Assembly (NCBI GenBank): GCA_964590435.1
Contig: CAZPWT010000005.1
Location: 67,470-131,469, forward strand
Reading direction: 5' to 3'
Length of the DNA: 64,000 bases
Source: an uncultured Planctomycetia bacterium
GTDB lineage: Bacteria > Planctomycetota > MHYJ01 > WSZJ01
Part shown: one piece after another, positions 1 to 64,000 of the stretch
Layout: each line of letters begins with the position of its first letter
Position numbering within the stretch: the stretch's first letter is position 1
Position numbers and translations under genes: made by a program
The notes under the pieces: model-generated
What the model was told of the DNA's origin: nothing
The model's database searches: none
What the model saw: the letters and a program-made list of their open reading frames with translations, nothing else

Positions 1-2044
1 CCTCGTCGGCGTGTCCGGCGAGGTCCGCGCGAAGCTGGTCGAGGGCGTGTGCAAGGAGCTCGACATCGCGCCGAAGAACTTCCTCTTCTGCGCCACGCAC
101 AACCACTCGGGGCCCGGCGCGCTGTCGAAGAACCCGCTCATCCAGGCAGCGGCGGGAAAGTACGACGAGGAGCTCTTCAATGAGGTCGTCGCCCGACTGG
201 AGAAGTGCCTCCGCGCCGCGGACGCCGCCCTCGCGCCGGCAACGCTCGAGACCGGCCGGGCGCGCTTCGACAATCTCTCCCGCAACCGCGCGTTCAGCGG
301 CGGGCCGGTCGACGCGGACGGCGCGGTCGCCGTAGTGCGCGGCGCCGACGGAAAAGTGCTCGGGACGTTCGTGGACTTCGCGGCGCATGCGACGGTGCTG
401 GGAAGCGAGAACATGCTCGTGAGCGCGGACTGGCCCGGGGCGATGTGCGCGGCGATGGAGAAGAAATGGGAAGGGTCGGTCGCGGTGTTCCTGAACGGCG
501 CGGAGGGGGACCAGTCGCCGGCGACGCCGGGGGGGAAGGACGACTGGGAGTGCGCGGAGAAGATGGGCGCGGCGGTGGCGGAGGTCGCGATCGCGGCGAT
601 CGAGAAGCTCGGGAAGGGGGACGACGCGGCGGTGGTGCGCGGCCGCGCCGACGAATTCGACATGCCGCCGACGGCGTTCGGCGGCGACTGGCCGACGCAG
701 ACCGTCGTGCAGGTGTTCGACCTCGGCGCGCTGCGGCTGCTCTGCTTCCCCGGCGAGCCCTGCGTCGCGATCGGCCGCGCGGCGATCGACCTGTGCGCGG
801 ACAAGGACCGCATCGTCGCCGTCGTCGCCTGCGCGAACGACCATCTCGGCTACTTCGTCCCCGAGGACTACTACTTCAAGGGCGGCTACGAGTCGACGCT
901 CTGCTTCATCGGCCCGCGCTGCGGAAACTGGTTCCTCGACAGGTTCCGCGAGCTTCTCGAGTTGAAGGCCGAGGCCCCTTCCGTGCCGAACGTCCGCGTC
1001 GAGGTCCTGGAGCGCTTCAAGAAGGTCGTCGCCCGCGGCACGCCGTACGAAATCGGCCTCGGGCACGGCCGGGCGCTGACGCAGGAGATACGGAAGCACA
1101 GCGCGTTCTGGCGCACGCAGCTCACAGGGATGGCCGGCGCGCTGCCGATCCGCACGATGCTGCCGTTCCCCGACTCGGTCGACCCGGCGCCGCTGCTGTA
1201 TCCGCTGCTGGCGGTGCGCTGCCGGCTGCTGCTGCGCGAATGCGAGCCGGCGCTCGTCGAGGAGATGCGGGGGATCGCGGACGGCGCGGGCGTGGCGTTC
1301 GACGAGATCGTGTTCCTGAACACGTGGGTCGCGGTCGCGGACCAGACCGACCCGACGGCGCTGTTCCGGCTCAAGCCGGGCTGCGCCACGGCGTCCTCGG
1401 GGAAGTGGCTCGCGCACAACGCCGATTGGCCGCCCCAGAAGGACTTCCCGGACGTCGCCGCGCTCGTCATCGCGATCCCGAAGGAAGGACGCGCGGTGGC
1501 GATGATGACGCTCGCCGGCTGCGTCGGCGCGCCGTGCGCGATGAACGCCGACGGCGTCGCCTGCGCGGTCGATTCGCTTCCAGCGCCGGACGACACGACC
1601 CTCGAGGGCGTCCCGATCTGGCTCTCGGTGCGCGCGGCGCTCGAATACAACCGCATCGCGCCGGAAGTCGCCGAGGCGATCGAGCTGTCGCCGGGCACGG
1701 CGGGCTACCTCGTCACGATCCAGGACCCCGAAGAGACGATCCGCCTCATGGTGTCCGCCGAGCACAGCGAGCGCGATCCCGCCGACCCGCGCCCGCCGCC
1801 GAAGAAGGACCGCAAGCGCCGCGAGGCCGTCGCCGACTTCCTCAAGGCGAACCCGGAGCCCAAGGGAAGCGACCTGCGGGAGCTGTTCGGGGACAAGGAG
1901 AAGGGCGTGCTGGCGCCGGCGACGAGGGCGAGCGTGGTGATGGAGCTGGGAAAGAAGAAGTGGTGGGTCGCGGTCGGGCCGGGGAGCGAGATTGAGCCGG
2001 GGAAGTATTTCGAGGTGGAAATGAAAGGGCTGCTGGCGAGGTAG
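1..2044 (+). CDS. Neutral/alkaline ceramidase-like domain fused to a C45-type (acyl-CoA:6-APA acyltransferase-like) Ntn-hydrolase domain; 5' end truncated by the window edge
   Basis: ORF 11..2044 (GTG at 11) stays open in-frame back to position 2, so the true start is upstream. The N-part carries CATHNHSGPG, the HxHSGP signature of neutral ceramidase. The C-part (from ~aa 330) has LKPGCATASSG ... HNADW ... GCVGAPCAMNADG, reminiscent of the C45 / choloylglycine-hydrolase-like Ntn fold. Confidence 0.55.
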   Translation, partial: LVGVSGEVRAKLVEGVCKELDIAPKNFLFCATHNHSGPGALSKNPLIQAAAGKYDEELFNEVVARLEKCLRAADAALAPATLETGRARFDNLSRNRAFSGGPVDADGAVAVVRGADGKVLGTFVDFAAHATVLGSENMLVSADWPGAMCAAMEKKWEGSVAVFLNGAEGDQSPATPGGKDDWECAEKMGAAVAEVAIAAIEKLGKGDDAAVVRGRADEFDMPPTAFGGDWPTQTVVQVFDLGALRLLCFPGEPCVAIGRAAIDLCADKDRIVAVVACANDHLGYFVPEDYYFKGGYESTLCFIGPRCGNWFLDRFRELLELKAEAPSVPNVRVEVLERFKKVVARGTPYEIGLGHGRALTQEIRKHSAFWRTQLTGMAGALPIRTMLPFPDSVDPAPLLYPLLAVRCRLLLRECEPALVEEMRGIADGAGVAFDEIVFLNTWVAVADQTDPTALFRLKPGCATASSGKWLAHNADWPPQKDFPDVAALVIAIPKEGRAVAMMTLAGCVGAPCAMNADGVACAVDSLPAPDDTTLEGVPIWLSVRAALEYNRIAPEVAEAIELSPGTAGYLVTIQDPEETIRLMVSAEHSERDPADPRPPPKKDRKRREAVADFLKANPEPKGSDLRELFGDKEKGVLAPATRASVVMELGKKKWWVAVGPGSEIEPGKYFEVEMKGLLAR

Positions 2045-2052
2045 GTTGGGAG

Positions 2053-2270
2053 TTTGGGGTTCCGGAAGTTGAGTTCCGAGTTCCGGGTTCAGAATTCCGG
2101 GTTCGGTTCGGAGTGCGTGGTTTCGGGTTATTCAGCGTGTTCGGAGTTGGACACGCGACACAACCCGCAACCAACTCCCAACTCACTCAACAACTCCCGA
2201 CCCAAAACTCCGGACCGAACCCGGAACTCTGAACCCGGAACTCGGAACTCAACTTCCGGAACCCAAAACC
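2053..2270. repeat. ~218-bp imperfect palindrome built from GTTCCG/GAGTTC hexamer-like units, filling the convergent intergenic space; probable bidirectional terminator or REP/MITE-like element
   Basis: Left arm ttggggttccggaagttgagttccgagttccgggttcagaattccgggttcggttcggag. Right arm, reverse-complemented, is ggttttgggttccggaagttgagttccgagttccgggttcagagttccgggttcgg. The arms are near-identical, with nested inner inverted repeats (gtgttcggagttgg / ccaactcccaac). Confidence 0.8.
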
Positions 2271-2275
2271 AGCAA

Positions 2276-2818
2276 CTACCCGCGAAGCTCACTCTTCTTG
2301 AAAACGCTGGCGAGCTTCACTCCCATCTTTTCCAGCGCTTCCTTCCCTCCTTCTTCCCGGTCCACCAGCGCCACCGCCAGCAGGATCTCCGCGCCGACTT
2401 CCTCGCGCAGCCGCTCGATCGCCGTCACCGTCGAGCCGCCCGTCGTCACCACGTCGTCCACCACCACGACCTTCGCGCCGCGCGGCAGCTCCGGCCCCTC
2501 GATCGACTTCTTCGCCCCGTGCGCTTTAGCCTCCTTGCGCACGATGAACGCGTTGATCGGCGCCCCTTCGCGCGCGCTCTCGATCGCCACGCCCGCCGCG
2601 ATCGGGTCCGCGCCCAGCGTCAGCCCGCCCACCGCCTGCGGCTTCAGCGGCCGGATGATGTTCAGCATCTCCCTCGACGTCAGCAGCAGCCCGCGCGCAT
2701 TCAGCGTCACGAGACGGCAGTCGATGTAGAAGTCCGACTTCTTCCCCGAGGACAGCGTGAAGTCGCCGAATTTCACCACCGACTTCACGATCGCCAGCAG
2801 ATCCGCGCGATCCGGCAT
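2276..2818 (-). CDS. pyrE: Orotate phosphoribosyltransferase
   Basis: 180 aa; PRPP-binding motif VVVVDDVVTTGGS; typical OPRTase length and N-terminal FGDFTLSSGKKSDFY. Confidence 0.88.
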   Translation of the reverse strand: MPDRADLLAIVKSVVKFGDFTLSSGKKSDFYIDCRLVTLNARGLLLTSREMLNIIRPLKPQAVGGLTLGADPIAAGVAIESAREGAPINAFIVRKEAKAHGAKKSIEGPELPRGAKVVVVDDVVTTGGSTVTAIERLREEVGAEILLAVALVDREEGGKEALEKMGVKLASVFKKSELRG

Positions 2819-3139
2819 TTAGAAGAACCTCCCTTTGCCGAGCTTGTAGGCCAGGAACCCGACGATCGCGAGGATCGCGAGCTTGATGATCAGGCCGACC
2901 ACCCCTCCGCCGCCCGGCTTCCGCGGGCCCGAGGGCCTCCCCTGCGGCGGCGCCGGCTCAGGCGGCGCAGACGCCTCGCCGCCTCCCTTCCCCCCTCCCC
3001 CGCCACCGGCCGCGCCGGCGGACGGATCGGGGATTTCCTGCGTGAAGTGACACCCCACGCACTGCGCGGTTTTTCCCGGACGGGTGAAGTTCGCATCGAT
3101 ATCCCGCCCGCACCGCTTGCACCGGAACTGGACGCGCAT
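2819..3139 (-). CDS. Small zinc-ribbon protein with a Gly/Pro-rich linker and a C-terminal transmembrane helix
   Basis: CKRCG...CVGCH four-Cys ribbon at the N-terminus; C-terminal hydrophobic helix VVGLIIKLAILAIVGFLAY; abuts the pyrE start. Confidence 0.5.
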   Translation of the reverse strand: MRVQFRCKRCGRDIDANFTRPGKTAQCVGCHFTQEIPDPSAGAAGGGGGGKGGGEASAPPEPAPPQGRPSGPRKPGGGGVVGLIIKLAILAIVGFLAYKLGKGRFF

Positions 3140-3252
3140 CGGTCATCTCCGTTCATACGAATCCCGGAGCATTGGACCAGCGCGGCGCGGCCGAGTCCAG
3201 AACCTCGAGCCCCATGCGCCCGACGCTGACCCCTTAACTCGCAACTCGGCCG

Positions 3253-3420
3253 CTTTTCCGGGGGTGGAAGGGGCTGGACGGTGGGTGGCGAGGCGGGCGC
3301 GCCGCAGGAACTCGGCGAGAAGCGCCGTCCCATCCAACGTCCTCGCCGCCATCCCCGCCGCTCTTCGCCCGGCGCGCCCGCCGAGCCCCCACCGTCCATC
3401 CCCTTCCACCCCCGGAAAAG
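3253..3420. repeat. Long inverted repeat (~50-bp arms, ~65-nt spacer) inside a 670-bp non-coding region
   Basis: Arm 3253-3304 is cttttccgggggtggaaggggctggacggtgggtggcgaggcgggcgcgccg. Arm 3370-3420, reverse-complemented, is cttttccgggggtggaaggggatggacggtgggggctcggcgggcgcgccg. The mirror-image spurious ORFs 3234..3500(-) and 3281..3517(+) both contain PPSSPFHPRKSG. Confidence 0.8.
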
Positions 3421-3807
3421 CGAGCAGCCCACCAAGCGCAGGGGGTTGACACTTGGTGAGCTGCCGCTCCAGGTTGGGCACACGCCCTGGGCCGGGCCAC
3501 ACGCCCGACCCCTGTAAGTTGTGATTTCGATCGGCCTCCGCGATTCGTTTTTCCGTCCGTGCGTGTCTTGCTGTCCGTTGTTTTTGTCGTGCGAGAAGGG
3601 ATATCGCAAGCGGAGTGCCGAACTAATGAAATCGCAACACGTTGTCGGCAAACGCTTTACGATAAGCTCCTCCTTTCCGTCTTTGTCCACATTCCCGGAC
3701 ATCCGAGGACACTCCTTGGCTCCTTCACCACATATCCCTTCAGCCCACCCCTCCCCCACGCCGATGAACCCTCGGAGTTTCGCAACCCCACGGCGAGGAG
3801 AGGCGCT

Positions 3808-4512
3808 ATGAGCAAAAAAGACGGTCTCGAGATCTTCGAACTCTTCAGGTCCGGCTCCGGAAAATCGGGCACGGCCGAAGCGACGCCTCCGCCGGCGGTG
3901 AAGGAACGCGTGACAACGATCCGCCCGGCCCCTGCTCCGGCCCCCGCGCCTGTCGCGGCGGCGCCTGCGCCGGCGCCGAAGAAAGCAAGCCCCGGCGAAG
4001 CCACGATCTCGGTGAGGCTGAACACCGCGCTGGTCGGGCTCATGGTCGGGACCGCCTGCCTGTTCGGCTGCTTTGCGCTGGGCGTGCAGTACGAGCGCCG
4101 GCATCACGCCGCCGCGGCGGAAACTGCGAAGGCGCCCGAGGAGCCGCAGCCCACGCCGATTCCCGTGACGCCGCGCGAAGTCCGCCGCGAGACGCCTCCG
4201 CCGGCGGCGCCCGCGGAGAACCATGCCGCCGCCCCCGCCCCCGCCGACCCGAAGAAGGGCTACACGCTGCAGCTCATGAGCTACGGCGCCGACCAGGAGT
4301 CGATCGCCCAGCGCATGCTCAAGAAGGTCCGCGACCAGAAGGGCGACGAGGCGAGCCTCATCAAGGACAAGAACGGCAACTTCATCGTGATCGCGGGCTT
4401 CGTCGAGAAGCAGACGGGCGCGGACGCGGAGAGTCTTCTGTCGAAGTACCGGGGGATGGCGAGCCGCACGAACTTCTCGTTCAACCTCAACTGGATCCCG
4501 GCCTCGAAGTAG
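3808..4512 (+). CDS. SPOR-domain (peptidoglycan-binding) membrane protein with an Ala/Pro-rich linker
   Basis: Start MSKKDGLEIF is preceded by GGAGAGG. There is a TM segment LVGLMVGTACLFGCFALGV. The C-terminal GYTLQLMSYGADQESIAQRMLKK...NGNFIVIAGFVEKQTGADAESLLSKY matches the SPOR fold pattern. Confidence 0.65.
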   Translation: MSKKDGLEIFELFRSGSGKSGTAEATPPPAVKERVTTIRPAPAPAPAPVAAAPAPAPKKASPGEATISVRLNTALVGLMVGTACLFGCFALGVQYERRHHAAAAETAKAPEEPQPTPIPVTPREVRRETPPPAAPAENHAAAPAPADPKKGYTLQLMSYGADQESIAQRMLKKVRDQKGDEASLIKDKNGNFIVIAGFVEKQTGADAESLLSKYRGMASRTNFSFNLNWIPASK

Positions 4513-4540
4513 CGCCCGCCTTCCCGGGAGCGAAACGCAC

Positions 4541-5425
4541 GTGAAAACGTCCGCCGAGTGCCTTCCCTGCATCCTCAACCGCGTGATCGAGACCGCGGCG
4601 CAGGTCACTCCGGACGCGTGGCTGCACAAGAAGGTCATGCTCGACGTCACCTCCGCGATCGTCTCCGGGCAGGTCGAGTTCGACCGCTCCCCCGCCGAGG
4701 TCACGAGCGAAGCGATCCTCCGCGCCTGCGCCATCCTGAACGCCGACCCGTTCGCCGAGGAACGCCGCCGCATGAACGACGCCCTCCTCGGCCTCCTGCC
4801 CGGCATCACCGCCGCGCTCCAGAAGCAGCCCTCCCCGCTCGTCGCCGCGGGCCGCCTCGCCGCGATCTGCAACGACACGGCGCTCTTCTCGCAGCCGATC
4901 GATCCCGCCGCCCTCGTCGCCGACGCCGCTTCACGCCGGTTCGCCGTGGACGACTTCGCCCGCCTCGAGACCGCGCTCGGCCCCGCCAAGCGCGTCCTCT
5001 ACATCCTCGACAACGCCGGCGAAATCGTCGCCGACAGGCTCTTCATCGAGGCGATCGGCCCCCGCCGCGTCACCGCCGTGGTGCGCAAGACGCCGCTCAT
5101 GCGCGACGCCCTCGACGCCGACGCCGGCCAGGTCGCCCTCCCGTGCCGCGTCATCCACACCGGCTGTGACCTCGCTGGCGCGCCGCCCGCGTCCGTCTCC
5201 CTCGAGTTCCGCCGCGAGGTCGACCGCTCGGACGTGGTGATCGCGAAGGGCGAGAGCGCGTACCAGACGATGGAAGAAGGGCCGTGGAAGGCGTACCACC
5301 TGCTGGTCGCGCGCTGCGGCTGCACGGCGCGGCACCTGGGCGTTCCCGTCCGGTCCACGCTCTGCGTCGCCCGCGAGGCCGCCTCGGCGCGGCGCCCGGG
5401 GACGAAAATCGCCCGCAGGGCGTGA
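4541..5425 (+). CDS. DUF89 (ARMT1-like) damage-control phosphatase family protein
   Basis: N-terminal CxxC (ECLPCILNR) and central YILDNAGEIVADRLFIE (the DN-x-GE motif characteristic of DUF89); GTG start. Confidence 0.6.
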   Translation: MKTSAECLPCILNRVIETAAQVTPDAWLHKKVMLDVTSAIVSGQVEFDRSPAEVTSEAILRACAILNADPFAEERRRMNDALLGLLPGITAALQKQPSPLVAAGRLAAICNDTALFSQPIDPAALVADAASRRFAVDDFARLETALGPAKRVLYILDNAGEIVADRLFIEAIGPRRVTAVVRKTPLMRDALDADAGQVALPCRVIHTGCDLAGAPPASVSLEFRREVDRSDVVIAKGESAYQTMEEGPWKAYHLLVARCGCTARHLGVPVRSTLCVAREAASARRPGTKIARRA

Positions 5426-5444
5426 ACAGGCCCCCTCTTGGGGC

Positions 5445-5472
5445 TTGCATTCGTTGCCTCCGCTGGTAGACT
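5445..5472 (+). promoter_or_regulatory. Candidate sigma70-type promoter (TTGCAT - 16 nt - TAGACT) for the small basic protein gene
   Basis: TTGCAT at 5445-5450, spacer 16 nt, TAGACT at 5467-5472, ~35 nt upstream of the ATG at 5508. Confidence 0.35.
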
Positions 5473-5507
5473 CCTCCCCCTTCCAATTCCCAGCCGGAGA
5501 CGAATTC

Positions 5508-5828
5508 ATGTCGATCCACAAGAGCCTCAGGAAAGTCGGCGCCCTCAAGCGCCATCGCAACGTCCTCACCCGCGCCGAACGCTTCAAGGCGTTCGTCGAA
5601 GAAGGCAAGGCGACGGACGCGACGTCGGTCTACGGGCTGCCGAAGCTGCGCAGCATCATGGCGAAGGCGAAGCCCAAGGAGAAGGCTGCGGCGGCCCCTG
5701 CGGCGGGCGCGGCCCCGGCGGCGGGCGCTGCGGCGCCGGCGGCGGCTCCGGCGGCGAAGGGCGCCCCGGCAGCGAAGGGAGCTGCGGCTCCTGCGGCGGC
5801 GGCGAAGGCGCCTCCCGCGAAGAAGTAG
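5508..5828 (+). CDS. Small basic histone-H1-like / Ala-Pro-Lys-rich nucleoid-associated protein
   Basis: MSIHKSLRKVGALKRHRNVLTRAERFKAFVEEGK followed by an AAAPAAGAAPAAGAAAPAAAPAAKGAPAAKGAAAPAAAAKAPPAKK tail (Hc1/AlgP-like low complexity). RBS GGAGA precedes the ATG; a strong terminator follows. Confidence 0.6.
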   Translation: MSIHKSLRKVGALKRHRNVLTRAERFKAFVEEGKATDATSVYGLPKLRSIMAKAKPKEKAAAAPAAGAAPAAGAAAPAAAPAAKGAPAAKGAAAPAAAAKAPPAKK

Positions 5829-5845
5829 GACGGACAGGCTGGAAA

Positions 5846-5881
5846 CGAAAAAACCCCGGGCGACCGGGGTTCTTCTTTTTC
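5846..5881. terminator. Bidirectional intrinsic terminator between convergent genes
   Basis: gaaaaaaCCCCGGGcgaCCGGGGttcttcttttt: a GC hairpin flanked by an A-run and a T-run. Confidence 0.8.
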
Positions 5882-5886
5882 AAGGG

Positions 5887-7356
5887 CTACGGTTTCCAGG
5901 AGAGCTTGAGGATCTGGCCGGCCTGGACCACGGCGGGGTCCTTTGATAGCAGGCTGTGGGCCTGGACGTTCACGAGCCAGGCGCCGCGGCCGAAAAGGGC
6001 CTCGGCGTCGACGATGCCGCTGAATTCCCAGCCGCCGGCCTTGTCCTCGCCCTTGGACAGGACGTTCATCGCGGGGTCGGCGGCGAGCCAGTGGGCGGTC
6101 GCCGCGGCGCGCGAGACCTCGGCCACGCGGGTCAGCTTCGCGGTCGCGATCTCGTAGATCCACACCGACGTGTCGCGCTTGAGCCCGACGGACTCGAGCG
6201 ACGGCACCGGGTCCTCGCAGATCGCCAGCTCGCCGTGCGCGTTCACGTCCACGTTGTCGGGGCTCACGATCCCCTCGCTCCCGTCGAGCACGATCGTGAT
6301 CGTCCCCCCCGCCGCCGGGTCCTTCGGGTCCACCTCGAGCTTCCAGACGCGCCCGAGCGGATTCGCCGACTGCGGCCGCCCGGTCGTCGTGAAATACAGC
6401 GTCCCCGGGTGCGACGGGTCGGGCGCGCCGTCCTCGATGCGCACGAAACGGAACGCGCCCGCGGCCACGGCCGCCGCGTCGAGCCCCTCGTCGGTGAGCG
6501 ACGCATCCATCTCGACCCAGCGGCCCACGACGGCTTTCCCCTTCTCCGTCACTGCCGCTTCCGAAGACTGCGCAGCCTCCCGCGGCACGAACGTGAAGAG
6601 CTTCCCGCCACGGAGACCGTTGCGCGCGGCGGGGTCGGCGGCGGCCTTGTCCTTGGCGCCCACGTACAGGTAGAGCTCGGCGTGCAGCCCGTCGCCGGTC
6701 GCCGGCGCGTCCTCCAGCCCGACGACCGCGGTGACCGCGCCGGTCCCGGGGAGCACCGCGAGGTTCTCCCACGGCGCGCGGCCGAGTTTCGGAAGGGCGT
6801 ACAGCGCACCACCGGCCAGCGCGAACGCCTGTCCGCCGCGGCCGTCGCTCGTGTCCTTGCCGGACGTTTCCTCGCCCGCGAGGAACATCGGCGGGTCGAA
6901 TTCCTCGCGTTCGCCGGCGAGGTAGGCCGAGCAGAGTTTCGCGACTGCGACCTTCCCGGCCTCCGCCTTCGCGGCGGGCTCGCCGAACCAGACCTCGCGG
7001 ATCGCCGGGCGCCCCGAGACGACCTTGCCGCCCGCGAGGGCCAGCTCGCTGATCCGCGCCCCCGAAGCCAGCGGCCCTTCCGCCGCCCCCACCGCCTTCG
7101 GCCATTCATGGTTCACGAAGAGCGTCGCCCCGGCGCACCCCATCCCGTCAGGGACGCCGGGAAGCCGCCACGTCTCGCCGGCTGCGCCTCCGGTCAGCGG
7201 CACGCGCTCCCCGCTCGTGACCAGGATCTCCAACGACGCCCGCCCGTCCGCCGCCACCGCATACGGCGGCGCCGCAGCGCCCGACGGCGCCGGCGGCGGG
7301 CTGCACGAAGCGCCGGCCGCCGCCAGAAACAGAAATGCCGGGAGTGCGTTTCGCAT
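5887..7356 (-). CDS. Secreted PhoX-like (DUF839) beta-propeller phosphatase family protein
   Basis: Signal peptide MRNALPAFLFLAAAGASC; LFVNHEWP and SPDNVDVNAHGEL motifs resemble PhoX/DUF839. The assignment is tentative. Confidence 0.5.
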   Translation of the reverse strand: MRNALPAFLFLAAAGASCSPPPAPSGAAAPPYAVAADGRASLEILVTSGERVPLTGGAAGETWRLPGVPDGMGCAGATLFVNHEWPKAVGAAEGPLASGARISELALAGGKVVSGRPAIREVWFGEPAAKAEAGKVAVAKLCSAYLAGEREEFDPPMFLAGEETSGKDTSDGRGGQAFALAGGALYALPKLGRAPWENLAVLPGTGAVTAVVGLEDAPATGDGLHAELYLYVGAKDKAAADPAARNGLRGGKLFTFVPREAAQSSEAAVTEKGKAVVGRWVEMDASLTDEGLDAAAVAAGAFRFVRIEDGAPDPSHPGTLYFTTTGRPQSANPLGRVWKLEVDPKDPAAGGTITIVLDGSEGIVSPDNVDVNAHGELAICEDPVPSLESVGLKRDTSVWIYEIATAKLTRVAEVSRAAATAHWLAADPAMNVLSKGEDKAGGWEFSGIVDAEALFGRGAWLVNVQAHSLLSKDPAVVQAGQILKLSWKP

Positions 7357-7398
7357 CCCGGCATTGTGGCCGAACCCTCGGTCGCTGTCAGCGGGCGA

Positions 7399-7995
7399 CT
7401 ACTTGCGCACGACCGCAAACTCCTTCGTCGCCAGCACGCTCCCCTTCTCGTCCTGGATCTCCAGCTTCGCCTGCCCGACGCTCGAGGCGTCGATCCGCTT
7501 CGTCGTCCACGTCCGGAACGCGTTCGAGCCGATCGTGATCCACGCGCCCGTCGTGCTCTTGCCGTTCAGCGTCCAGACGGGGCGGACCTTCCGGCCCGAC
7601 CCGGACGAAAGGCGCATCCAGCAGTAGATGCGGCTCGTCTTCGTTGAGACCGACGTCGTCTCGTTCACCGGGTTGCGGTCCTTCACGCCGAGGCAGACCG
7701 CCAGCTTCTCGACCACCGGCGATCCTTTCGGGATCGGCGCTTCGATCACTGGCGGCGGCGGCGGCACGTTCGGCACCACAGCCGGCGGCGGCTTCACCGC
7801 CCCCGGCATCGGCGCCACCGGCGGCTTCGGCGCCGGCGCCGACACCAGCGTCACCGGCTGCTCCGGCTCCACCGGCGGCTCTTCGAATTTCACCACCCGC
7901 CGCCCCGCCTGGCGCATCACGCGCTCGACCGCGGCGAACAACCCGATTCCCAGCCCCCCGGCGATGAGGAGGCCCAGCACAATTCTCTGATTCAT
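7399..7995 (-). CDS. Membrane-anchored Pro-rich protein with a C-terminal beta-rich domain (DUF2914-like)
   Basis: Real start MNQRIVLGLLIAGGLGIGLFAAV (TM helix); Pro-rich spacer; C-terminal TSRIYCWMRLSSGSGRKVRPVWTLNGKS...WTTKRIDASSVGQAKLEIQDEKGSVLATKEF. Confidence 0.5.
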   Translation of the reverse strand: MNQRIVLGLLIAGGLGIGLFAAVERVMRQAGRRVVKFEEPPVEPEQPVTLVSAPAPKPPVAPMPGAVKPPPAVVPNVPPPPPVIEAPIPKGSPVVEKLAVCLGVKDRNPVNETTSVSTKTSRIYCWMRLSSGSGRKVRPVWTLNGKSTTGAWITIGSNAFRTWTTKRIDASSVGQAKLEIQDEKGSVLATKEFAVVRK

Positions 7996-8231
7996 GGCGC
8001 GCTCCGGAGAGGGGGACGGCACGCACGCGCCCGCCGGCCCCGCCGCACGGCGGAACCGGGACGAGAAGCGCCCGTCCGGGAGCAATGGAATACGTCGGCG
8101 CGGCGGGCGGGGAACTTGAGCCGATTCGAGATGGCAGATGGTCGTTGAGCGCATCGACTTCAAGACCTTAAACTCCCGAGGAGGGGAGATGTCAGCAGTT
8201 CAGTTGTCAATCCGCCACATGAGGGAATCCC

Positions 8232-10346
8232 ATGCGAATTCTCAGAGATGCTTTGGCATGCTGCCTGGTGATCGTGGCCGGCTCTGCACAGGGGCAGGAA
8301 TTGCAGGCGCCTACGCTGACGAAGCTGAAGGAAGCGACGGCCTACGTGAAGTGGTCGAACGGAAGTGTGCTGAAGATGGGGTCAGCGTTCCTGGTGCGGA
8401 AGTCGGCCGACACCGGGTGGTTCCTGACCTGCGCTCACGTCGTTGCTGGCGCTCCGAAAGTCGAGGTAGTCCTGCTGAGTGGATCGGGGAAAGAGCGCGT
8501 CCTGCAGGCTGAGGTGCTGGCGGCGGACGAGACGCGCGATGTCGCCTTCCTGCGAGTCAAGGACTCGGCTCTGCCGGCCGTACTCGAATTCGCGTCCAAG
8601 ACGGAACTTCGCGAAACTGAGAACGTGTTCGTGGCCGGCTTCCCGTTCGGGGAGGCGCTCTCGACGTCGAGCCGCAATCCGGACATCTCGATTTCGAAGG
8701 TGTCCGTATCGAGCATTCGGCGGGATGAACGGGGCGAGGTTGCGACAGTCCAGCTTGACGGGAATGTGAATCCAGGAAACAGCGGCGGTCCTGTGGTTGA
8801 CTCGAAAGGAAAGATTGTCGGAATGGCCGCGGCGAAGATTGCCGGGACCGGGTTGAATTTCGCCATCCCTCCCGAATCGCTGAAAGCCTACATGCGCGGC
8901 CGCGTCGTCGCAGCAGCCGTGACCGCCGCGATCGTAGAAGCTCGGAAGGCCCGCCTGGAAATCCGGGCTTCCCTTCTCGATCCGCTGGGCTCGCTGAAAT
9001 CCGTTGGCTTCGCCTGGATCAGGCGAAGCCAGCTGAAAGGCGCAAAGCCCACCGCGGGGGCCGACGGGCGATGGAAGCAGGCCAGTCCGCTGATGAAGGA
9101 GCAGGGGCTCAAGAAGGCCGCGGGCGCTGACAGCGCCGAGGCCACGGTGGACATCGGTCGAACTGCCGACGACACCGATACGATCGAGATCCTCTTCCAG
9201 ATTCATTGGATGTTGGAGGACGGATCCGTCGAATGGACGGAGCCGGAAGTGAGGACGATCGATTTCACGGCCCCTCCTGCTCCCGCTGGGCCAAAGGCTC
9301 CCCCTCCGGACAAGCCTGTCCCACCAGCGGCCGTGGGGGCCGAACTTGTGACCGGAAACGAGGTCGTGGAAAAGGGCCGATTGCACCTGATGACGGCGGT
9401 TGGAGAGTTGATGATCAGCGCCGACGGCGCGTTTCTCTATGCCCTGGACCTGTCGGACTCCCGGTTGCTGAAGATCAGCACGGCCGACATGACTATCGCG
9501 GCCGAGTTGAAGTTTGAGGAGCCCGCCATCTGCGCCTCCCTCAGCGCAAAGGGCGACACGATATATGTGGCGTCCCAGGTGGAGCCAGCGGCGGATGAGG
9601 GTGGAGTCCGTGGACGCGGCCGTATTACCGCTGTTTCGACGGCGACCTGGAAGCCGGGCCCGCCCTTCGATTTTGAAGGCGACCCGAGAGACATCGAAGT
9701 CTCCTCGGCCGGCCTGGCCGTTGTCCAGGTCGAGGCCCAGTTGGGCAACATGCTCGTCATCGACCTCCAGAAAAGAGCTGTGGAGAAACTGGAGTACTAC
9801 AGCGGCAGGCACCATCTTCGGCTCCACCCGGACCAGTCCCGTATCTACATTGCCCAGCTCGGAAGTTCGGGAGGGAGCATGCAGTGCCTCATCTTTCAAC
9901 GCGACCCCAAACTCGGGTGGCAGCAATACGCCTCGCGCTGCAACGAGGTGAATCTGGAGGGCGCATTCGAGATATCCCCCGATGGTCGATACCTGATGAC
10001 TTCAACCGGGGGCATATTGCGCCTGGCAAAAACCGCGGAGGCCGACATGGCGTTCGTGTCAAAAACCGATCCCTGGATCAGCGCCGCCATGGCGCCGGGG
10101 TGCGGGACCTTCTACCTCGCAACTGAAGCCGGGTTCCTGAAGGAGTATGCCCTGTCCACGCTCGAGCTTCGCAAGTCCATCCGCATCGAAGGCCGCGCTA
10201 CTCACCTGGTCCTCGATCCCGCTCGCAAGATGCTCTTCGCGCACCTGTCGGTATCGCCCCCGGAAAGTCCTGCAGGCCGCAACTACCCCGGATATCGGCT
10301 GCTACTCGCGGGAGATCTTGTGGCCCTGTCATTGGAGAAAAAATGA
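8232..10346 (+). CDS. Secreted trypsin-like (S1) serine protease domain fused to a ~470-aa beta-propeller-like C-terminal region
   Basis: Signal peptide MRILRDALACCLVIVAGSAQG. The S1 signatures TCAHVV (His), DVAFLRV (Asp) and GNSGGPVV (Ser) are present. Downstream repeats DGAFLYALDLSDSRLLKIS / DGRYLMTSTGGILRL. GC3 is lower than in neighbouring genes. Confidence 0.7.
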   Translation: MRILRDALACCLVIVAGSAQGQELQAPTLTKLKEATAYVKWSNGSVLKMGSAFLVRKSADTGWFLTCAHVVAGAPKVEVVLLSGSGKERVLQAEVLAADETRDVAFLRVKDSALPAVLEFASKTELRETENVFVAGFPFGEALSTSSRNPDISISKVSVSSIRRDERGEVATVQLDGNVNPGNSGGPVVDSKGKIVGMAAAKIAGTGLNFAIPPESLKAYMRGRVVAAAVTAAIVEARKARLEIRASLLDPLGSLKSVGFAWIRRSQLKGAKPTAGADGRWKQASPLMKEQGLKKAAGADSAEATVDIGRTADDTDTIEILFQIHWMLEDGSVEWTEPEVRTIDFTAPPAPAGPKAPPPDKPVPPAAVGAELVTGNEVVEKGRLHLMTAVGELMISADGAFLYALDLSDSRLLKISTADMTIAAELKFEEPAICASLSAKGDTIYVASQVEPAADEGGVRGRGRITAVSTATWKPGPPFDFEGDPRDIEVSSAGLAVVQVEAQLGNMLVIDLQKRAVEKLEYYSGRHHLRLHPDQSRIYIAQLGSSGGSMQCLIFQRDPKLGWQQYASRCNEVNLEGAFEISPDGRYLMTSTGGILRLAKTAEADMAFVSKTDPWISAAMAPGCGTFYLATEAGFLKEYALSTLELRKSIRIEGRATHLVLDPARKMLFAHLSVSPPESPAGRNYPGYRLLLAGDLVALSLEKK

Positions 10347-12067
10347 TGATTTCTCAGAGGTTGGGAAAGCGATCCTTGCGGGTACTGCAACTCGCCGCGA
10401 TAACGGCAGCCCTTCTCCTTGGCCCGAAGCCAGGCTTGGCTCAGAACTTCGCGGACGTCTCCACCGATCAAGGTAGCTATATCGCCGGCAGGTTGCCCGA
10501 TGATGCTGCGTTTCAGTTTGACGGTAGCCTGGGACGCGTTCGCCTTGAGCCCTCGAAAATTCAAAGCATCATGTTTTCGGGCGGCAAAGCAGCGGTCACC
10601 CTTCGTGACAATTCGGTCCTGAACGGAGAATTCGGCACGGCGCCCATCAAACTCACCTGGGCCGGCGGTGAGGTTGAGATTCCCATCGAGAGGGTCAATC
10701 GAATCGATTTTCTGGCTTGTACCGACGGGAAACTCCCCAGAGGCGCTACCAATCGGGACTTCCTCGCCCTTTCAGACCTGACTATTTCCGTCAGCGTCCA
10801 GCATGGCGGAGTTGCCATCTTTGGTGGGACCATTACCGACCTGGACGCATTCGATATCGAGTGCGACCTTGGCAAAGTGCACATTCCCGTTCATCGCATC
10901 CTGACAATCGACTTCTCCTTGGATCCCCCTGAGCTGCGAACCGACGGGGGCTCGATCTTGCACGGAAAGATTTCACCTGCTTCGTTTCACCTCAAGTATG
11001 AGGGCGGAGAGTCGGTTCTCGAGGTGGAGAAGCTGGACCGGCTCTCGGTCAGCGGTGCGCCGATTGCGGGGGTCCCCGAACCCGCCCCGCCCGTGAAGCC
11101 ACCGCCGGCCGAAAAACCGCCCACTCCCCCGTCGTCCGACATCTGGCCCGAAGACTGGAAACCGGGCACACCTGTTCCCTTCAAGGGTGCGCTCGTCGGT
11201 CGTCCCGTCCTCAGCGACGACCGCAGTCGCCTCGTCTCCTTCGATTCCGCAACGCGGTCCGTGGTCGTCATAGCCACGGCAAGCATGACCGTAGCCCAGA
11301 ACATCGAAGTCCCGATAGACCTGGCGGATCTCTCCATCGCGCCGGGCATCGCCACTGCATTCGGCTGCGCCGGCGAGACCGTCATTGTCGTCGACATTGC
11401 GGGCGGCCGCGTCACCAGTCGCTTCAAGATAGAGCATCAGCTGCGGTCGATCATCGCCCTCTCCGACGATGTCGCCATCGGAGTCACGGACTCTGCCGGC
11501 CTGCTCGTGTTGTCTGCCAGCAGACAGGGGATCATCCGAAAGAGCAAACGCCTTGGGCAGGGTGCGGTTTACGTCCCTGAGCGTCGTTCTCTCTACGTGG
11601 ACGGCTGGCGCTTCACCTTTCCCGCAAATGTTGGGAAAGCCGAGAAAATCACCTTGGGCGGAGAGGTGACTGCGGCGGGTATGCCACCGGGTTGGGCCAC
11701 CAGCGATGGCAGGTTTCTCGCCAATCAGTGGGGAGGGTGCTATCGCCTCGGCGTCGTGGCCGCAGTCGCGATTCGCCCAGTCCCTCCGGTCCCTGCCGAG
11801 GTAACGGCCGCTGCCGACTTTCCGACCGCGCGCCGATGGTTTCTATTCCGCCGCAAGGATGTTGCCGAAATCGCACTGCCGAGTTTGACCATCACCAAGT
11901 TCCGCCCGATGCCCGAGGTCGCGATGGCCGCATTGGCGGACGAGAATGCGCGAGCCTTGTACGTGTTCACAGGCCGCGCCGAGGGGCTCGCCACAAACTC
12001 TGGAGGAATCGGACCTCTGAAGGGACCTGGAAACTGGATTCGCGTCGAGATCGACGTCCCCAAGTAG
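10343..12067 (+). CDS. Secreted hypothetical protein (574 aa), translationally coupled to the upstream protease gene (ATGA overlap)
   Basis: Signal peptide MMISQRLGKRSLRVLQLAAITAALLLGPKPGLAQ; RBS GGAGA; no recognisable catalytic motif; same depressed GC3 as 8232-10346. Confidence 0.55.
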   Translation: MMISQRLGKRSLRVLQLAAITAALLLGPKPGLAQNFADVSTDQGSYIAGRLPDDAAFQFDGSLGRVRLEPSKIQSIMFSGGKAAVTLRDNSVLNGEFGTAPIKLTWAGGEVEIPIERVNRIDFLACTDGKLPRGATNRDFLALSDLTISVSVQHGGVAIFGGTITDLDAFDIECDLGKVHIPVHRILTIDFSLDPPELRTDGGSILHGKISPASFHLKYEGGESVLEVEKLDRLSVSGAPIAGVPEPAPPVKPPPAEKPPTPPSSDIWPEDWKPGTPVPFKGALVGRPVLSDDRSRLVSFDSATRSVVVIATASMTVAQNIEVPIDLADLSIAPGIATAFGCAGETVIVVDIAGGRVTSRFKIEHQLRSIIALSDDVAIGVTDSAGLLVLSASRQGIIRKSKRLGQGAVYVPERRSLYVDGWRFTFPANVGKAEKITLGGEVTAAGMPPGWATSDGRFLANQWGGCYRLGVVAAVAIRPVPPVPAEVTAAADFPTARRWFLFRRKDVAEIALPSLTITKFRPMPEVAMAALADENARALYVFTGRAEGLATNSGGIGPLKGPGNWIRVEIDVPK

Positions 12068-12074
12068 CCGGCGA

Positions 12075-12590
12075 CTACTGAACGCCGGGCAATTTCACCG
12101 TGAAATCCCCCGCGAGCCGGAACACGTACGGCCCGGAGATTCCGCCGCGCGGCGACTCGCCGCGCCCCTGGAACGTCAGGTCCATCGATCCCTCGAGGCT
12201 TTCGTCGTCGCGGTCGTCGACGCGGCACGTCCCCGTGCCGGCGCTTCCCACGAACCACTTCGTCTCGCCGCCCCACTCGCGGGCCCAGAGCCAGGCGGAG
12301 ACGAGGCGGCCGCCGTCGATCTCGACCCAGGCCTTGAGCTGGACCTGGTCGTCCTTGCGTTCGAAGCGAAGGATGTCGTGGCCGCCGGAGATGACCTCGA
12401 CGATGCGCCCTTCCTCGAGTTCGGAGACGCGGCCCGCGGCGGACTCGGCGGGCTTGAGCGACGCGTTTTTCAGCCACTCGCCGGATTGGAGTGTGAAGCG
12501 GCGTTCGGGGGAATACTCGGCGACGAGCGGGGTGGGAGACTTGCAGCCGGCGAGGGCGCAGGCGAGGAAGGCGAGGCGGAGGGAGCGCAT
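12075..12590 (-). CDS. Small lipoprotein, hypothetical
   Basis: MRSLRLAFLACALAGCKSP lipobox; the longer listed ORF (to 12626) has no RBS context. Confidence 0.5.
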   Translation of the reverse strand: MRSLRLAFLACALAGCKSPTPLVAEYSPERRFTLQSGEWLKNASLKPAESAAGRVSELEEGRIVEVISGGHDILRFERKDDQVQLKAWVEIDGGRLVSAWLWAREWGGETKWFVGSAGTGTCRVDDRDDESLEGSMDLTFQGRGESPRGGISGPYVFRLAGDFTVKLPGVQ

Positions 12591-12640
12591 GGGCGGAGTG
12601 TCGGGGTTTCGGGCGGGAAGCGTCAATGGGGGAGAAAGGC

Positions 12641-12680
12641 GGAATTAATAATTCATAATTATGAATTATAAATTGTAAAT
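12641..12680. promoter_or_regulatory. AT-only 40-mer containing a perfect 22-bp palindrome in the divergent promoter region between the lipoprotein gene and top6B
   Basis: ggaattaATAATTCATAATTATGAATTATaaattgtaaattta; ATAATTCATAATTATGAATTAT (12648-12669) is its own reverse complement; the surrounding DNA is ~70 % GC. Confidence 0.6.
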
Positions 12681-12821
12681 TTAGTCCTCCCGCAGCCGCC
12701 CGCCTCTCCCCCGCCTTTCCTGTATTCCTTGCCACCTGCCCTCTCTCCGACTATCAATCCCCCTCAAGTTCCCCCCAACATTTGCCGAAAACCACCCCGG
12801 AGGACGGTGTACCCCGATCCC

Positions 12822-14681
12822 ATGAAAAAACGGCCCGGAACGAAGAAGGGGAAGCCGATGCAGCAGGACAAGATCGAGCCGGCGGCGGTGGCCGACAGCG
12901 CCCCCGCGGCCAAGGTCGTGCGGACACGCGGCGCCAAGGCGGCGGGTGAAGGCGCTTCCGAGGTGGTGGCGCCGAAGCGGCGCGGCCCGGCGCACGTGCC
13001 GCAGACCGCCGAGTCGCTCGCGAAGAAGCAGCGCGAGATCTCGGTCAGCGAGTTCTTCGCCAAGAACCGGCACCTGCTCGGGTTCGACAATCCCAAGCGC
13101 GCGCTGATGACGGCGGTCAAGGAGGCGGTCGACAACTCGCTCGACGCCTGCGAGGAGGCCGGGATCCTGCCGGACCTGCTCGTCGAGCTCAAGATGATCA
13201 ACGAAGAGCGCTTCCGCATGATCGTCGAGGACAACGGCCCGGGGATTATCAAGGCGCAGGTGCCGAAGATTTTCGGGAAGCTGCTCTACGGTTCGAAGTT
13301 CCACACGATGAAGCAGTCGCGCGGGCAGCAGGGGATCGGGATTTCGGCCGCGGGGCTGTACGCGCAGATCACGACGGGGCAGCCGGTGCGGATCGCGACG
13401 CGGACGGGGGCGAAGAAGCCCGTCTACGAGTGCGAGCTGACGCTGGACACGACGAAAAACCAGGCGGAGCTGTCGAGCGAGAAGGAATCGGCGGAGTGGC
13501 ACCGCGAGCACGGGACGCGCGTCGAGATCGAGTTCGAGGGGAAGTACGAGAAGGGCCGCCGGAGCGTGGACGAGTACATCCGCGAGACGGCGATCGCGAA
13601 CCCGCACCTGACGCTGACGTACATCACGCCGCTGGGCGAGAAGATCGTGTACAGCCGGCAGGTGGACACGAACCCGGAGCCGCCGAAGGAAATCAAGCCG
13701 CACCCGTACGGCGTCGAGCTCGGGACGCTGATGAAGATGATGCGGTCGACCGAGGAGAAGAAGATGCAGGGGTTCCTCTGCAACGACTTCTCGCGCGTCT
13801 CGAGCCAGGTCGCGCACGAGATCCTCGGCAAGGCGGGGCTCACGAGCAACACGTGGGTGCAGTCGATGGGGCCGAAGGAAGCCGAGGCGCTCTACAAGGC
13901 GATCAACGCCACGAAGATCATGGCGCCGCCCACGAACTGCATCTCGCCGATCGGCGAGGACCGGATCCTGGCGGGGCTGAAGGCGACGGTGAAGGCGAAG
14001 TGCTACGTGGCGACGACGCGCCGCCCGAGCGTCTACCGCGGCAACCCGTTCCTGCTCGAGGCCGCGATCGCGTGGGACTGCGAGGGCATGGACGCCGAGG
14101 ATCCCGTCACGCTGTTCCGCTACGCCAACCGCGTCCCGCTGCTCTACCAGCAGTCGGCGTGCGCGATCACGCAGGCCGCCATCGAGACGTCGTGGAAGAA
14201 CTACGGCCTCTCGCAGCCGCGCGGCTCGCTCCCCATCGGCCCCGCCGTCGTCTTCATCCACTTCGCGTCCGTCTGGGTCCCGTTCACGAGCGAATCCAAG
14301 GACGCGATTGCGAACTACGCCGAGGTCGAGAAGGAGATCAAGCTCGCCCTCCAGGACGTGGGCCGCAAGATCGGGACGTTCATCCGCCAGCAGGAACACG
14401 CGGAGCGCGAGGCGAAGCGCCGGCAGATCTTCGAGAAGTACGCCGCGATCCTCGCCAAGAGCCTGGCCCGCATCACGCACAAGGGGCTGATCAAGAAGGC
14501 GACCGAGAAGACGATCGAGTCCAAGGCGTCGAAGATCAACTACTGGCTGCAGAAGATCGCCAAGCGCGAGAGCGCCGCGGCGGACAAGCTGGTGAAGGGC
14601 GCGATCCAGGAAGTGCATGAAGCGGTGCACATCGTCGAGACGCCGGCGCCGCCGAAGGACAAGCCGGAGGGGCAGGACTAG
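12822..14681 (+). CDS. top6B: DNA topoisomerase VI subunit B (GHKL ATPase plus transducer) with a basic N-terminal extension
   Basis: [22 protein letters not shown] (N-terminal strap); Bergerat-fold motifs [17 protein letters not shown] and GxxGxG-like [15 protein letters not shown]; the downstream H2TH/transducer region. The start is ambiguous (12729, 12822 or 12858). Confidence 0.85.
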
Positions 14682-14695
14682 CCGGGGGCAGGTCG

Positions 14696-14851
14696 CCGCA
14701 TCCTTTTTGATCCTTTCTTATCCGTGACCCCGCCTTTCGTATCGCCGTTCATCCCGTCACTCATCCAGCTTTCGGAAACCGGATGAAAGACGGATTCAAC
14801 GGCGATAAGAACGACTTGGTCACAGATTGAAAAGGATGAAAAAGGATGCGG
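14696..14851. repeat. ~155-bp imperfect palindrome (~75-nt arms, ~80 % identity) occupying the top6B-top6A intercistronic gap
   Basis: Left arm is ccgcatcctttttgatcctttcttatccgtgacc...tatcgccgttcatcccgtcactcatccagctttcgg. Right arm, reverse-complemented, is ccgcatcctttttcatccttttcaatctgtgacc...tatcgccgttgaatccgtctttcatccggttt. There are internal direct repeats (tcctttttgatcctttc; gaaaaggatgaaaaaggatg). Confidence 0.8.
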
Positions 14852-14889
14852 CAGGCGGGGACGAAACATCCATTCCTTGAGGGGCTGCC

Positions 14890-15993
14890 ATGATCGCGAC
14901 CATCAGGAAGAACGACAAAATCCTCAAATCGCTCTTCAACCTCGGCACCGACGCGGTCGAGGAGATCAAGAAGCAGAAGAACCCTTCGGTCGACATCCCG
15001 CTCCGAAACCTCTCGAACGTCAACTTCAACCCGAAGAAGGCGATCATCGAGATGGGCCGCGCGAAGCAGTCGCGCGAGTTCTTCAACATCGGGATGGCGA
15101 AGAAGTACATGCAGACGTTCCTGGTCGCGGAGAAAGCGAAGGACCTGCTGGACGAGGGGAAGACGACCAGCATTCGTGACCTGTACTACATGGCCAAGCG
15201 CACGATCCCCGGCACGTCGGAGAACACGTTCGACGAGCAGGAAGAGTCGGACCCGATCATCGAGGACCTCGAGGTTACGGCGGATGCCCTTCGCGAGGAG
15301 CTCGGGCTGTTTGCGTCGAACAAGGGCGCGCTCGTCGGCGAGCTGACCCTGCGCGACATGGGAGACACGATCGACGCGCGCAAGATGGGGTCAGGCGGCT
15401 GGTCGATCCCGTCGATCTGCGAACCGAACATCGTCCAGTTCAAGCGTTGCGACGCGAAGTTCATCCTGCTCGTGGAAAAGGACGCGGTCTGGCGGCGCCT
15501 GAACGAGGACAAGTTCTGGAAGAAGCACAAGTGCATCCTGCTGCACGGGCAGGGCCAGCCGCCGCGCGGCGTCCGTCGCCTGCTGCACCGGATGGTGAAC
15601 GAGCTCAAGCTTCCGCTCTACACGTTCGTGGATAACGACCCGTGGGGCTACTACATCTACAGCGTCGTCAAGCAGGGCTCGATCAACCTCGCGTACGAGT
15701 CCGTCCGCATGGCCGTTCCGCAGGCGAAGTTCGTCGGCCTCTCGAGCTTCGACAAGGAGCGCTGGAAGATCGACGACACCGTCACGATCAAGCTCAACGA
15801 CGAGGACACGCGCCGCGCGAAGCAGATCATGGAGTACCCGTGGTTCCAGAAGAAGCACTGGCAGGTCGAGATCAAGAACATGCTGCGGCTGGGCTACAAG
15901 CTGGAGCTGGAAGCGCTGTCGAACCGCGGGATCTCGTTTGTGACAGATGAGTACCTGCCGAAGAAGATCAGGGACAAGGAGTTTCTCGACTGA
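14890..15993 (+). CDS. top6A: DNA topoisomerase VI subunit A (Spo11/Top6A; winged-helix catalytic Tyr plus Toprim)
   Basis: RDLYYMAKRTIP (catalytic-Tyr region); Toprim acidic motifs LLVEKDAV and FVDNDPWGYYIY; 367 aa. Confidence 0.88.
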   Translation: MIATIRKNDKILKSLFNLGTDAVEEIKKQKNPSVDIPLRNLSNVNFNPKKAIIEMGRAKQSREFFNIGMAKKYMQTFLVAEKAKDLLDEGKTTSIRDLYYMAKRTIPGTSENTFDEQEESDPIIEDLEVTADALREELGLFASNKGALVGELTLRDMGDTIDARKMGSGGWSIPSICEPNIVQFKRCDAKFILLVEKDAVWRRLNEDKFWKKHKCILLHGQGQPPRGVRRLLHRMVNELKLPLYTFVDNDPWGYYIYSVVKQGSINLAYESVRMAVPQAKFVGLSSFDKERWKIDDTVTIKLNDEDTRRAKQIMEYPWFQKKHWQVEIKNMLRLGYKLELEALSNRGISFVTDEYLPKKIRDKEFLD

Positions 15994-16026
15994 AAGACGT
16001 CGAAGGTCGAAAGTTGAAGGTCGAAG
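15991..16026. repeat. GTCGAAGG-family repeat copy (tgaaagacgtcgaaggtcgaaagttgaaggtcgaag) just after the top6A stop
   Basis: Shares a >=20-nt identity (tgaaagacgtcgaaggtc) with the copy at 29954; the same GTCGAAGG units recur at 28664-28700. Confidence 0.7.
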
Positions 16027-16047
16027 CTGGGACAGGGCTCTGACCAT

Positions 16048-16087
16048 GAAAAAAGGGCGCGGCCAATGGCCGCGCCCTTTTTTGTTT
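16048..16087. terminator. Bidirectional intrinsic terminator shared by top6A (+) and the skp-like gene (-)
   Basis: aaaaaaGGGCGCGGCCaatGGCCGCGCCCtttttt: a perfect 10-bp stem between an A-run and a T-run. Confidence 0.9.
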
Positions 16088-16107
16088 CACTCCGGACTCA
16101 CGTCTCC

Positions 16108-16754
16108 CTACTTGCCGTTCCCGTCCTTCGGCGCCGCTTCCTTCTCTTTCTTGTACTTCGCCTCAAGCCTCGTCAGCACTTCCTCGGTGATGTCGTACTC
16201 GGGCGCCGAGTAGAGGATCATGCGCCGGGCGATCTTCTCGTCCGAACGGGAAGGATCCGCCGTCGCCAGCGGGCCCGTCTCCGTCTTCAGCACCAGCGTG
16301 AAGCCGTTGTCCTTCGCGTACGCCGCCACCTCCGCCTGGATCTCGTCGAAATACTTCGCGATCCCTTCGTCCAGCAGCTTCTTCACCTGGTCGTTCCACC
16401 ACTTCATCATGTAGTCGGCCTTCGCCTGCAACTGCACGATATCGAGCTGCGCGCTGATCTTGAGCTTCGGGTTGATCCCCGGCGTGTCCCGGATCGTGAT
16501 CTTCTCCTTGATGTCCTTCTCCATCTTGTCCAGCTCGGCCTCCTGCGCCTTCTTCTGGACCTCCAGTTCGTCCGTGAAGTCCTTCACCTTGGTCCACTTG
16601 TCGTAGACCTTGCTCAGGTCCACCGTGCCGAGCTTGATCGGAGGAGGAGGCGCCTTCGGGTCGCCGCCCGGCTTGGGAGCGACGTCCGTCTGCGCCAGGG
16701 CCGGGACGCACGCCATCAGCGCCGCCGCGGCGATCATCGTGAAACGCTTCATGA
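16108..16754 (-). CDS. skp: Periplasmic chaperone Skp/OmpH family
   Basis: Signal peptide MKRFTMIAAAALMACVPALA; Lys/Glu-rich coiled-coil body (EVQKKAQEAELDKMEKDIKEK...) typical of OmpH; RBS AGGAGAC before the ATG at 16754. Confidence 0.7.
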
Positions 16755-16854
16755 GGTCTCCTGTCAGGAAAGGTGCGGTGTGTGGTTTCGGCGAATGGCG
16801 CGGAAGGATAAGGCCCCGGACGGGAAAGGCCAAGAACCCAAATTTCGCGGGGGA

Positions 16855-17000
16855 GTTGCGGATTTGCGGGTTCCGTTCCGGGTTCGGGGTTCGGAGTTCC
16901 GGGAGGTTTGGCGTTTCGAGTCGAGAGTGCGGTTGCCGGCGAGGCCGCCTCCCGGTGGTCTCGGAATCCGGAACCCCGAACGCCGAACTGAACCCGAATA
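16855..17000. repeat. GTTCCG/GTTCGG hexamer-repeat hairpin element in the divergent skp / SNF2 intergenic region
   Basis: Left arm is gcgggttccgttccgggttcggggttcggagttccgggagg. Right arm is cctcccggtggtctcggaatccggaaccccgaacgccgaactgaacccg. Same unit architecture as 2053-2270 and 55404-55524. Confidence 0.65.
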
Positions 17001-17057
17001 CTCGAGACTCCCCGTCTCAAGCCGCTCCCCCTTCCCTGCCGATATTGTGTAAACCCC

Positions 17058-20000
17058 ATGGTGCTCAGCCTGCGCTCCATCCAGTCGTGGACTTCCCCCG
17101 CTACCGTCGCCCTCGGCGCGCGGGATCTCAAGGACGGCCGCGTCACCGGCGTGCGGAAAGCCGCAGAGACCCTCTGGAGCGGGCAGGTCAAGGGCGCCAA
17201 GGACCGCCCCTTCTCCGTCGAAATCGACCTCGGCCCCCGCGGCGAACATTTCTGCGAAGGCGCCTGCGAAGGCATCTGCCGCCACATCGTCGCCCTCGCG
17301 CTCGCCGTGGCGGAGAAGTCGGGGGACGCGGGAAGCGCCACGACGCACTGGGAGGACCGGCTCGGGGCGCTGGCGACGGCGTGCGACCTGGAAGCGCCGG
17401 CGGGGGTTTCGCTGCGCGTGGCGCTGCGGGTCGAGGAAGGGCGCCTGGCGGTGCAGGCGGCGCGCGGCGGCGAGCGGTTCGACGCGCGGACGGCGGACGA
17501 CGCCGGCCTGAACACCGACGAACGCCGCTTCACGGAGATCCTGGGGCTGGCGCTCGAGGACGCGACGCGCGTCAAGCCCGACGCGGTGGACGCCGTGCTG
17601 CGCGCGGCCCGCGACCTGGCCGAGGCGTGCCCGGGGGCGTTCGCCGAGGCGTCGATCCAGGAGCGGTTCCTGGGGTGGAAATTCCGCCTGTCCAAGCGCG
17701 AAGGCGGCGGGCTCCGCCTCGCGGGGTCGCTTCATGAGGGCGACGTGCCGGTGAGCGGCTGGTCGATCATCGGCGAGCGGCGGGCGTGGGCGACGGACGG
17801 ACGGCAGTGGCGGCCCGTGCAGGGGCTGCGCGACGCGGCGGCGGCGGTGTCGCTGCTGAAGGCGCCGGTGGACATCCCGCTGGCCGACTCGGACCGGTTC
17901 GTGAAGCAGCACTTCGCGAAGCTGGCGGACCCGGGGGCGCTGATCGTGGAGGACGGGGCGCTTTCGAAGCGTCTGGTGACGGTGAAGCCGCGGGCGGTGA
18001 TCGCGCTGTCGGAGGAGGTGGGCGCGCTGGTTGCGCGGCTGTCGCTGGCGTACGGGGACGGACCTGCGCAGGTGACGGAAGTGGAGAAGGCGGGGATGGT
18101 TGAGGGGATCGACCCGACGGGCGCGTTCTGGTCGCGGCGCGCGCCGGCGGCGGAGCGCGAATTCCGCGAGAAGCTTGCGGCGGCGGCGGGGTGCACGGGC
18201 GAGCCGTGGTCGGTGCGGTTGTGGGGCGAAAACGCGCTGAAATTCCTGTCGGAAGGGCTTCCGGGGCTTGGGTGGCCGATCGTCGGGCGCGACTCACTGC
18301 GCGGGTACAAGCTGCGCGGCGGGCGTCCGAAGACGTCGGTGCGCGTCTCGGTGTCGGGCTCATGGCTCGACATGGAGGCGACGGCGGCGCTGGATGGGCT
18401 CGGCATCCCTCTCGACGAGCTGTTCGCGGCGCACGACAACGGGCTGCGCTTCCTGAAGCTGCCCGACGGGTCGTGGTCGCCGATGCCGGAGGGGGATCTC
18501 CGGAAGCTGCGCGCGCTGTGGGAAGACGCGAAGCGCGCGGGGACGGCGGGGGGCAAGGGGAAGATCCGCCTTCCCGCGAACCAGATCGGCCTCGCGGGGG
18601 ACATTTTCGCGAGCGTGGACGCGCCGGAGCGGATGCCGGAGCCGCCGCAGCCGAAGGCCTTCCAAGCGCCGGCCGGGCTGCAGGCGACGCTGCGGCCGTA
18701 CCAGCAGGATGGGGTCGCATGGCTCGAGTCGATCCGCGACGGCGGGTTCCACGGCATCCTGGCGGACGACATGGGACTCGGGAAGACGCTCCAGACGCTG
18801 ACGCTGCTGCTGGGCGACCGGCAGAAGGGCGGCAAGGGACCGAACCTGATCGTGGCGCCGACGTCGGTAGTGGGGAACTGGGCGAAGGAGGCGGCAAAGT
18901 TCACGCCGCAGTTCAAGGTGCTGCGGTTCGAGGCGGGGTCGCGCGAGAAGCTGATCGCGAAAATCCCGGAGCACGACCTGGTGCTGACGACGTACGGCGT
19001 GCTGCGCCGCGACGCGGAGATGCTGTCGGGGATCCCGTTCCGCTGGGCGATCCTGGACGAGGCGCAGCAAATAAAAACATCGGACAGCCAGACGTCCCGC
19101 GCCGCCCGCCTCCTCCGCGCCGACCACCGCCTCTGCCTGTCCGGCACCCCCATCGAGAACAACCTCTACGAGCTCTGGAGCCAGTTCCGCTTCCTCATGC
19201 CGGAACTCCTCGGGTCGGAAGAGGCCTTCCGCGAGCGGTACGCCCTCCCGATCCACAAGTCCGGCGACCACGAAGCGATGGCGTCGCTCCGCCGCCGCGT
19301 GCGGCCGTTTATCATCCGGCGGCTGAAGGAAGACGTCGCGAAGGACCTCCCGCTCAAGACCGAGTCGCTCCTGCACTGCGAGCTCGCCCCGGCGCACCGC
19401 GAGTTCTACGAGCGCCTGCTGCTCCTCACCCGCGAGAAGGTCATGAAGGCGATCGATCGCGACGGGCTCGACGGCGCGCGCTTCGCCGTCCTCGAGGCCC
19501 TTCTCCGCCTCCGCCAGGCCGCGCTCCACACGGCGATGGTGAAGCTCCCCGGCCAGAAGCTCTCTCTCTCGGCCAAGCTCGACGAGATGGACGAACTTGC
19601 GCGCGACCTCGTCGCCAACGGCCACCGCGCGCTGGTCTTCTCGCAGTTCACCGAGTTCCTCTCGCTCGTCCGCGAGCGCCTCGACACGGCCGGGCTCAAG
19701 TACTGCTACCTCGACGGCGCGACCCGCAAGCGCGACGAGGAAGTCGCGAAGTTCCAGGAGGGCGACGCGCCGTTCTTCCTCATCTCGCTCAAGGCCGGTG
19801 GCGCCGGGCTCAACCTCACCGGCGCCGACTACGTCTTCCACCTCGACCCGTGGTGGAATCCCGCCGCCGAGGAGCAGGCGACCGACCGCGCGCACCGCAT
19901 CGGGCAGAAGCGCCCCGTGATGGTCTACAAGTTCGTGTCGAAGGACACGATCGAGGAGAAGGTGATCGCGCTGCAGGACAAGAAGCGCGCGCTGGCGGAG

Positions 20001-20072
20001 GGGGTGCTCGGGAGCGACGAGGCGTTCGCGAAGAGCCTGACGGTGGGCGACATCAAGGAGCTGTTCGATTAG
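17058..20072 (+). CDS. SWIM zinc-finger plus SNF2-family helicase (Snf2 N-terminal ATPase and helicase C domains)
   Basis: SWIM CxC...CxH at FCEGACEGICRHIVALAL; SNF2 motifs LRPYQQDGVAWL, ADDMGLGKTLQT, DEAQQIKT; helicase-C block LVFSQFTEFL...LISLKAGGAGLNLTGADYVFHLDPWWNPAAEEQATDRAHRIGQKRPV. Confidence 0.85.
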   Translation: MVLSLRSIQSWTSPATVALGARDLKDGRVTGVRKAAETLWSGQVKGAKDRPFSVEIDLGPRGEHFCEGACEGICRHIVALALAVAEKSGDAGSATTHWEDRLGALATACDLEAPAGVSLRVALRVEEGRLAVQAARGGERFDARTADDAGLNTDERRFTEILGLALEDATRVKPDAVDAVLRAARDLAEACPGAFAEASIQERFLGWKFRLSKREGGGLRLAGSLHEGDVPVSGWSIIGERRAWATDGRQWRPVQGLRDAAAAVSLLKAPVDIPLADSDRFVKQHFAKLADPGALIVEDGALSKRLVTVKPRAVIALSEEVGALVARLSLAYGDGPAQVTEVEKAGMVEGIDPTGAFWSRRAPAAEREFREKLAAAAGCTGEPWSVRLWGENALKFLSEGLPGLGWPIVGRDSLRGYKLRGGRPKTSVRVSVSGSWLDMEATAALDGLGIPLDELFAAHDNGLRFLKLPDGSWSPMPEGDLRKLRALWEDAKRAGTAGGKGKIRLPANQIGLAGDIFASVDAPERMPEPPQPKAFQAPAGLQATLRPYQQDGVAWLESIRDGGFHGILADDMGLGKTLQTLTLLLGDRQKGGKGPNLIVAPTSVVGNWAKEAAKFTPQFKVLRFEAGSREKLIAKIPEHDLVLTTYGVLRRDAEMLSGIPFRWAILDEAQQIKTSDSQTSRAARLLRADHRLCLSGTPIENNLYELWSQFRFLMPELLGSEEAFRERYALPIHKSGDHEAMASLRRRVRPFIIRRLKEDVAKDLPLKTESLLHCELAPAHREFYERLLLLTREKVMKAIDRDGLDGARFAVLEALLRLRQAALHTAMVKLPGQKLSLSAKLDEMDELARDLVANGHRALVFSQFTEFLSLVRERLDTAGLKYCYLDGATRKRDEEVAKFQEGDAPFFLISLKAGGAGLNLTGADYVFHLDPWWNPAAEEQATDRAHRIGQKRPVMVYKFVSKDTIEEKVIALQDKKRALAEGVLGSDEAFAKSLTVGDIKELFD

Positions 20073-23000
20073 AACGGCGCGGGAGAGCAGGCGCCGATGC
20101 GGCGCCCGATGACGTCCGACTGCCCCCTCGCCGCTTCAGCCTCCGCCGTGGCGCCGAGAGCGTCCAGCGCTTCGGCGCGGACGCCGAGGATCCGGACCTG
20201 CTCGAGTTCCTCCACGACGGCTTCCGATACCTTCGCCGATTCCGCGAGCCGCGCCAGCGCTTCGTCCCGCTTCCCCGCCTTCGCCTCAAACCGGGCGAGC
20301 ACGGCCAGGGCCTCCGCCTGCAGCGCGCGATGCGGAATCGTGCCGGCGTCTTCCAGCGCGCGCAACGCGTCGGCGGGTCCCTCCGGCGAGCCCAACCGGG
20401 CCGCGAGGAGGCGCGCGGCCGCGGCGTCGTCCTTTTCGTCCACGCCGTCGTACCTCGGGATCGCTTCCGCGAGGAGCCGGAGCGCCTCACCGTTCTTCCC
20501 TTCGCCCGCCGCGATCCGGGCATCCAGGAATAGAAGTGTGGCCGCGATCGACTGGCCCGTGGGCTCCGCTGCAAACTCGGGCCGTTCGTGCAGGCGCCGC
20601 CGCACTCCTTCGAGCAGTTCCGGCGCCCCGCCACTGCCGACGTCCAGCACCAGCCACGCCCGGCGCACCATGAGGCGGAGCCACGGAAGCGGGTCCGCGA
20701 GCGACTCGGTACGCTCACACCCCTGGGACAGCACGTCGAGACACTCGGCGATCCGGCCCTGCATGGCGAGCGAGCGGCCCAGATTGAGGTAAATGCTCCC
20801 GTACCCGACAACCGCCCCGGTCTCGGTGCGAATCGCCAGGGCCTCGCGAAGCGCCGTTTCGGCTTCCTTCCAGCGGTTGAGCCGGTTGAGGCACGCGCCG
20901 ACGTTGGTCAGGGTGATGGCGATGCCGTGGCGCGTCCCGAGGGCGCGCGCGGACGAGAGGGACTGCTCCAGGTGCGAGAGGGCTTCCTCGGTCCGCTTCA
21001 GGCGGAACAGCAGGGTGGCGATGTTGTTGATCGAGCCGGAGATGCCGAGCGGGTTATCCAGGTGGCGATGGGCTTCGAGGGCGGCCCGGTGGGCGGCCAG
21101 GGCTTCCTCGAACCGTGACAGCCGAAGGAGAACGGCGCCTCGCTCCCCGAGGACGAAGGCGCGGGCGATCTGGACATCGCGCGGTTCGCCGGGGTTCCCG
21201 GGACCGACCTCGGTCTCCTGCAGCGCTTCTTCTGTGCGGCCGAGCCCGCCGAGGGCTCGGCATCGGAGCCCACGGCGTTTGAGATCGAGTTCCGGTCCCA
21301 GGGCCGGGTCGATGCGGGAGCTGGCGACCTGGAGGGCGCGCGCGAAGTCCGCCGTGTGGAGGTCGAGGTTCGCCGAGAGCATGGCGGCCCGCGCCCGCAG
21401 CATGGGATCGGCGCCGCAGAGCGCCAGCGCGGCGTCGGCATGGGGGCGGGCCTCCGCGATCCGGCCCAGGACGAAGCAGGCGTGGCCGAGCAGCTCCCTC
21501 GAGTGGGCGCCGTCCTCGAGTCGGACTGCCTCGAGCCCCGCGGCCCGCGCCTCCGTGGGGTTCGAAACTGCCGCGTCCTTCGCGACCTGCCGGTGCAGCC
21601 GGGCGGCCCCCGAGGCGTCCCCCGCCGCCTCGCGGTGCCCGGCGGCCAGGGTCAGAGCTCCCCGCCCGGCGGTCACCGCACGCGGTTCCAGCGCTTCCGC
21701 CGCCGCCTTGTGAAGGGCCGCCCGGTCGCGCTTGGTGAGGAGGCCGTAAGCGGCGTCCCGGAGGAGCGCGTGGCGGAACTGGAGCGCGGGTTCGCCGGGG
21801 AGGACGGAGGCGGGGGACGGGACGACCAGCGACGCGTCGCGCGCTTCCTCGAGCGCCGCTTCCGAACCGGCGGGCAACAGCGCGGGCCAGAAGACGCGGC
21901 CGAGGACGGAGGCGGCCTTGAGGGTCTCTCGGCAGGCGGGGGACTGGGCATCGATGCGGGCGACCAGGACGCCGAGGAGAGAGGCGGGGACGCGATCGGG
22001 GGAGGCGGCGAGGTCGAGCGGCCGGCCGGAGACGAGCCGCTGGCGGCGGAGGTGGCGCGCGAGTTCCTCGGCGTAGTACGGGTTGCCCCCGGACTGGCGG
22101 ACGAGGAAGTCCGCGAGGGCGTCGGAGAGCGGCTCGCCGAAGACGCCCTGGGCGACGGCGCGCACGGCGGCGGCGGGGAGCTCGCCGAGCGGGATGAGGT
22201 CGCCGGGAAGCGGCCGGTTGCACGGGCGGCTCGAGGCGACGACGAGCGCGCGTCCTTCGGGGGCCGCCGAGGCCAGCGCTTCGGCAAGTTCGCAGGTCGC
22301 GGCATCCGCCCAGTGGAGATCCTCGAGGCAGAGCAGGACGCGCCGCGAGGTCGCCAGGGCCCGGAACCACGCGCGCCAGGCGGGAAGCGTTTCGTCGCGC
22401 GCCGCGGCGCCGTCGATCATCGCGCGCCGTTCGTCCGGGATGGGGAAGCCGAGCGACAGCGCGATCAGGTCCGCTTGCCGCGCGGCCACGGCCCCCTCCC
22501 CCAGCACGCCCGCAAACCAGCCCGGCACGTTCGCCGGCGTCCCCGCCGACTGCCGCGCCAGCTCCGCGAACGGGGAGAGCGGGAGCGGCGTTTCCTGGAG
22601 CGCGCGCCCCGAGAACACCGCCGCGCCGGCGCCGGAAGCGCGCACCCGGCGGCGGAGGTCCGCCAGCAGGCGGCTCTTGCCGATCCCCGCTTCCCCCTGC
22701 ACCACGAGGACGCGCGGGCTGCCGGCGTTCCAGGCGGCCTCGAGGCGGGCCAGCTCGTCCTGCCGGCCGTGGAGTGCGCCGCCGACGCCCTCGATGATCG
22801 CCGACTCCGCCCCGGGATCGCCGGGCGCCGCCTCATACGCCCGCACCGTTTCCTTGCGGCCTTTCAGCGCGAACTCCCCGGCGTCGCGAAAACGGATACG
22901 GCCGGCCGCGGCGGCGCGGACGGAGTCGGAAACGAGGACGGTCCCCGGACGCGCGGCGGATTCGAGGCGCTGCGCGACGTTGACCGCGTCGCCCATCGCC

Positions 23001-23365
23001 GTCGCGCGGTCGCCGCCGACGCCGCCCCACAGGACCTCGCCGAGGTTCACGCCGACGCGCAGCCCGAGCGAATGCTTCCGCTCGCGGTTGAACGCCTCGA
23101 TCTCGTCCTGCATCGCCAGCGCCGCGCGCACCGCCCGGACCGGGTCGTCCTCATGCGCCACCGGCGCCCCGAAGACCGCCATCACCGCGTCCCCGATGAA
23201 CTTGTCGATCGTCCCGCCCCGCGCCTCGATGACGCGCCGGAATCGCGCGAAGAGCGCGTCGACGAGGTCGCGCACGTCCTCGGGGTCCATCGACTCCGAC
23301 AGCGCCGTGAACCCGCTCAGGTCCGAGAAGAGGACGGCGACCGTGCGGCGCTCGGCGGTGGACAT
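20069..23365 (-). CDS. Class III adenylate/guanylate cyclase fused to an AAA/STAND-type ATPase and TPR repeats
   Basis: Cyclase domain [18 protein letters not shown]...[17 protein letters not shown]...[13 protein letters not shown]; P-loop [17 protein letters not shown]; long C-terminal TPR-like helical repeats. Its stop overlaps the SNF2 stop (TTAG). Confidence 0.8.
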
Positions 23366-23389
23366 GGGCGTGATGATACCGGCGTTCCG

Positions 23390-23938
23390 TCAGATCGACT
23401 TGCGCACCACCGAAGTCCCCGCGACTGGCTTGAACCCCGCGTCCAGGAACAGCTTCTCCGGCCCCGTCCACACCTCCCCGGCCTCGTGCTCCCCCGCCAC
23501 AGGGTACGCCTCGACCTCCTTCACCCCCATCCGCTGCAGGTGCTCCATCGAAATCGCCAGCAGCACCCGCGCATACCCCTGCCGCCGCTTCTCCGGCGCC
23601 ACCAGCAGGCAGTTGATGCACCACAGGTCCTCCGGCCCCGGCGGCGGCTTCAGCTTCTCCACCAGCTTCGGGAAATTCTTCCGCGGCCCGAACTGGCACC
23701 AGCCGACCGGCGCTTCGTCCTCGTAGAGCAGCATGCCCGTGTCGCCCTGAAGCGCGATCCGGTCGCACTTCTGCTCGCGCAGCTTCGCCTTGTCCGCCTT
23801 CGCCCAGTCGTCGTTGGTGCCCGGAAAGTGCCAGTACATGCACCAGCACCCGCCGCAATCGGCGCGGTCGTGGAACTTGAAGAAGTCCTCCGCGAACTCG
23901 GGCTGCAGCGCACGGGCCCAGAGGTGGGGTTCGGGCAT
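23390..23938 (-). CDS. GNAT-family N-acetyltransferase
   Basis: [17 protein letters not shown] (motif A acetyl-CoA loop); 182 aa. Confidence 0.65.
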
Positions 23939-24390
23939 GGGGGAAGTCTACAGCCGGCGGTGCGATTGGGCGTGACACGGAGGGTCCCTGCCGCTACAAA
24001 TCGCTCCTTCGGCACTGCGCCATTGCCCGACCTGCTTCTCAATCCGGGAAGCGGGAACCACCCCTCTCCAGGCAGCACGGTCGGCCCGACAGGCGACCTC
24101 GGATGGCTTCCAGGCCATCGCGCCGGATGGGAGGTGTCACGGCAACGAACTGAAGTGCAGGCCGAACCGTTCTCGCCCGTTCCCCGCGCCCCTCAGATCG
24201 CGCATCGATTCATCCCCTCTGCCGCGCCGGGACGTCCGCGAAACGAATTCCGCCTGGGTGGAGACGGACCCGTCGCCGCCGGGCTCATCCGATCCCATGC
24301 CCCGCCGCGAACCGGCCTCCGGATCCGCCGGCTGCCCCGCAGGGACGGTCCTGCCGGGCAGAAGTGCCATCCATCACCGGAGAAACCCAT

Positions 24391-24967
24391 GAGAAGGAAA
24401 GGTTTCACCCTGATCGAGCTGCTCGTCGTGATCGCCATCATCGGAATCCTGGCCGCTCTTCTCCTGCCGGCCCTCGCGGCCGCCCGGAAGTCGAGCCGCA
24501 AGACCGACTGCAAGAACTCGCTGAAGCAGATCGGTGTCTATTTCGCGCTGTACGAGTCGAAGTTCAAGGAGTACCCGACGCCGGGAGCCGCCACGTGGTT
24601 CGGGCTGCTCTGGCGCCCCGGCCTCGCCCAGGACGGCAATCTGTTCCGGTGCGCGGTCGTGGGCAAGTCGGGAAGCGGGACGCACTACCAGGGGATCATC
24701 GGGCCGGGCTCCTACACGCCGCCCAGCGCTTCTCCGTATTCCTGGGGAGGCGCGGGGATCGGCGACGGGGCCCCGCCGGACTTGCCGATTGCCTGTGACG
24801 ACGACCAGGGAACGACCCCCAACCACGGCTCGGGGGATGACCGGAACGTCCTGTTCTTCCAGGGACGCGTGGACGGATTTCCCATCGACTCTCCCACGGA
24901 GCACGCCGTGAATTCGCTCCTCGCCCCCACGAACGGGGCCTGGACGGCGCCCGGGGGATCCAAATAG
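24391..24967 (+). CDS. Prepilin-type N-terminal cleavage/methylation protein of the DUF1559 (H-X9-DG) family
   Basis: [28 protein letters not shown] class III signal; C-terminal [14 protein letters not shown] resembles the NVLFADGSV box of DUF1559 proteins, which are expanded in Planctomycetes/Verrucomicrobia. The start lies inside a spurious 1203-aa antisense ORF. Confidence 0.8.
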
Positions 24968-24975
24968 CAGGGATC

Positions 24976-25021
24976 CAAAAAGCGACGGCCTCCGGGGTCG
25001 ATCCCGGAGGCCGTTTTTTCC
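24976..25021. terminator. Bidirectional intrinsic terminator
   Basis: aaaaagcgacGGCCTCCGGGgtcgatCCCGGAGGCCgtttttt. Confidence 0.8.
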
Positions 25022-25031
25022 ATCGCCTGCC

Positions 25032-26189
25032 TTAGATCATCCGCGGCTTGCGCTCCGGCTTCTTCTCGCCGCCGCCCTCGCCGCGCGCCTTCTTCATCAT
25101 CGCCCTCAGCTCTTCCAGCTCCGCGCGCAGTTTCTCGGCCACTTCCTTGCGCCCGTTCTCCTTCGCCTGCCGGATCTGGTTCTCGACCTCGTCGATGCGG
25201 CGCTCGATCTTCGCCACCGCCTCCGCCCTCCGGCGCTCGACGTTCTCCTTTTCGCCGCCGGTCAGCTCGTGCATCAGCCCCTCAATCGCCTGCCGAAGTT
25301 CCCGGGCGCGCTCGCGCTCCCCGCCCGCCTCCGCCTTCTTGAGCTCCGCACGAAGCAGCTCGACTTTCTCCTTCATCGCCGCGCGCCGCTCGTCCTGGCC
25401 ACCGTCCTTGCCGGCCGGCGGACGATTGCCGCCGTCGCGGCCCTTCTCCATCTCCTGCATCGCGTTCTTCAGGCGCTGGAGGCCGTTGCGCAGCTCCTCG
25501 GCGCGCTTCTTGTCTCCCTTTTCCTCCGCATCGCGAAGGGCCCTGTGGAGTTCCTCGGCCTTGGCGCGGAGCTCGTCGGCGTGGCGCTGCATCTCGGCGC
25601 GATCCGGGCCCATCCCCGGGCCGGGCCCCTGCATGTCGTCGTGCCTACGAGGTTCGCCGCCAGGGCCCGGGCCGCCGGGCCGCGGGCCGCCGTCCTTGGC
25701 CTGCCGCTGCTTCTGCTCGAGGTGCTCCATCTGGAGGCGCACCGTCTCGAGCTCGAACTTCAGGTTCTGCATCTGGTGCTCGATCTCGCGCGCCTTCATG
25801 CGAAGCTGGAATTTCTGCTCTTCGATCTGCTCCGGCCCGCCGCCGGGCATTCCGCCCGGGCCACCCGGGCCGCCGGGACGAGGACCTCCGGGTCCCTGCG
25901 GGCCGCCCGGGCCCATGCCGGGGCCGCCGTCGCGCCCGGGACCGCCAGGGCCGCCCTCGCGCCCCGGGCCACCCGCCCTGGGGCCGCCGTCACGACCGTC
26001 CGGGCCCATCCCCGGACGCGGACCGCGGTCGCCGGGACGTCCGCCCTCCCGGTCCATCTCCCTCTCCATCTGCTCCATCCGCCCCCTCTGCTCATCCATG
26101 CCGGGGTCGCGCGGACGCGGTTCCTCCGCAGTCGCGGAGAACGGAAGAATCGAAGCGGTCGTCAGGATGACGGAGTGAATCCAGCGCAT
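25032..26189 (-). CDS. Secreted Gly/Pro-rich plus charged coiled-coil protein, last gene downstream of gspJ
   Basis: Signal peptide MRWIHSVILTTASILPFSATA; RPGGPGGPGG-type repeats; a long E/R/K-rich heptad region (ELRAKAEELHRALRDAEEKGDKKRAEELRNGL...). Confidence 0.6.
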   Translation of the reverse strand: MRWIHSVILTTASILPFSATAEEPRPRDPGMDEQRGRMEQMEREMDREGGRPGDRGPRPGMGPDGRDGGPRAGGPGREGGPGGPGRDGGPGMGPGGPQGPGGPRPGGPGGPGGMPGGGPEQIEEQKFQLRMKAREIEHQMQNLKFELETVRLQMEHLEQKQRQAKDGGPRPGGPGPGGEPRRHDDMQGPGPGMGPDRAEMQRHADELRAKAEELHRALRDAEEKGDKKRAEELRNGLQRLKNAMQEMEKGRDGGNRPPAGKDGGQDERRAAMKEKVELLRAELKKAEAGGERERARELRQAIEGLMHELTGGEKENVERRRAEAVAKIERRIDEVENQIRQAKENGRKEVAEKLRAELEELRAMMKKARGEGGGEKKPERKPRMI

Positions 26190-26278
26190 GGCGATCTCCT
26201 GTTTCGGGGCTGTGTTGTTGGAAGAGTAACGGCCCGGCGGGCGGTTTATTGTGGGAAGCCGGAATTCCGCCGCCCCGT

Positions 26279-26968
26279 TCAATGGACGGGAGCCATCTCC
26301 ATCACGTACTTCTTCTCCGCCGCCTGCGCGTCCTTCTTCGCCAGCTCGGCGTCCGGGACCAGCACGAGCGTGATTCTCACGATCTGGGGAAGCGCCTTCT
26401 TCTGGGCGTCCTGGTCGCCCCAGGTCGCGAGCCAATCCTTGCCGTCCCAGTACTCCAGCTTCAGCGTCTTCACGCGCTTGTACATTTCCTGCAGCGTCCC
26501 GCCGGTCGCGGGCTTGTCGTCAACGTACGGGTCCTCGCGGCGCACGAGGATCTGCACCGAGGTGTCGTCGGGATTCGTCCGGAGGAAATACCCGACCTCG
26601 CAGAAGTCCGCGACGCGCTTCGTCGTCGGGTCCCACACGTCGCGCGACGAGATGAAATCGAGCGTGTCGGCATCGCCGGCGCCCTGCGAGTTGTCCTTTC
26701 CCGTGAAATACGCCGGGTTTTCCGGCGCAGGCTCCCCCTCCGCCGGCGGCGGCTGGTCGGGGACCGGCGGCACGAACGCGGCCGCAATGTCGTCCGACAT
26801 CAGCTTCAGGATCACCGGACCCGCTTCGTCGATCTCCGCCGTGCGCTCGAGCCGCGTGCGGGTCTGAAGCGTCGCGACGAGGACGCCGTAGATGATTCCG
26901 ATCATGATCGCGGTGATCGTGACGGTGAGGAGGACCTCCAGCAGCGTGAACCCGGCGGCGCGCTTCAT
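26279..26968 (-). CDS. gspJ: Type II secretion minor pseudopilin GspJ-like
   Basis: MKRAAGFTLLEVLLTVTITAIMIGIIYG prepilin N-terminus; ~229 aa; last in the G-H-I-J order. Confidence 0.7.
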   Translation of the reverse strand: MKRAAGFTLLEVLLTVTITAIMIGIIYGVLVATLQTRTRLERTAEIDEAGPVILKLMSDDIAAAFVPPVPDQPPPAEGEPAPENPAYFTGKDNSQGAGDADTLDFISSRDVWDPTTKRVADFCEVGYFLRTNPDDTSVQILVRREDPYVDDKPATGGTLQEMYKRVKTLKLEYWDGKDWLATWGDQDAQKKALPQIVRITLVLVPDAELAKKDAQAAEKKYVMEMAPVH

Positions 26969-27420
26969 CGCCCGCCTCCCCCGCCGCCGCCCTCGGGCGC
27001 CGCGTCGTCTTCCTTCAGGAGCCGGTACCACTGCGCCTGCGAGACGCGCTGCGTCCCGTCGGGGAGCTGCTGCGTCACCTTGACCGTGATCTTCCACATC
27101 TCGCGCGGATGGTCGTCGTCCACCTTCTCGATCGCGTCCATCGTGACCTTCTCGGTCAGCCGCTCCCATGAGGCGGTCGGCTCTTCCTCGAACGTCCCCG
27201 ACTCGGTCCCCTCCTTCACGTCGTCGATCTTCACCTCTTCGTAGTCGCCGACCTTCTGCTGCAGCAGCCCCCACGACGTCCGGAGCTGCTTCGCCTGCGT
27301 CACGTGCTCGATCGCGCGCGTCCGCATGTACAGCAGCGCGAAGACCGTCGTCGACACGATCGCCAGCGCGAGCATGACCTCGAGCAGGGTGAACCCGGCG
27401 TCGCGGCGGATGCGGATCAT
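26965..27420 (-). CDS. gspI: Type II secretion minor pseudopilin GspI-like
   Basis: MIRIRRDAGFTLLEVMLALAIVSTTVFAL; ~151 aa; ATGA overlap with gspJ. Confidence 0.7.
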   Translation of the reverse strand: MIRIRRDAGFTLLEVMLALAIVSTTVFALLYMRTRAIEHVTQAKQLRTSWGLLQQKVGDYEEVKIDDVKEGTESGTFEEEPTASWERLTEKVTMDAIEKVDDDHPREMWKITVKVTQQLPDGTQRVSQAQWYRLLKEDDAAPEGGGGGGGR

Positions 27421-28013
27421 TCGGCCGCCGCCTCGAGCGAGACCGGGTCGACGTGCCCTTCCTTCAGGTCCACGAACCCCGTCACCGGGCTCGCCACGAT
27501 CGTGAACTTCGAGTTGTCCTCCTCGCCCGTGATCCAGATCGTGTGGCTCCGGATCGAGCCGTACGGCGTGCACTCCACCGTCACCGGCATCACCTCCGCC
27601 GCCTGCTCCGCGCTCCACACGATCTTCTCGAACTTCACCCCGTCCGGGAGCTTCCGCTCCATCGTCCGCACCCACTTGTACTCCGCGTCCTTGAACGCGT
27701 TCTCCGCCGTGTCCGCAGGCTCTTCCTCGTCCCCCGACTGGTTCACCTTCTCCGGCGACAGGATCCAGTACGTCTTGTTCGGCACGTCGTACTGGATGTA
27801 GTGCGGCATGCCGGTGCTCATGGCGGAAGCGCGGGCCAGGCGCAGCTCGGAGGCGATTTCGCGCACGCAGGAGCGGACCCTGTAGCGCGGCAGGAGATTG
27901 TCGATGCGCCCCACAGTCACGAGCAGCAGGACGCCCATGATCACGAGCACGACCGACAGCTCGATCAGCGTGTACCCGCCCTGCCGGCCGGCGGAACGGC
28001 GGAATGCGCGCAT
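27417..28013 (-). CDS. gspH: Type II secretion minor pseudopilin GspH-like
   Basis: GGYTLIELSVVLVIMGVLLLVTVG prepilin N-terminus; 198 aa; ATGA overlap with gspI. Confidence 0.7.
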   Translation of the reverse strand: MRAFRRSAGRQGGYTLIELSVVLVIMGVLLLVTVGRIDNLLPRYRVRSCVREIASELRLARASAMSTGMPHYIQYDVPNKTYWILSPEKVNQSGDEEEPADTAENAFKDAEYKWVRTMERKLPDGVKFEKIVWSAEQAAEVMPVTVECTPYGSIRSHTIWITGEEDNSKFTIVASPVTGFVDLKEGHVDPVSLEAAAE

Positions 28014-28032
28014 GGCGGTGCCCTCGGGGGCT

Positions 28033-28485
28033 CTACTTCTTCTGCTCGTCGTCCATCGTCCAGTAGCTCAGGTCGGCGTCGAACCCCTCGCCCCCCTGCT
28101 GGTTGTCCGCGCCGTACGCGATGATGTCGAACTCTTTGCCGTTGTCCGCGGGCTTCTTGAAGATGTAATCCGAACCCCACGGATCCTTCGGCACCTTCTC
28201 CAGGTACCCGCCCTCCGGCCAGTCCTTCGCGAACGACGGCCGGTTCACCAGGTCCTCCATCGCGTCCGGGTACCGGTTCTGCTCCATCTTGAACAGCTTC
28301 ACCTGGTCCGCGATGTGCTTGATGTCGCCCTTCGCCCGCGTCACCTTCGCCTTGTCGGCGCGCGACACCAGCACGGGCGTCACGGCGGCGGCCAGCACCC
28401 CGATGATCACCAGCACGATCATCAGTTCCATCAGCGTGAAGCCGCTGTTGGCGCGGCGGATATTGCGGCGGTCGCGGCGAAGCAT
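28033..28485 (-). CDS. gspG: Type II secretion major pseudopilin GspG
   Basis: NSGFTLMELMIVLVIIGVLAAAVTP; conserved DPWGSDY box; 150 aa; perfect RBS AGGAGG 6 nt upstream. Confidence 0.88.
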   Translation of the reverse strand: MLRRDRRNIRRANSGFTLMELMIVLVIIGVLAAAVTPVLVSRADKAKVTRAKGDIKHIADQVKLFKMEQNRYPDAMEDLVNRPSFAKDWPEGGYLEKVPKDPWGSDYIFKKPADNGKEFDIIAYGADNQQGGEGFDADLSYWTMDDEQKK

Positions 28486-28663
28486 GAATCCTCCTGGTTA
28501 CTGCGGTTGACCCGTCATTGTACGCCCGCTCCGTCCCGCGGGCCTCTGGAGATTCAACGAGCGGCGCGCGGGGACGTTGGGTGGGAAGCGGATTTTCCTG
28601 GAGGAACCGTTGGCGGGCGAAATGCGCGCACTCGGTCGAGAGCCCCTTCCAATCCCACTCAAC

Positions 28664-28700
28664 CTTCGACTTTCGACCTTCGACGCATTCTTCGACGCCT
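28664..28700. repeat. GTCGAAGG-family repeat copy between gspF and gspG
   Basis: ccttcgactttcgaccttcgacgcattcttcgacgcc: the reverse-complement form of the GTCGAAGG units, with a short internal inverted repeat (gtcgaagaatgcgtcgaag). Confidence 0.65.
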
Positions 28701-28703
28701 TCC

Positions 28704-29930
28704 CTACATGTTCGACAGATCCAGGATCGGCAGGAGCACCGCCATCACGATGAACCCGACCACGACCGCCATCACCACGATCATGATCGGCTCGATCAGG
28801 CTCGTGACCTTCTGCGTCGTCAGCTCCATCTCCTCGTCGTACGACTGCGACACCTTCCGAAGCATCTGCTCCAGCTGCCCCGATTCCTCGCCGATCGCGA
28901 CCATGTAGCAGACCGTCGGCGGGAAGAGCTTCGATTGCTTGAGCGGCGCGCTGATGTCCGAGCCTTCCATGACGCGGCCGCGGACCTTGGCGATGACCTC
29001 GGCCAGGACGACGTTGCCCATGATGCGCTCGGTGATGGAGAGCGCTTCCATGACGGGCAACCCGGATTCCAGCAGCGTGGCGAGAGTGGAGGCGAAGCGG
29101 GAGATGGCGGCCTTGCGGAAGAGTTCGCCGAGGGCGGGGACGCGGAGGATGAAGCCGTCCCAGGCGCGGCGGCCGTTGGTGGTGTTGGTGAAGAGCTTGA
29201 AGGCGATCCAGGCGGCGACGAGGCCGCCGAGGAGGAACGGCCAGTAGCCGCGGAGGATGTTGGTGATGGTGACGAGGATGACGGTGGGGAGGGGCATCGC
29301 GATCTTCTGCTTCTCGAGCACGTCGAGGATGCGGGGGACGACGACGCCGAGGAGGAAGGTGACGACGCCGACGCCGACGACGCACATGACGAGGGGGTAG
29401 GTGAGGGCGGCCATGACCTTGCCGGCGAGGCGGTTCTGCTGGTGCATGTAGTCGGCGAGGCGGGTGAGGATCTGGTCGAGGCTGCCGGAGGCTTCGCCGG
29501 AGCGGACCATGTTGACGTAGAGGTCGCCGAAGTAGGCGGGGTGGTTGGCGAGGGCGTCGGCGAAGGTGGAGCCCTGGCCGATGCGTTCGCGGACGTCGCG
29601 CATGACGGCGTTGATCTTCGCGTTGCCGGTCTGCTCGATGATGGCCTTCATGGCCTCGTTGAGCGGGGTGCCGGCCCCGAGGAGGGTGGCGAGCTGGCGC
29701 GTGACGAGGGCGATCTCGATGGGGCTCTTGCGCTGCGCGAACTTCGGCAGGAACGCCATCCGCTTCTTCTGGGCCTCGGCCTTGACGCCCTGGACGACGG
29801 CGTCGAGCTGCGTGACGTGGAGGTTCTGCATCCGCAGCTTCGAGCGGGCCTCGCGCGGGGAATCGGCATCGATGACGCCGATCGCGGCGTCGCCGGATTC
29901 CTTGATGGCTTTGTAGCTGAAGACGGGCAT
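28704..29930 (-). CDS. gspF: Type II secretion inner-membrane platform protein GspF
   Basis: 408 aa; duplicated GspF/PilC cytoplasmic domains (QLATLLGAGTPL ... TLATLLESGLPV) and three TM segments. Confidence 0.88.
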   Translation of the reverse strand: MPVFSYKAIKESGDAAIGVIDADSPREARSKLRMQNLHVTQLDAVVQGVKAEAQKKRMAFLPKFAQRKSPIEIALVTRQLATLLGAGTPLNEAMKAIIEQTGNAKINAVMRDVRERIGQGSTFADALANHPAYFGDLYVNMVRSGEASGSLDQILTRLADYMHQQNRLAGKVMAALTYPLVMCVVGVGVVTFLLGVVVPRILDVLEKQKIAMPLPTVILVTITNILRGYWPFLLGGLVAAWIAFKLFTNTTNGRRAWDGFILRVPALGELFRKAAISRFASTLATLLESGLPVMEALSITERIMGNVVLAEVIAKVRGRVMEGSDISAPLKQSKLFPPTVCYMVAIGEESGQLEQMLRKVSQSYDEEMELTTQKVTSLIEPIMIVVMAVVVGFIVMAVLLPILDLSNM

Positions 29931-29953
29931 GCGGTTGGGGCGGGCTTTGCCTT

Positions 29954-30053
29954 TTGAAAGACGTCGAAGGTCTAAGGTCGAAGGTTAACCGCGTCCGAAC
30001 GGGAGCCGGCATTGCTCGGGCCGGCCTTCGACTTTCGACCTTCGACCTTCGAC
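29954..30053. repeat. GTCGAAGG-family inverted repeat between gspE and gspF
   Basis: tgaaagacgtcgaaggtctaaggtcgaagg ... ccttcgactttcgaccttcgaccttcgacg (30-nt arms, 40-nt spacer). Confidence 0.8.
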
Positions 30054-30057
30054 GCCG

Positions 30058-31764
30058 TCATACAACGTCCATCTGCGTCACCCGGATGACTTCCTCGATC
30101 GTCGTCCTTCCTTCCAGCACCTTCAGCGCCCCGTCCATCCGGAGCGTCCTCAGGCCCACCTTCACGGCGTCCTGCTTGATGAGCGTCGAGCTGACCTTCG
30201 AGACCACCTGGTCGCGGACGTGGTCGGTGATCGGCAGGATCTCGTAGATGCCGGTGCGGTCGTGATACCCCGTGCCGAGGCACCGGTCGCAGCCGCGGCC
30301 CTTCCAGAGCGTCATCTTCGGACAGCGCTCGGGGGAGAGGCCGATCGAGAAGAGGTCCTCGGGGGTCACGGGCTGCGGCTCCTTGCAGCCGGGGCAGATG
30401 AGGCGGACGAGGCGCTGGGCGATGACGCCGATCAGGGACGACGCGACGAGGTACGGCTCGACGCCGAGGTCGAGCAGTCGCGTGATGGCGCCGGCGGCGT
30501 CGTTCGTGTGGAGGGTGCTGAACACGAGGTGGCCCGTGAGCGACGACTGGATCGCGATGTCGGCGGTTTCGCCGTCGCGGATTTCGCCGACCATGATGAT
30601 GTTCGGGTCCTGGCGCACGATCGACCTCAGCCCCGTCGCGAACGTCAGCCCCTTCTTCGGCGAAACCTCGATCTGGCTGATCCCCTGGATGTGGTATTCG
30701 ACCGGGTCCTCGATCGTGATCACGTTTTTCGCGGTCGAATTGATCGTCTTCAGCGCCGAGTACAGCGTCGTGGACTTCCCCGACCCCGTCGGCCCCGTCA
30801 CGAGAAGGACCCCGTGCGAGCACTTCACCAGCTTGCTCATCGTCCCGTACTGCATCTCGTCGAGGCCCAGCTCGCGCAGGTCGAGCAGGCGGCCGCTCTT
30901 GTCGAGCAACCGCATGACGATGCGCTCGCCGTTCGACGTCGGCACGCTCGAGATACGCACGTCCACGTCGTTGTCGCCCACCTTGATCGTCGCGCGGCCG
31001 TCCTGCGGCAGCCGCCGCTCCGCGATGTCCATCTTCCCCATGATCTTGATGCGGCTGATGATCGCGTCCTGGATCTTCTTCGGCGGCGTCATCATGTCGT
31101 ACAGGATGCCGTCGATGCGGTACCGCACCTGCAGCTTCTCCTCGTACGGCTGGATGTGGATGTCGCTGGCGCGCATCTTCAGCGCCTGGAACATGATCAT
31201 GTTCACCAGCTTGATGATCGGCGCCTTGTTCGCCATGTCGAGGAGGTCGTGCCCCTCCTCGAGCTCGCGCGCCAGCCCGGCCATCTCGTCGTCCTCGAGG
31301 TCCTCCAGCATCTCGTCGACGACGTCCATCTTCTTCTGGTACGCCTTGTTGATCAGCGCCGTGATCTCGCTCTTCGGCGCCAGCACGATCGTCACCGTCT
31401 TCCCCACCATCAGCGCCAGCTCGTCGAGCGGGTGGAAGTCGAACGGGTTGCACGTCACCACGCGGATCGCCCCGTTCTCCTCGCCGATCCCCACCAGGTT
31501 GTGGCTCCGCGCGAACTGCACCGGCACCGCTTCCACGAACGCCGCCGGCACTTCCGCGTCCCCCAGCCGGTCCATCAGCGGCGCCGCAAGGGCCTTCGAG
31601 AACGCCTTCAGCATCTGCTTCTCGTTCAGGAACCCCCGGGTCAGCAGCACCCGGTCGATCGGTTCACGCGACTCCGTGGAAACGGCGAAGGCCTCGTCCA
31701 CCTTCGTGTCGGCGAGGCCGCCGTCCTCCACCAGCGCTTTGCGGAACCGCTCGAGCAGCAGCAT
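30058..31764 (-). CDS. gspE: Type II secretion ATPase GspE
   Basis: Walker A LLVTGPTGSGKSTTLYSAL; Asp/His boxes; tetracysteine CPGCK...CDRCLGTG zinc motif. Confidence 0.92.
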   Translation of the reverse strand: MLLLERFRKALVEDGGLADTKVDEAFAVSTESREPIDRVLLTRGFLNEKQMLKAFSKALAAPLMDRLGDAEVPAAFVEAVPVQFARSHNLVGIGEENGAIRVVTCNPFDFHPLDELALMVGKTVTIVLAPKSEITALINKAYQKKMDVVDEMLEDLEDDEMAGLARELEEGHDLLDMANKAPIIKLVNMIMFQALKMRASDIHIQPYEEKLQVRYRIDGILYDMMTPPKKIQDAIISRIKIMGKMDIAERRLPQDGRATIKVGDNDVDVRISSVPTSNGERIVMRLLDKSGRLLDLRELGLDEMQYGTMSKLVKCSHGVLLVTGPTGSGKSTTLYSALKTINSTAKNVITIEDPVEYHIQGISQIEVSPKKGLTFATGLRSIVRQDPNIIMVGEIRDGETADIAIQSSLTGHLVFSTLHTNDAAGAITRLLDLGVEPYLVASSLIGVIAQRLVRLICPGCKEPQPVTPEDLFSIGLSPERCPKMTLWKGRGCDRCLGTGYHDRTGIYEILPITDHVRDQVVSKVSSTLIKQDAVKVGLRTLRMDGALKVLEGRTTIEEVIRVTQMDVV

Positions 31765-33854
31765 TACTTCTTCTCCCCGCCGGAACCCTTCTTGAACGGG
31801 CTGTGGAACTCAAACAGGTCCGCCGAGTTCGGCTCGAACTGCCCCAGCATGTGCTTGCCGACCCACTTCTTCGACAGCCGGAAGATCGAGTTCTGCTTCG
31901 ACAGCGTCAGGCGCTTGAAGTCGGTGAAGTCGGGGTCGCTGAGGATGATCGGGGTGATGAAAAGGTACAGGGTGACCTTGGTGCCGTCGCGGACGGTGCG
32001 CTGGAAGAGCTGCCCGAGGAGGGGGATGTCCTCGAGGATCGGGATACCGGTGGTGGTCTCGCTGATCTGGTCGCTCACGAGGCCGCCGATGACGACGGTG
32101 TAGGTGTTGGGGAGCGTGACCTTGGTGATGACGGAGCGGTTCGTGATGGGTGGCGGCACCGTGGAATCCGCCGAGGGGCGGGCCTGGAACTGGGAGACCG
32201 TGAGATCGACCTCGAGCTGCAGGTAGTTGTCGGCAGAGATGTGCGGCGTGATCTTGAGCGTGATGCCCGCGGACGTCGTGCTGCCGCTTCCCGCGGTCAC
32301 GACGCCTGTCGTGGTCGTCGTGGTGACGGTGGTCACGACCTCGGTCAGCGTGAGGGTCGCGGCCTCGTTGTCGTTCGTGGTCACCTGCGGGAGGGAAAGG
32401 ACGTTGATCTTGCGCTTGGCGCTCATGGCGTGGAGCAGGACGGGGAGCTTCCCGGCCGCGCCACGGATGAGGCCCGTCGTGAGGCCCGGGAGGCCGTCGT
32501 TGGGGACCTTGATGTCCGGGATGCTGTCACCGTCGGTGTCGGTCAGGACGCCGAGGCCGAAGTTCGCGTTGGCGAAGCCGCGCGTCCGGCCGTCCGCCGG
32601 GTTGGCGGCCGCCGCCAGCTCGAACCCGAGGTCGAACTGGTCGTTGTCGTTGACCTCGAAGATCGCCGCCTCGATGACCACCTGCGGGCGGCGCTTGTCC
32701 AGCTCGGCGATGAAGACCTCCATCGCGTCCCAGACCTCGGGGGTGGCGACGACGAGAAGAGCGTTGTTCTGCAGGTCCGCCGTGATGGACACCTGGACCT
32801 GCTGGTTCGGCGGCGTCGCGGTCCCGACGGCGGCGTCCGCGCCCCGCGCCGGCTGGTTCGCCCCGCCGCGCGGCTGCGATGTGTTGCTCGTCCCGCCACC
32901 GAAGATCGACTGCAGGACCGTCGCCAGCGTTTCCGCCCTCGCATGCTTGAGCCGGTACACGTGCAGGTTCGTCGGCGAGCGCTCCGGCCGGATGTCGAGC
33001 TTCATGATCATGTCCTTGATCTGCACCATGCGGTCGGGCAGCGCCAGGACGATGAGCGAGTTCGTGCGGAAGTCCGACCCGATCGACACCTGCTCCTGCT
33101 GCGGCACCGGAACGCCGGGACGCGGCGGCTGGGCGCGCTGAAGCGTCTGGACGAGCTGGTTGAGCTTCGGCTCGAGCTCCGTGGCGCTCGCGAACCGCAG
33201 CGAGATCACCTCGAGCAGCACGTCCGGCTGCTTGCGGTCGATCATCGCGATGATCAACTGGATGCGCTTCACGTTGATCGCGTAGTCCGTGATGATGATG
33301 GCGTTGAGCGTTTCGCTGGCGAGGACGTTGCGCGGGTCGGACAGCAGGGCCTGCGCCGGGGCGAGGATGTCGCGCGCGCTGGCGTACTTGAGCGCGATCA
33401 CCGCCGTGACCATCTGGTCGCGCGACAGCAGCTTGTCGGCCGCCTCGCCGGGCACGAACGGCACGCCGTTCTTGGAGCTTTCCTCGCGCTTCACGATCGT
33501 GATGACCTCGATCGTCGGCTTGCCGCGCTCGATCTCGAGCTGCTTCGGCACGAGCGCGAGCTGCATGTTGGACAGGACCGACTCGAACAGCAGGAACACG
33601 CCGCTCTCCGGCACCTGCATCGCCCGCGACAGGTTCACCGGCGGCTTCGCCTTCAGCGCTTCCTTGTCGTAGATGAACGCCTTCCCGGTCAGGTTCGAGA
33701 CCATCACGATCAGGTTCTCGATCGTGACGCCGTTCCAGTCGACCTCGATCATCTGCTCGGGCTTCTCCGGCTCCTTCGGCGGCTCGGGGGCCTGCGCGGA
33801 AGCCACGTTCGCCAGCAAGCCGACCAGCGAGGCCACGGCCAGGTAACGCTTCAT
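31764..33854 (-). CDS. gspD: Type II secretion outer-membrane secretin GspD
   Basis: Signal peptide MKRYLAVASLVGLLANVASA; N0 domain (VDWNGVTIENLIVMVSNLTGKAFIYD...VNLSRAMQVPESGVFLLFESVLSNMQLALV); C-terminal secretin domain (VVIGGLVSDQISETTTGIPILEDIPLLGQLFQRT). TAATG overlap with gspE. Confidence 0.9.
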   Translation of the reverse strand: MKRYLAVASLVGLLANVASAQAPEPPKEPEKPEQMIEVDWNGVTIENLIVMVSNLTGKAFIYDKEALKAKPPVNLSRAMQVPESGVFLLFESVLSNMQLALVPKQLEIERGKPTIEVITIVKREESSKNGVPFVPGEAADKLLSRDQMVTAVIALKYASARDILAPAQALLSDPRNVLASETLNAIIITDYAINVKRIQLIIAMIDRKQPDVLLEVISLRFASATELEPKLNQLVQTLQRAQPPRPGVPVPQQEQVSIGSDFRTNSLIVLALPDRMVQIKDMIMKLDIRPERSPTNLHVYRLKHARAETLATVLQSIFGGGTSNTSQPRGGANQPARGADAAVGTATPPNQQVQVSITADLQNNALLVVATPEVWDAMEVFIAELDKRRPQVVIEAAIFEVNDNDQFDLGFELAAAANPADGRTRGFANANFGLGVLTDTDGDSIPDIKVPNDGLPGLTTGLIRGAAGKLPVLLHAMSAKRKINVLSLPQVTTNDNEAATLTLTEVVTTVTTTTTTGVVTAGSGSTTSAGITLKITPHISADNYLQLEVDLTVSQFQARPSADSTVPPPITNRSVITKVTLPNTYTVVIGGLVSDQISETTTGIPILEDIPLLGQLFQRTVRDGTKVTLYLFITPIILSDPDFTDFKRLTLSKQNSIFRLSKKWVGKHMLGQFEPNSADLFEFHSPFKKGSGGEKK

Positions 33855-34609
33855 TTGTTGGTCCCTTTGTCGATCTTGAACCGGAGGTTGAGGGGAAGGA
33901 CGAGCTCGCCGTTCTCGATCACCAGCTTCTGCCGCTGCAGCTCCGGCGCTTCCAGGACGCCGAAGTCCAGCACGCGCTTCTCACCGTTGCATTCGTACTC
34001 GAGGATCGGTTCGCCCTTGTCGGTGTAGCCGAGGAGGCGGATGCGGACTTCGGGAAGGGGGATGCGGGCGTCGAGGCCGGCGGCGGCGGGGGCCTCGGGG
34101 AGGCGCCACGGGGCGATGGTCGCGGTATCGACGGGGACCGGGGGGACGGGAAGGCCGCCCGAGGTCACGGAAGAGCGTTCTCCGGCGCGGACGGTCACGT
34201 TTCCCTGGCCGCCGGTGAGGAGGACCGTGCCCTCGACGACTTCGACCGAGAGCCGGCGGCCGCGCGACGGCAGGCGCGGCGCGGTCGACTCCTTGCGCGT
34301 GAACGGCACCAGCTTCCACGCGCCGTCCTTCGACGGCACCAGCGTGATCGACTGCGTCAGCTCGAGCGTCACGCCGAACGCGAGGAACACTTCCTCCGGC
34401 GTCCCGTTCTTCACGAACGTCAGCGTCTTCCCTTCCAGCATCGCCGGCGTGGACTCAAACTTCCGCCCCGTCGCCTGCTCCACGTCCTTCAGCGCTTCGG
34501 CCAGCGGCCGGTCGCGCCTGTCGACGCTGACCCGCCCGCCCGGCTCGCCGGCGACCATGATCCCGCCCGCGAGCGCCGCCGCCGCCACCAGTCGCAGCAT
34601 CGTTTTCAT
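33851..34609 (-). CDS. Secreted STN-like (secretin/TonB N-terminal) domain protein; possible GspC-analogue or FecR partner
   Basis: Start MKTMLRLVAAAALAGG at 34609 (ATGA overlap with the anti-sigma stop); LAEALKDVEQATGRKFESTPAMLEGKTLTF resembles an STN/N0 fold; ATGA overlap with the gspD start. Confidence 0.55.
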   Translation of the reverse strand: MKTMLRLVAAAALAGGIMVAGEPGGRVSVDRRDRPLAEALKDVEQATGRKFESTPAMLEGKTLTFVKNGTPEEVFLAFGVTLELTQSITLVPSKDGAWKLVPFTRKESTAPRLPSRGRRLSVEVVEGTVLLTGGQGNVTVRAGERSSVTSGGLPVPPVPVDTATIAPWRLPEAPAAAGLDARIPLPEVRIRLLGYTDKGEPILEYECNGEKRVLDFGVLEAPELQRQKLVIENGELVLPLNLRFKIDKGTNK

Positions 34610-35301
34610 CAGCGGTACTCCAGGTGGAATTTGGTCCCGATGACTTCGATCGACCCCTCGCGTTCCGCCGACTCGAACCGCAGCCGGCCCTTGTCGCGCG
34701 GCGTCACCTCGGCCCAGAGCTCGCCGTACACCAGCATCACGCTCGGCGCCGCCAGGTCCGACCGGTTGATCATGATCTGCGACCCGTCCGCCAGCACGAT
34801 CAGGTCCCGCGCCCCGGACCGGAACCACACGCGCCCGCCGTTCGTCAGCACGCGGTCCCCCATCCGGATCGTCGTCCCCGTCGCCAGCGGCTCCCAGGTG
34901 GAACCGTCGGCCTTCATGAGAAGCGCCTCTCCGCGGACGTCCTCGGCCTTGAGCTCGTACGCCGGCGCGGCGCGGCCGATGCGGCCGGTCGCGACGCCCC
35001 ACGTCCCGAAGACCAGGAACAGCACGGCGGCGGCGAGCCCGAAGCGGAACCCGGAGTGGCCGCGCGGCTTGACGGCGCGCGATTCGTCGCCGGACGCCGC
35101 GGCCATCGCCGCCACGACGCGCGTCCGCCGCGTCGCGCTCGGCTCCGCCGCCACGGGCAGCTTCTCCGCGATGCGCAGCGTCCTCTCGAGATGCGCCCGC
35201 TCCGCGCGGCACCCCTCGCAGCCCTTCAAATGCTCCACCAGCGCGTCCCGTTCGGCGCCTTCAAGGTCGCCGAGGACCATCGCCGGCAGCAGCTTTTTCA
35301 T
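34609..35301 (-). CDS. Anti-sigma factor: N-terminal zinc-finger anti-sigma domain, TM helix, periplasmic FecR-like domain
   Basis: MKKLLPAMVLGDLEGAERDALVEHLKGCEGCRAERAHL (HxxxCxxC zf-HC2 type); TM FGLAAAVLFLVFGTWGV; C-terminal GDRVLTNGGRVWFRSGARDLIVLADGSQIMINRSDL (FecR-like). Confidence 0.75.
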   Translation of the reverse strand: MKKLLPAMVLGDLEGAERDALVEHLKGCEGCRAERAHLERTLRIAEKLPVAAEPSATRRTRVVAAMAAASGDESRAVKPRGHSGFRFGLAAAVLFLVFGTWGVATGRIGRAAPAYELKAEDVRGEALLMKADGSTWEPLATGTTIRMGDRVLTNGGRVWFRSGARDLIVLADGSQIMINRSDLAAPSVMLVYGELWAEVTPRDKGRLRFESAEREGSIEVIGTKFHLEYR

Positions 35302-35312
35302 CTCTACGCAGC

Positions 35313-35915
35313 TCACAGCGCCGCCTCCGCTTCTCCGCCCTGCCCGGCACGGACCAGTTCGCCCAGCGCCTGCATCGCCTCGTGCACCCGGAATTTCGCC
35401 GTCCCGACCGGGCAGTCCGTGATTTCCGCGATCTCCTTGTAGGACAGGCTGTGGTAGACGCGGAGGATCAGGGCTTCCTTCTTCACGGGCGGCAGTTGCG
35501 ACACGCATTCCCGCACCCGCAGCTCTTCCTCCGTCAGCTCGGCGCGGTCCTCGGGGGCCAGCCCGCCGTCGCGCAGCACGTCCTGCAGGTACAGCACCTT
35601 CCCGCCTTCCTCGCCCACGGGCGAGTCCATCGACGTCATCCGGACCTTCTTCACGCGCTTGATGTGGTCGAGGCACAGGTTGCGCGCGATCGTGTACAGC
35701 CACGTCGAGAACGCCCCCTCCGGCCGGTACGTCCTCAGGTTCTTCAGCACCCGCAGGAATGTCTCCTGGAACAGATCCTCCGCCAGCGCCCGGTCGTCAA
35801 CGTACCGCACGATGAACTGGATCAGCGGCCGTTCGAAGCGCTCCACCAGCTCGCGGAACGCGGCGTTGTCACCGCGCTCGCAGCGCTTGAGGAGGTCGCG
35901 TTCTTCCGGGCTCAT
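35313..35915 (-). CDS. ECF-subfamily sigma-70 factor
   Basis: Region 2 DLFQETFLRVLKNLRTY / STWLYTIARNLCLD; region 4 SYKEIAEITDCPVGTAKFRVHEA; 200 aa. Confidence 0.88.
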   Translation of the reverse strand: MSPEERDLLKRCERGDNAAFRELVERFERPLIQFIVRYVDDRALAEDLFQETFLRVLKNLRTYRPEGAFSTWLYTIARNLCLDHIKRVKKVRMTSMDSPVGEEGGKVLYLQDVLRDGGLAPEDRAELTEEELRVRECVSQLPPVKKEALILRVYHSLSYKEIAEITDCPVGTAKFRVHEAMQALGELVRAGQGGEAEAAL

Positions 35916-35989
35916 CGGGGGGCTCCGCTGGGGACCGAGGTTTAACGAGCGGGACTGGAAGGAGTTGGGGAATTCGGCGAAACGGGAGC

Positions 35990-36651
35990 CTATCGCGCGC
36001 AGCGGGGATACGGGCTGGAAAAGGGGGGAAGCGCCGCATGCGCGTCCCGAGCGGGATCGGGCGTGGCCACGGGGTGGTCCTCCACCTGCAGGAGTTCGAC
36101 GAGCGCCCGCCGCACCGCGTGCGCCTGCGACTCGGGGCCTGCGACCACCATGAAGGGAAGATCGAGGCGGGACCAGTCGTTCGCAGTGTCCTCAAGGAGG
36201 AACGGGGTGGAACCCTTGCTGGCCTCGGGCCGTCGGACCAATCGGGTAAGTGTCACAGAGGGCGCTGCGGGCCTGCGAATGAAAACCTGCGCGCAGGCAA
36301 GCTCATTGAATGCCAGGACCGATTCCAGCAGTGTATAGACCCCGGATGAGGGCACGTTCACGACGCGGGAGAAATTCACAGGAGGTTTTTGCTCGACTTG
36401 CCGTCGGTCGTACACGAGGACCCGGCCCGTATGAAGGGCCACTCCGTTCACAACTTCGGTCAGTCCGTGCCCGTTCCAATCGATGCGTACCAGGTCGCCT
36501 TCAACCGGTCTAGCCAGCCAATCGGGCACGGCCGGCGACTCGGAAGGCGGCGGGACAGCCGGTTCCGGGCGGCTGACGCAACCGGAACCGAAGCTCAAAA
36601 CCACAGCGAGGAACATCGCCGTCCGGGTCCAGCATGATGCGAGGATCGTCA
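35990..36651 (-). CDS. Lipoprotein carrying a secretin-N0-like domain paralogous to the GspD N-terminus
   Basis: Lipobox MTILASCWTRTAMFLAVVLSFGSGC. The segment LVRIDWNGHGLTEVVNGVALHTGRVLVYDRRQVEQKPPVNFSRVVNVPSSGVYTLLESVLAFNELA aligns by eye at ~50 % identity with GspD MIEVDWNGVTIENLIVMVSNLTGKAFIYDKEALKAKPPVNLSRAMQVPESGVFLLFESVLSNMQLA. Confidence 0.6.
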
Positions 36652-36778
36652 TGCCCTTCCAACGACGCAGCCCGATTTCGGTTGAGAGGCGCCCCTGCAG
36701 AAACACAAAAGGCGCCGCAGGCCGTTGCCCGCAGCGCCTTTCCACCGTTTCCACAATCCACGAACCACGAACCACCAA

Positions 36779-37627
36779 CTACTTCTTCGGCGGCTCCTCC
36801 GCCTTCTTCGGCTCCTCGACCTTCACGCCGAAGAACTTCAGCTTCCCGCGCGCCGTCTTCGCTTCTTCCGAGTCCGGCCAGCGATCGTTCACTTTCTTCC
36901 ACAGCTCGATCGCTTCCTTGCGCTGGTTCTTCTTGGAAAGGTCCGCGGCCTGGGCCATCAGGTCCTTGCGCTCCTTCTCTTCGGCGGCGATCCGCACCTT
37001 CTCGACTGCTTCCTGCGCCTTCACCGCGTCTTCTTTCGCCTTGGCGAGCCCCTCTTCCAGTTTCTTCTGCGCCTCGTCGTACGCCGCCTTGAAGTCGGCG
37101 TTCCCCTCGAGCTGCTTGTACCAGTCGTCCGCGGCCTTGCGCTCGGGGCGGCCTTCGAACCAGTGGCGCAGGTAAACCATCTTGGAAACGGCCGTCTTGA
37201 AGTCCCCGGCCTGCGCCGCGACGGCCATGCCGTTGTGGAGGCCGTAGCAGACTTCCTCGGCGAAAGCGTCGTCATGCGGCTTGCCCTTGCACTCGACCAG
37301 CTTGTTCCCCATCGGGTCCACCAGCATGAGGCGGGGGAAGCTGTCGACGCCGTACTGTTTCGCCGCGGCGGAACCTTCTTTCTCGGCGTTGAGGTGAACG
37401 CACACGAACGCCTTCAGGAACTCCTGGACCTCGGTGCGCGGATACGTATCCGTATCCATCTTCTTGCAGTACTTTCACCAGTCCGTGTAGAAGTCGAGAT
37501 ACATCAGTTTGCCTTCAAGTCCGGCCTTGACCTTCGCCTCCTCGAACGACTTCTCCCAGGCGACGCCGCCGGCGTGGGCGCTGGTGGCGGCAAGAAGGGC
37601 AAAGACGGCTGACGCCAATCGTTTCAT
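36779..37627 (-). CDS. Secreted thioredoxin-fold (DsbD-gamma/TlpA-like) protein with an in-frame TGA replacing the first Cys of CxxC; candidate selenoprotein (UxxC)
   Basis: Read across the TGA at 37475-37477, the frame gives MKRLASAVFALLAATSAHAGG...KLMYLDFYTDW-U-KYCKKMDTDTYPRTEVQEFLKAFVCVHLNAEKEG...YGVDSFPRLMLVDPMGNK. This is the DLYADWCVACK.../...LLGLPT... thioredoxin pattern. The ORF track split it into 36779..37459 plus a cryptic upstream part. Confidence 0.65.
37438..37459 (-). other. Stem-loop 17 nt downstream of the in-frame UGA; candidate bacterial SECIS element
   Basis: mRNA ...UGA AAG UAC UGC AAG AAG AU-GGAUACG-GAUA-CGUAUCC-G: a 7-8 bp stem with a 4-nt loop. The spacing is compatible with bacterial SECIS positioning. 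Confidence 0.4.
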
Positions 37628-37685
37628 GGTCCGGCCTCCCTCGTTCGTGACTGGGATCGGACTCTATCCGAACGCGGGGACCGCT

Positions 37686-38423
37686 TCAACGCGGACCCGG
37701 CGGCGCGGGGTGCAGCCGCTCCTTCAGGTGCTTGAGGTCCGCCACGATCATGAAGCTGATGATCACGAGCAGGAACCACGAGCTGACGCGGCGGAAGGCG
37801 ACGTGCTGCCAGCCGCCGTGCTGGTTCGGGTAGAGGTAGGCCCCGAGGTACGTCGTGATGTTCTCGGCCAGCCAGACGAAGAAACCGATGAGGAAAAACG
37901 ACAGCGCGATCGGCATGAAGCGCCGCTTCTCCGTCACCGTGAACCAGACGCGCGCCTTCCAGAAGACCGCGACGACGAGCGCGCCGAGGATCCAGCGGAC
38001 GTCGGGGAGGAAGTGGCGCGTGAAGAAATTCGCGTAGATCGCCGCCGACAGCGGGACGCTGAGGAGGTAGCGCGGATAGCCGGTCAGCTCGAGCTTGAGG
38101 AGGCGCCACGCCTGGCACATGTAGCTGGCGACGGAGGCGTACATGAAGCCGCTGTAGAGCGGGACGGTGCGGATGCGGAAGTACGACGCCTCGGGATAGC
38201 TCCACTCCCCGATCCGCGGGTCGGTCTTGAAGACCTCGAGCGCCAGCCCGATGACGTGGAAGACGCAGATGACCTTGAGCTCGTCGAGCGTCTCGATGCG
38301 CGCCGCAACGAGCGCGACCTGGAGCGCCACCGCCGCCAGCAGGATGAAGTCGTACCGGGGCAGCGGCCCCAGCGGGATGTGCTTCGACGCGAACAGGATC
38401 ACGAAAAACGAGCCCGCAAACAC
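37686..38423 (-). CDS. Polytopic inner-membrane protein (possibly DUF817 family)
   Basis: Six-plus hydrophobic helices (FFVILFASKHIPLG, LLAAVALQVALVAA, VICVFHVIGLALEVF, LVVAVFWKARVWF, IALSFFLIGFFVWLAE, LLVIISFMIVADL). Confidence 0.5.
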   Translation of the reverse strand: MFAGSFFVILFASKHIPLGPLPRYDFILLAAVALQVALVAARIETLDELKVICVFHVIGLALEVFKTDPRIGEWSYPEASYFRIRTVPLYSGFMYASVASYMCQAWRLLKLELTGYPRYLLSVPLSAAIYANFFTRHFLPDVRWILGALVVAVFWKARVWFTVTEKRRFMPIALSFFLIGFFVWLAENITTYLGAYLYPNQHGGWQHVAFRRVSSWFLLVIISFMIVADLKHLKERLHPAPPGPR

Positions 38424-38577
38424 GCACGCCCGGGCCTGCTTCAGGCCGAACCACCAGAATTCATGAAGGGCTGCGCGCAGTCGGTGCTCCCGGGCTTCGG
38501 CAGCTCTTTCGGCACGCCCGGGCCTGCGGCTTGAGCTTCCACGTCCGTGTCGGCCCGCGACCGGCTATTCCGGCGCC

Positions 38578-40005
38578 GTGATAGGTCAGGTTAGAATGTC
38601 CGGCTTCATGGCCCGTGAACCAGCTCGAAGGCCCGCTCGCACGCTCAAGCGTCCCCCTGCAGGCCCCTTCAGGGGAAAGCCGCGCCTCCTGCCCGCCGTG
38701 ATCGCCGTCCTCGCCCTCGTCGCGGGCTGTGACCGCGCACCCTCGGGCGCCCGGGAATCATTGCCGGGTTCCGAGGCAGGCAGTTCGTTTCAATTGTGGC
38801 CCGGGTCGAATCTCCCGCTCGTCTTCCTGGATACTTCGGGCGCGGCGATTCCCGACGAGCCGAAGATACCCGTCCGTGTCCGGATTATCCCTTGCCCCGC
38901 GGGGGGACTTGCGCACATCGACTCTCCTGATGTGGAATTCGACGGCGCCGCCCGCATCGAGTTGCGCGGGAAGACGTCCCTGCAGTTCCCGAAGAAACAG
39001 TTCGGCTTCCGGCTGGCCTCTCCCGCCACGTTGCTTGGTCTCCCGCGCGCCGCGAACTGGGTCCTATACGGTCCGTATTCGGACAAGTCCCTGATCCGGG
39101 ACGACCTCGCATATGAGCTCTCCCGGCGCATCGGGCGCTACGCGCCGCGGACTCGCTTCGTGGAACTCTTCCTCGACGACTCGGCCACCCCGGGCGAGGT
39201 CACCTCCCATTACGTGGGCGTCTACATGCTCGTCGAACGCGTCGAGGTCGGCCCGGGTCGCGTGAACGTCGCCGGCGAGTCCGCCTTCCTGATGAAGATC
39301 GACAAGCCGGACGCGGACGAGATCCCCTACGTCACCGAACGGGGAACCCGGCTGATCCATGTCTTCCCGCGTACGGACCCCGCCGGACCGCCCCCCTACT
39401 CCGAGAGATTCATGGAGGAATTCGAGTCCGCCCTCGCCAGCCCTGCGTTCGACGACCCCCGGTCAGGCTTTCGCCGCTGGATTGACGAAGACTCGTTCGC
39501 GGACTACTTCCTCCTCAACGAACTCTTCCGGAACGTCGACGCCTATCGCATCAGCACCTGGTTCCACAGGAACGATGGCGGAAAGCTGACGATGGGCCCT
39601 GTCTGGGACTTCAACCTCGCGTTCGGGAATTGCAGCTTCGGCTCGGCTTCCGGCACCCGCGGCTGGGTATCGGAAGGCGTGCCGGACTCGGTGGAATACC
39701 CGGCTCCGTTCTGGTGGAAGCGCCTGCTAGAGTCGACCGGATTCCGCCGGCTCCTCGGCGAAAGATGGCGGAAATTCCGGGGAGGGCCGCTGGCGACTTC
39801 TGAAATCCTGGCCGAGGTGGATCGAAAAGCCGCCTTGCTTTCGACGGCGCAGCAACGCAATTTCGAGCGCTGGGCGATCCTCGGGCGACGGGTCTGGCCG
39901 AATCCCACACCGGTCCCGCCGACCTGGGAAGCCGAGATATCGCAACTGCAGGAGTGGCTCAAGGCGCGCGCGGAGTGGATGGACGGCGAGCTTTCGAGTT
40001 TCTGA
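38578..40005 (+). CDS. CotH-family (atypical protein kinase fold) lipoprotein
   Basis: Lipobox LALVAGCDRAP; central HYVGVYMLVERVEVG and WDFNLAFGN motifs characteristic of CotH. Confidence 0.65.
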   Translation: MIGQVRMSGFMAREPARRPARTLKRPPAGPFRGKPRLLPAVIAVLALVAGCDRAPSGARESLPGSEAGSSFQLWPGSNLPLVFLDTSGAAIPDEPKIPVRVRIIPCPAGGLAHIDSPDVEFDGAARIELRGKTSLQFPKKQFGFRLASPATLLGLPRAANWVLYGPYSDKSLIRDDLAYELSRRIGRYAPRTRFVELFLDDSATPGEVTSHYVGVYMLVERVEVGPGRVNVAGESAFLMKIDKPDADEIPYVTERGTRLIHVFPRTDPAGPPPYSERFMEEFESALASPAFDDPRSGFRRWIDEDSFADYFLLNELFRNVDAYRISTWFHRNDGGKLTMGPVWDFNLAFGNCSFGSASGTRGWVSEGVPDSVEYPAPFWWKRLLESTGFRRLLGERWRKFRGGPLATSEILAEVDRKAALLSTAQQRNFERWAILGRRVWPNPTPVPPTWEAEISQLQEWLKARAEWMDGELSSF

Positions 40006-40028
40006 TCGAAGCGCGTATCATCCCGGCG

Positions 40029-41129
40029 ATGCTCCATGGACTTCGCATCCTCGACCTGACCCGCGTCCTCGCCGGCCCGTACGGCACGATGCTCCTCGCC
40101 GACCTGGGCGCCGACGTGGTGAAAGTCGAAGATCCCAGCGGCGGCGACCCGACGCGCACCATCGGCGGCGGTCCCGAGTCGCCGTACTTCGTGTCGGTGA
40201 ACCGCAACAAGCGCTCAATCGCGATCGACCTCAAGTCGTCGGAGGGGCGCGCGCTGCTGGCAAAACTCGCCGCGAAGGCCGACGTCCTCTGGCACAACTT
40301 CCGCCCCGACGCCGCCACGCGCCTCGGCTGCGACCTCCCCGTCTTCCGCGTCGCCAACCCGCGCCTCATCACCGTCGCCATCACGTCTTTCGGCGCCACC
40401 GGCCCCTACCGCGACCTCCCCGCCTTCGACCTCGTCATCCAGGCGATGTCCGGCTCCATGTCCGCCACCGGCGAACCCGGCCGCGCCCCCTGCAAGAACG
40501 GCGTCCCCACCGGCGACCTCGCGGGCGGCCTCTTCGGCGCCATCGCCACCCTCGCCGCCCTTCACGAACGCAACTCCACCGGCAAGGGCAAGGACATCGA
40601 CCTCTCCCTCCTCGATTGCTCCCTCTCCCTCCTCACCTACATGGCGCAGTTCACCCTCGCCGGCAACCCGCCCCCCGGCCCGATCGGCTCCGCCCACGCC
40701 TACAACGTCCCTTATGGCGCCTGGAAGTGCGCCGACGGGAAGTTCGTCGCCATCGCGATCTTCACGGACAAGTTCTGGCGGCCGTTCTGCGAAGCGCTCT
40801 CGCTGAAAATCGCCGAAGACCATCGCTTCGCCGACATGGCGTCGCGGCGGCTGAACCGCGCGGCGCTCGACCGGATCCTCGGGAAGGAGTTCGCGAAGAA
40901 TCCGCGCGACTGGTGGATCCAGCATCTCTGGGAGAAGGGGCTGCCCGCCGGGCCGGTGTACGACGTGTCGGAGGCGCTTCATGACGAGCAGGTCCGCGCC
41001 CGGCACATGGTGGTGCCGCTCGGCGACGGGCGGGAGACGCTCGGGTCGCCGTTCGGGGAGCTCAAGGCGAAACCGCCGCCGAAGCTGGACGGGGACCGGG
41101 CCGGGATCCTCCGGGAGTGGTTAGCCTGA
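40029..41129 (+). CDS. Family III CoA-transferase (CaiB/BaiF family)
   Basis: MLHGLRILDLTRVLAGPYGTMLLADLGADVVKVE (the canonical N-terminus of the family); Asp-containing GEPG.. region; ~367 aa. Confidence 0.8.
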   Translation: MLHGLRILDLTRVLAGPYGTMLLADLGADVVKVEDPSGGDPTRTIGGGPESPYFVSVNRNKRSIAIDLKSSEGRALLAKLAAKADVLWHNFRPDAATRLGCDLPVFRVANPRLITVAITSFGATGPYRDLPAFDLVIQAMSGSMSATGEPGRAPCKNGVPTGDLAGGLFGAIATLAALHERNSTGKGKDIDLSLLDCSLSLLTYMAQFTLAGNPPPGPIGSAHAYNVPYGAWKCADGKFVAIAIFTDKFWRPFCEALSLKIAEDHRFADMASRRLNRAALDRILGKEFAKNPRDWWIQHLWEKGLPAGPVYDVSEALHDEQVRARHMVVPLGDGRETLGSPFGELKAKPPPKLDGDRAGILREWLA

Positions 41130-41137
41130 AGGCGTGA

Positions 41138-41782
41138 TCAGAAGTCCCTGGAGTGGAAGTTCTCCCATTCCAGGTCGCTCCACCACTCGCGTTCCACGCC
41201 CTGGCAATCGGCCCCGTAGTGCCGGCAGGGCGCGCATCCCTCGCCGCGGAAGACGCCCGGCAGATCGGTGCGAGGCGGAAATCTCCGGACGAGGGATTCG
41301 CCGAGGGCGACCAGGTCGTCGGACGGCTTCACGAAGGCGTCGAGGTCGCTGTCGAGCCTCGTGCGCTCGAGCACGAGGCGCGAGTCCAGTTCCGGGAAGA
41401 GGACCGAGTCCTCCTTGTCGATGTGCTCCCAGAGGCGCGCGCAGTAGAGGCGGGCTGTCTCGGCGAGTTCGGGATCGTCGAACCGGCCGGCGGCCGCGAG
41501 CGCGCGCAGCTTCCGGATCGCGTCCCGGTTCTCGGTGTGCTCGCCCCGGATCATCGCGATCGGGCCTTTCTCGGGCAGGCCGGCATCGAGGGCCGCCCTG
41601 AGGAGGATGTCCTCCTCCATGGCGTGGTGGTGCGCGTCGGCGTACTCCTCGAAGAACCGGCAAAAGGACTCGAGCGCCAGCGCGGGTTGCGGTTCCCGGC
41701 GAGGCGACTCGACGAACGCCGCGAGCGACCCCGCGACCTGCTCGATGAGCCGGTGCTGCGCGGTCAGGAGTTCGGTGATGCG
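41138..41782 (-). CDS. Hemerythrin HHE cation-binding domain protein with a C-terminal Cys cluster
   Basis: FCRFFEEYADAHHHAMEEDILL (H-HxxxE motifs); second pair IRGEHTENRDAIRK...WEHIDKEDSVLFPEL; C-terminus CAPCRHYGADCQG. Confidence 0.65.
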   Translation of the reverse strand, partial: RITELLTAQHRLIEQVAGSLAAFVESPRREPQPALALESFCRFFEEYADAHHHAMEEDILLRAALDAGLPEKGPIAMIRGEHTENRDAIRKLRALAAAGRFDDPELAETARLYCARLWEHIDKEDSVLFPELDSRLVLERTRLDSDLDAFVKPSDDLVALGESLVRRFPPRTDLPGVFRGEGCAPCRHYGADCQGVEREWWSDLEWENFHSRDF

Positions 41783-41817
41783 CATGGGCGGGCCGGGCCC
41801 GGAAGCGAGAAGCGGAG

Positions 41818-42651
41818 TTACCCGCCCATCTTCCCCGGCGTCACCTCGATTTTCATCTCCTCGCCCTTGCGCAGGACGGTGAACGTGACCGCCTTGCCGG
41901 GTTTCACCGGCAGCAGCGCCTTTGCGTAGTCGGACAGGTTCTTCACCTCGACGTCCCCCACCTTCTTGATGAGGTCGCCGACCAGCAGCCCGGAAGACTT
42001 TCCCCCGCCCTGCGGGTTGAGCTGGCCGATCATGACGCCGTCGATCGACTGCTTCATGTTTGGCATCACGCCGATGAACGGCACCTCCTCCGGCTTGATC
42101 TTCACCAGCTCCGGCAGCTTCTCCGGCTTCGACAGCACCTTCGCCGAGACGATCTTCACCTCGACGAGCGGCGGCTGGCCGTCGCGGTCCGTCGCCGCGG
42201 CGTTCTCGATCTTCGTGAGGACGTCCAGCCCCTCGGTGACCTGGCCGAACACCGTGTACTGGTTGTCGAGGAAGGGCACGTCGCCGAAACAGAGGAAGAA
42301 CTGGCTCCCCGCCGAGTTCGGCTCGAACGTCCGCGCCATCGACAGCGTCCCCTTGACGTGCTTGTGCGCGTTGAATTCCGCCGGCAGCTTGTAGTCGAGC
42401 TCCTTCCCGCCGGTCTGCTGCGGGTCGCCGCCCTGGGCCATGAACTTCTTGATGATCCGGTGGAAGATCAGCCCGTCGTAGAACTTCTTGTCGCAGAGCG
42501 TGAGGAAGCTCGTGACGGTGTTCGGCGCGTCGTTGAAGTACAGCTCGATCTTGAGCGTGCCGAAGTTCGTCTCCATCTGGACGACCGGCGACTTTTCTTC
42601 GGCCCAAAGCGGCGTCGCGAGCACCAGCAGGACGGCGAGGCGGCGGATCAT
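41818..42651 (-). CDS. Secreted cyclophilin-type peptidyl-prolyl cis-trans isomerase fused to a C-terminal PDZ domain
   Basis: Signal peptide MIRRLAVLLVLATPLWA; cyclophilin core FHRIIKKFMAQGGDP...GTLSMARTFEPNSAGSQFFLCF; PDZ GVMIGQLNPQGGGKSSGLLVGDLIKKVGDVEV. Confidence 0.8.
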   Translation of the reverse strand: MIRRLAVLLVLATPLWAEEKSPVVQMETNFGTLKIELYFNDAPNTVTSFLTLCDKKFYDGLIFHRIIKKFMAQGGDPQQTGGKELDYKLPAEFNAHKHVKGTLSMARTFEPNSAGSQFFLCFGDVPFLDNQYTVFGQVTEGLDVLTKIENAAATDRDGQPPLVEVKIVSAKVLSKPEKLPELVKIKPEEVPFIGVMPNMKQSIDGVMIGQLNPQGGGKSSGLLVGDLIKKVGDVEVKNLSDYAKALLPVKPGKAVTFTVLRKGEEMKIEVTPGKMGG

Positions 42652-42845
42652 GGGAGCTCCTGGCACGGGGGCGGGGGATACTTTCGAGGCCGCAACTCTA
42701 GCGGGCGGATATCCCGGCGGTGAAGCGCTTTCCGCCCGCAGGCAGGAGCGCCGAGGTGACGCCGCTTTTCATGCAATATTCCGCGCCACGCGCCGTTGCT
42801 CTTCTGAACGTGGGGGGAGTCCGTTACTCGCAATCGGGAGACATC

Positions 42846-43532
42846 ATGCTTCACCGGATCCTGGCCGGGTTCCTGGCCGCGGCGTTCCTGACCAGCCTGG
42901 TCAGCGCCGAGGGGGAAGGGAAAGACGAGGGCCCGGGCGGCAAGCCGCCGAAGGGCAAGGACGGCGGCCCGGGGCCGAAAGGTCCGCCGCCCCCGGGGTG
43001 CCACTGCGCCTGCGGCTGCCCGGAGGACAAGGGCCCCAAAGGGCCGCCCCCTCCGCCGAAGGACAAGGACGGGAAGCCTCTTCCCCCTCCGGACGGCACG
43101 GAGGACCTGAAGGGCGACGGCGGGGCGCCGCCGCCTCCTCCCCCGCCGAAGGACGATCCGGGCGCACCGCCGCCGAAGGACGGCAAGCGGCCGCCGATGC
43201 CGCCCCCGCCGCCGTGCGGGTGCAAGTGCTGCAAACCGCCGCTTCCGCCGAAGGACGGTGAGAAGCCGCCGCCTCCGCCGAAGGATGGCGACAAGCCCCC
43301 GATGCCTCCCAAGGACGGCGAAAAGCCGCCCCCGCCGCCCAAGGACGGGGACAAGCCGCCGGTGCCGCCCAAGGACGGAGAGAAGCCGCCTCCGCCGCCG
43401 AAGGGCCACGGATGCCCCTGTCATCATCGCCCGCCGCCCCCGCCGCCCAAGGATGGCGAAAAGCCGCCGATGCCCCCGAAGGACGGCGAGAAACCGCCGA
43501 TGCCGCCGCCCGACGAGGGCGAGGACAAGTAA
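42846..43532 (+). CDS. Secreted proline-rich tandem-repeat protein with Cys/His clusters
   Basis: Signal peptide MLHRILAGFLAAAFLTSLVSAEG; about eight 10-aa repeats PPKDGEKPPP / PPKDGDKPPM encoded by a ~30-bp tandem DNA repeat with synonymous drift; GCHCACGCP, CGCKCCKPP and GHGCPCHH clusters. Confidence 0.65.
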   Translation: MLHRILAGFLAAAFLTSLVSAEGEGKDEGPGGKPPKGKDGGPGPKGPPPPGCHCACGCPEDKGPKGPPPPPKDKDGKPLPPPDGTEDLKGDGGAPPPPPPPKDDPGAPPPKDGKRPPMPPPPPCGCKCCKPPLPPKDGEKPPPPPKDGDKPPMPPKDGEKPPPPPKDGDKPPVPPKDGEKPPPPPKGHGCPCHHRPPPPPPKDGEKPPMPPKDGEKPPMPPPDEGEDK

Positions 43533-43549
43533 GCCGTCGTCGATCCGAA

Positions 43550-43579
43550 CAGGCCCGCCCCGGCGGGCCTGTTTTTTTG
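43550..43579 (+). terminator. Intrinsic terminator after the proline-rich repeat gene
   Basis: CAGGCCCGCCccggcGGGCCTGttttttt. Confidence 0.85.
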
Positions 43580-43630
43580 CGTTCCAGTCCTTCGAACCGG
43601 GGCGGCCCGGGGATCGATAGAATCCGACCC

Positions 43631-45400
43631 GTGACCGATCCCCACCAGCCGCCCTTCGTCATCCCCGCAGGCACGCAGGTCGTTTCCCGGATCGAGATCC
43701 AGGACGCTTCCGGGGCCAGGCTCCATCCCCACGGCGCGGTCGGGATCGTCGTGAAGGCCCCCGCCGACGCGACGCACTCGTACCGCGTGCGGTTCCCGGA
43801 CGGGTTCGAGGCTTCGCTGAAGCGCGTCGAGCTCGACGTGCGGAAGACGGCGCCGCGGGAAGCGCTCGCGGAGGCGGGGCAGGAACTCGCCTCGGACGAT
43901 CTCTTCGATCGCGTCATCTACCGCGTCGTGATCGGTTCGCGGGCGTACGGGCTCGATAACGAGCAATCGGACACGGACCGCCGCGGCGTCTACCTGCCGC
44001 CGGCGGACCGCCACTGGTCACTCTTCGGCATCCCCGAGCAGCTCGAGAACGACGCGACGCAGGAGTGCTACTGGGAGCTGCAGAAGTTCCTGACGATGGC
44101 GCTCAAGGCGAACCCGAACGTCCTCGAGTGCCTCTGGTCGCCGATCGTCGAGACCGCGACGCCGCTCGCTCAGGAGATGCTCGCGATGCGCGGGGCGTTC
44201 CTGTCGAAGATGATCTACCAGACGTACAACGGGTACGTGATGTCGCAGTTCCGGAAGCTGGAGCAGGACCTGCGGAACCAGGGCGCGTTCCGCTGGAAGC
44301 ACGCGATGCACCTCGTGCGGCTCTTGCTGTCCGGCGTGACGGCGCTTCGCGAAGGCCGCGTCCCGGTGCGCGTCGAGGAGCACCGCGACCGCCTGCTGGC
44401 GATCCGTCGCGGCGAGACGCCGTGGGCCGAGGTCGACGCCTGGCGCATCCAGCTCCACAAGGAATTCGACGCCGCGCTCGCGTCCACGGCGCTTCCCGAA
44501 CGCCCCGACTACGAGAAGGCGAACGCCTTCCTGCTGCGGGCGCGTCGAAGCGCCGCCGGCGAGGCGTCGCGGGTCCAGGTCGCGATGACGCCGCCGGCGC
44601 CGCCGCACGGGCTCGTCATCGACCCGCGCGCCGCCGCCGCGGTCCGCGAACACCCGCACCGGCTGATCTTCGCCTCCGTGAGCGGCTCGCACCTCTACGG
44701 CTTCCCTTCGCCGGACTCCGACTGGGACATGCGGGGCGCGCACGTCCTCCCCGTCGAGGAGACCTCCCGGCTCGACGTGCACGGCGAGACGATCGAATCG
44801 ACCCGGGTGCGCGACGGCCTCGAAGTCGACCTCGTGACGCACGACGTCCGCAAGTTCTTCGGCCTCATCCTCAAGCGCAACGGCTACGTCCTGGAGCAGA
44901 TCTTCTCGCCAATCGTCGTCGCGACCTCCCCGGCGCACGAGGAACTCAAGGCGATCGCCGCGCGCTGCGTCACGAAACACCACTCCCATCACTACCTCGG
45001 GTTCGCGGCGACCGAACGCGGCCTGTTCCGCAAGGAAGACCCGCCGCGCGTGAAGCCGCTGCTCTACATCTATCGCGTCCTGCTGACCGGAATCCACCTG
45101 ATGCACACCGGGGAGGTCCTCTCCCACCTCCCGACGCTGGCCGTGGAAGCGAAGCTCGGCTACCTCGAGGAGCTGATGCGCTTCAAGATCGAAGCCAAAG
45201 AACGCGCCGTCCTCGCGAAAGCCGACCTGGCATTCCACGAGCGCGAGCACGACCGGCTCACCCGGGAACTTGAGGAAGCCTCGGCGGCGAGTTCGCTTCC
45301 GGAAGGGCCCCAGGCACGCGCCGAGCTGGACGACCTGCTGGTCCGGATCCGGTTGGGGAAGGTCCATTCTGGATCTATTCCAGGTCCAGATTGCCGCTGA
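43631..45400 (+). CDS. Pol-beta-superfamily nucleotidyltransferase with two tandem NTase modules (RlaP/PF10127-like)
   Basis: Module 1 is VIGSRAYGLDNEQSDTDRRGVYLPP...NVLECLWSP. Module 2 is ASVSGSHLYGFPSPDSDWDMRGAHVLP...YVLEQIFSP (GS...D-x-D signatures). The start is probably GTG 43631, after the upstream terminator; the listed ATG 43412 would overlap the upstream gene. Confidence 0.55.
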   Translation: MTDPHQPPFVIPAGTQVVSRIEIQDASGARLHPHGAVGIVVKAPADATHSYRVRFPDGFEASLKRVELDVRKTAPREALAEAGQELASDDLFDRVIYRVVIGSRAYGLDNEQSDTDRRGVYLPPADRHWSLFGIPEQLENDATQECYWELQKFLTMALKANPNVLECLWSPIVETATPLAQEMLAMRGAFLSKMIYQTYNGYVMSQFRKLEQDLRNQGAFRWKHAMHLVRLLLSGVTALREGRVPVRVEEHRDRLLAIRRGETPWAEVDAWRIQLHKEFDAALASTALPERPDYEKANAFLLRARRSAAGEASRVQVAMTPPAPPHGLVIDPRAAAAVREHPHRLIFASVSGSHLYGFPSPDSDWDMRGAHVLPVEETSRLDVHGETIESTRVRDGLEVDLVTHDVRKFFGLILKRNGYVLEQIFSPIVVATSPAHEELKAIAARCVTKHHSHHYLGFAATERGLFRKEDPPRVKPLLYIYRVLLTGIHLMHTGEVLSHLPTLAVEAKLGYLEELMRFKIEAKERAVLAKADLAFHEREHDRLTRELEEASAASSLPEGPQARAELDDLLVRIRLGKVHSGSIPGPDCR

Positions 45401-45487
45401 ACTGGATTCAAAACGAGTCCAGTTGCTTCCCCGTACCCGTCCTCTCCCCCATAACCCACTCCGGAGCCTCGTGCTAGGATTGCCCCC

Positions 45488-48400
45488 GTGAGCGACGAGC
45501 GGCGCGAGAGCGACCCACCGCCTGGTCCCCCGAGCCCGGGGCCGTCGGGCTACGACGCGACGATCCGCGCCGGCGCGGGATCGCCGCCGCCGTCCAGCGC
45601 CGTGGCCCCTTCGCAGGAGAAGGCCGAGGCCGCGCCGCAGCGGCTGGGGGGTTACCGGCTGCTGAAAAAGCTGGGAAGCGGCGGGATGGGGGCGATCTAT
45701 CTCGGCGTGCAGGAGTCCGTCGGGCGGCAGGTCGCGCTCAAGGTGCTGCCCGAGAGCGCCTTCCACGACGCGGACGCCGTGGCGCGCTTCCAGAGGGAAA
45801 TCCAGGTGCTGGGGCAGATGAGGCATCCTGGGATTTGCCCGGTGATGGACTCGGGGCTGGACGGGAAGACGCACTACTACGTGATGGAGTACATCCGCGG
45901 GATGGACGTGGCGCGGGTGCTGCGGCTGCAGCGTGTGGAGCCGCGGCGGGCGGCGGACATCGCGGCGCAGGTCGCACGGGCGCTGCAGTCGGCGCACGAC
46001 GCCGGAGTCATCCACCGCGACCTGAAGCCGCTGAACATCATGCTGACGCGCGGGGAGAAGCCGCGCGAGGCCGCCGGGGGGCGAAGCGAATCGACGCCGT
46101 TCGGGGGGGCGCTGAAGCGCTTCTTCTCGTGGGCGTCGATGTCGGGGTCGCGGGCGGCGGCGGCGCCGTCGGCGTCGCTGCCGGGGCTGGCGGCGGAATC
46201 GGCGGCGGAGGCGGGGATGCCGGCGCCGGAGTGGCGGGACCGGGCGGTGCTGATCGACTTCGGGCTGGCGCGCGACGGCGCGGCGGCGACGCACCTGACG
46301 GTGTCGGGGGCGATGATGGGAACGCCGGCGTACATGGCGCCGGAGCAGGCGCGCGGCGACCGGCGGGCGATCGGACCGGCGACGGACGTATACGGCCTCG
46401 GGGCGACGCTGTACGAGATGCTGACGCTGCGTCCGCCGTTCGGGGGGGAGACGATGGGAGAGGTGATCTCCCGCGTGGTGAACGAGGAGCCGGCGCCGGT
46501 CCGGTCGCTCAACCCGCTGGTGGACCGCGACCTGGAGACGATCGTCCAGAAAGCGATGGAGAAGGAGCCGGCGCGGCGGTACGCGAGCGCCGCGGCGATG
46601 GCGCAGGACCTCGAGCACTGGCTCGCGGGCGAGCCGATCCTGGCGCGAAGGGCGAGCGTCGCGTACCGGGTCCGGAAGCGGCTGCTGCGGAACAAGGCGG
46701 CCTCGGCGGCGATCGCGGCGGCGGTCCTGCTGGCGGCGGCGGGGATCTGGCAGACCTTCTCGCCGGGGGAGATCGTCGTCAGCGGGCGCGACCTCGAGGG
46801 CGCGACCCTGTTCGTCGATGGCGTCGCTTCCCCCGGCCGGAGCGCCCGCGTGTGGCCGGGCCGGCATGTCGTCAAGGTCACGCGGCCGGAGTTCGTGGAC
46901 TTCAGCGAGGACGTGGAGGTCTCGGCGCGGAAACAGACGGCGCTCGAGGTCGCGCTGATCTCGAGGTTCGGGTACGTCACGGTGAAATCCGAACCGCCGG
47001 GCGCGGAAGTCCGGGATCGCGACGTGCTGCTCGGCGTCACGCCGCTGGTCCGGTGCCGCGTCCCGACCGGCGAGCGCTTCATCGAGGTCCGGCTGCGCGA
47101 CTACGAGGCCTCGAGCTTCCCCGTGACGGTCCGGCCCGGCGACCTGAGCCCGGAGATCACGCGCCAGCTCCGCCACGAAACCGGCCTGCTGACGCTCACC
47201 TCCGACCCGCCGGAGCTCGGGATCGACCTGTACCCCGAGGGCGTCTCCAGGCCGATCATCGCCGCCGCACCCGCCGAGAAGTTTGCGCTTCCCACCGGCC
47301 GCTATCGCGTCCTCGCGCACGCGAGGAATCACTTCCCGCACGAATTTGCGCTGGAAGTGCGTGCCGGTGAAGAGGTGAAGCGGAACGTGACTTTGACGGC
47401 GCTGATGAGGTGGCGGACGACGGCGGACATGGTGTCGGAGGGAGTGGCGGCGGGGGACCTGAACGGGGACGGGCGGCCGGACCTGGTGGTGGCGAGCAAG
47501 ACGCCGGCGCGGATCCGTGCGCTGGACGGGCGGAACGGGGAGCTGATCTGGATCGCGAGGAAGCCTCCGCTGACGGCGAGCTATGGGTTGCCGTTGAATC
47601 TGAGCGACCTGGACGGGGACCTGGAGCCGGAGGTGGTGTATTCGGCCGGGGACCGGCTGGTGGCGCTGGACGGGCGGACAGGCGTGGAGAAACGGGCGTG
47701 GGAGGTGCCGGGGCTGAGGGATGCGGTGGACTGGGGGGACCTGGACGGGGACGGGGTGCCGGATTTCGTGGCGCACACCGGGGGGCTCGTGCTGGCGCTG
47801 AGCGGCGCGGACGCGCACGTGCTGTGGTCGGTGCCGTCCAGCCCCAACCCGGCGTACTACCGGGGCGACATGGACGGCGATGGCAGGCCTGACGTCGGTA
47901 TGGCGACCGGCGACGCAGGGCTCCAGGCGATCGACGGGAAGACGGGCCAGGCGATCTGGCGCGTGCCCGGCTGGAATCGCGGCGGAGCGACGTGCTGCAT
48001 CGACGTCGACGGGGACGGCCGGGACGACCTCCTGACCGTGGACCGGGACAACGCCCCGACGGCGATCCGCGGAAGCGACGGGACGATCCTGTGGTCGGCG
48101 CCGAAGGATGACTACATCATGGTCTTCCCCCCGGTCGCGGCAGATCTCGAAGGCGACGGGACGCTGGAAGCGATCTTCTGCCGGGGGCCGCTCCTGGAGG
48201 TGCGCAACGCGCTGACCGGGAAACTCATCGTGTCGCACGACCTGGGCCCCGGGTGCAGCCCCGCGATCTACGACGTCGACGCGGACGGGCACAAAGACCT
48301 GATCATGGCCGGGGCCGGCACTCTCCTCGCGATGGACGCGCTCACCGGCCGGCGGCTCTGGCAGTTCGATTCGAACACCAGCGCCTCGATGGGCACTCCC

Positions 48401-50611
48401 CTGCTCGACGACTTCGACGGCGACGGCCTGCAGGACTTCATCCTGCTGTCGCACGACGGCACGGTCGCCTGCGTCAATGCCGTCGAGCCGCCGGTCCTCT
48501 GGCGCCAGGGGAACGTCCACATGCACTCGGCGGAACCTGACGTCCTCGGGACCCCGCCGCGGTTCGTCTTCCTCGCCGGCTATCCCCAGCGCCTCCTCGA
48601 CCCCGCCGACGGCCGCATCCTCGCCGAGCTCCCTTACGCCAACTGCAAGGTGTCCGCCGTCTACTCCGCCGAGCCGCCCTTCCGCCTCGCCCTCGACGGG
48701 CTCGACCGGATCCTGGTGGACGTGACGGAGAATCCGCCGGGCCTGAAGCTGGCCTGGCGCCAGAAAGACGCGGCGGTCCTGTCCGCGCCGACGCTGGCCG
48801 ACCTCAACGGCGACGGCCGCCTCGACTTCCTCACCGGCGACGGCGAAGGCGGCCCCGGCGTCCGCGCTTCCGACGGCCGCACCGGTGAACTGCTCTGGAA
48901 CGCCCCGCTGGGCCGCCCGTGGCGCGCGGACATCGCGGTCTGGGAGAAGCTCGTCTGGGTGCCGGCCGCCAACGGGCTGCATGGCCTCGACCCGGCGACC
49001 GGGAAGGAAATGCGCGTGCTGGACCTCGGGGGAATCGCACAGGGCGGGCTGGCGTTCGACGGGGACCTGATCGGATGGAATGCGGGGGGCCGGGTCATCC
49101 GGTTCACTTCGACGGCACGCGGCCCCGAGGAACGGTGGCGTCGCGACCTCGGCGTCGGCCTCGCCACGCGCGGCGTCGCCGCCCTCGGCCCCCACGTCGT
49201 CGCCCAGTGCGGCCGAGGGACCGTTGTCGCGCTCGAAGCGAAGTCGGGCGAAGAGCGCTGGCGCCAGGTCGTGGAGCAGAGCAACGCGGGCGGGCCGGGC
49301 TTGCGGGACGTCGACGGGGACGGCGTTCCCGAGGTCGCCGTCTCCAGCTACGACGCCGGCTGGGTCTGGGTTCTCGAAGGCAAGACAGGAAGGGTCGCCT
49401 GGGCCTGGCGGACGGGGACCCAGAACGGCTGGTCGCGCCCGGCGTGGGCGGACCTCGACAACGATGGCGCTCCCGAGCTGCTCTGCAGCTTCCGCGACGG
49501 CCGGGCCTACGCCTTCACGGTCCGCCTCGGCCGCCCGGAACCCGTCTCCGTCCTGGCCCCCGACGGCAATCCCTTCCACGCCACCGCCCAGTCGGCGCTC
49601 GCCCTCCGCCGCCGCGCCGCCGTCATGGCACGCCGGAACTCGCGGTGGAGCGAGGTCATCAACCTGGCCGAGGGAACGGCCGACCCCTACCTCGCCACCG
49701 AGGCCGCCCGCGCCGCCGCCCGCCAGGGCGACGCCCCCGCCGCACGCCGCTTCGCCCTCGTCGCCCGGAAAGTCCACGTCCGCCGCCTCGACGTCGATAT
49801 CGCCGCGTGCCTCGATCTCCCCGCCAGCGAACGCGCCTCCGCGCTCAAACATGCCCTCCTCTCCGCCTCTCCCGCTCAGGTCGCCGCGGCCCTTCCCCCG
49901 CCCGGCATCGAGGCGGAATGGGCAGAAGCGCTCGCCGCCGCGGCGCCGGCCGCCGAGGCCGCCGGAGACTGGGAGCTTGCGGTGGCCCTTCACGGCATCC
50001 GCCCGGACTACGCCGCCGCGCTCGCCGCCTTCCAGCAGGCCTCCCGCGACCGCGCGCCGGGGTCGCGGCTCCGGCTCGCGCTCGGCCGGGCCGCCGCGGC
50101 GGCCGACCAGTTCACCGAGGCACGCGAACAGTTCCGCGCGGTGCTCGCCGACCCCGTCCTCGCCGCGACCGCCCAGTTCGAGATCGATGCGCTTCAGCGC
50201 CTCGGGGAGCAACTGAAGAGCGACATGAGGACGGCGTTTGCGACGGGGCGGTACGAGGCGGGGATGGCGGCCGGGGAGCGGCTGGTGCGGCTGCGGCCCA
50301 CGGACCCCGAGGCGTGGAACGAGCTCGCGTGGGACGTGGCGACGTCGGCGGCCCCGCCGCCGGCGGTGGCGCAGCGCGCGACGGAGGCCGCGCGCCGGGC
50401 GGTGCAGTTGCTCGACGAGCAGGGAGTCGGCCCCGGCGACCAGCGCGCGGGGATCCTCGACACGCTCGCCGCGGCGCTGTTCGCCGCGGGGGACGTCGCG
50501 GGGGCCGTCCGCGTCCAGAAGGAAGCGCTGGGCATGGCGTCGGGGGAAGGCGTCCGCGCCGACCTGCAGACTCGGCTGGACACGTACGAGCGCGCCCTCC
50601 ACGGCCAGTAG
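45488..50611 (+). CDS. Giant Ser/Thr protein kinase: N-terminal kinase domain, TM helix, two PEGA domains, a PQQ/FG-GAP beta-propeller array, C-terminal TPR-like region
   Basis: Kinase motifs LGSGGMGAIYLG, VALKVL, HRDLKPLNIML, DFGLAR, GTPAYMAPE; TM AASAAIAAAVLLAAAGIW; PEGA GATLFVDGV / GYVTVKSEPPGAEV; propeller repeats DLNGDGRPDLVVAS, DGRNGELIWIA, DGKTGQAIWRVP, DVDGDGRDDLL...; GTG start. Confidence 0.85.
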   Translation: MSDERRESDPPPGPPSPGPSGYDATIRAGAGSPPPSSAVAPSQEKAEAAPQRLGGYRLLKKLGSGGMGAIYLGVQESVGRQVALKVLPESAFHDADAVARFQREIQVLGQMRHPGICPVMDSGLDGKTHYYVMEYIRGMDVARVLRLQRVEPRRAADIAAQVARALQSAHDAGVIHRDLKPLNIMLTRGEKPREAAGGRSESTPFGGALKRFFSWASMSGSRAAAAPSASLPGLAAESAAEAGMPAPEWRDRAVLIDFGLARDGAAATHLTVSGAMMGTPAYMAPEQARGDRRAIGPATDVYGLGATLYEMLTLRPPFGGETMGEVISRVVNEEPAPVRSLNPLVDRDLETIVQKAMEKEPARRYASAAAMAQDLEHWLAGEPILARRASVAYRVRKRLLRNKAASAAIAAAVLLAAAGIWQTFSPGEIVVSGRDLEGATLFVDGVASPGRSARVWPGRHVVKVTRPEFVDFSEDVEVSARKQTALEVALISRFGYVTVKSEPPGAEVRDRDVLLGVTPLVRCRVPTGERFIEVRLRDYEASSFPVTVRPGDLSPEITRQLRHETGLLTLTSDPPELGIDLYPEGVSRPIIAAAPAEKFALPTGRYRVLAHARNHFPHEFALEVRAGEEVKRNVTLTALMRWRTTADMVSEGVAAGDLNGDGRPDLVVASKTPARIRALDGRNGELIWIARKPPLTASYGLPLNLSDLDGDLEPEVVYSAGDRLVALDGRTGVEKRAWEVPGLRDAVDWGDLDGDGVPDFVAHTGGLVLALSGADAHVLWSVPSSPNPAYYRGDMDGDGRPDVGMATGDAGLQAIDGKTGQAIWRVPGWNRGGATCCIDVDGDGRDDLLTVDRDNAPTAIRGSDGTILWSAPKDDYIMVFPPVAADLEGDGTLEAIFCRGPLLEVRNALTGKLIVSHDLGPGCSPAIYDVDADGHKDLIMAGAGTLLAMDALTGRRLWQFDSNTSASMGTPLLDDFDGDGLQDFILLSHDGTVACVNAVEPPVLWRQGNVHMHSAEPDVLGTPPRFVFLAGYPQRLLDPADGRILAELPYANCKVSAVYSAEPPFRLALDGLDRILVDVTENPPGLKLAWRQKDAAVLSAPTLADLNGDGRLDFLTGDGEGGPGVRASDGRTGELLWNAPLGRPWRADIAVWEKLVWVPAANGLHGLDPATGKEMRVLDLGGIAQGGLAFDGDLIGWNAGGRVIRFTSTARGPEERWRRDLGVGLATRGVAALGPHVVAQCGRGTVVALEAKSGEERWRQVVEQSNAGGPGLRDVDGDGVPEVAVSSYDAGWVWVLEGKTGRVAWAWRTGTQNGWSRPAWADLDNDGAPELLCSFRDGRAYAFTVRLGRPEPVSVLAPDGNPFHATAQSALALRRRAAVMARRNSRWSEVINLAEGTADPYLATEAARAAARQGDAPAARRFALVARKVHVRRLDVDIAACLDLPASERASALKHALLSASPAQVAAALPPPGIEAEWAEALAAAAPAAEAAGDWELAVALHGIRPDYAAALAAFQQASRDRAPGSRLRLALGRAAAAADQFTEAREQFRAVLADPVLAATAQFEIDALQRLGEQLKSDMRTAFATGRYEAGMAAGERLVRLRPTDPEAWNELAWDVATSAAPPPAVAQRATEAARRAVQLLDEQGVGPGDQRAGILDTLAAALFAAGDVAGAVRVQKEALGMASGEGVRADLQTRLDTYERALHGQ

Positions 50612-50617
50612 GGGCCC

Positions 50618-51871
50618 CTACTTGCCTTCCACAACCCTCAGCGAAAACGGCATCGCCGCCGTCCTGTAGCCGTCGACGACCTTGCGTTCCTTCTCGCTGA
50701 ACGAATGCCGCCACCAGACGCGGCCGTCCTTCGGGTGCTCTTTCGCCTGCGGCGTCACGTCCGTCACGAGGACCACGTCGTCCACCGCAACCTCGCACTT
50801 GAACGTCCCTCCCGCCTTCAGCGCGGCCTTCAGGCGGCTCTCCGCGGCTTCGGTGATCACATAGAAGTCCGCCGCGTAGTCGGGCTTGTCCTTGTACGGC
50901 GGCAGCAGCTCCGTGCGCCCGATCACCGGCGACACCCGCATCAGCGCGGCCTCCTTGGGCCCGTCGGGGCCGTCGGCATTGAAGCGCACCCGGCGGAGCC
51001 ACTTCGCGCCGGCAGGGGCCTTGGCGCCGGCGACGTCCGCGTCCTGCGGGATGACGAACTGCTCCTTCTCGCCCGCCGACGGGAAGTAGTAGAGGCGCAT
51101 CTCGAAGGTCTTCGCCGCGTACCGGCCCAGGACGCTGATCGTCTGCACCATCGCGGCCGTGAAGCCGCCCTCGAGGTCCAGCCGGACGCGCGTCACGCCG
51201 TCCGCCCCGGCCTCGGTCTTCGCCTTCACATTTGCGTACCCGAACGCCTCGCACCGCGACGCCATCGCTTTGGCCGCCTTCTCGAAGTCCGCCGCCGCCG
51301 CGCCGTCGGGGGCCGCCAGCCAGACGGTCGGCCGGTCCGTGAACGACTGCGGCCCCGGCGCGGGAACCGGGTCCGGCTTCGGCGCCGGCTTCGGCCCGGG
51401 CTTCGGGTTCGGCGCCGGGTCGACCGGCGGACCCTTCAGCGACTGCCCGTCGCGCGCCATCTTGCGCAGCTCGTGGATCGTGGTCAGGCGGTCGCTGAAG
51501 TCCTTCCGCCGGTCCGGGTACACCTCCGCGCCCTCGCCGGCTTCCAGCTCCGGGTCGAACAGCAGGTCCACCGCGGCCTTCATGTCCGAGTTCGGATCCG
51601 CAGCCTTCTTCCCGGCCTCGTACCGTTCACGGGCGCGGCCGATCGCCGCGTCCAGCTTCGCCAGCATCGCGTCCGGCTTCGGGTAAACCGCCTTCACGTC
51701 GGCCTTCTTGACCACCACGCCGTCGGGGAAGCGGTCGCTCCGGATGCGCCAGGAATCGCCTTCCTCGGACACTTCGCCGACGAAACGCTCCCCGGTCTTG
51801 AGGACGACGGCGTCCGCCAGGGCCGTGGTGGCGGAGGCAAGGGCGAGGAGCGCGAAGATCGGGCGGAGCAT
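50618..51871 (-). CDS. Secreted hypothetical protein (417 aa) with a Pro-rich linker
   Basis: Signal peptide MLRPIFALLALASATTALA; PAPNPKPGPKPAPKPDPVPAPGP linker; no recognisable enzymatic motif. Confidence 0.55.
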   Translation of the reverse strand: MLRPIFALLALASATTALADAVVLKTGERFVGEVSEEGDSWRIRSDRFPDGVVVKKADVKAVYPKPDAMLAKLDAAIGRARERYEAGKKAADPNSDMKAAVDLLFDPELEAGEGAEVYPDRRKDFSDRLTTIHELRKMARDGQSLKGPPVDPAPNPKPGPKPAPKPDPVPAPGPQSFTDRPTVWLAAPDGAAAADFEKAAKAMASRCEAFGYANVKAKTEAGADGVTRVRLDLEGGFTAAMVQTISVLGRYAAKTFEMRLYYFPSAGEKEQFVIPQDADVAGAKAPAGAKWLRRVRFNADGPDGPKEAALMRVSPVIGRTELLPPYKDKPDYAADFYVITEAAESRLKAALKAGGTFKCEVAVDDVVLVTDVTPQAKEHPKDGRVWWRHSFSEKERKVVDGYRTAAMPFSLRVVEGK

Positions 51872-51984
51872 GGAGGCGCGAGTGTAGCAATCGGCCGTGC
51901 GCGGCCATAACGTGTCTCAGAAGCAGTAAATCGGTCAGATCCTGAAAGTCCGAAAACTTTATGCAGTTGACCGCTTTTTCATTT

Positions 51985-52010
51985 TTGAAATCAGACCACC
52001 CCCCTATAAT
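51985..52010 (+). promoter_or_regulatory. Candidate promoter with a perfect -10 TATAAT in an AT-rich (~35 % GC) divergent intergenic island
   Basis: TTGAAA (51985-51990), 14-nt spacer, TATAAT (52005-52010), ~100 nt upstream of the GGDEF gene ATG. The spacer is short, so the -35 assignment is uncertain. Confidence 0.35.
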
Positions 52011-52110
52011 CGCGTCAGGGAACGGGTTTCCGGCTGGTCGCCGAGCTTGAGGGGCGCCGGCGCCCAGTCGCCGGCGCGACGAACTTTACTGTCAGGGATC
52101 GCAGCCCAAC

Positions 52111-54489
52111 ATGCACCGCCATGCCGCCGAAGTCCTCCTCCGGGATTGCTTCGGCCACCGGGACCGGGAGTCCCTCCTTGTCGTCGCCGAACCCGAATGC
52201 GCCCCGCTCGCGGAACGCATCGCCGGGGCGGCCCGCGACCGCGGCTACCCGGCGGCCCTCCTGGTCATTCCCAACCGCCCCGAAGGTTCGGAGCCCCCCG
52301 ATTTCGTGGTCGAGGCTCTCCGAGCCGCCAGCATCGCCCTCCTCCTCACCGCACGGCCGATGTCCGGCACAAAGGCGTTCCAGTCCCTCCGCGACTCCGG
52401 GCTGCGCGGGGCGGAAATCGCCGGGTTCTCCCCCGATGAGTTCATGCGCCTGCTGCAGGCGCCGACGTCGGACATCAGCTCGTGCGCGACGGCCCTCTCG
52501 GGCGCCGTCGAGCCGGGAAGCACCGTCAAGGTGACGGGCCCCGGAGGCACGCACCTCGAATTCGTGGCCGGCGCGGAACGCGAGATTCGCGACGGCGTCA
52601 TCCGCGAAAACGGGGAGTTCGGCGTCCTGCCCGGCGGCTGCGTCCGCTTCAATGTCGAACCCGGAACGCTCAAGGGAGACCTCCACGTCGACGTCTGGCC
52701 CCCGCCCTCGGGCGCCGGCCGCCTGACGCTGGCGTTCAACCGCGGCGCCCTCGGAGCCGTTTCCCACCCGGAGTTCCGCGAGGCCCTTCATGAGGGTGCC
52801 GTGGCCGATTCGATCGGCTTCGGCCTCAACGCGGCGGCGCGCCCGGGGCAATCCTCCGCGGAGTCGCTTCTGGCGGCCGGCACGGCCTTCGTCCGCCTCG
52901 TGCGCCCCGGCAACCGGAACGCGGGGCCGATGGAGTTCGTGTTCTCGTCCCCCGCGGTCGAGGTCGCCGGGGTGCCCGTGCCGAAGGCGGTGCTGGCGCC
53001 GCCCGCCCCGCGCGAGTTCATGCCCGGGCCGATCCCGGTCCAGCCGGCCGCGGCGCGCTCCGACGTCGACGTCCAGATCTTCCGCACGATCTTCGAGAAC
53101 TCCAACGAGCCCCAGTACGCCGTCGACCTCGAGCTCCAGCAGATCGTCCTCGTCAACGACGCCTGGCTCCGCCTCCTCGGCTACTCCCGCAGCCAGGTCA
53201 CCCAGGGCAAGATGCGCGTCGAGGACATCGTCGCCGACGAGTCCCGCGACCGGGTCGCCGAGAAACGCGCCCACCGCAAGAGCGTCCCCAGCGAGCGTTA
53301 TGAGCTCCGGGTCAAGTGCGCCGGCGGGGACAAGAAGCCCGTCGAGGTCTCCGTGCAGCGCGTGAAGGTCCAGGGGCGCGACATGGTCATCGGGACGATG
53401 CGCGACCTCACGACCCAGGAAAAGATGAAGAAGGACCTGACCGAGCGCGCCACGGACGCGATGCGCAAGACGCTCGAGATCTACGCCCTGACGGAGAAGA
53501 TCAAAAACGTTCCCAAGCTGACTCCCGCGCTCCTCTCCGGCGCGGACGAAGACGAGGTCCTTTCGCGCGCCGCGAAGATCCTGACGCAGAAGCCCGGCCT
53601 CTCCTACGCCGCGGCCGCCGTCTACCTCATCGATGGCCACTCCCTCGTGCAGCGCTTCCCCGTCCCCACCGCCCGCTCCGGGCCATCGCGGTTCGACATG
53701 GGCAAGGGACACCGGCTCGCGCGGATCGCCCGCGGCGAGGAAGTCGAGGTCGACTGGTCCGCCAGCTCGATCGCGATCCCGCTCCCCGGCCGCGATGGCG
53801 TCATCGGCGTCCTCGACGTCACGCTCGACGCGAAGGAAACCGAGGTGCTGGTCGGGCAGGGCGGCCACACCGTCCGCTCGGAATACCAGAACCTCCTGCT
53901 CTCCGTCGCCCAGATCATCGGGCTGGCCATCGAAAACCTCCGGCTCTACAACGTCGTCAAGGAACAGAGCGAGATCGACCAGCTCACCGGCGTCTTCAAC
54001 CGCCGCATGTTCGACCGCCGCCTCGCCGAGGAAGTCAAGCGCGCCCGCCGCTACGACCGCGAGCTCGCCCTCCTCATGATCGACCTCGACCATTTCAAGC
54101 AGGTCAACGACGGCTTCGGCCACCAGGAGGGCGACGAAACCCTCCGCCAGGTCTCCCAGTTCCTCCGCATCCAGTCCCGCAACGTCGACATCCTCAGCCG
54201 CTACGGCGGCGACGAGTTCTGCCTCCTCCTCCCCGAGTGCAACCTCTCCAACGCCCTCCAGAAGGCCGAGATCCTGCGCAAGCGCTTCGTCACCCGCAAG
54301 TTCTCCACCGTCGGCAAGGGGAACAAGACCGTCCGGCTCACCCTCTCCGTCGGCGTCGGCGCCCTCGGCGAGGACATGTCCACCGAGTACGAACTCGTCA
54401 AACTCGCCGACAGCGCCCTCTACAGGGCCAAGGGCCTCGGCCGCAACCGCGTCTGCGGGCCGGAAGCGCCGGCCGCGAAGGAAGCCTGA
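52111..54489 (+). CDS. Diguanylate cyclase: M29-aminopeptidase-like N-terminal domain, PAS, GAF-like, GGDEF
   Basis: The N-terminal 280 aa resemble aminopeptidase T/AmpS (M29). PAS block IFRTIFENSNEPQYAVDLELQQIVLVNDAWLRLLGY. GGDEF domain FNRRMFDRRL...DLDHFKQVNDGFGHQEGDE...RYGGDEFCLLL. Confidence 0.8.
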   Translation: MHRHAAEVLLRDCFGHRDRESLLVVAEPECAPLAERIAGAARDRGYPAALLVIPNRPEGSEPPDFVVEALRAASIALLLTARPMSGTKAFQSLRDSGLRGAEIAGFSPDEFMRLLQAPTSDISSCATALSGAVEPGSTVKVTGPGGTHLEFVAGAEREIRDGVIRENGEFGVLPGGCVRFNVEPGTLKGDLHVDVWPPPSGAGRLTLAFNRGALGAVSHPEFREALHEGAVADSIGFGLNAAARPGQSSAESLLAAGTAFVRLVRPGNRNAGPMEFVFSSPAVEVAGVPVPKAVLAPPAPREFMPGPIPVQPAAARSDVDVQIFRTIFENSNEPQYAVDLELQQIVLVNDAWLRLLGYSRSQVTQGKMRVEDIVADESRDRVAEKRAHRKSVPSERYELRVKCAGGDKKPVEVSVQRVKVQGRDMVIGTMRDLTTQEKMKKDLTERATDAMRKTLEIYALTEKIKNVPKLTPALLSGADEDEVLSRAAKILTQKPGLSYAAAAVYLIDGHSLVQRFPVPTARSGPSRFDMGKGHRLARIARGEEVEVDWSASSIAIPLPGRDGVIGVLDVTLDAKETEVLVGQGGHTVRSEYQNLLLSVAQIIGLAIENLRLYNVVKEQSEIDQLTGVFNRRMFDRRLAEEVKRARRYDRELALLMIDLDHFKQVNDGFGHQEGDETLRQVSQFLRIQSRNVDILSRYGGDEFCLLLPECNLSNALQKAEILRKRFVTRKFSTVGKGNKTVRLTLSVGVGALGEDMSTEYELVKLADSALYRAKGLGRNRVCGPEAPAAKEA

Positions 54490-54550
54490 AGGCGCACGCC
54501 GGGGACTTTCGGAGCCGGCGCAGCACGAACGGGCCGTTACAATGCCGCCG

Positions 54551-55402
54551 ATGCGCGCTTCCGCCTTCGCCCTCCTCCTCCTCGCCGCCGCCCCGTGCTT
54601 CGCCGGAGACACGCGCATCGAGCGGACCGTCGACTGGGAAGCGGAGCGTCCCGGGCAGCGCCCCGAGCGCACCAATCGCCGCGAGACGCTCTGGGTCGGC
54701 GAAGGGCGCGTCCGTTGCGACGACCGGGTCGGCAGGGAAACCTGGATCGTCCGCGGGGACCTCAAGGTGATCTGGCGCATCGACCACGCGCTTCGGACGT
54801 ACACGGAAACGACGTACGAGGAAGCGGCGAAGGGGCGCGCGGCGGCCGCCGCGGACGTGAAGGCGGCGCTGGCGCGCGTCGCGGGAAGCGGCGACGAGGC
54901 CGGACTGCAGCGCTTCGTGGAGGCGCTGGAACCCGCGGAAGCCGAGGGCGCGCTGACGGAATCGGGGGACGGCGGGATGGTGGCGGGGAAGGCGACAAAG
55001 GCGGTGGCGTTCGAGGCGAAAGGCGCGCCGCCCGTGAAAGGGAAACTGGCGGCAGGATCCGACCGGCTGGCGAAAGTCCTCGGGGAAGCGGGCGTGCTGG
55101 CGCCGGCGGTCGCGGCGGCGCTGGCGAAATCGAAAGGGATACTGCTGGCCGGATCATGGACGCTGGTGTTTGCGGACGCGGTGGTGCGCGAGACGTTCGA
55201 AACGACGAAGGTGGAGGAGGCGGCCGCGCCCGAGGGGACGTACGACCTCCCCGCGGGGTATCGCAAGGTGGCGGGGCCCGCGATGGGCCGCGCGCCGCGC
55301 GGCGAACTGGCGCCCCCCGGCGGCTTCGAGGGCGACGCGCCCGGCACCGAACCCGAGCCCGGCGAAGGGCCTGCGGGCGAAGAGGCGGGGAAGGACGAGT
55401 AA
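54551..55402 (+). CDS. Secreted hypothetical protein with an acidic C-terminal tail
   Basis: Signal peptide MRASAFALLLLAAAPCFA; the C-terminus GDAPGTEPEPGEGPAGEEAGKDE is acidic. Confidence 0.5.
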   Translation: MRASAFALLLLAAAPCFAGDTRIERTVDWEAERPGQRPERTNRRETLWVGEGRVRCDDRVGRETWIVRGDLKVIWRIDHALRTYTETTYEEAAKGRAAAAADVKAALARVAGSGDEAGLQRFVEALEPAEAEGALTESGDGGMVAGKATKAVAFEAKGAPPVKGKLAAGSDRLAKVLGEAGVLAPAVAAALAKSKGILLAGSWTLVFADAVVRETFETTKVEEAAAPEGTYDLPAGYRKVAGPAMGRAPRGELAPPGGFEGDAPGTEPEPGEGPAGEEAGKDE

Positions 55403-55403
55403 C

Positions 55404-55533
55404 GACGAGTTGCGAGTTACGGGTTGCGGGTTGCGAGGGACAGCCCTGACGCCGGCGGTGGGCGTGAGACCACCCGCGCGATCCGGCACTTCTCGCAACC
55501 CGGAACTCGCAACTCGCAACTCGTCTTTTTGCT
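55404..55533 (+). terminator. GTTGCG hexamer-repeat hairpin followed by a T-run; intrinsic terminator for the upstream gene and a member of the hexamer-hairpin repeat family
   Basis: acgagttgcgagttacgggttgcgggttgcgag ... ctcgcaacccggaactcgcaactcgcaactcgt cttttt. Confidence 0.7.
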
Positions 55534-55548
55534 AACGTACCGCCCCTC

Positions 55549-56124
55549 ATGTCCGACCCCAAACACGACATCGCATTGATGCACCGCGTCAAAACCGGCG
55601 ACCGCGCCGCGTTCGGGGAACTCTACGAACTCCACAAGGGCCCGATCTTCTCGTTCCTGTTCCGCCTGTCGTGGGACAAGGTCGTCGCCGAGGACTGCCT
55701 CCAGGAAGTCTTCATCGCCGTCTGGAAGGCCGCCCCGAACTGGGAGCCGACCGCGCAGGTGAACACCTGGATGTTCCGCATCGCGCGCAATATCTGGATC
55801 AACGAGGGGCGCAAGTCGAAGCGCCGCCCGACGCTCTTTTCGTTCCTGGGGCCGGCCGACGAGGAGCAGCCGCAGCCGGATTTCGCCGACGACGAGGCCG
55901 GCCCGGAGGAGTCCGCCCTGTCGCAGGAAGCGCGCGGCGCGGTGCGCAAGGCGATCGACCAGCTCCCGGAGCACGAGCGGATGGTCGTGCTGCTGAGCGA
56001 ATTCGAAGGGATGAAGTACGCCGAGATCGCCGAGGTGCTGGACATCCCGGTAGGCACGGTCAAGAGCCGCATGTCGAGCGCGAGCGAGCGGCTGCGCGGA
56101 CTGCTGCGCAAATACCAGTCGTGA
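55549..56124 (+). CDS. ECF-subfamily sigma-70 factor (orphan: no adjacent anti-sigma gene on the same strand)
   Basis: Region 2 EDCLQEVFIAVWKA / NTWMFRIARNIWIN; region 4 KYAEIAEVLDIPVGTVKSRM. Confidence 0.85.
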   Translation: MSDPKHDIALMHRVKTGDRAAFGELYELHKGPIFSFLFRLSWDKVVAEDCLQEVFIAVWKAAPNWEPTAQVNTWMFRIARNIWINEGRKSKRRPTLFSFLGPADEEQPQPDFADDEAGPEESALSQEARGAVRKAIDQLPEHERMVVLLSEFEGMKYAEIAEVLDIPVGTVKSRMSSASERLRGLLRKYQS

Positions 56125-56215
56125 GTGGTCACGAGTGAGGCGCCGATTGCGGCGTTCGGCGCCGTCACTCAACACTCAAATCTCACCACTCAACACTCCC
56201 CAGGCGCGGCGAAAG

Positions 56216-57127
56216 CTACTTCTTCTTCGCAACCTTGGGCGCAACCGGAGCCGCGGGCGAAGTCGAAAGGCCGTACGCCTTCATCGTCGCCTTCAGCTTC
56301 TCCTCGTTCGCCGGGTCGATCTCGCAGAGCGGCAGGCGCAGCTCGCGCGTGATCTTCCCCTGGAGCGCCAGCGCGGTCTTGACCGGGCCGGGGCTGGACT
56401 CGATGAAAACGGCCTTGATGAGCGGGAAGAGCTTCTGGTGGATCTTCAGCGCCTTCGCGTAGTCGCCCTTCAGCGCAGTCGCGACGAGCGCCTTGACGTC
56501 GGCGGGGACGAGGTTTGACACGACGGAAACGACGCCCTGCGCGCCGCACGCCATGAATGGGAGCGTGAGCGAATCGTCGCCGGACAGGACGGTGAGGCCG
56601 CACGAGGCGGCGATCTGCGTCACGGCGTCGCACGATCCCGACGCCTCCTTGACCGCGACGATGTTCCTGTGCGACGCGAGGCGGATGATCGTCTCCGGCG
56701 CCATGTTCACGCCGCTGCGCCCCGGGATGTTGTAGAGCATGATCGGGAGGTTCACGGCGTCGGCGACCGCGCGGAAATGCGCCGTCAGCCCCGCCTGCGT
56801 CGGCTTGCTGTAGTACGGCACGACGAGCAGCAGCCCGTCGCACTTCGCTTCCTTCGCCGCCTTCGAGAGCTCGATCGTGTGGTGCGTGTCGTACGTCCCG
56901 GTGCCGGCCAGCACCTGCACGCGCTTCTTCGCCCGCTCCACCACGAACTTGAAGATCGCGGCCTTCTCGTCGTCGTGCAGCGTCGGCGCTTCGCCGGTCG
57001 TGCCGCACGCCACGATCGCGTCGGTCCCGCCGGCGACCTGGTCCTCGATGAGCCCCTCGAACGCCTTCCAGTCGATCGTGCCGCCGCGGAACGGCGTGAC
57101 GATGGCCGTCGTGCTGCCCTCGAACAC
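56216..57127 (-). CDS. dapA: 4-hydroxy-tetrahydrodipicolinate synthase
   Basis: IVTPFRGG...GTTGE...; catalytic-Lys region NIVAVKEASG; a 20-aa Ala/Pro/Lys-rich C-terminal tail. Confidence 0.88.
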   Translation of the reverse strand: MFEGSTTAIVTPFRGGTIDWKAFEGLIEDQVAGGTDAIVACGTTGEAPTLHDDEKAAIFKFVVERAKKRVQVLAGTGTYDTHHTIELSKAAKEAKCDGLLLVVPYYSKPTQAGLTAHFRAVADAVNLPIMLYNIPGRSGVNMAPETIIRLASHRNIVAVKEASGSCDAVTQIAASCGLTVLSGDDSLTLPFMACGAQGVVSVVSNLVPADVKALVATALKGDYAKALKIHQKLFPLIKAVFIESSPGPVKTALALQGKITRELRLPLCEIDPANEEKLKATMKAYGLSTSPAAPVAPKVAKKK

Positions 57128-57130
57128 GGT

Positions 57131-57841
57131 CTACCTCCTCATCCGGTTTTTCATTTCGCGCACGGCCGCCGGCATGCCGGTCGCCACCGCGCGCGCCACG
57201 ATCGAGTGGCCGATGTTCAGCTCCTCGATTTCGGGGATGCGGACGATAGCCGCAACGTTCGCGACGTTCAAGCCGTGACCCGCGGCGACCTCGATGCCGT
57301 GGCCTGAGGCGAACCGGGCGCAGCGGGCGATCCGGAGAAGTTCCCGGAGGCGGGCGCGCAGGCTGGGAGCGTCGGCGTATCCGCCGGTGTGGAATTCGAC
57401 CGCGATCGCGCCGAGGCGGATGGACGCCTCGACCTGCCGCTCGTCCGCGCCTATGAACATCGAGACGCCGATGCCGGCTTCGTGGAATCGGCCGACGGCG
57501 CGCTTCAGCCGTGCGCCGCCGCGGGCGACATCGAGGCCGCCCTCGGTGGTGAGCTCCTGCCGGCGCTCGGGGACGAGCGTGACGCGCTCCGGCTTCACCG
57601 CCAGCGCGACCTTCATCACCGTCGGCGAAATCGCCATCTCCATGTTCAGCCGCTTCACCGCCGCCTTCAGCCGCCGGATGTCGTCGTCCTGGATGTGACG
57701 CCGGTCCTCGCGGAGGTGGGCGACGATCGAGTCCGCGCCGGATTTCATCGCCTGCCGCGCCGCCTCGACGGGGTCCGGGTACCCGGCGTGACGCTGCTGC
57801 CGGAGGGTTGCAACGTGGTCGATGTTGACGCCGAGGCGCAT
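57131..57841 (-). CDS. pdxJ: Pyridoxine 5'-phosphate synthase
   Basis: MRLGVNIDHVATLRQQR...DSIVAHLREDRRHIQD...VEFHTGGY: canonical PdxJ blocks. Confidence 0.9.
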   Translation of the reverse strand: MRLGVNIDHVATLRQQRHAGYPDPVEAARQAMKSGADSIVAHLREDRRHIQDDDIRRLKAAVKRLNMEMAISPTVMKVALAVKPERVTLVPERRQELTTEGGLDVARGGARLKRAVGRFHEAGIGVSMFIGADERQVEASIRLGAIAVEFHTGGYADAPSLRARLRELLRIARCARFASGHGIEVAAGHGLNVANVAAIVRIPEIEELNIGHSIVARAVATGMPAAVREMKNRMRR

Positions 57842-59292
57842 TAGCCGAGCGCCTCACGGATCGCCGCTTCCAGCTCCCCTGCCATCTTCTCGATCTTCAC
57901 CTGGTCGTCTCCCTCGATCATGACGCGCGCGACGGGCTCGGTGCCGCTATAGCGCAGCACGAGCCGCCCTTTCGCGCCGAGCTTTTTCTCGATCTTCTTG
58001 CGGGCCTCGACGATGGCCGGGACCGACTCGAATGCGGGCTTCGACACCACGCGGACGCTGCGCAGCACCTGCGGCAGCCGCGTCAGGCAGCGGCAGAGGT
58101 CGCTCCAGGATTTCCCGAAGTGGTGCATGGCGCGGAGGACCTGCAGGGCGGAGAGCAGGCCGTCGCCGGTCGTGGAGTCCTCGAAGAACAGGATGTGCCC
58201 CGACTGCTCGCCGCCGATGAGGAGCCCCTCGGCCTGCATCGCCTGCGAGACGTAGCGGTCGCCGACTTTCGCGCGCACGAGCCGGATCCCCTCGGCCTTG
58301 AGCGACAGCTCGAGCCCGAGGTTCGACATCTCGGTGCCCACGACGACCGCCGGGTCCAGTTTCCCCTGCGCCTTCAGCATCCGCGCGCACACCGCCAGCA
58401 CGTAGTCGCCGTCCCGCACCGCGCCCTTGTCGTCCACGACGATGAGCCGGTCGCCGTCGCCGTCGAAGCACAGCCCCAGGTCGGCCTTCTCCTCCTTCAC
58501 CTTCTTCCCCAGCGCGTCCGGGTGAAGCGCCCCGCACCCGTCGTTGATCTTCGCACCGTCCGGGTCCACCCCCGTCGCCACGACCTTCGCGCCCAGCGCC
58601 TCCAGCACCCACGGCGCCGCCGCGCGCGTCGCCCCGTTCGCGCAGTCCAGCACCAGCTTCATCCCCTTCAGCGACAGCCCCCACTCCCGCGCCCGGTCCA
58701 CCAGGTCCCGGCTGTACTTCCCCGCCGCCGTCGACAGCTTCGTCTCCCCGTCCACCCCCGTCTCCAGCGCCAGATCCCCCACCTCCGGCCCCGTCAGCGC
58801 TTCCGGCACCCCCGCCCTCATCAACGCCTCGATCCTCTCCTCCGCCGCGTCCGGGATCTTGAACCCCTCCGGCGAGATCAGCTTGATGCCGTTGTCGGGG
58901 GCGGGATTGTGGGAAGCGCTGACGACGACGCCGAGGGCGGCGCCGGTTTCGCGGACGACGTGGGCGATCGCCGGTGTCGGGAGGACGCCGCTTTCGAAGA
59001 CGTTGACGCCCTGTGAGAGGAGGCCGGCGCTGAGGGAAGCGCTGATCATGGGGCCGCTGAGGCGGGTGTCGCGGCCGATGAGGACGCGGTCGCGGAGGTT
59101 GGGGCGCTTGAACGCGTGGGCCGCGCCGTACGCCGCCCGCGGGACGCTGTGCGGCGGGCGGGACGAGAAGATGGCGCGCTCGTTCCGCAGCAGCCAGCCG
59201 ATCGCCTGCCCCAGCCGCGCCAGCGGGACCGGCGTCAGCACCTTCGTGTTCGCCGTGTCGCGGATCCCGTCCGTGCCGAAGAGTTTTTCCAC
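57841..59292 (-). CDS. glmM: Phosphoglucosamine mutase (with a ~30-aa insertion near the N-terminus)
   Basis: FGTDGIRD; phosphoserine loop SASHNPAPDNGIKL; Mg site FDGDGDRL. An insertion RNERAIFSSRPPHSVPRAAYGAAHAFKRPNL sits before the GRDTRLSG block. Confidence 0.88.
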   Translation of the reverse strand: MEKLFGTDGIRDTANTKVLTPVPLARLGQAIGWLLRNERAIFSSRPPHSVPRAAYGAAHAFKRPNLRDRVLIGRDTRLSGPMISASLSAGLLSQGVNVFESGVLPTPAIAHVVRETGAALGVVVSASHNPAPDNGIKLISPEGFKIPDAAEERIEALMRAGVPEALTGPEVGDLALETGVDGETKLSTAAGKYSRDLVDRAREWGLSLKGMKLVLDCANGATRAAAPWVLEALGAKVVATGVDPDGAKINDGCGALHPDALGKKVKEEKADLGLCFDGDGDRLIVVDDKGAVRDGDYVLAVCARMLKAQGKLDPAVVVGTEMSNLGLELSLKAEGIRLVRAKVGDRYVSQAMQAEGLLIGGEQSGHILFFEDSTTGDGLLSALQVLRAMHHFGKSWSDLCRCLTRLPQVLRSVRVVSKPAFESVPAIVEARKKIEKKLGAKGRLVLRYSGTEPVARVMIEGDDQVKIEKMAGELEAAIREALG

Positions 59293-59293
59293 G

Positions 59294-60370
59294 TTATTTC
59301 GGAGGCTCCGTTTTTGCGCGCCGGCGGAAAGTGACGACGGTTTCCGGCTTCTCGGGCTTGCGGATGGTCACGTCGAGGTCGGCGCTGCCGGGAAAGGCGG
59401 AGCGGAAGCGCCATTCGAGGGGACGCGTGGCGATGAGTTCCTTGTCGTCGACGGGCTGGCATTCTTCCGGGCGCATCCCGGCGATGTCGACGAAGACGAC
59501 GAGGAGCTCGGGGCGGGACTTGAGCTCTGTGATCGCCGACGCCGGCCCCCGGACGCGGACTTCCGCTTCCCGCGTGGCGGGCGCGGCGAGGTAATCGTTC
59601 GGGTAGTCGGCGCCCTGGACGAGGTCGACGCGCGCGGTGAACACGGCTTCCTGGGGTTCCTCGGCGATGTCGACGATGACGGACACCTGGGTGGTCGTGG
59701 ACACGGCGTGGCCGTCGAGCGACCCGGAGACTTCCGCTGCGAGCTGGTGGCGCCCCGCGGGAAGTCCGTCGATCTTGACGGGGACGATGGGGATGGCGGA
59801 GAAGCGCGAGAGCACGGACCGGGGCCCGAAGACCTCGACGGTCGCGGGGATGACCTGGACGGCGGCCACGCGGAGGCCTGCGGCGGGCTTCCCGTCGCAC
59901 AGCCCCGCGCCGGGAGGATCGCCGGGGCGCAGCTCCTTGGCCGCCGCCACGCTCAGGTAACGCCGGGACCGGTGGTCCAGCCGGACGCGCACCCGCGCCG
60001 GCTTTGCGGCGACCAGCCGGAATTTGGGAGGCAGGAGGAGGGTGTCTTCCGTGACCTCGAACGTCACCGTGACCGGCGTCTCGCTTCCGGGCGCCAGCTC
60101 GACGGTGGGAGCAAGCCGGAGTTCGCGGAGGCGGGCGCGTTCGCCGCGGGGGCCGTTCAGGGTGACCTCGATCGAGGCGCACGGGGCGCCCGACTCGTCC
60201 TCGATGGAGAGGACCTCGACGTCGGCGCCGCGCTGGAGGTCGATGCGCGCGGCGGCCTTCGCCTGCTCGGTGGATTCGCGATAGACGGAGACCCAGGTCA
60301 CGACCGCGAGCGCCAGCGCCAGGAGGCGGTTCTTGAAGTCGGAGAAGAAGAGCGCGTGGAGGATGTTCAC
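59294..60370 (-). CDS. cdaR: YbbR-domain protein CdaR (regulator of diadenylate cyclase CdaA)
   Basis: GTG start VNILHALFFSDFKNRLLALALAVVTWV (TM anchor) overlaps the cdaA stop (GTGA); repeated YbbR-like beta domains. The listed upstream 5' part of the ORF is Arg/Pro low complexity without signal. Confidence 0.65.
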   Translation of the reverse strand: MNILHALFFSDFKNRLLALALAVVTWVSVYRESTEQAKAAARIDLQRGADVEVLSIEDESGAPCASIEVTLNGPRGERARLRELRLAPTVELAPGSETPVTVTFEVTEDTLLLPPKFRLVAAKPARVRVRLDHRSRRYLSVAAAKELRPGDPPGAGLCDGKPAAGLRVAAVQVIPATVEVFGPRSVLSRFSAIPIVPVKIDGLPAGRHQLAAEVSGSLDGHAVSTTTQVSVIVDIAEEPQEAVFTARVDLVQGADYPNDYLAAPATREAEVRVRGPASAITELKSRPELLVVFVDIAGMRPEECQPVDDKELIATRPLEWRFRSAFPGSADLDVTIRKPEKPETVVTFRRRAKTEPPK

Positions 60371-61173
60371 AGGGCCGCCGCCGCAGTGGAGGCCGGGCCG
60401 CCGGACTTTTCCTGGCCGCGGAACAGGTCGCGCAGTCGGCTCTCGAGCTCGTCCTTGTCGAGGTCCTGCGACAGGACGCCACGGGCGCCGAGGGAAACCT
60501 TGCCGGTCTCTTCCGAGACGATGAGCGTGACGGCGTCCGTCTCCTCCGTCAGGCCGATCCCGGCGCGGTGGCGCGTCCCGAGGCTCCGCGCGACGTCGGG
60601 GTTGTCCGTGAGCGGGAAGAGGCATCCCGCGGCGGCGACGCGGTCGCCGATGACGATGATGGCGCCATCATGAAGCGCGGCGCCGGGGTAGAAAATCGTC
60701 TCGAGGAGCTCCGCGGTCACCTCGGCGTCCATCTTCACGCCGCCTTCGACGTACTGCGCAAGGCTGGAGTCGCGCTGGATGGCGATGAGCGCGCCGATGC
60801 GGTTCTTGGAGAGGCGCGAGCAGGCCTTCACGATCTCCTCGACGGGGACGGACTCGGTCTTGAGGAGGGGGAAGAGGAACCGGCCTTGGCCGAGGCGGAC
60901 GAGGGCGCGGCGGAGCTCGGGCTGGAAGATCACGGCCAGGATGATGACGAGCGCCGGGACGATCCCCTGGAGCATCGCGCGGATGCGGTCGAGCTCGAAG
61001 CGGATGGTGACTTCCATGAGGACGATGAAAGCGACGACGAAGACGACGAGGATGCCGCGGACGAGCCCTGCGCCGCGGGAGCCCTCGAAGGAGCGGAGGA
61101 TCCAGTAGAAGAAGACGAAGAGGAGGATGATCTCGACGATGGCGCGGATCGCGTCGACGCCTGAGAGGAGGTT
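60367..61173 (-). CDS. cdaA: Diadenylate cyclase CdaA (DisA_N/DAC domain), membrane-anchored
   Basis: Start MIQNLLSGVDAIRAIVEIILLFVFFYWILR (three TM helices); DAC-domain motifs GALIAIQRD, ALHDGAIIV, RHRAGIGLTEETDAVTLIVSEETG. Confidence 0.85.
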   Translation of the reverse strand, partial: NLLSGVDAIRAIVEIILLFVFFYWILRSFEGSRGAGLVRGILVVFVVAFIVLMEVTIRFELDRIRAMLQGIVPALVIILAVIFQPELRRALVRLGQGRFLFPLLKTESVPVEEIVKACSRLSKNRIGALIAIQRDSSLAQYVEGGVKMDAEVTAELLETIFYPGAALHDGAIIVIGDRVAAAGCLFPLTDNPDVARSLGTRHRAGIGLTEETDAVTLIVSEETGKVSLGARGVLSQDLDKDELESRLRDLFRGQEKSGGPASTAAAAL

Positions 61174-61282
61174 CTGGATCATCCGGGGTCCCGAAGGAGG
61201 AGGCGAAAAGGGACGTGGGCTGGACGGATCATACCGGGGGGAGCGGGAGGAGGGAATGCGGGAGTTTGGACGGAAAAGACGA

Positions 61283-61322
61283 ATATTCAATAGTCAATAT
61301 TGAATATGAAATATTGAATGAT
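61283..61322. promoter_or_regulatory. AT-only repeat/palindrome cluster ~110 bp upstream of cdaA
   Basis: gaATATTCAATAgtcaaTATTGAATATgaaATATTGAATgatcg: an inverted pair ATATTCAATA / TATTGAATAT plus a third direct copy, within 70 % GC DNA. Confidence 0.55.
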
Positions 61323-61330
61323 CGTTGGCG

Positions 61331-62539
61331 TCAGGCTCCTCGCGCGATGGCGTCCACGACCTTTCGCACGGTCTCGGTTTCCTCAACGTCGTGGACGCGC
61401 AGGAGATCGGCTCCCTGGGCGATGCACCACGCGGCGGCGCCGGCGCTCGGCAGGGCGCGGGCCGGCGCTTCGAGGCCGGTGAGCTTGCCGAGGAAGGACT
61501 TCCGTGAGACGCCGACGAGGAGCGGCCTTCCCAGCGTCCGGAGCTCCCGGAGCCGGGCGAGGATGTCCAGGTTGTGCTCCATCGTCTTCCCGAACCCGAT
61601 CCCGGGATCGACGATCAGCCGCTCCTCCGGGATCCCCGAGGCCTGCGCGATCGCCAGCGATTCCCGCAGCCACTGGCAGATCTCCGCGACCGGGTCGCGG
61701 TACCGCGGGCTCTGCTGCATCGTCCGCGGCGTCCCCCGGATGTGCATCACCACCGCCGCCACCCCGCGCTCTGCGATCAACGGCGCCATCGCCGCGTCGA
61801 AGCGAAGCCCGCTGATGTCGTTCACGATTGACGCCCCCGCGTCGATCGCCGCCCGCGCGACCTCCGCCTTCGTCGTGTCGATCGACACCGGCGCCTTCCC
61901 CTTCTTCGCCAGCCCCGCCACGACGGGAAGCACCCGCCGCTTTTCTTCTTCCGCGCTCACCGGCTCCGCCCCGGGCCGCGTCGACTCCCCGCCCACGTCC
62001 AGGACCGTCGCCCCCGCCGCCAGGAGCCGCTCGCCGTGCGCGATCGCCGCTTCCGCCTCCGCATACCGCCCGCCGTCGCTGAACGAGTCCGGCGTCACGT
62101 TCACGATCCCCATCAGTTGCGTCCGCCGCCCGAACTCCAGCCCGCCCGCCGCCGGCGGCACCTCGTGGTACCGCCTCGCCGCCCGGGCCAGCACCTCCGC
62201 CGCCGCGAACCCCGCGCACGCCTTCTCCGCCCGCTCGAACTGCTCCCGCGTCCCCGTCACCACCGCCGGCACCCGCGCCGTCGATCCCGGCTCCCCCGCG
62301 ACCAGCACTTCCCCGCCCCCGGCCGCCCATCGCGCCCGCAACTCGTACGCCTCCGCCGCCAGCAGATTCTCGATCGCCACCGACAGCCCCGCCAGCCGCG
62401 GCGGCGCCAGGTCCCGCACGTCCCCCGCAAACCCGAGGCGCGAAAGCTCGGCGCGGATCTGCGACACGGGGGCCGAAGCGACGACGCGCGGGTTCAGCCG
62501 GATTTCGTCGGGAGTCATGGCGCCGATCCTAGCCCGCAA
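61331..62539 (-). CDS. folP: Dihydropteroate synthase with a ~125-aa N-terminal extension
   Basis: Pterin-binding core GIVNVTPDSFSDGG...LDVGGESTRPGA...; C-terminal DPGIGFGKT. The N-terminal 125 aa has no recognised motif. Confidence 0.85.
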   Translation of the reverse strand: MRARIGAMTPDEIRLNPRVVASAPVSQIRAELSRLGFAGDVRDLAPPRLAGLSVAIENLLAAEAYELRARWAAGGGEVLVAGEPGSTARVPAVVTGTREQFERAEKACAGFAAAEVLARAARRYHEVPPAAGGLEFGRRTQLMGIVNVTPDSFSDGGRYAEAEAAIAHGERLLAAGATVLDVGGESTRPGAEPVSAEEEKRRVLPVVAGLAKKGKAPVSIDTTKAEVARAAIDAGASIVNDISGLRFDAAMAPLIAERGVAAVVMHIRGTPRTMQQSPRYRDPVAEICQWLRESLAIAQASGIPEERLIVDPGIGFGKTMEHNLDILARLRELRTLGRPLLVGVSRKSFLGKLTGLEAPARALPSAGAAAWCIAQGADLLRVHDVEETETVRKVVDAIARGA

Positions 62540-62561
62540 CGGGGCCGAGCGCGACTTCCGG

Positions 62562-64000
<1,439 letters not shown>

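Follow-up and report, generated by a model that had tools for sequence, protein, structure and literature searches.

The 64-kb window (the whole stretch of planctomycete DNA that was analysed) contains two adjacent genes on the same strand, top6B and then top6A, which encode separate polypeptides (Table 1). Comparison with the NCBIfam equivalog models showed that Top6B scored 687.6 bits against NF003218 (cut-off 274) and Top6A scored 577.8 bits against NF003333 (cut-off 465), while Top6B also exceeded the cut-off of the equivalog TIGR01052 (534.3 versus 380.7 bits). The Pfam domains Topo-VIb_trans, HATPase_c, TP6A_N and TOP6A-Spo11_Toprim were found over both subunits. A preliminary description of this DNA had named the pair a bona fide Top6B and Top6A in the order B then A; the equivalog cut-offs passed and the location of every motif that it quoted bear this out, and the same order was found in nearly all of 80 related loci. 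Judged from its sequence, top6B-top6A is an intact, full-length bona fide topoisomerase VI operon, native to the planctomycete chromosome.

Table 1. Features of the top6 locus (positions in the window) and domain layout of the two subunits
Feature	Position	Strand	Remarks
Promoter-like element	12729..12757	+	TTGCCA 12729-12734, 17-nt spacer, TATCAA 12752-12757; read from sequence
Conserved 5′ leader of top6B	12758..12821	+	With GGAGGA; 4-way alignment
top6B	12822-14681	+	619 aa from ATG 12822; mechanical ORF starts at TTG 12729
Imperfect inverted repeat, 158 nt	14695..14852	.	77-nt arms, 78% complementary, 4-nt loop; within 208-bp spacer
top6A	14890-15993	+	367 aa
Perfect 17-bp GC-rich stem	16049..16083	.	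A6/T6 runs on either side; lies between the convergent genes top6A and ompH
OmpH/Skp-family periplasmic chaperone (ompH)	16108-16833	-	Pfam PF03938, 57 bits
Top6B layout			N-tail (1-~67) basic and disordered; then strap helix, GHKL ATPase, H2TH, transducer (Lys493) and long C-terminal stalk helices; Ig-like C-terminal domain (CTD) absent
Top6A layout			Arg96 and catalytic Tyr100 in the winged-helix/5Y-CAP; Glu196, Asp248 and Asp250 in the Toprim

The functional elements of Top6B were located individually. The protein carries SVSEFF (74-79), EAVDNSLDA (101-109), VEDNGPGI (135-142) and a further 10-letter motif, not written out here, at 166-175; the GHKL/Bergerat residues E101, N105, D137-N-G-P-G141 and G168-QQ-G171-I-G173 were invariant in an alignment of 41 sequences, and the ATPase was also recognized as HATPase_c by Pfam. 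The transducer matched Topo-VIb_trans with 179 bits, the match spanning positions 1-158 of the 159-position profile, and its S490-E-S-K493 pairs in the alignment with SESK of Methanosarcina mazei and SAGK of Saccharolobus shibatae, K493 being invariant in the 41 sequences. An H2TH domain lies between GHKL and transducer in topoisomerase VI and is absent from the Spo11-partner TopoVIB-like proteins; here it was found within a continuous alignment to M. mazei residues 5-496, with no large gap, and as helices 300-363 of the structural model. The KGRR loop (244-247) and WKNY (458-461, with W458 and Y461 invariant in the 41 sequences) correspond to the DNA-sensing KGRR and WKxY elements, which are needed for M. 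mazei topoisomerase VI activity (PMC5922973). The AF2 model of Top6B (pTM 0.71) was confident over the core, with pLDDT <50 at residues 1-48, and its C-terminus consists of helices 500-553 and 561-591 with no Ig-like CTD. A Foldseek search of the PDB with this model returned M. mazei Top6B as the best match (E 1.6e-49, 47% identity), its superposition on 9o0g_B and 2q2e_B covered 505-511 alignment columns, and the sequence aligned end to end with 2q2e_B (3e-154).

Top6A carries IRDLYY (95-100), VEKD (E196) and DNDPWG (248-253), and its sequence aligned end to end with 2zbk_A (3e-82). The 5Y-CAP motif I-R96-D-L-Y-Y100 pairs with IRDLYY of S. shibatae and LRELYY of M. mazei, and R96 and Y100 were invariant in 37 sequences; the second tyrosine, Tyr100, is the one that we take to be the nucleophile, after Y103 of Methanocaldococcus jannaschii and Y135 of Spo11. 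The Pfam match to TOP6A-Spo11_Toprim (206 bits) covered profile positions 1-170 of 170, with E196, D248 and D250 invariant in the same 37 sequences. Loss of the catalytic tyrosine or of the Toprim acidic residues had been put forward beforehand as evidence against the assignment; Tyr100, Glu196, Asp248 and Asp250 are all retained. Over both subunits, the catalytic and sensing residues were mostly invariant in these alignments of 37-41 sequences.

Upstream of top6B, the TTGCCA and TATCAA hexamers fall in blocks conserved across the window and three relatives (L126, L128 and L004). A promoter consensus scan of this region with a threshold of 9/12 gave no match; the element scores 8/12 and was for this reason not reported. 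Both genes are probably transcribed from this conserved promoter-like element. The top6B leader was nearly invariant in the 4-way alignment, its conservation exceeding that of the coding N-tail that follows. A 32-bp all-AT palindrome upstream of top6B was considered as a conserved operator and rejected, as it is missing in 3/3 relatives. Downstream of top6A, weak Rfam sRNA-terminator-like matches were obtained at 16049-16083, and this stem is likely to be a bidirectional intrinsic terminator closing the operon.

The inverted repeat between the two genes was predicted to fold with a dG of −97.9 kcal/mol (z −6.2). In the relatives the spacing between top6B and top6A is 40 bp (L126) or 30 bp (L127/L128), or the genes overlap by ATGA (L004); on this comparison, the ~160-nt palindromic hairpin is a species-specific insertion. 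The 208-bp structured spacer removes the tight coupling of the relatives and could change the A:B stoichiometry. A second copy of the hairpin was found neither in the window nor, apart from contigs of the same species, in 125 fetched loci, and a metagenome scan with a 19-mer spanning both arms gave 42 single-arm, chance-like matches and no second arm. The hairpin was accordingly rejected as a member of a MITE/REP family. Rfam yielded no family for it, with sub-threshold miRNA-like hairpin matches only.

Top6B has 73 residues ahead of the strap motif, a lysine/arginine/alanine/proline-rich and disordered stretch with a net charge of +10 and a GC3 of 0.90. The GC3 over 12729-12821, just upstream of the ATG, was 0.58, with no coding-frame signal, and the start at ATG 12822 (MKKRP) is kept in frame in 4/4 clade members. 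The N-terminal extension that had been described as atypical of archaeal enzymes is real and coding, and such a tail is lacking or short in those archaeal enzymes whose structures have been solved. In the nearest, mostly bacterial, Top6B homologues a median of 52 aa precedes the strap motif, and the net charge is at least +3 in 93 of 120 tails; by sequence comparison, a basic N-tail is the norm among these homologues and is not peculiar to the present locus. The basic disordered tail is an accessory shared across the clade and plausibly tethers DNA in a non-specific manner. A tentative and rather doubtful proposal is that it represents an innovation of bacterial-lineage topoisomerase VI, serving as a nucleoid tether or tuning crossing preference, and that, separately, the intercistronic hairpin could set the B:A expression ratio. 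If so, the tail would replace the role played by the Ig-like CTD in gyrase-containing archaea or by RHL1/BIN4 in plants.

The GC3 of both top6B and top6A was 0.93 and that of the neighbouring genes 0.88-0.95, and the lipoprotein-top6B-top6A-ompH-SNF2 synteny is common to three related MAGs (82-92% protein identity), in agreement with the earlier view that the GC3 is native-like and the operon no recent insertion. The window also contains housekeeping genes encoding FtsH, FolP, a phosphoglucomutase-family protein, DapA and a type II secretion system (T2SS). Three other statements about the flanks did not stand. The supposed histone-like protein is the OmpH/Skp chaperone; in the supposed SWIM-SNF2 helicase, Pfam found no SWIM domain in residues 1-147 even at E<=10; and the hint at chromatin-type DNA transactions is unsupported, OmpH and SNF2 adjoining top6BA only in the window's small clade (L004, L126, L128). 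By eye, a CxxxCxxxCxH string can be made out at the N-terminus of the SNF2 helicase. This helicase was also considered as a defence gene and rejected: its strong PADLOC matches to DpdE and ZorD span the generic helicase core only, its NCBIfam scores were far below the cut-offs, and no partner genes were seen.

When every ORF of 90 aa or more lying up to 5 kb from the operon was clustered at about 80 loci, there was no neighbour of top6BA conserved across phyla and no conserved accessory gene, only lineage-specific synteny blocks, none of which includes the window. Pirellulales-type loci had a pair of small secreted proteins, and the Multivorans/Thermoanaerobaculia Acidobacteriota had blocks of their own. 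Close to the operon, the block at 8232-12067 has a lower GC3 (0.75 for its first gene); the 92% identical relative L126 does not have it.

Neighbour-joining trees of both subunits placed the window clade (bootstrap 100) inside a cluster of bacterial and DPANN sequences, with bootstrap 98 for this cluster in Top6A and 96 for the bacteria in Top6B. The clade comprises four MAGs of 82-92% mutual identity and forms a separate deep branch, whose identity to the MAGs of Pirellulales, Thermoguttaceae and Phycisphaerae in the set is only 53-60%. The published bacterial topoisomerase VI cluster lies close to DPANN and Euryarchaeota (PMC11302465), and the placement beside DPANN matches that description, the sequences of the published species having been left out of the present trees. 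After trimming, the identities to M. mazei and S. shibatae were 48% and 34% for Top6B and 30% and 42% for Top6A, a contrast most simply read as a long M. mazei Top6A branch. A chimeric operon with a Methanosarcina-like Top6B and a Sulfolobus-like Top6A was rejected, both subunits falling in the same bacterial and DPANN cluster.

Topoisomerase VI had been regarded as only sporadic in bacteria. That view is too narrow: the enzyme has been reported in 17 bacterial families, several of them planctomycete (Allen & Maxwell, 2024; PMC11302465), and confirmed close relatives of Top6A were present in at least 552 GTDB species genomes, the best 80 of which were mostly from Planctomycetota, Myxococcota and Acidobacteriota. 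An identical protein is already present in NCBI, and the bacterial topoisomerase VI operon is already documented in Planctomycetota and other bacteria. The present locus confirms the known pattern of an archaeal-type topoisomerase VI as a resident chromosomal enzyme in planctomycetes and several other phyla; neither the N-tail nor the hairpin between the cistrons is a discovery, each being a small lead. Bacterial topoisomerase VI looks far wider than sporadic. No bacterial enzyme of this family is known to have been characterized biochemically or genetically. NCBI model names call Top6A "DNA topoisomerase IV subunit A", a label that can conceal bacterial top6A from surveys.

Several other explanations of the locus were weighed. 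It is extremely improbable that Top6A is a degenerate or repurposed Top6A-like nuclease, such as JetD/MksG of Wadjet/MksBEFG or a Spo11-like maker of double-strand breaks. The PADLOC match to JetD that speaks for it is weak (29.6 bits, E 8.7e-8) and arises via the shared Toprim fold, against 578 bits to the Top6A equivalog; moreover, top6A adjoins the gene for a complete Top6B, whose ATPase, H2TH, transducer Lys, KGRR and WKxY are intact and which has no PADLOC match, and no JetABC/MksBEF genes or SMC-like partners lie next to top6A. Even more remote, to the point of being negligible, is a type IIB enzyme of a mobile element (Topo VIII or Mini-A) on an integrated plasmid. Integrated elements of a few Planctomycetes do carry Topo VIII (PMC7671362), and the adjoining block of lower GC3 that L126 lacks would fit such an origin; however, A and B are two separate genes, each a topoisomerase VI equivalog, with Top6B 47-48% identical to that of M. 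mazei, their GC3 is native, their synteny is conserved in four related genomes in a chromosomal housekeeping context, and no integrase or transposase domains were found among the ORFs scanned.

That the genes came recently from an archaeon, or that archaeal DNA contaminates the MAG or was mis-binned into it, is highly improbable. The family does ultimately go back to archaea, DPANN sequences are 63-67% identical to Top6A, and the overall GC of the top6 genes (0.62-0.65) is below the window mean, but this low GC traces to codon positions 1 and 2, and hence to amino-acid composition, whereas GC3 is 0.93. In addition, one contig joins the top6 genes to bacterial OmpH, T2SS and FtsH, the arrangement recurs in independent assemblies and in the three related MAGs, and the bacterial Top6B sequences form a clade of their own. 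Very unlikely, too, is that the palindromic insertion compromises the operon by acting as a terminator or RNase site that uncouples or silences top6A. A 158-nt hairpin of about −98 kcal/mol does stand where the two genes of the relatives overlap by 4 nt or are separated by 30-40 bp; nevertheless, the ORF of top6A is complete and retains all catalytic residues, its GC3 is 0.93, an SD-like GAGGGG of its own precedes the ATG by 7 nt, and the hairpin sequence is identical in three independent assemblies/samples (L001-L003). The stem also does not fit an intrinsic terminator because no T-run follows it.

Taken together, the locus very probably encodes a canonical type IIB DNA topoisomerase VI, chromosomal and vertically inherited within its clade, that is predicted to be an A2B2 decatenase. 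As in its M. mazei and S. shibatae homologues, the holoenzyme would be an A2B2 heterotetramer in which Top6B dimerizes in an ATP-driven manner and captures the T-segment, while Tyr100 of Top6A and the Toprim Mg2+ site (Glu196, Asp248, Asp250) would cut the G-segment with a 2-nt stagger; passage of the T-segment and resealing of the break would then give ATP-dependent decatenation and relaxation. In topoisomerase VI-bearing planctomycete families gyrase is present and ParC/ParE (topoisomerase IV) is missing, and a replacement has been proposed (Allen & Maxwell, 2024; PMC11302465). For this reason the most likely cellular role would be that of a replicative decatenase and positive-supercoil relaxase alongside gyrase, although the same authors state that the role of topoisomerase VI in bacteria needs further work (PMC11302465). 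Within the 64-kb window no gyrase or topoisomerase IV motifs were found; an EGLSAG match at 21920 was rejected as a gyrase motif, since it lies in a non-coding frame in low-complexity sequence.

Among the known systems, Topo VIII/Mini-A and JetD/MksG have the Toprim and 5Y-CAP catalytic module in common with the window Top6A but, unlike the window genes, are plasmid-borne or defence-associated. In Topo VIII, B and A are fused into a single polypeptide that resembles topoisomerase VI only remotely, and Mini-A and JetD are not known to have a B subunit. S. shibatae (formerly Sulfolobus) topoisomerase VI (PDB 2zbk) provides the best solved relative of Top6A (3e-82, 42% identity), with IRDLYY, VEKDAV and DxDP[YW]G in common, whereas its Top6B is only 34% identical and has no basic N-terminal tail. 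M. mazei topoisomerase VI (PDB 2q2e, 9o0g) shares the two-subunit architecture; its Top6B aligned over residues 62-554 of the window Top6B (3e-154) with 47-48% identity, the GHKL motifs, KGRR loop, WKxY motif and transducer Lys being the same in both, whereas its Top6A is only about 30% identical. The window Top6B differs from that of M. mazei in a basic, disordered N-tail of ~60-70 aa, which the latter does not have, and in the absence of the Ig-like CTD, the model agreeing here with the report that bacterial Top6B proteins have no such domain (Allen & Maxwell; PMC11302465). The published bacterial topoisomerases VI (Pirellula staleyi, Lacipirellula parvula, Thermogutta terrifontis, Anaeromyxobacter and others; PMC11302465) belong to the same family and include members of the same phylum, and the window species differs from them in having its own hairpin insertion.

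Both subunit genes were found in the ORF listing (see the table), adjacent and on the plus strand as the preliminary description had them, and all peptide motifs that it quoted for Top6B and Top6A were found again in the translated ORFs. A motif search placed SVSEFF, EAVDNSLDA, VEDNGPGI and one more quoted motif at residues 74-79, 101-109, 135-142 and 166-175 of Top6B, and IRDLYY and DNDPWG at residues 95-100 and 248-253 of Top6A. The NCBIfam scores of Top6B, 687.6 bits for NF003218 and 534 bits for TIGR01052, exceeded the respective cut-offs of 274 and 381, and the Top6A score for NF003333 was 577.8 bits where 465 is required. Pfam domains were HATPase_c and Topo-VIb_trans in Top6B, and TP6A_N, Topo_VI_alpha and TOP6A-Spo11_Toprim in Top6A. 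Comparison with solved chains showed near full-length alignment of Top6B with M. mazei 2q2e_B (3e-154) and of Top6A with S. shibatae 2zbk_A (3e-82). At the sequence level, the matches of both subunits to topoisomerase VI (topo VI) models are decisive. NF003333 and the related PRK04342 are described as 'DNA topoisomerase IV subunit A', so bacterial and archaeal Top6A proteins, including the cluster of the window protein (for example MBI2923096.1), are annotated as such, a misnomer that can confuse distribution surveys of topo IV versus topo VI.

Coordinates of the top6 genes and surrounding features in the window
Feature	Position	Strand	Description
Two large genes	8232-12067	+	Between DUF2914-like and lipoprotein genes
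A/T palindrome	12643-12674		32 bp, all A/T
Promoter-like element and leader	12729-12821		TTGCCA-17-TATCAA, 64-nt leader
top6B	12729/12822-14681	+	ORF listing
Intercistronic palindrome	14695-14852		158 nt, imperfect
top6A	14890-15993	+	ORF listing
Stem	16049-16083		Perfect, 17 bp, between A6/T6 runs
ompH	16108-16833	-	OmpH/Skp-family periplasmic chaperone with signal peptide (Pfam PF03938)
SNF2 helicase gene	17058-20072		1004 aa; Pfam SNF2 with bacterial SNF2_assoc domain
RlaP-domain region	43262-50608		712-aa protein, then long ORF
Long ORF	45455-50608		About 1,718 aa

In Top6B, the general base E101, the Mg ligand N105, the adenine-binding D137 (within DNGPG), the ATP-lid glycines G168-G173 and the transducer lysine K493 were present, as were a KGRR loop at 244-247 and a WKxY motif (WKNY) at 458-461, both of which proved essential in M. 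mazei topo VI when mutated (PMC5922973); most of these residues did not vary across 41 aligned sequences. In Top6A, R96, the catalytic Y100, E196 of the Toprim domain and D248 and D250 of the DxD pair were invariant in 37 homologues, so the loss of the Tyr or Toprim acidic residues, which the preliminary description had named as evidence against its reading, did not occur. By each sequence test applied, both subunits are predicted to be catalytically intact. The core of the Top6B AlphaFold2 model (pTM 0.71) was folded with confidence, and its top PDB matches were M. mazei Top6B chains (Foldseek E 1.6e-49, 47-48% identity).

The top6BA genes are native to the bacterial chromosome. GC3 was 0.93 in both, inside the range of flanking genes (0.88-0.95), bearing out the native-like GC3 reported earlier; their overall GC was lower (0.62-0.65), with the difference in codon positions 1 and 2. 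Housekeeping genes in the window code for FtsH, dihydropteroate synthase, an enzyme of the phosphoglucomutase family, DapA and a type II secretion cluster. An identical Top6A protein was found in NCBI on a 131.8-kb contig, and the NCBI cluster mates of the window Top6A are annotated as Planctomycetota MAG proteins. The gene order lipoprotein-top6B-top6A-ompH-SNF2 is common to three related MAGs, L004 (Planctomycetia SJ466), L126 and L128 (labelled Candidatus Brocadiae), whose Top6B proteins are 82-92% identical to that of the window.

The Top6B N-terminal extension is real and coding. GC3 was 0.90 over 12822-13040 compared with 0.58 directly upstream, and all four members of the clade share the in-frame ATG 12822 (MKKRP...). 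The tail comprises 73 residues ahead of the strap motif, is rich in A/K/P/V/R with a net charge of +10, and is predicted to be disordered over residues 1-48 (pLDDT <50 in the AlphaFold2 model). Solved archaeal Top6B proteins (M. mazei, S. shibatae) have about 10-17 residues at this position and Nanoarchaeia homologues 29, whereas the median among the 120 nearest Top6B homologues was 52, and 93 of these 120 tails had a net charge of +3 or more. The extension is atypical of archaeal enzymes, as had been claimed, but not peculiar to this gene. DNA tethering by the tail is plausible, although purely inferred. Directly upstream of the ATG lie a nearly invariant 64-nt leader and the conserved promoter-like TTGCCA-17-TATCAA element, almost unchanged in four genomes with diverged coding N-tails; this could be a putative regulatory leader, for example a supercoiling-sensitive one, seen in four near-identical sequences with no covariation among them. 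The spacer between the divergent lipoprotein and top6B genes also holds an all-A/T palindrome (AATTAATAATTCATAA/TTATGAATTATAAATT) in a genome of ~68% GC, which was missing from all three closest relatives.

The 208-bp top6B-top6A spacer holds an imperfect palindrome with 77-nt arms (78% complementary; dG -97.9 kcal/mol as RNA, z = -6.2). The junction in relatives is 40 bp (L126), 30 bp (L127/L128) or an ATGA stop/start 4-nt overlap (L004), implying a ~168-nt insertion in the window species only. The insertion was identical across three independent sequencing runs, and top6A retains an intact ORF and its own SD-like GAGGGG. No further copies were found in the window, the fetched loci or a metagenome scan, and no Rfam family matched. 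Candidate explanations are a dead palindromic insertion, an element of mRNA processing or stability, and a setter of the subunit ratio. Downstream of top6A, the perfect stem is a probable terminator for top6BA as well as for ompH, which converges on it.

The preliminary description is correct in its sequence reading and gene identification and wrong in its speculation on the flanks. The supposed histone-like protein is the OmpH/Skp chaperone, and the supposed SWIM-SNF2 protein is an SNF2 helicase in whose N-terminus Pfam detected no SWIM domain. The helicase matched the PADLOC DpdE and ZorD models (up to 498 bits) over the generic helicase core only; either identity was rejected, the scores falling far short of the equivalog cut-offs of NCBIfam, and genes for Dpd or Zorya partners are missing beside it. 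Clustering of flanking ORFs from about 80 loci showed no neighbour kept across phyla, and ompH and SNF2 lie beside top6BA only within the window's own clade, leaving the proposed chromatin-type DNA transactions unsupported. In Pirellulales-, Planctomycetaceae- and Thermoguttaceae-type loci (L026, L027, L031, L045, L053, L054, L057-L059, L061, L063, L069, L071, L072, L075 and L078), two ~140-aa Tyr/Pro/Gly-rich signal-peptide proteins are encoded divergently just upstream of top6B, which looks like lineage synteny. The two large genes before the lipoprotein gene encode a trypsin-like protease of 704 aa, whose C-terminal region is long, and a protein of 574 aa without Pfam match. Their GC is lower (0.61-0.63, with GC3 0.75 in the first), and the same interval in the 92% relative L126 holds just one small 163-aa gene, suggesting a recently acquired block beside the top6 operon. 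Elsewhere in the window, a protein with two stretches that match an RlaP domain (RNA-repair-pathway DNA polymerase beta family) precedes a very long ORF.

Neighbour-joining trees of the labelled loci and the two PDB archaeal enzymes (M. mazei, S. shibatae) placed the window and its three relatives in one clade (bootstrap 100), nested in a large Planctomycetota/Myxococcota/Acidobacteriota/Fibrobacteria cluster with a few DPANN archaea. The archaeal references fell outside that cluster in the Top6A tree (bootstrap 98), and bacteria formed a clade in the Top6B tree (bootstrap 96). Topo VIII affinity is ruled out by the separate subunit genes, the topo VI equivalog status of both and the chromosomal context; a JetD/MksG reading is likewise ruled out, the JetD match reaching 29.6 bits versus 578 bits for the Top6A model, and Top6B had no PADLOC match. 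The nearest solved relative differs by subunit: identity with M. mazei and S. shibatae is 48% and 34% for Top6B, and 30% and 42% for Top6A. This discordance is most simply explained by a fast-evolving M. mazei Top6A, although separate histories of the two subunits are another possible cause.

Forterre & Gadelle (2009) recorded topo VI in three bacteria, and 17 bacterial families are now published, including Pirellulaceae, Lacipirellulaceae, Thermoguttaceae and two Phycisphaerae families (PMC11302465). Our GTDB scan, in which each species was represented by a single genome, confirmed at least 552 relatives, the best 80 of which (58-84% identity) were overwhelmingly bacterial, so the earlier 'only sporadic in bacteria' understates the present picture. 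The B-then-A gene order, correctly noted in the window, is the rule among related loci. The published topo VI-bearing planctomycetes have gyrase and no topo IV, and Allen & Maxwell (2024) proposed a substitute decatenase role for their topo VI (PMC11302465). The window topo VI is not new, being a conventional member of a known family that had already been described in this phylum. The position of its clade near DPANN resembles the published trees, in which bacterial topo VI clusters near DPANN and Euryarchaeota (PMC11302465). The C-terminal part of the Top6B AlphaFold2 model consists of a stalk helix (500-553) and a single helix (561-591) with no Ig-like domain, in agreement with bacterial Top6B as described by Allen & Maxwell (PMC11302465).

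What the first reader, a model, noticed from the sequence alone, without database searches (positions are those of the whole stretch)
14696..14851. 155-bp imperfect palindrome wedged between top6B and top6A
The 208-bp gap between the two topoisomerase subunit genes is almost entirely one long inverted repeat, with ~75-nt arms at about 80 % identity. The arms begin with identical 13-mers (ccgcatccttttt) and share tatcgccgtt blocks. There are internal direct repeats (tcctttttgatcctttc; gaaaaggatgaaaaaggatg) and a central palindromic core (catccagctttcggaaaccggatg).

Subunit genes of one enzyme are normally overlapping or tightly coupled. A highly structured 150-nt RNA or DNA cruciform here could be a MITE-like insertion, an RNase/attenuation element setting B:A stoichiometry, or a protein-binding site. 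Its AT-richer composition (~45 % GC) differs from the genome.
Basis: seen in the sequence. Interest (0 to 1): 0.6.

Follow-up and report, generated by a model that had tools for sequence, protein, structure and literature searches.

The report
Fast-evolving palindrome splitting topoisomerase VI operon
A real 158-bp imperfect palindrome, built from short phased repeats, sits between the two topoisomerase VI genes of an uncultured planctomycete, but only two closely related species carry it, so it looks like an intergenic hairpin repeat of an already known general type and not a conserved topoisomerase regulator.

Summary
Arms 14695-14771 and 14776-14852 are 77 nt long and 78% complementary, with a 4-nt loop. 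They fill most of the 208-nt gap between top6B and top6A (RNA fold z = -6.9; 50% GC against 68% for the window).

The element is lineage-specific. It occurs in the window species, a 98%-identical strain (L120) and a sister species (L004). It is absent from the next relatives, whose gaps are -4, 30 and 47 nt, and from 84 other top6 loci.

Between window and L004 the sequence has diverged about as much as synonymous sites, yet both keep about 57 pairs. Fourteen of 63 pairs changed on both sides and stayed paired. A 10-nt phased motif changed in concert in every copy, from ATCCNT to ATTCNC.

I found no second copy in any searched sequence, no Rfam match and no U-tract after the hairpin. The window and a relative hold several other intergenic palindromes made of short tandem repeats.

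The best reading is an inverted pair of short-repeat arrays that arose in a recent ancestor. It is probably co-transcribed as a long intercistronic mRNA hairpin. MITE status could not be settled without the whole genome. A topoisomerase-specific role is not supported.

The parts
12729..14681 (+). top6B (topoisomerase VI subunit B); the start codon is uncertain, the stop TAG is at 14679-14681
   Evidence: ORF. Pfam Topo-VIb_trans 6.7e-53 plus HATPase_c.
14682..14694 (+). 5' spacer between the top6B stop and the palindrome (13 nt)
   Evidence: Sequence. No similarity to the L004 5' spacer.
14695..14771 (.). Left arm of the palindrome. It is pyrimidine-rich, with ATC(C) phased at 14700, 14710, 14720, 14741, 14751 and 14763.
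14700..14729 (+). Three tandem 10-nt units: ATCCTTTTTG, ATCCTTTCTT, ATCCGTGACC. The orthologous units in L004 are ATTCTCTTTT, ATTCTCCTT, ATTCGCGACT.
14772..14775 (.). 4-nt apex between the arms. RNAfold opens a 14-nt loop.
14776..14852 (.). Right arm, purine-rich mirror of the left arm, with GAT at 14782, 14793, 14804, 14825, 14835 and 14845. All three differences from strain L120 lie here (14819, 14824, 14828).
14818..14847 (+). Mirror copies of the three 10-nt units (GGTCACAGAT TGAAAAGGAT GAAAAAGGAT)
14853..14889 (+). 3' spacer. It holds a seventh direct copy of the motif (CATCC 14867-14871; ATCC at 14868) and the top6A Shine-Dalgarno-like GAGGGG (14879-14884), which lies outside the hairpin. 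It is hypervariable between strains (6 of 37 positions).
14692..14703 (+). Left copy of an imperfect 12-nt direct repeat, GTCGCCGCATCC. The right copy, GACGAAACATCC, is at 14860-14871 (8 of 12 identical, CATCC exact). L004 has the analogous CAGGCGAATTC / CACGCAATTCC.
   Evidence: This is either a possible target duplication or a seventh motif copy.
14890..15993 (+). top6A (topoisomerase VI subunit A)
   Evidence: Pfam TOP6A-Spo11_Toprim 5.5e-61 and TP6A_N.
16049..16084 (.). Canonical bidirectional intrinsic terminator, AAAAAAGGGCGCGGCCAATGGCCGCGCCCTTTTTTG, that closes the operon

Best explanation
The element is a lineage-specific quasi-palindrome made of two inverted arrays of short (about 10-nt) tandem repeats. 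It arose or was inserted in the formerly tight top6B-top6A junction in the common ancestor of two closely related planctomycete species.

It belongs to a structural class that is common in this genome and in one close relative (L006): intergenic hairpins whose arms are short tandem repeats. It is not a conserved part of topoisomerase VI regulation.

Its arms do not evolve independently. Substitutions are matched on the opposite arm and across repeat units. This could come from templated arm-to-arm correction and slippage, from selection for pairing, or from both, so the hairpin persists while the sequence drifts at a near-neutral rate.

Inferred mechanism: there is no U-tract after the hairpin, and the operon's canonical terminator lies after top6A. 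The element is therefore probably transcribed inside the top6BA mRNA, where it would form a hairpin of about 57 bp starting 14 nt after the top6B stop. That hairpin would uncouple top6A translation from top6B, and top6A keeps its own SD outside the stem. It could also act as a 3'-exonuclease barrier or a double-strand RNase site, as ERIC, REP and Correia hairpins do in other bacteria. That would make the B:A mRNA ratio unequal.

Shown: the anatomy, the lineage restriction, the homology with L004, the correlated arm and unit changes, and the absence of a terminator tail. Inferred: co-transcription, RNA folding in vivo, and any effect on expression.
For: Anatomy and fold.

Lineage restriction: the element is present in the window and L001-3, in L120 and in L004. 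It is absent in L005, L006 and L009 and in 84 further top6 loci searched with a covariance model.

Homology with L004: a covariance model built from window plus L120 scores 46.7 bits, E about 1e-8, at the same position.

Divergence: intergenic identity is 54%, against 62% at fourfold-degenerate sites of top6A.

Non-independent arms:
- Within-species arm identity is 0.78 and 0.72, against 0.64 and 0.63 between orthologous arms; the shuffle null is 0.52 +/- 0.03.
- Binomial P = 0.005 and 0.09 for the two species.
- Of 63 pairs, 30 are unchanged, 14 changed on both sides and stay paired, 6 changed on one side to G.U, and 13 are lost.
- In the outer 37 rungs, changes co-occur on both arms with hypergeometric P = 0.012. 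Six of the 7 compensated rungs fall at period-10 positions: rungs 8/18/28 go C-G to U-A and rungs 11/21/31 go U-A to C-G.

Structural class: other palindromes of short tandem repeats are in the window at 2045-2276, 16850-17013, 29962-30054 and 55401-55528, and in L006 at 3304-3403, 6399-6495 and 7815-7952.

Not a terminator: there is no T-run on either side, while a canonical terminator sits at 16049-16084.

The top6A SD lies outside the stem in both species.

Published analogues: inverted pairs of heptamer arrays close behind ORFs in Xanthomonas (PMC4692102); Correia elements bind and are cut by RNase III (PMC2649163).
Against: - Only three sequences from two diverged lineages exist, and the pair counts come from an alignment fitted to the structure.
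- The three most recent substitutions, polarised with L004, all break pairs. This shows no sign of current purifying selection on pairing.
- A 5-6-nt deletion in the L004 left arm is not matched on the right arm.
- Strand asymmetry is inconsistent. In the window the minus-strand RNA folds better (-102 against -81 kcal/mol; 7 A.C mismatches against 1 G.U). In L004 the plus strand folds better (-68 against -59). This argues against selection on the sense RNA specifically.
- The unit length (10 nt) and the 4-nt apex differ from the heptamer-based palindromes elsewhere in the window, so assigning it to that class rests on architecture only.
- No expression data are available.
Confidence: 0.5

Rival explanations
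1. It is a MITE: a non-autonomous transposon with terminal inverted repeats and subterminal transposase-binding repeats. It inserted between top6B and top6A and is one of several or many copies in the genome.
For: - It is an insertion relative to the outgroups.
- It is AT-richer than the host.
- It has identical 14-nt termini and three subterminal 10-nt repeats on each arm.
- An imperfect direct repeat brackets it: GTCGCCGCATCC / GACGAAACATCC in the window, and the analogous pair in L004.
- In other lineages the palindromes at this junction are dispersed repeats. L084's recurs in L092, L070's in L110 and L098, and L110's in L066.
Against: - No second copy was found in the 64-kb window by BLAST or by covariance model, or in about 40 kb of close relatives.
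- The terminal 18-mer gives only chance-level single hits in GTDB representatives, none from a planctomycete.
- The 24-base two-block pattern gives no hit in JGI metagenomes.
- Plasmids and phages give no match, and IMG/VR gives a single one-ended match to the terminal 17-base pattern that I judged to be chance.
- Translating the element found no related small ORFs among 1.84 billion proteins.
- The right copy of the direct repeat lies 7-15 nt outside the palindrome end, not flush against it.
- A fixed dead copy would not be expected to change all motif copies in concert.
Confidence: 0.2
2. It is a dedicated cis-regulatory RNA, kept by selection to set the Top6B:Top6A ratio. It would act as a processing site, attenuator or stabiliser.
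For: - It sits inside an operon, 14 nt after a stop codon.
- The hairpin is kept in two species despite near-neutral sequence divergence, with 14 compensated pairs.
- Between strains the element differs at 1.9% of positions, against 4.9% at third codon positions; Poisson P = 0.05.
Against: - It is absent from the 84%-identity relatives and from 84 other top6 loci.
- There is no consistent G.U bias on the sense strand.
- The recent substitutions break pairs, and the indel is uncompensated.
- There is no Rfam match above noise; the best is 27.5 bits against a gathering score of 84, to a miRNA hairpin model.
- Similar palindromes lie between divergent and convergent genes, where no such role applies.
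Confidence: 0.15
3. It works at the DNA level. It would be a symmetric array of helically phased sites (ATCCNT every 10-10.5 bp, six per arm, plus one downstream) for a DNA-binding protein, and/or a curved or cruciform-forming segment. It might respond to supercoiling inside a topoisomerase operon.
For: - ATC is phased at 0, 10, 20, 41, 51 and 63 nt along the arm and mirrored on the other arm; L004 keeps the same phasing (0, 10, 19, 40, 50).
- T-tracts and A-tracts are in phase.
- All six outer motif copies in L004 and five of six in the window (all six in strain L120), and the seventh downstream copy, carry the species-specific variant: ATCCNT in the window, ATTCNC in L004. This fits sites co-evolving with a factor.
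- Complementarity is at the DNA level: 0 G.U among the 57 plus-strand pairs in the window.
Against: - No candidate protein has been identified.
- The phased motif occurs nowhere else in the window.
- Complementarity extends well beyond the motif.
- The periodicity follows automatically if the arms began as tandem 10-nt repeats.
- The concerted C-to-T change could be a context-specific mutation.
Confidence: 0.08
4. It is a young palindrome in plain neutral decay, a single inverted-duplication accident with no maintenance and no function.
For: - All three polarised recent substitutions break pairs.
- L004 has an unmatched deletion.
- Overall sequence divergence is near the synonymous rate.
Against: - The arms within a species are more alike than orthologous arms between species. 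Independent decay cannot produce this.
- Fourteen pairs changed on both sides.
- Twelve parallel changes occur at two motif positions across six units.
Confidence: 0.07

Closest known systems
Inverted pairs of short tandem-repeat arrays in intergenic DNA (GGGAATC heptamer pairs of Xanthomonas; heptamer repeats of Nostoc/Anabaena), PMC4692102
   Same: Two arrays of a short tandem unit face each other and can form a stem-loop or cruciform. They lie in intergenic DNA close behind the upstream ORF: on average 28 nt in Xanthomonas and 14 nt here. Array length varies between related species while the arrangement is kept. The function is unknown. The same window holds typical heptamer versions.
   Different: The unit here is about 10 nt and pyrimidine-rich, not a G-rich heptamer. 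Only the outer third is an obvious tandem array. The arms are contiguous, with a 4-nt apex. This unit is not dispersed at other loci in the available sequence.
ERIC / IRU elements of enterobacteria (about 127-bp imperfect palindromes transcribed within operons; my own knowledge, reviewed in PMC3184786)
   Same: It is an imperfect palindrome along its whole length and of similar size. It lies between co-directional genes and would be transcribed into a long hairpin that can change the stability of flanking mRNA segments.
   Different: ERIC is a multicopy family with a conserved consensus sequence. No sequence similarity was found here, and no second copy.
Correia repeat-enclosed elements (Neisseria MITE), PMC2649163
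   Same: It is a roughly 100-160-bp inverted-repeat element inserted next to or between genes. Its transcript forms a hairpin that binds RNase III and is cleaved or protected by it. It shows presence/absence differences between close relatives.
   Different: Correia elements are in hundreds of copies, have 26-bp terminal repeats around a non-palindromic core, a TA duplication and an IHF site. None of these was seen here.
REP / REPIN elements, PMC3116915 and PMC3733652
   Same: They are hairpin-forming intergenic repeats that are kept by compensatory changes.
   Different: REPINs are high-copy, are tagged with GTAG or CGTC, and are associated with a RAYT transposase. This element has no such tag at its ends, and no second copy lies in 64 kb.
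Quasipalindrome template-switch correction (templated mutagenesis in imperfect inverted repeats; my own knowledge)
   Same: It would explain, without selection, why a change on one arm is copied to the other arm.
   Different: It is a mutational process, not an element family. Its operation here is inferred only from the pattern of substitutions.

Membership tests
MITE | Several dispersed, similar copies in the same genome | tested here: inconclusive
   There is one copy in the 64-kb window. There is none in L005, L006 or L009, and none in the public collections scanned by exact terminal patterns. The rest of the source genome could not be reached.
MITE | Terminal inverted repeats | tested here: met
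   The outermost 14 nt (GCCGCATCCTTTTT) are exactly inverted, and the whole element is an inverted repeat.
MITE | Target-site duplication flush with the ends | tested here: inconclusive
   The imperfect direct repeat GTCGCCGCATCC / GACGAAACATCC exists (8 of 12 identical). However, the right copy lies 7 nt beyond the palindrome end and the left copy is part of the stem.
MITE | Empty sites in relatives | tested here: met
   L005, L006 and L009 have gaps of 30, 47 and -4 nt without the element.
MITE | A parent insertion sequence with matching ends | not tested
   No search for transposase genes was made, and most of the genome is unavailable.
REP / REPIN | High copy number (tens to hundreds per genome) | tested here: not met
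   No second copy lies in the 64-kb window. At 300 copies in a genome of about 6 Mb (my assumption), about 3 would be expected.
REP / REPIN | GTAG or CGTC tag at one end (PMC3733652) | tested here: not met
   The ends read GCCGC... and ...GCGGC. One internal CGTC/GACG pair (14755/14797) is at chance expectation.
Intrinsic (factor-independent) terminator | G+C-rich stem followed directly by a U-run | tested here: not met
   The scan finds no terminator-like site at the element. The bases after the stem are AGGCGGGG on the + strand and GACCTGCC on the - strand. A canonical terminator exists at 16049-16084.
Any Rfam family | Score at or above the family's gathering threshold | tested here: not met
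   The best match is mir-582 at 27.5 bits against a gathering score of 84. Nothing in the whole window reaches a gathering score.
Integron attC site | R''/R' core sites (RYYYAAC ... GTTRRRY) at the ends of an imperfect palindrome, next to gene cassettes and an integrase | tested here: not met
   The ends are GCCGCAT... and ...ATGCGGC. The flanking genes are a conserved operon in syntenic context.
Inverted pairs of short tandem-repeat arrays (PMC4692102) | Each arm is a tandem array of a short unit and the arms are in inverted orientation | tested here: met
   TRF gives period 10 at 14700-14723 and 14830-14848. ATC is phased through the whole arm and mirrored on the other arm.
Inverted pairs of short tandem-repeat arrays (PMC4692102) | The same unit recurs at many intergenic loci of the genome | tested here: not met
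   The phased ATCCNT pairs occur only in this element within the window. Other units, such as GTCGAAG, do recur.

The most novel reading that the evidence does not exclude
The palindrome is a DNA-level control element of a topoisomerase operon. Seven helically phased ATCCNT sites, arranged symmetrically on a cruciform-prone curved segment, would be bound by a factor that co-evolves with them (ATTCNC in the sister species). Alternatively the segment would extrude as a function of superhelical density. Either way, topoisomerase VI subunit A expression would respond to DNA topology.
Probability: 0.06. Interest if true: 0.7.

Novelty: new member of a known kind. Interest (0 to 1): 0.3.

Why it matters
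If the main reading holds, this is a clean natural example of how a tightly coupled two-subunit operon tolerates the birth of a long intercistronic hairpin. The junction is a 4-nt ATGA overlap in one relative. It is also an example of how such a hairpin persists through correlated change of both arms and of its repeat units while its sequence drifts at a near-neutral rate. That bears on how to read 'covariation' in palindromic DNA: correlated changes need not mean a selected RNA structure.

It also flags this planctomycete clade as rich in palindromes made of short tandem repeats. That class is described in Xanthomonas and cyanobacteria, and its function is still unknown. It does not change what is known about topoisomerase VI regulation.

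Tried and rejected
1. Copy-number test in public data.
- The terminal pattern GCCGCATCCTTTTTNATCC against GTDB representatives gave 28 single, one-ended hits in unrelated phyla, which is chance level. The source genome is not in that collection, and none of the hits extends by BLAST.
- The two-block pattern against JGI metagenomes gave nothing.
- IMG/VR gave one chance hit. BLAST in distant mode against plasmids and phages gave nothing.

2. ORF trick. I searched the 63-aa minus-strand ORF that overlaps the element against 1.84 billion proteins, hoping other copies had been called as genes. It gave only two marginal hits inside long unrelated proteins.

3. More orthologues.
- A JGI scan with Top6A found nothing closer than 75% identity.
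- A search with the Top6B C-terminus returned one fragment, which led to L120.
- A search with the Top6A N-terminus returned nothing above 72%.

4. The MAFFT/RNAalifold alignment of window against L004 slipped by one repeat unit on the right arm. I discarded it in favour of a manual alignment and a covariance-model-guided one.

5. Terminator, promoter, attC, Rfam RNA and tRNA/tmRNA readings were all rejected.

6. A 15-codon upstream ORF (14846-14893) has a TGA stop that overlaps the top6A ATG. It is kept in L120 with 4 amino-acid changes but is out of frame in L004, and its ATG is buried in the stem. I judged it coincidental.

7. The covariance-model hit to L006 7812-7956 (22.6 bits, E about 0.01) is another repeat-built hairpin, made of CCTTTC units, and is not a convincing homologue.

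Full report
OBSERVATION. The repeat finder reports arms 14695-14771 and 14776-14852, 77 nt each, 78% complementary and 4 nt apart. The outermost 13-mer CCGCATCCTTTTT is exact on both arms. The TATCGCCGTT/AACGGCGATA blocks and the 10-nt direct repeats are present. The flanking ORFs are topoisomerase VI subunit B (12729-14681) and subunit A (14890-15993) by Pfam, so the gap is 208 nt. As RNA the gap folds at -96.5 kcal/mol against -65.5 +/- 4.5 for dinucleotide shuffles (z = -6.9). GC is 0.50 for the 158 bp against 0.68 for the window. The same sequence is in three independent Logan assemblies and, with three changes, in an ENA assembly. It is therefore not an assembly artefact.

CONTEXT. The closest named Top6A relatives are annotated as Planctomycetota/Planctomycetia MAGs. 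Gene order around the operon is conserved in L006 and L009: a DUF2914 gene and a small gene on the minus strand, then top6B, top6A, OmpH on the minus strand and an SNF2 helicase. The operon ends in a textbook bidirectional intrinsic terminator at 16049-16084, so this organism uses U-tract terminators. The palindrome has no T-run after it on either strand, and the scan finds no terminator or sigma-70-like promoter there. The SD-like GAGGGG of top6A (14879-14884) lies outside the stem.

DISTRIBUTION. Only three lineages carry the element:
- the window species (L001-L003 are identical);
- strain L120, 98% identical in DNA;
- L004, whose Top6A is 91% identical. Its 194-nt gap holds a hairpin of different sequence at the same place (-76.3 kcal/mol, z = -7.2).

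The next relatives (84% Top6A identity) have gaps of 30 nt (L005), 47 nt (L006-L008) and a 4-nt ATGA overlap (L009, L011), with no element. A covariance model built from window plus L120 finds the L004 element at 46.7 bits, E about 1e-8. It finds nothing convincing elsewhere in the window, in L005, L006 or L009, or in 84 other top6 loci. The element is therefore homologous and orthologous in two sister species and arose after they split from the 84% relatives.

Across 57 more distant junctions the gap is 5 nt or less in 23, 6-60 nt in 14, 61-200 nt in 16 and more than 200 nt in 4 (start calls are approximate). Several of the long gaps hold unrelated strong hairpins: L084 z = -11.9, L092 z = -6.2, L070 z = -14. 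Some of these are dispersed repeats that recur at other places in other loci. The junction is evidently a tolerated landing or growth site for palindromic repeats.

HOW IT EVOLVES. Between window and L004 the top6A fourfold-degenerate sites are 62% identical and the intergenic region is 54% identical. BLAST cannot even detect the L004 element with the window element as query. Yet each species keeps 57-58 pairs.

The arms are more alike within a species (0.78 and 0.72) than the same arm is between species (0.64 and 0.63; shuffle null 0.52 +/- 0.03). Independent decay from even a perfect ancestral palindrome cannot give this result (binomial P = 0.005 and 0.09).

On the covariance-model-guided alignment, the 63 pairs split as follows: 30 unchanged, 14 changed on both sides and still paired, 6 changed on one side to G.U, 6 deleted in L004, 5 broken in L004 and 2 broken in the window. 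This alignment is fitted to the structure, so the counts lean towards it.

In the gapless outer 37 rungs, changes co-occur on the two arms (9 observed, 5.3 expected, P = 0.012). Seven of them keep the pair.

Six of those seven fall at period-10 positions. The three tandem units per arm read ATCCTTTTTG, ATCCTTTCTT, ATCCGTGACC in the window and ATTCTCTTTT, ATTCTCCTT, ATTCGCGACT in L004. Motif positions 3 and 6 therefore differ in all six units, while unit 3 keeps its own distinctive tail in both species. The three-unit layout thus predates the split, and the units changed in parallel afterwards. A seventh, direct copy downstream of the stem follows the same rule: ATCCAT at 14868 in the window and ATTCCC at 1944 in L004.

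The motif is helically phased along the whole arm. ATC starts at 14700, 14710, 14720, 14741, 14751 and 14763, mirrored by GAT at 14782-14845. In L004, TTC starts at 1799, 1809, 1818, 1838 and 1848.

EVIDENCE THAT TEMPERS A SELECTED-RNA READING.
- The window hairpin has no G.U among its 57 plus-strand pairs. Seven of its 17 mismatches are A.C, which would be G.U on the minus strand, so the minus-strand RNA folds better (-102 against -81 kcal/mol). In L004 the plus strand folds better (-68 against -59). The complementarity is therefore a DNA-level property with no consistent sense-strand signature.
- The three differences between the window and L120 all lie in 14819-14828. Polarised with L004, each is a derived change that breaks a pair: two in the window and one in L120.
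- A 5-6-nt deletion in the L004 left arm is not matched on the right arm.
- Between strains the element differs at 1.9% of positions, against 4.9% at third codon positions (P = 0.05). The 37-nt 3' spacer differs at 16% (P = 0.01). The numbers are small.

COPY NUMBER. I could not find a second copy. BLAST and the covariance model find one copy in the window. Searches of GTDB representatives, JGI metagenomes, IMG/VR, plasmids and phages gave only chance hits or nothing. The source genome is not among the GTDB representatives and is not in the JGI collection, so about 99% of it remains unsearched. A high-copy family such as REPINs is unlikely. A low-copy MITE is not excluded.

A GENOME-WIDE CLASS. 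The window contains other long palindromes whose arms are short tandem repeats:
- 2045-2150 / 2171-2276 (GAGTTCC-type heptamers, 106-nt arms), filling the gap between two convergent genes;
- 16850-16904 / 16959-17013 (CGGGTTC), between the divergent OmpH and SNF2 genes;
- 29962-29985 / 30031-30054 (GTCGAAG / CCTTCGA);
- 55401-55437 / 55492-55528 (CGAGTTG / CTCGCAA), between co-directional genes and starting at the stop codon.

The gene frames come from a rough GC3-based call. L006 has four such palindromes in 21 kb, at places where the window has none, and the window has some where L006 has none. They are therefore gained and lost quickly. The top6 element shares the architecture: two inverted arrays of a short unit, starting 14 nt behind an ORF. 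It differs in unit length (10 nt, not 7), composition and its 4-nt apex. The closest published description is the inverted pairs of GGGAATC heptamer arrays in Xanthomonas. Those lie on average 28 nt behind the upstream ORF, keep their arrangement between species while lengths change, and have no established function (PMC4692102).

MOST LIKELY MECHANISM. Shown: a lineage-specific quasi-palindrome of repeat arrays, with correlated evolution of arms and units, no terminator tail, and the top6A SD outside the stem. Inferred: it is read through as part of the top6BA mRNA and folds into a hairpin of about 57 bp. That hairpin would end translational coupling and could block 3' exonucleases or attract a double-strand-specific RNase. 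ERIC and REP hairpins are said to do this (my knowledge; review PMC3184786), and Correia elements do so with RNase III (PMC2649163).

The correlated changes are best explained by arm-to-arm templated correction and slippage within the arrays, possibly helped by weak selection for pairing. I give this composite reading about 0.5. The rivals are a low-copy MITE (0.2), a dedicated selected regulatory RNA (0.15), a DNA-level protein-binding or cruciform element (0.08) and plain neutral decay (0.07).

COMPARISON AND NOVELTY. It works like ERIC, REPIN or Correia hairpins inside operons, and it is built like the Xanthomonas-type inverted repeat arrays. It is not a member of any sequence-defined family: it has no Rfam match, no GTAG/CGTC tag, no attC core sites and no terminator tail, and multicopy status is not shown (see the membership table). 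I rate it a new member of a known kind.

The unusual part is the concerted change of a phased motif on both arms. This is also a caution for interpreting 'compensatory' changes in palindromic DNA as evidence for RNA structure. A topoisomerase-specific function is not supported, because almost all orthologous operons lack the element.

Noticed in passing
window 3415-3520 (also L006 about 1232-1340 and L009, alignment columns 277-382): A block of about 110 nt is almost invariant among three relatives whose flanking intergenic DNA cannot be aligned: GGAAAAGCGAGCAGCCCACCAAGCGCAGGGGGTTGACACTTGGTGAGCTGCCGCTCCAGG...CCCCTGTAAGTT. It contains TTGACA and lies upstream of the + gene that starts at 3559. 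There is no Rfam, tRNA or tmRNA match. It is a candidate promoter plus leader, or an undescribed small RNA.
   Followed up: partly
window 3251-3285 / 3388-3422; L006 1074-1122 / 1191-1239: A G-rich/C-rich inverted repeat (35-nt arms, 97% complementary) lies in a divergent intergenic region. It is recognisably homologous between the window and the 84% relative L006, and lies directly 5' of the conserved block above.
   Followed up: partly
window 12643-12685: A strongly AT-rich island in a 68% GC genome lies just upstream of top6B. It has AATTAAT/AATTATA heptamer repeats and a perfect 18-bp palindrome, AATTCATAATTATGAATT (12650-12667). It may be the promoter or operator region of the operon.
   Followed up: no
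window 2045-2276, 16850-17013, 29962-30054, 55401-55528; single arrays at 15999-16026, 28662-28684, 36758-36779, 56166-56198, 61281-61319: Heptamer tandem repeats, often as inverted pairs that form long hairpins, occupy many intergenic regions. They frequently start at or right after a stop codon. The unit GTCGAAG/CTTCGAC recurs at several loci.
   Followed up: partly
L006 3304-3403, 6399-6495, 7815-7952: The 84% relative has its own repeat-built hairpins (CCAACT-type, CACGGAGNN and CCTTTC units). They lie at intergenic sites where the window has none, including one just upstream of top6B, so turnover is rapid.
   Followed up: partly
L084 2357-2452, L092 2329-2452 and 3593-3646, L070 2101-2500, L091/L110 2347-2470, L098 535-595: Distant top6B-top6A junctions carry unrelated strong palindromes (z down to -14). 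Pieces of them recur at other positions in other loci, so they are dispersed REP-like repeats of those organisms.
   Followed up: partly
window 14846-14893: A 15-codon upstream ORF (MRQAGTKHPFLEGLP) has a TGA stop that overlaps the top6A ATG in an ATGA arrangement. It is open in L120 with 4 amino-acid changes and out of frame in L004. Its ATG lies in the stem.
   Followed up: yes
window 14853-14889: The spacer between the palindrome and top6A differs at 6 of 37 positions between two strains, while third codon positions differ by 4.9%. It is a local hotspot of unknown cause.
   Followed up: partly
L120 1-91: The first 90 nt or so of this ENA contig do not match top6B at all, while the rest is 98% identical. 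The contig end is probably chimeric or misassembled.
   Followed up: no
window 43232-43508: Tandem repeats of 30 and 60 nt (about 5.8 copies; CAAGCCGCCGCCGCCGCCCAAGGACGGCGA) lie at the start of a large + strand ORF. They probably encode a proline/lysine-rich repeat.
   Followed up: no

What the first reader, a model, noticed from the sequence alone, without database searches (positions are those of the whole stretch)
33851..35915. ECF sigma / FecR-like anti-sigma / STN-domain protein translationally coupled to the head of the T2SS operon (gspD-E)
On the minus strand the order is ECF sigma (35915-35313), then a 12-nt gap, then an anti-sigma with zf-HC2, a TM helix and a periplasmic FecR-like domain (35301-34609). 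Next comes a secreted STN-like protein (34609-33851, ATGA overlap), then the gspD secretin (ATGA overlap), then gspE (TAATG overlap).

This is the FecI/FecR/FecA cell-surface-signalling architecture. Here, though, the TonB-dependent transducer is replaced by a free STN/N0 protein and a T2SS secretin, whose N0 domain is itself STN-like. It suggests secretion (or secretin assembly stress) is wired directly to an ECF sigma circuit. It could even be auto-regulation of the whole T2SS operon by an envelope signal sensed through N0-FecR contacts.
Basis: partly seen in the sequence, partly recalled or inferred. Interest (0 to 1): 0.62.

Follow-up and report, generated by a model that had tools for sequence, protein, structure and literature searches.

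The report
Sigma switch built into secretion operon
A Planctomycetota type II secretion gene cluster starts with its own ECF sigma factor and a membrane anti-sigma factor split into two genes. The second half carries a copy of the secretin's N0 docking domain, and sigma-type promoters sit in front of the sigma gene and the pseudopilin genes, so the machine probably controls its own transcription.

Summary

- **What X is.** X is not a free stand-in for a TonB-dependent transducer. It is the detached periplasmic C-terminal half of the anti-sigma factor. In more distant relatives the two genes are one 467-497 aa protein, also sitting between the sigma gene and gspD.
- **X's domain.** X carries a secretin-type N0/STN domain. 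Pfam misses it on X itself, but the fold, a Pfam hit in a fused homolog and a family profile all support it.
- **Where the split falls.** The split comes 7 residues after a GT that aligns with GT181-182 of E. coli FecR, the motif at which FoxR cleaves itself.
- **A missed gene.** A lipoprotein ("Y") just upstream of sigma has an N0 domain 39% identical to GspD's.
- **Promoters.** A CAAC-N16-CGTT motif is conserved upstream of sigma in every family locus examined, and upstream of gspG in the five distinct loci that reach it. A weaker copy precedes Y.
- **Family membership.** The sigma is not FecI-type.

The closest known system is P. aeruginosa PUMA3 (VreA-VreI-VreR next to the Hxc T2SS). I rate this a new variant of a known kind.

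The parts
36707..36742 (-). Intrinsic-terminator-like hairpin (16-pair stem plus T run) that ends the upstream thioredoxin-like gene and marks the 5' boundary of the block
36658..36686 (-). P_Y: weaker ECF-type promoter candidate, CTCAAC-N16-CGTTGGA, upstream of Y
   Evidence: The motif sits at the orthologous place in L003, L005 and L007. Its PWM score of 15.2 bits is within the shuffle range (max 16.2), so the support comes from position and conservation only.
35990..36616 (-). Y: lipoprotein-like protein (FGSGC lipobox) with a stand-alone secretin-type N0 domain. 208 aa from ATG 36616; an alternative start at 36652 gives 220 aa.
   Evidence: In the 220-aa numbering, residues 54-152 are 39% identical to GspD residues 35-134, E=5e-22. 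Orthologs lie upstream of sigma in L003, L005 and L007, and two of them give weak Pfam PF21305 hits. The 208-aa form is on record. GC3 is 0.73, lower than the neighbouring genes.
35941..35969 (-). P_sigma: ECF-type promoter candidate, CCCAAC-N16-CGTTAAA; -35 CCAAC and -10 TCGTTAAACC are conserved while the spacer varies
   Evidence: Present upstream of the sigma gene in all family loci, including AT-rich L011. It is the only CCAAC-N15-17-TCGTTA match in the window, against 0.03 expected. PWM built from other loci scores it 26.5 bits, against a shuffle maximum of 16.2.
35313..35915 (-). ECF sigma factor (200 aa), not FecI-type
   Evidence: Pfam r2 and r4_2. NCBIfam best hits are generic ECF, SigY, SigW and RpoE models. 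24% identical to E. coli FecI. 43-94% identical to the sigmas of all other family loci.
34609..35316 (-). Anti-sigma factor, N-terminal part (235 aa from GTG 35316): ZAS anti-sigma domain, one TM helix and a periplasmic FecR-like beta domain that ends 7 residues after a GT motif
   Evidence: zf-HC2 E=1.5e-7; FecR 21.1 bits, below cut-off. NCBIfam anti-sigma E=1.6e-13. C3/H29/C33/C36 and TM 92-110. BLAST to E. coli FecR gives E=5e-5, with GT aligned on FecR GT181-182.
33851..34609 (-). X (252 aa): the detached periplasmic C-terminal part of the anti-sigma. It has its own signal-peptide-like N-terminus, an N0/STN domain (about residues 27-102), a FecR-tail-like beta segment (about 110-170) and a C-terminal beta domain.
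   Evidence: AF2 pLDDT is 75-92 for residues 27-102, and Foldseek top hits are all STN/N0 domains. Collinear with the C-terminal half of fused 467-497 aa zf-HC2 proteins. Family profile against PDB: XcpQ N0 E=1.7e-8. Residues 110-170 match the tail of PF04773 domains.
31764..33854 (-). GspD secretin (696 aa), ATGA-coupled to X
   Evidence: Pfam Secretin, Secretin_N x3, and a weak N0 hit; junction
30058..31764 (-). GspE ATPase (568 aa), TAATG-coupled to gspD
   Evidence: T2SSE E=2e-136 and MshEN; junction
29964..30052 (.). Inverted arrays of the GGTCGAA/TCGAAGG heptamer, forming a long hairpin in the gspE-gspF spacer
28704..29930 (-). GspF (408 aa)
   Evidence: T2SSF E=1.1e-67
28553..28581 (-). 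P_gspG: ECF-type promoter candidate, CCCAAC-N16-CGTTGAA, about 70 nt upstream of gspG
   Evidence: Conserved at the same place in L001, L003, L005 and L014. It is the best PWM hit in the whole window, 27.2 bits.
28033..28485 (-). GspG major pseudopilin (150 aa)
   Evidence: T2SSG E=2e-29 and N_methyl
26279..28013 (-). Minor pseudopilins: H-like 27417-28013, I-like 26965-27420, GspJ 26279-26968
   Evidence: N_methyl and T2SSJ hits; coordinates
25032..26189 (-). Last gene of the block: 385-aa secreted Gly/Pro-rich coiled-coil protein of unknown role, with positional counterparts in relatives
24984..25015 (.). Bidirectional terminator-like hairpin that closes the block

Best explanation
The block from about 36690 to 24985 is a self-contained type II secretion cluster with its own ECF sigma / anti-sigma switch.

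**Components**
- The sigma belongs to a distinct, non-FecI subgroup.
- The anti-sigma is FecR-like in its periplasmic part and ZAS-type in its cytoplasmic part.
- In this Planctomycetota clade the anti-sigma is split into two translationally coupled genes:
  - a membrane-anchored N-part (anti-sigma domain, TM helix, first beta domain);
  - a separately exported C-part, X (secretin-type N0/STN domain plus further beta domains).
- The split lies next to the residue homologous to the GT self-cleavage site of FecR/FoxR-type anti-sigmas. The gene fission therefore produces genetically the two-piece sensor that those proteins produce by autoproteolysis.

**Proposed working (inferred)**
1. At rest the N-part holds sigma at the membrane. 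X docks on the N-part's periplasmic domain and shields it.
2. X's N0 domain contacts another N0 domain by strand pairing. The partner is that of the GspD secretin and/or of the N0-only lipoprotein Y.
3. A change in the state of the secretin or the machine releases X. This exposes the N-part to regulated proteolysis.
4. Free sigma then transcribes from CAAC-N16-CGTT promoters:
   - its own operon (sigma, anti-sigma, X, gspD, gspE and probably gspF);
   - the gspG-J pseudopilin operon;
   - probably Y.

**Shown here:** the parts, their homologies, the split, the synteny and the conserved promoter motifs.

**Inferred:** promoter use by this sigma, the N0-N0 contacts, the proteolytic release and the nature of the signal.
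For: **Conserved module**
- Sigma, anti-sigma, X and gspDEFG.. are in the same order in window, L007, L003, L005, L001 and L014. The split form X-gspD is seen in L021.
- Fused forms sit as sigma - anti-sigma/X - gspD in L011, L012, L013 and L023.
- In L022 the secretin follows two genes later.
- Genes upstream of the block differ between loci.
- None of 80 loci with other ECF sigmas has an X-family or secretin hit.
- The family's sigmas are 43-94% identical to each other, against 24-26% to other ECFs.

**X is half of an anti-sigma**
- A profile search found proteins of 467-497 aa with an N-terminal zf-HC2 and an X-like C-terminal half. One has a Pfam GspD N0 hit above the curated cut-off.
- They align collinearly with anti-sigma plus X. 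X's signal peptide appears as an insertion at the junction.
- The AF2 model of fused P0022 (pLDDT 84) best matches BDI_1681 putative anti-sigma, the PupR CCSSD and secretin N0 domains.

**N0 domain**
- Foldseek hits for X are PupB, FpvA, FecA signalling domains and XcpQ/GspD N0.
- The family profile against PDB sequences gives XcpQ N0 at E=1.7e-8.
- An X-family HMM also hits cognate GspD proteins.

**Split position**
- The anti-sigma's GT aligns on FecR GT181-182.
- FoxR self-cleaves at its GT site, and both pieces are needed for signalling. FoxR's STN subdomain binds the transducer's STN domain (PMC11637429).

**Promoters**
- The motif is conserved upstream of sigma in all loci, whose GC content ranges from 34% to 70%. 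It is also conserved upstream of gspG and of extra gspG paralogs.
- A PWM built without the window ranks P_gspG and P_sigma first and second in 128 kb, more than 10 bits above shuffles.
- No sigma-70-type promoter was found in the intergenic spacers, and terminators bracket the block.

**Precedent**
- VreI up-regulates the adjacent Hxc T2SS genes (PMC2729926).
Against: - No experiment exists. All organisms are uncultured MAGs or metagenome contigs.
- Promoter use by this sigma rests on motif conservation. Part of the PWM score reflects orthology with close relatives, and P_Y alone is within the shuffle range.
- X shows no pairwise sequence similarity to the window's own GspD or to Y. The N0-N0 contact is therefore an analogy to STN-STN pairing, not a result.
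- The fused relatives lack the GT motif, so self-cleavage is not a family trait. The coincidence of the split with the FecR GT position may only reflect a domain boundary.
- In L016 the sigma/anti-sigma/X triad is followed by gcpE, with no secretin in the 2.8 kb available.
- AF2 confidence for X beyond residue 105 is low when X is modelled alone.
- Inter-domain packing in the fused model could not be inspected (pTM 0.55).
Confidence: 0.68

Rival explanations
1. One reading: X is an autonomous secreted STN protein that takes the place of the TonB-dependent transducer in a FecI/FecR/FecA-type circuit, acting as a partner of the anti-sigma rather than as part of it.
For: X is a separate ORF with its own signal-peptide-like N-terminus, and this is conserved in the clade. 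It has an STN/N0 fold. After the fission it is physically a separate periplasmic protein and could have gained partner-like behaviour.
Against: X is collinear and homologous with the C-terminal half of single-chain anti-sigma factors, so it descends from the sensor, not from a transducer. FecR/PupR/FoxR-type anti-sigmas have their own STN subdomain (fold match). The sigma and the anti-sigma domain are not of the FecI/FecR type. The N0-only lipoprotein Y is a better candidate for a barrel-less receptor.
Confidence: 0.12
2. The anti-sigma and X are primarily structural T2SS parts. They would be a GspC-like inner-membrane-to-secretin connector in a cluster that lacks gspC/L/M, and sigma binding would be a secondary coupling or a vestige.
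For: - The pair occupies the position usually held by gspC, immediately upstream of and translationally coupled to gspD.
- The topology (short cytoplasmic part, one TM, periplasmic beta domain) resembles GspC.
- No GspC, L, M or K family was detected in the block (and precomputed Pfam).
- N0 domains are the known docking sites for GspC HR domains (PDB 3oss appears among the N0 matches).
Against: - No match to the GspC HR or PDZ domains in Pfam, in the Foldseek hit lists or in the PDB sequence searches.
- The cytoplasmic part is a complete ZAS anti-sigma domain with all four ligands, always paired with a co-evolving sigma and sigma-type promoters.
- In L016 and L022 the triad is separated from the secretin.
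- The two roles are not mutually exclusive.
Confidence: 0.12
3. An ordinary envelope-stress ECF pair happens to share an operon with the T2SS. It senses a general signal unrelated to the secretin and does not specifically control secretion genes.
For: ECF pairs are very common and usually autoregulated. The signal is unknown. L016 shows the triad without an adjacent secretin.
Against: The same motif precedes gspG in the five distinct loci that reach it, and also extra gspG paralogs. The association with gspD holds in 12 of 13 distinct loci across 34-70% GC, and is absent from 80 control ECF loci. The sensor carries a secretin-type N0 domain.
Confidence: 0.08

Closest known systems
PUMA3 cell-surface signalling system of Pseudomonas aeruginosa (VreA-VreI-VreR) with the adjacent Hxc type II secretion system (PMC2729926)
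   Same: - The gene order matches: a barrel-less STN-only receptor-like protein, then an ECF sigma, then a membrane anti-sigma, then a T2SS cluster immediately downstream.
- In PUMA3 the sigma up-regulates those T2SS genes.
- Here the order is Y (N0-only lipoprotein), sigma, anti-sigma plus X, then gspD-J, with sigma-type promoters in front of sigma and gspG.
   Different: - The sigma is not of the FecI/CSS clade.
- The anti-sigma domain is ZAS, not FecR_N.
- The anti-sigma is split into two genes.
- Its STN-like domain is of the secretin N0 subtype.
- The sigma and anti-sigma are translationally coupled to gspD inside the T2SS operon rather than in a neighbouring unit.
- Y is a lipoprotein whose N0 domain is a paralog of the cognate secretin's, whereas VreA has a TolA/TonB-like C-terminal domain.
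- Homology of Y to VreA was not tested.
- The resemblance is probably convergent.
FecI/FecR/FecA, FoxI/FoxR/FoxA and PupI/PupR/PupB cell-surface signalling
   Same: - A single-pass anti-sigma whose periplasmic part is a beta-solenoid-like FecR domain plus an STN-like subdomain (fold match to BDI_1681 and the PupR CCSSD; BLAST to E. coli FecR E=5e-5).
- A two-piece sensor: FoxR self-cleaves at GT and needs both pieces, and STN-STN pairing carries the signal (PMC11637429).
   Different: - There is no TonB-dependent transducer.
- Neither the sigma nor the anti-sigma domain is of the Fec type.
- The N0 domain is internal, followed by two more beta domains, rather than C-terminal.
- The two pieces come from separate genes instead of from autoproteolysis.
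- The output is a secretion machine, not an uptake system.
ZAS (zinc-binding) anti-sigma factors such as RsrA, ChrR and RslA
   Same: The H-x3-C-x2-C motif plus an upstream Cys at the canonical spacing (C3, H29, C33, C36), and Pfam zf-HC2.
   Different: It is membrane-anchored with a large FecR-like/N0 periplasmic sensor. There is no evidence for redox sensing.
ECF sigmas dedicated to a secretion machine, e.g. the HrpL-type group ECF32 with T3SS genes (PMC7826278)
   Same: An ECF sigma whose conserved neighbourhood and likely regulon is one secretion apparatus.
   Different: ECF32 has no co-encoded membrane anti-sigma that senses through a secretin-like domain. The machine and the phylum also differ.
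GspC-GspD N0 docking in classical T2SS (PDB 3oss)
   Same: A bitopic inner-membrane protein encoded just upstream of gspD, in a system where N0 is the docking surface.
   Different: No HR or PDZ domain was detected. The protein carries an anti-sigma domain and an N0 domain of its own.

Membership tests
FecI/FecR/FecA-type cell-surface signalling | Sigma of the FecI-like ECF clade | tested here: not met
   NCBIfam best hits are PRK12513, SigY, SigW and RpoE-type models, with no FecI model among the top 25. 24% identity to E. coli FecI at E=3e-7, the generic ECF level.
FecI/FecR/FecA-type cell-surface signalling | Anti-sigma with a FecR_N (DUF4880, PF16220) cytoplasmic domain | tested here: not met
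   The window protein has zf-HC2 instead. E. coli FecR gives PF16220 in the same scan type.
FecI/FecR/FecA-type cell-surface signalling | Periplasmic FecR domain (PF04773) | tested here: inconclusive
   21.1 bits against a 24-bit cut-off, covering profile positions 10-81 of 97. BLAST to E. coli FecR residues 62-184 gives E=5e-5. Anti-sigmas of L016 and L022 carry precomputed PF04773 hits. The fused homolog's fold matches BDI_1681 and the PupR CCSSD.
FecI/FecR/FecA-type cell-surface signalling | STN-like subdomain at the C-terminus of the anti-sigma (FecR_C, PF16344) | tested here: not met
   An STN/N0 fold is present. However, it matches PF21305 (GspD N0) rather than PF16344. It is internal in the fused proteins and sits on a separate polypeptide here.
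FecI/FecR/FecA-type cell-surface signalling | Cognate TonB-dependent transducer with an N-terminal signalling domain | tested here: not met
   No such gene is in the block. The neighbours are GspD and the N0-only lipoprotein Y.
PUMA3-like (VreAIR plus T2SS) systems | Barrel-less STN-only receptor-like protein encoded upstream of sigma | tested here: met
   Y residues 54-152 (220-aa numbering) are 39% identical to GspD N0, E=5e-22. The protein is too short for a barrel domain (208-220 aa), and orthologs are conserved upstream of sigma in 4 loci. This is met by architecture only. Homology to VreA and VreA's TolA-like C-terminal domain were not tested.
PUMA3-like (VreAIR plus T2SS) systems | T2SS cluster directly downstream and under the sigma's control | tested here: inconclusive
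   Adjacency is met. Control is predicted from conserved CAAC-N16-CGTT motifs upstream of sigma and gspG. There are no expression data.
ZAS anti-sigma factors | H-x3-C-x2-C with an upstream Cys/His ligand about 26 residues before the His, within a class I anti-sigma domain | tested here: met
   C3, H29, C33, C36 with the GTG start. PF13490 E=1.5e-7. NCBIfam anti-sigma NF052375 E=1.6e-13, below its cut-off. Zinc binding is not testable here.
Type II secretion system | Secretin GspD, ATPase GspE, platform GspF, major pseudopilin GspG and minor pseudopilins | tested here: met
   Pfam Secretin/Secretin_N, T2SSE, T2SSF, T2SSG, N_methyl and T2SSJ.
Type II secretion system | Assembly-platform proteins GspC, GspL and GspM | tested here: not met
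   No such family appears in any gene of the block, here or in relatives. The rest of the genome was not searched.
GspC (considered for anti-sigma/X) | HR domain plus a PDZ or coiled-coil domain | tested here: not met
   No Pfam hit. No GspC chain appears among the Foldseek matches or the PDB sequence matches.

The most novel reading that the evidence does not exclude
The T2SS secretin's own N0 ring, and/or its free paralog Y, serves as the signalling domain for an ECF anti-sigma factor. This would be a 'secretin-dependent transducer'. The state of the secretion channel (assembly, mislocalisation or substrate load) would be read directly through N0-N0 contacts with X and converted into transcription of the machine's own genes. 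A gene fission would stand in for the FecR-type self-cleavage step. That would make it cell-surface signalling without any TonB-dependent receptor, evolved independently of the Fec/PUMA3 lineage.
Probability: 0.3. Interest if true: 0.75.

Novelty: new variant of a known kind. Interest (0 to 1): 0.58.

Why it matters
- **T2SS regulation.** How T2SS expression is tied to the state of the machine is poorly understood, and regulators are usually remote and global. Here a small family of uncultured Planctomycetota and relatives carries a dedicated sigma switch inside the operon.
- **A concrete hypothesis.** The sensor carries the same domain that secretins use for docking. That gives a testable idea for feedback from a secretin to transcription.
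- **A natural split sensor.** The split anti-sigma is a genetic counterpart of the self-cleaved two-piece FecR/FoxR sensors. It could help show why two pieces are needed.
- **A candidate synthetic-biology part.** The sigma/promoter pair (CAAC-N16-CGTT) looks compact, with a matching anti-sigma. Whether it is orthogonal to other ECF systems is untested.
- **Annotation.** X-family proteins, now 'hypothetical', can be labelled as the periplasmic half of an anti-sigma factor. Y can be labelled as a free N0-domain lipoprotein.

Tried and rejected
- **Pfam and NCBIfam on X and on Y:** no hits. The STN call could not be settled that way.
- **Pairwise BLAST of X against the window's GspD and Y:** nothing significant.
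- **Close-homolog profile of X (A1) against PDB sequences:** nothing. Only the wider family profile A3 found secretin N0.
- **The search for homologous proteins with fused P0022:** returned only itself and P0026, a wasted search.
- **Sigma-based metagenome scan:** I used these as a negative control.
- **Supplementary tables of the ECF re-classification paper:** not held, so the sigma could not be assigned to a numbered ECF group.
- **Literature searches:** no paper in the held library links Planctomycetes or anti-sigma factors with N0 domains to T2SS, apart from PUMA3.
- **Frameshift or pseudogene origin of the anti-sigma/X split:** rejected. Both ORFs are intact, and the split is conserved from 98% down to 25-33% identity.
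- **Chance adjacency:** rejected on synteny.

Full report
**1. What is in the sequence**

The window is high-GC DNA, about 61-73% by 2-kb windows. Its closest relatives are Planctomycetota/Planctomycetia MAGs. On the minus strand the genes run in this order:

| Gene | Coordinates | Evidence |
|---|---|---|
| ECF sigma | 35313-35915 | Sigma70_r2 E=4.7e-21, r4_2 E=1.9e-15 |
| Anti-sigma | 34609-35316 | zf-HC2 E=1.5e-7; FecR 21.1 bits, below the 24-bit cut-off |
| X (252 aa) | 33851-34609 | No Pfam or NCBIfam hit |
| GspD | 31764-33854 | |
| GspE | 30058-31764 | |
| GspF | 28704-29930 | |
| GspG | 28033-28485 | |
| Three minor pseudopilins | 26279-28013 | |
| Unknown secreted coiled-coil protein | 25032-26189 | |

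- Third-position GC is 0.87-0.96 for all of these genes.
- Terminator-like hairpins at 36742-36707 and 24984-25015 bracket the block. No sigma-70-type promoter was found in its spacers.

- The anti-sigma most likely starts at GTG 35316, overlapping the sigma stop (GTGA). Only that start keeps Cys3, which completes the zinc-ligand set C3/H29/C33/C36. It is also the start called in the orthologs.
- The anti-sigma/X junction is TGATG, not ATGA.
- The ATGA (X/gspD) and TAATG (gspD/gspE) overlaps are as stated.

**2. Conservation**

X has only about ten close homologs, all from Planctomycetota MAGs or metagenomes.
- In every contig long enough to show it, the order sigma, anti-sigma, X, gspD-E-F-G-H-I-J is kept. 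This holds down to 46% identity (L001) and in a remote member (L014, X profile E=1.4e-32). Genes upstream of the block differ between loci.
- A further split member has gspD directly after X (L021).

**3. What X is**

An exhaustive profile search with the X alignment found 57 proteins.
- Six are 467-497 aa long. They have an N-terminal zf-HC2 anti-sigma domain and an X-like C-terminal half. One scores above the curated cut-off for Pfam PF21305, the GspD N0 domain.
- Aligned with the window's anti-sigma plus X, they are collinear from end to end. The split falls after '...IEVIGTKFHLEYR', and X's signal-peptide-like N-terminus is an insertion at that point.
- These single-chain forms also sit between an orthologous sigma and gspD (L011, L012, L013, L023).
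- X is therefore the detached periplasmic half of the anti-sigma factor, not a separate transducer-like protein.

*Fold evidence*
- The AF2 model of X is confident only for residues 27-102. There it has a beta-alpha-beta-alpha-beta-beta fold. Its best PDB matches are all STN/N0 domains: PupB, FpvA and FecA signalling domains, and XcpQ/GspD N0.
- A fused homolog modelled with the wider alignment reaches pLDDT 84. It shows four N-terminal helices, a TM helix, a beta domain, an N0 domain and two further beta domains.
- Its best matches are the FecR-like putative anti-sigma BDI_1681 (E=8e-5), the PupR cell-surface-signalling domain (E=9e-4) and secretin N0 domains at 22-26% identity.

*Sequence evidence*
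- The family profile matches XcpQ N0 at E=1.7e-8.
- An X-family HMM picks up cognate GspD proteins.
- The STN/N0 assignment therefore passes a profile test, although X alone does not.

*FecR-tail segment*
- Residues 110-170 of X match the last strands of PF04773 domains, and the linker that follows them, in genuine FecR-like proteins.

**4. Position of the split**

- The anti-sigma's periplasmic domain aligns with E. coli FecR residues 62-184 (E=5e-5). Its GT falls exactly on FecR GT181-182.
- FoxR-type anti-sigmas cleave themselves at this GT into N and C pieces that are both required. The C piece's STN subdomain binds the transducer's STN domain (PMC11637429).
- Here the gene ends 7 residues after that GT. 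The clade makes by gene fission a two-piece sensor much like the one those proteins make by autoproteolysis.
- The fused relatives lack GT, so this parallel may reflect a shared domain boundary rather than shared chemistry.

**5.

Directly upstream of sigma lies Y (35990-36616, or from 36652).
- It is lipoprotein-like (FGSGC). In the 220-aa numbering, residues 54-152 are 39% identical to GspD's N0 region, E=5e-22.
- Orthologs sit in the same place in L003, L005 and L007 but not in L001.
- Its GC3 of 0.73 is lower than that of its neighbours.
- Y is a barrel-less, N0-only protein. It is the better candidate for the 'free STN protein' role.

**6. Promoters**

| Site | Coordinates | Conservation |
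|---|---|---|
| Upstream of sigma | 35969-35941 | All family loci examined, including an AT-rich one (34% GC). The -35 and -10 blocks are fixed and the spacers vary |
| Upstream of gspG | 28581-28553 | Also in L001, L003, L005 and L014 |
| Upstream of extra gspG paralogs | L003, L005 | |
| Upstream of Y (weaker form) | 36686-36658 | Four loci |

- The motif is CAAC-N16-CGTT, with AAAC or TAAC in some loci.
- A weight matrix built only from other loci ranks P_gspG (27.2 bits) and P_sigma (26.5 bits) first and second in both strands of the 64-kb window. The maximum in shuffles is 16.2 bits.
- P_Y scores 15.2 bits and is supported by position only.
- This is the classic ECF promoter architecture. 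Use by this sigma is inferred.

**7. Specificity**

- The sigmas of all family loci are 43-94% identical to the window's. They are 24-26% identical to a neighbouring unrelated ECF and to FecI.
- None of 80 metagenomic loci with other ECF sigmas (42% identity or less) contains an X-family or secretin hit.
- Among 13 distinct family loci, gspD follows directly in 11 and two genes later in one (L022). It is not seen in the 2.8 kb available in one (L016).

**8. Mechanism proposed**

*Shown:* the parts, the homologies, the split, the synteny and the motifs.

*Inferred:*
1. The ZAS domain of the N-part sequesters sigma at the membrane.
2. X binds the N-part's periplasmic beta domain and shields it.
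3. X's N0 domain pairs with the N0 of GspD and/or Y.
4. A change in the secretin or the machine releases X. Regulated proteolysis then frees sigma.
5. Sigma transcribes its own operon (through gspE and probably gspF), gspG-J and probably Y.

Sigma and anti-sigma are translationally coupled, so the default state should be off, with positive feedback on induction.

My estimates:

| Claim | Probability |
|---|---|
| Dedicated module for the T2SS | about 0.95 |
| Sigma drives the T2SS genes from these motifs | about 0.75 |
| Sensing through N0 contacts with GspD or Y | about 0.3-0.35 |

**9. Comparison with known systems**

- The closest known system is PUMA3 of P. aeruginosa. There, vreA (STN-only, no barrel), vreI (ECF sigma) and vreR (anti-sigma) are followed by the Hxc T2SS genes, which VreI up-regulates (PMC2729926). 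The gene order and the logic are the same.
- The window system differs in the sigma clade, the ZAS anti-sigma domain, the secretin-type N0 domain, the split and the physical integration into the T2SS operon. It probably arose independently.
- It is not a member of the FecIRA family. The tests for sigma type, anti-sigma domain type, C-terminal FecR_C and a TonB-dependent transducer all fail. The periplasmic fold is FecR-like all the same.
- I found no description of this family in the held literature. The ECF classification paper mentions no T2SS-linked group in its main text.

**10. Verdict**

- This is a new variant of a known kind: cell-surface-signalling-like ECF control of a secretion system.
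- It has three new features. The anti-sigma carries a secretin N0 domain, a gene fission mimics FecR self-cleavage, and a free N0 lipoprotein paralog of the secretin sits upstream.
- Interest is moderate to high for specialists in ECF signalling and T2SS. It is limited by the absence of any cultured carrier.

Noticed in passing
window 16000-16025 (+), 28665-28683 (-), 29964-29982 (+) and 30027-30052 (-): Short arrays of a heptamer repeat (GGTCGAA/TCGAAGG) occur in three intergenic spots, with 9 matches against 0.55 expected. In the gspE-gspF spacer two arrays face each other and can form a long hairpin. A third array lies in the gspF-gspG spacer, upstream of P_gspG. This may be a REP-like element or an attenuator.
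   Followed up: partly
window 25032-26189 (-): The last gene of the block encodes a 385-aa protein with a signal peptide, a Gly/Pro-rich region and a long charged coiled coil. It has no Pfam hit. Positional counterparts of 367-388 aa exist in L001, L003 and L005. It could be a substrate, or a substitute for the missing GspK/L/M.
   Followed up: partly
L003 16240-16722 and L005 16159-16638: Relatives carry an extra gspG paralog between gspF and gspG, with its own CAAC-N16-CGTT motif (L003 16185, L005 16103). The window lacks this paralog.
   Followed up: partly
L016 387-4039 and L022 6362-12290: In a more distant subclade the sigma/anti-sigma/X triad is followed by gcpE (ispG). In L022 a GspD secretin follows two genes later. 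In L016 none is seen before the contig turns to a DNA ligase gene.
   Followed up: partly
window 35990-36652 (-): Y has a markedly lower third-position GC (0.73) than all neighbouring genes (0.87-0.96). It is absent from the 46%-identity relative L001, which suggests a younger duplication of the secretin N0 region.
   Followed up: partly
window 36779-37459 (-) and 37686-38423 (-): Upstream neighbours are a weakly thioredoxin-like 226-aa protein and a DUF817 membrane protein. The first, or a counterpart of the same size, appears in L007, L003 and L005, though in L005 not next to the block. It is not part of the sigma-T2SS unit, because a terminator lies between them.
   Followed up: no
window 31214-31241 (-): The only sigma-70-like promoter match in the 13-kb block lies inside gspE. 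It is probably chance (1 found, 0.5 expected).
   Followed up: no
L012 5251-5814 (-) and 130-981 (+): A locus with a fused anti-sigma also carries a second, divergently transcribed ECF sigma (26% identical to the window's). It also has a separate FecR-domain protein next to a CHASE2 guanylate cyclase.
   Followed up: no
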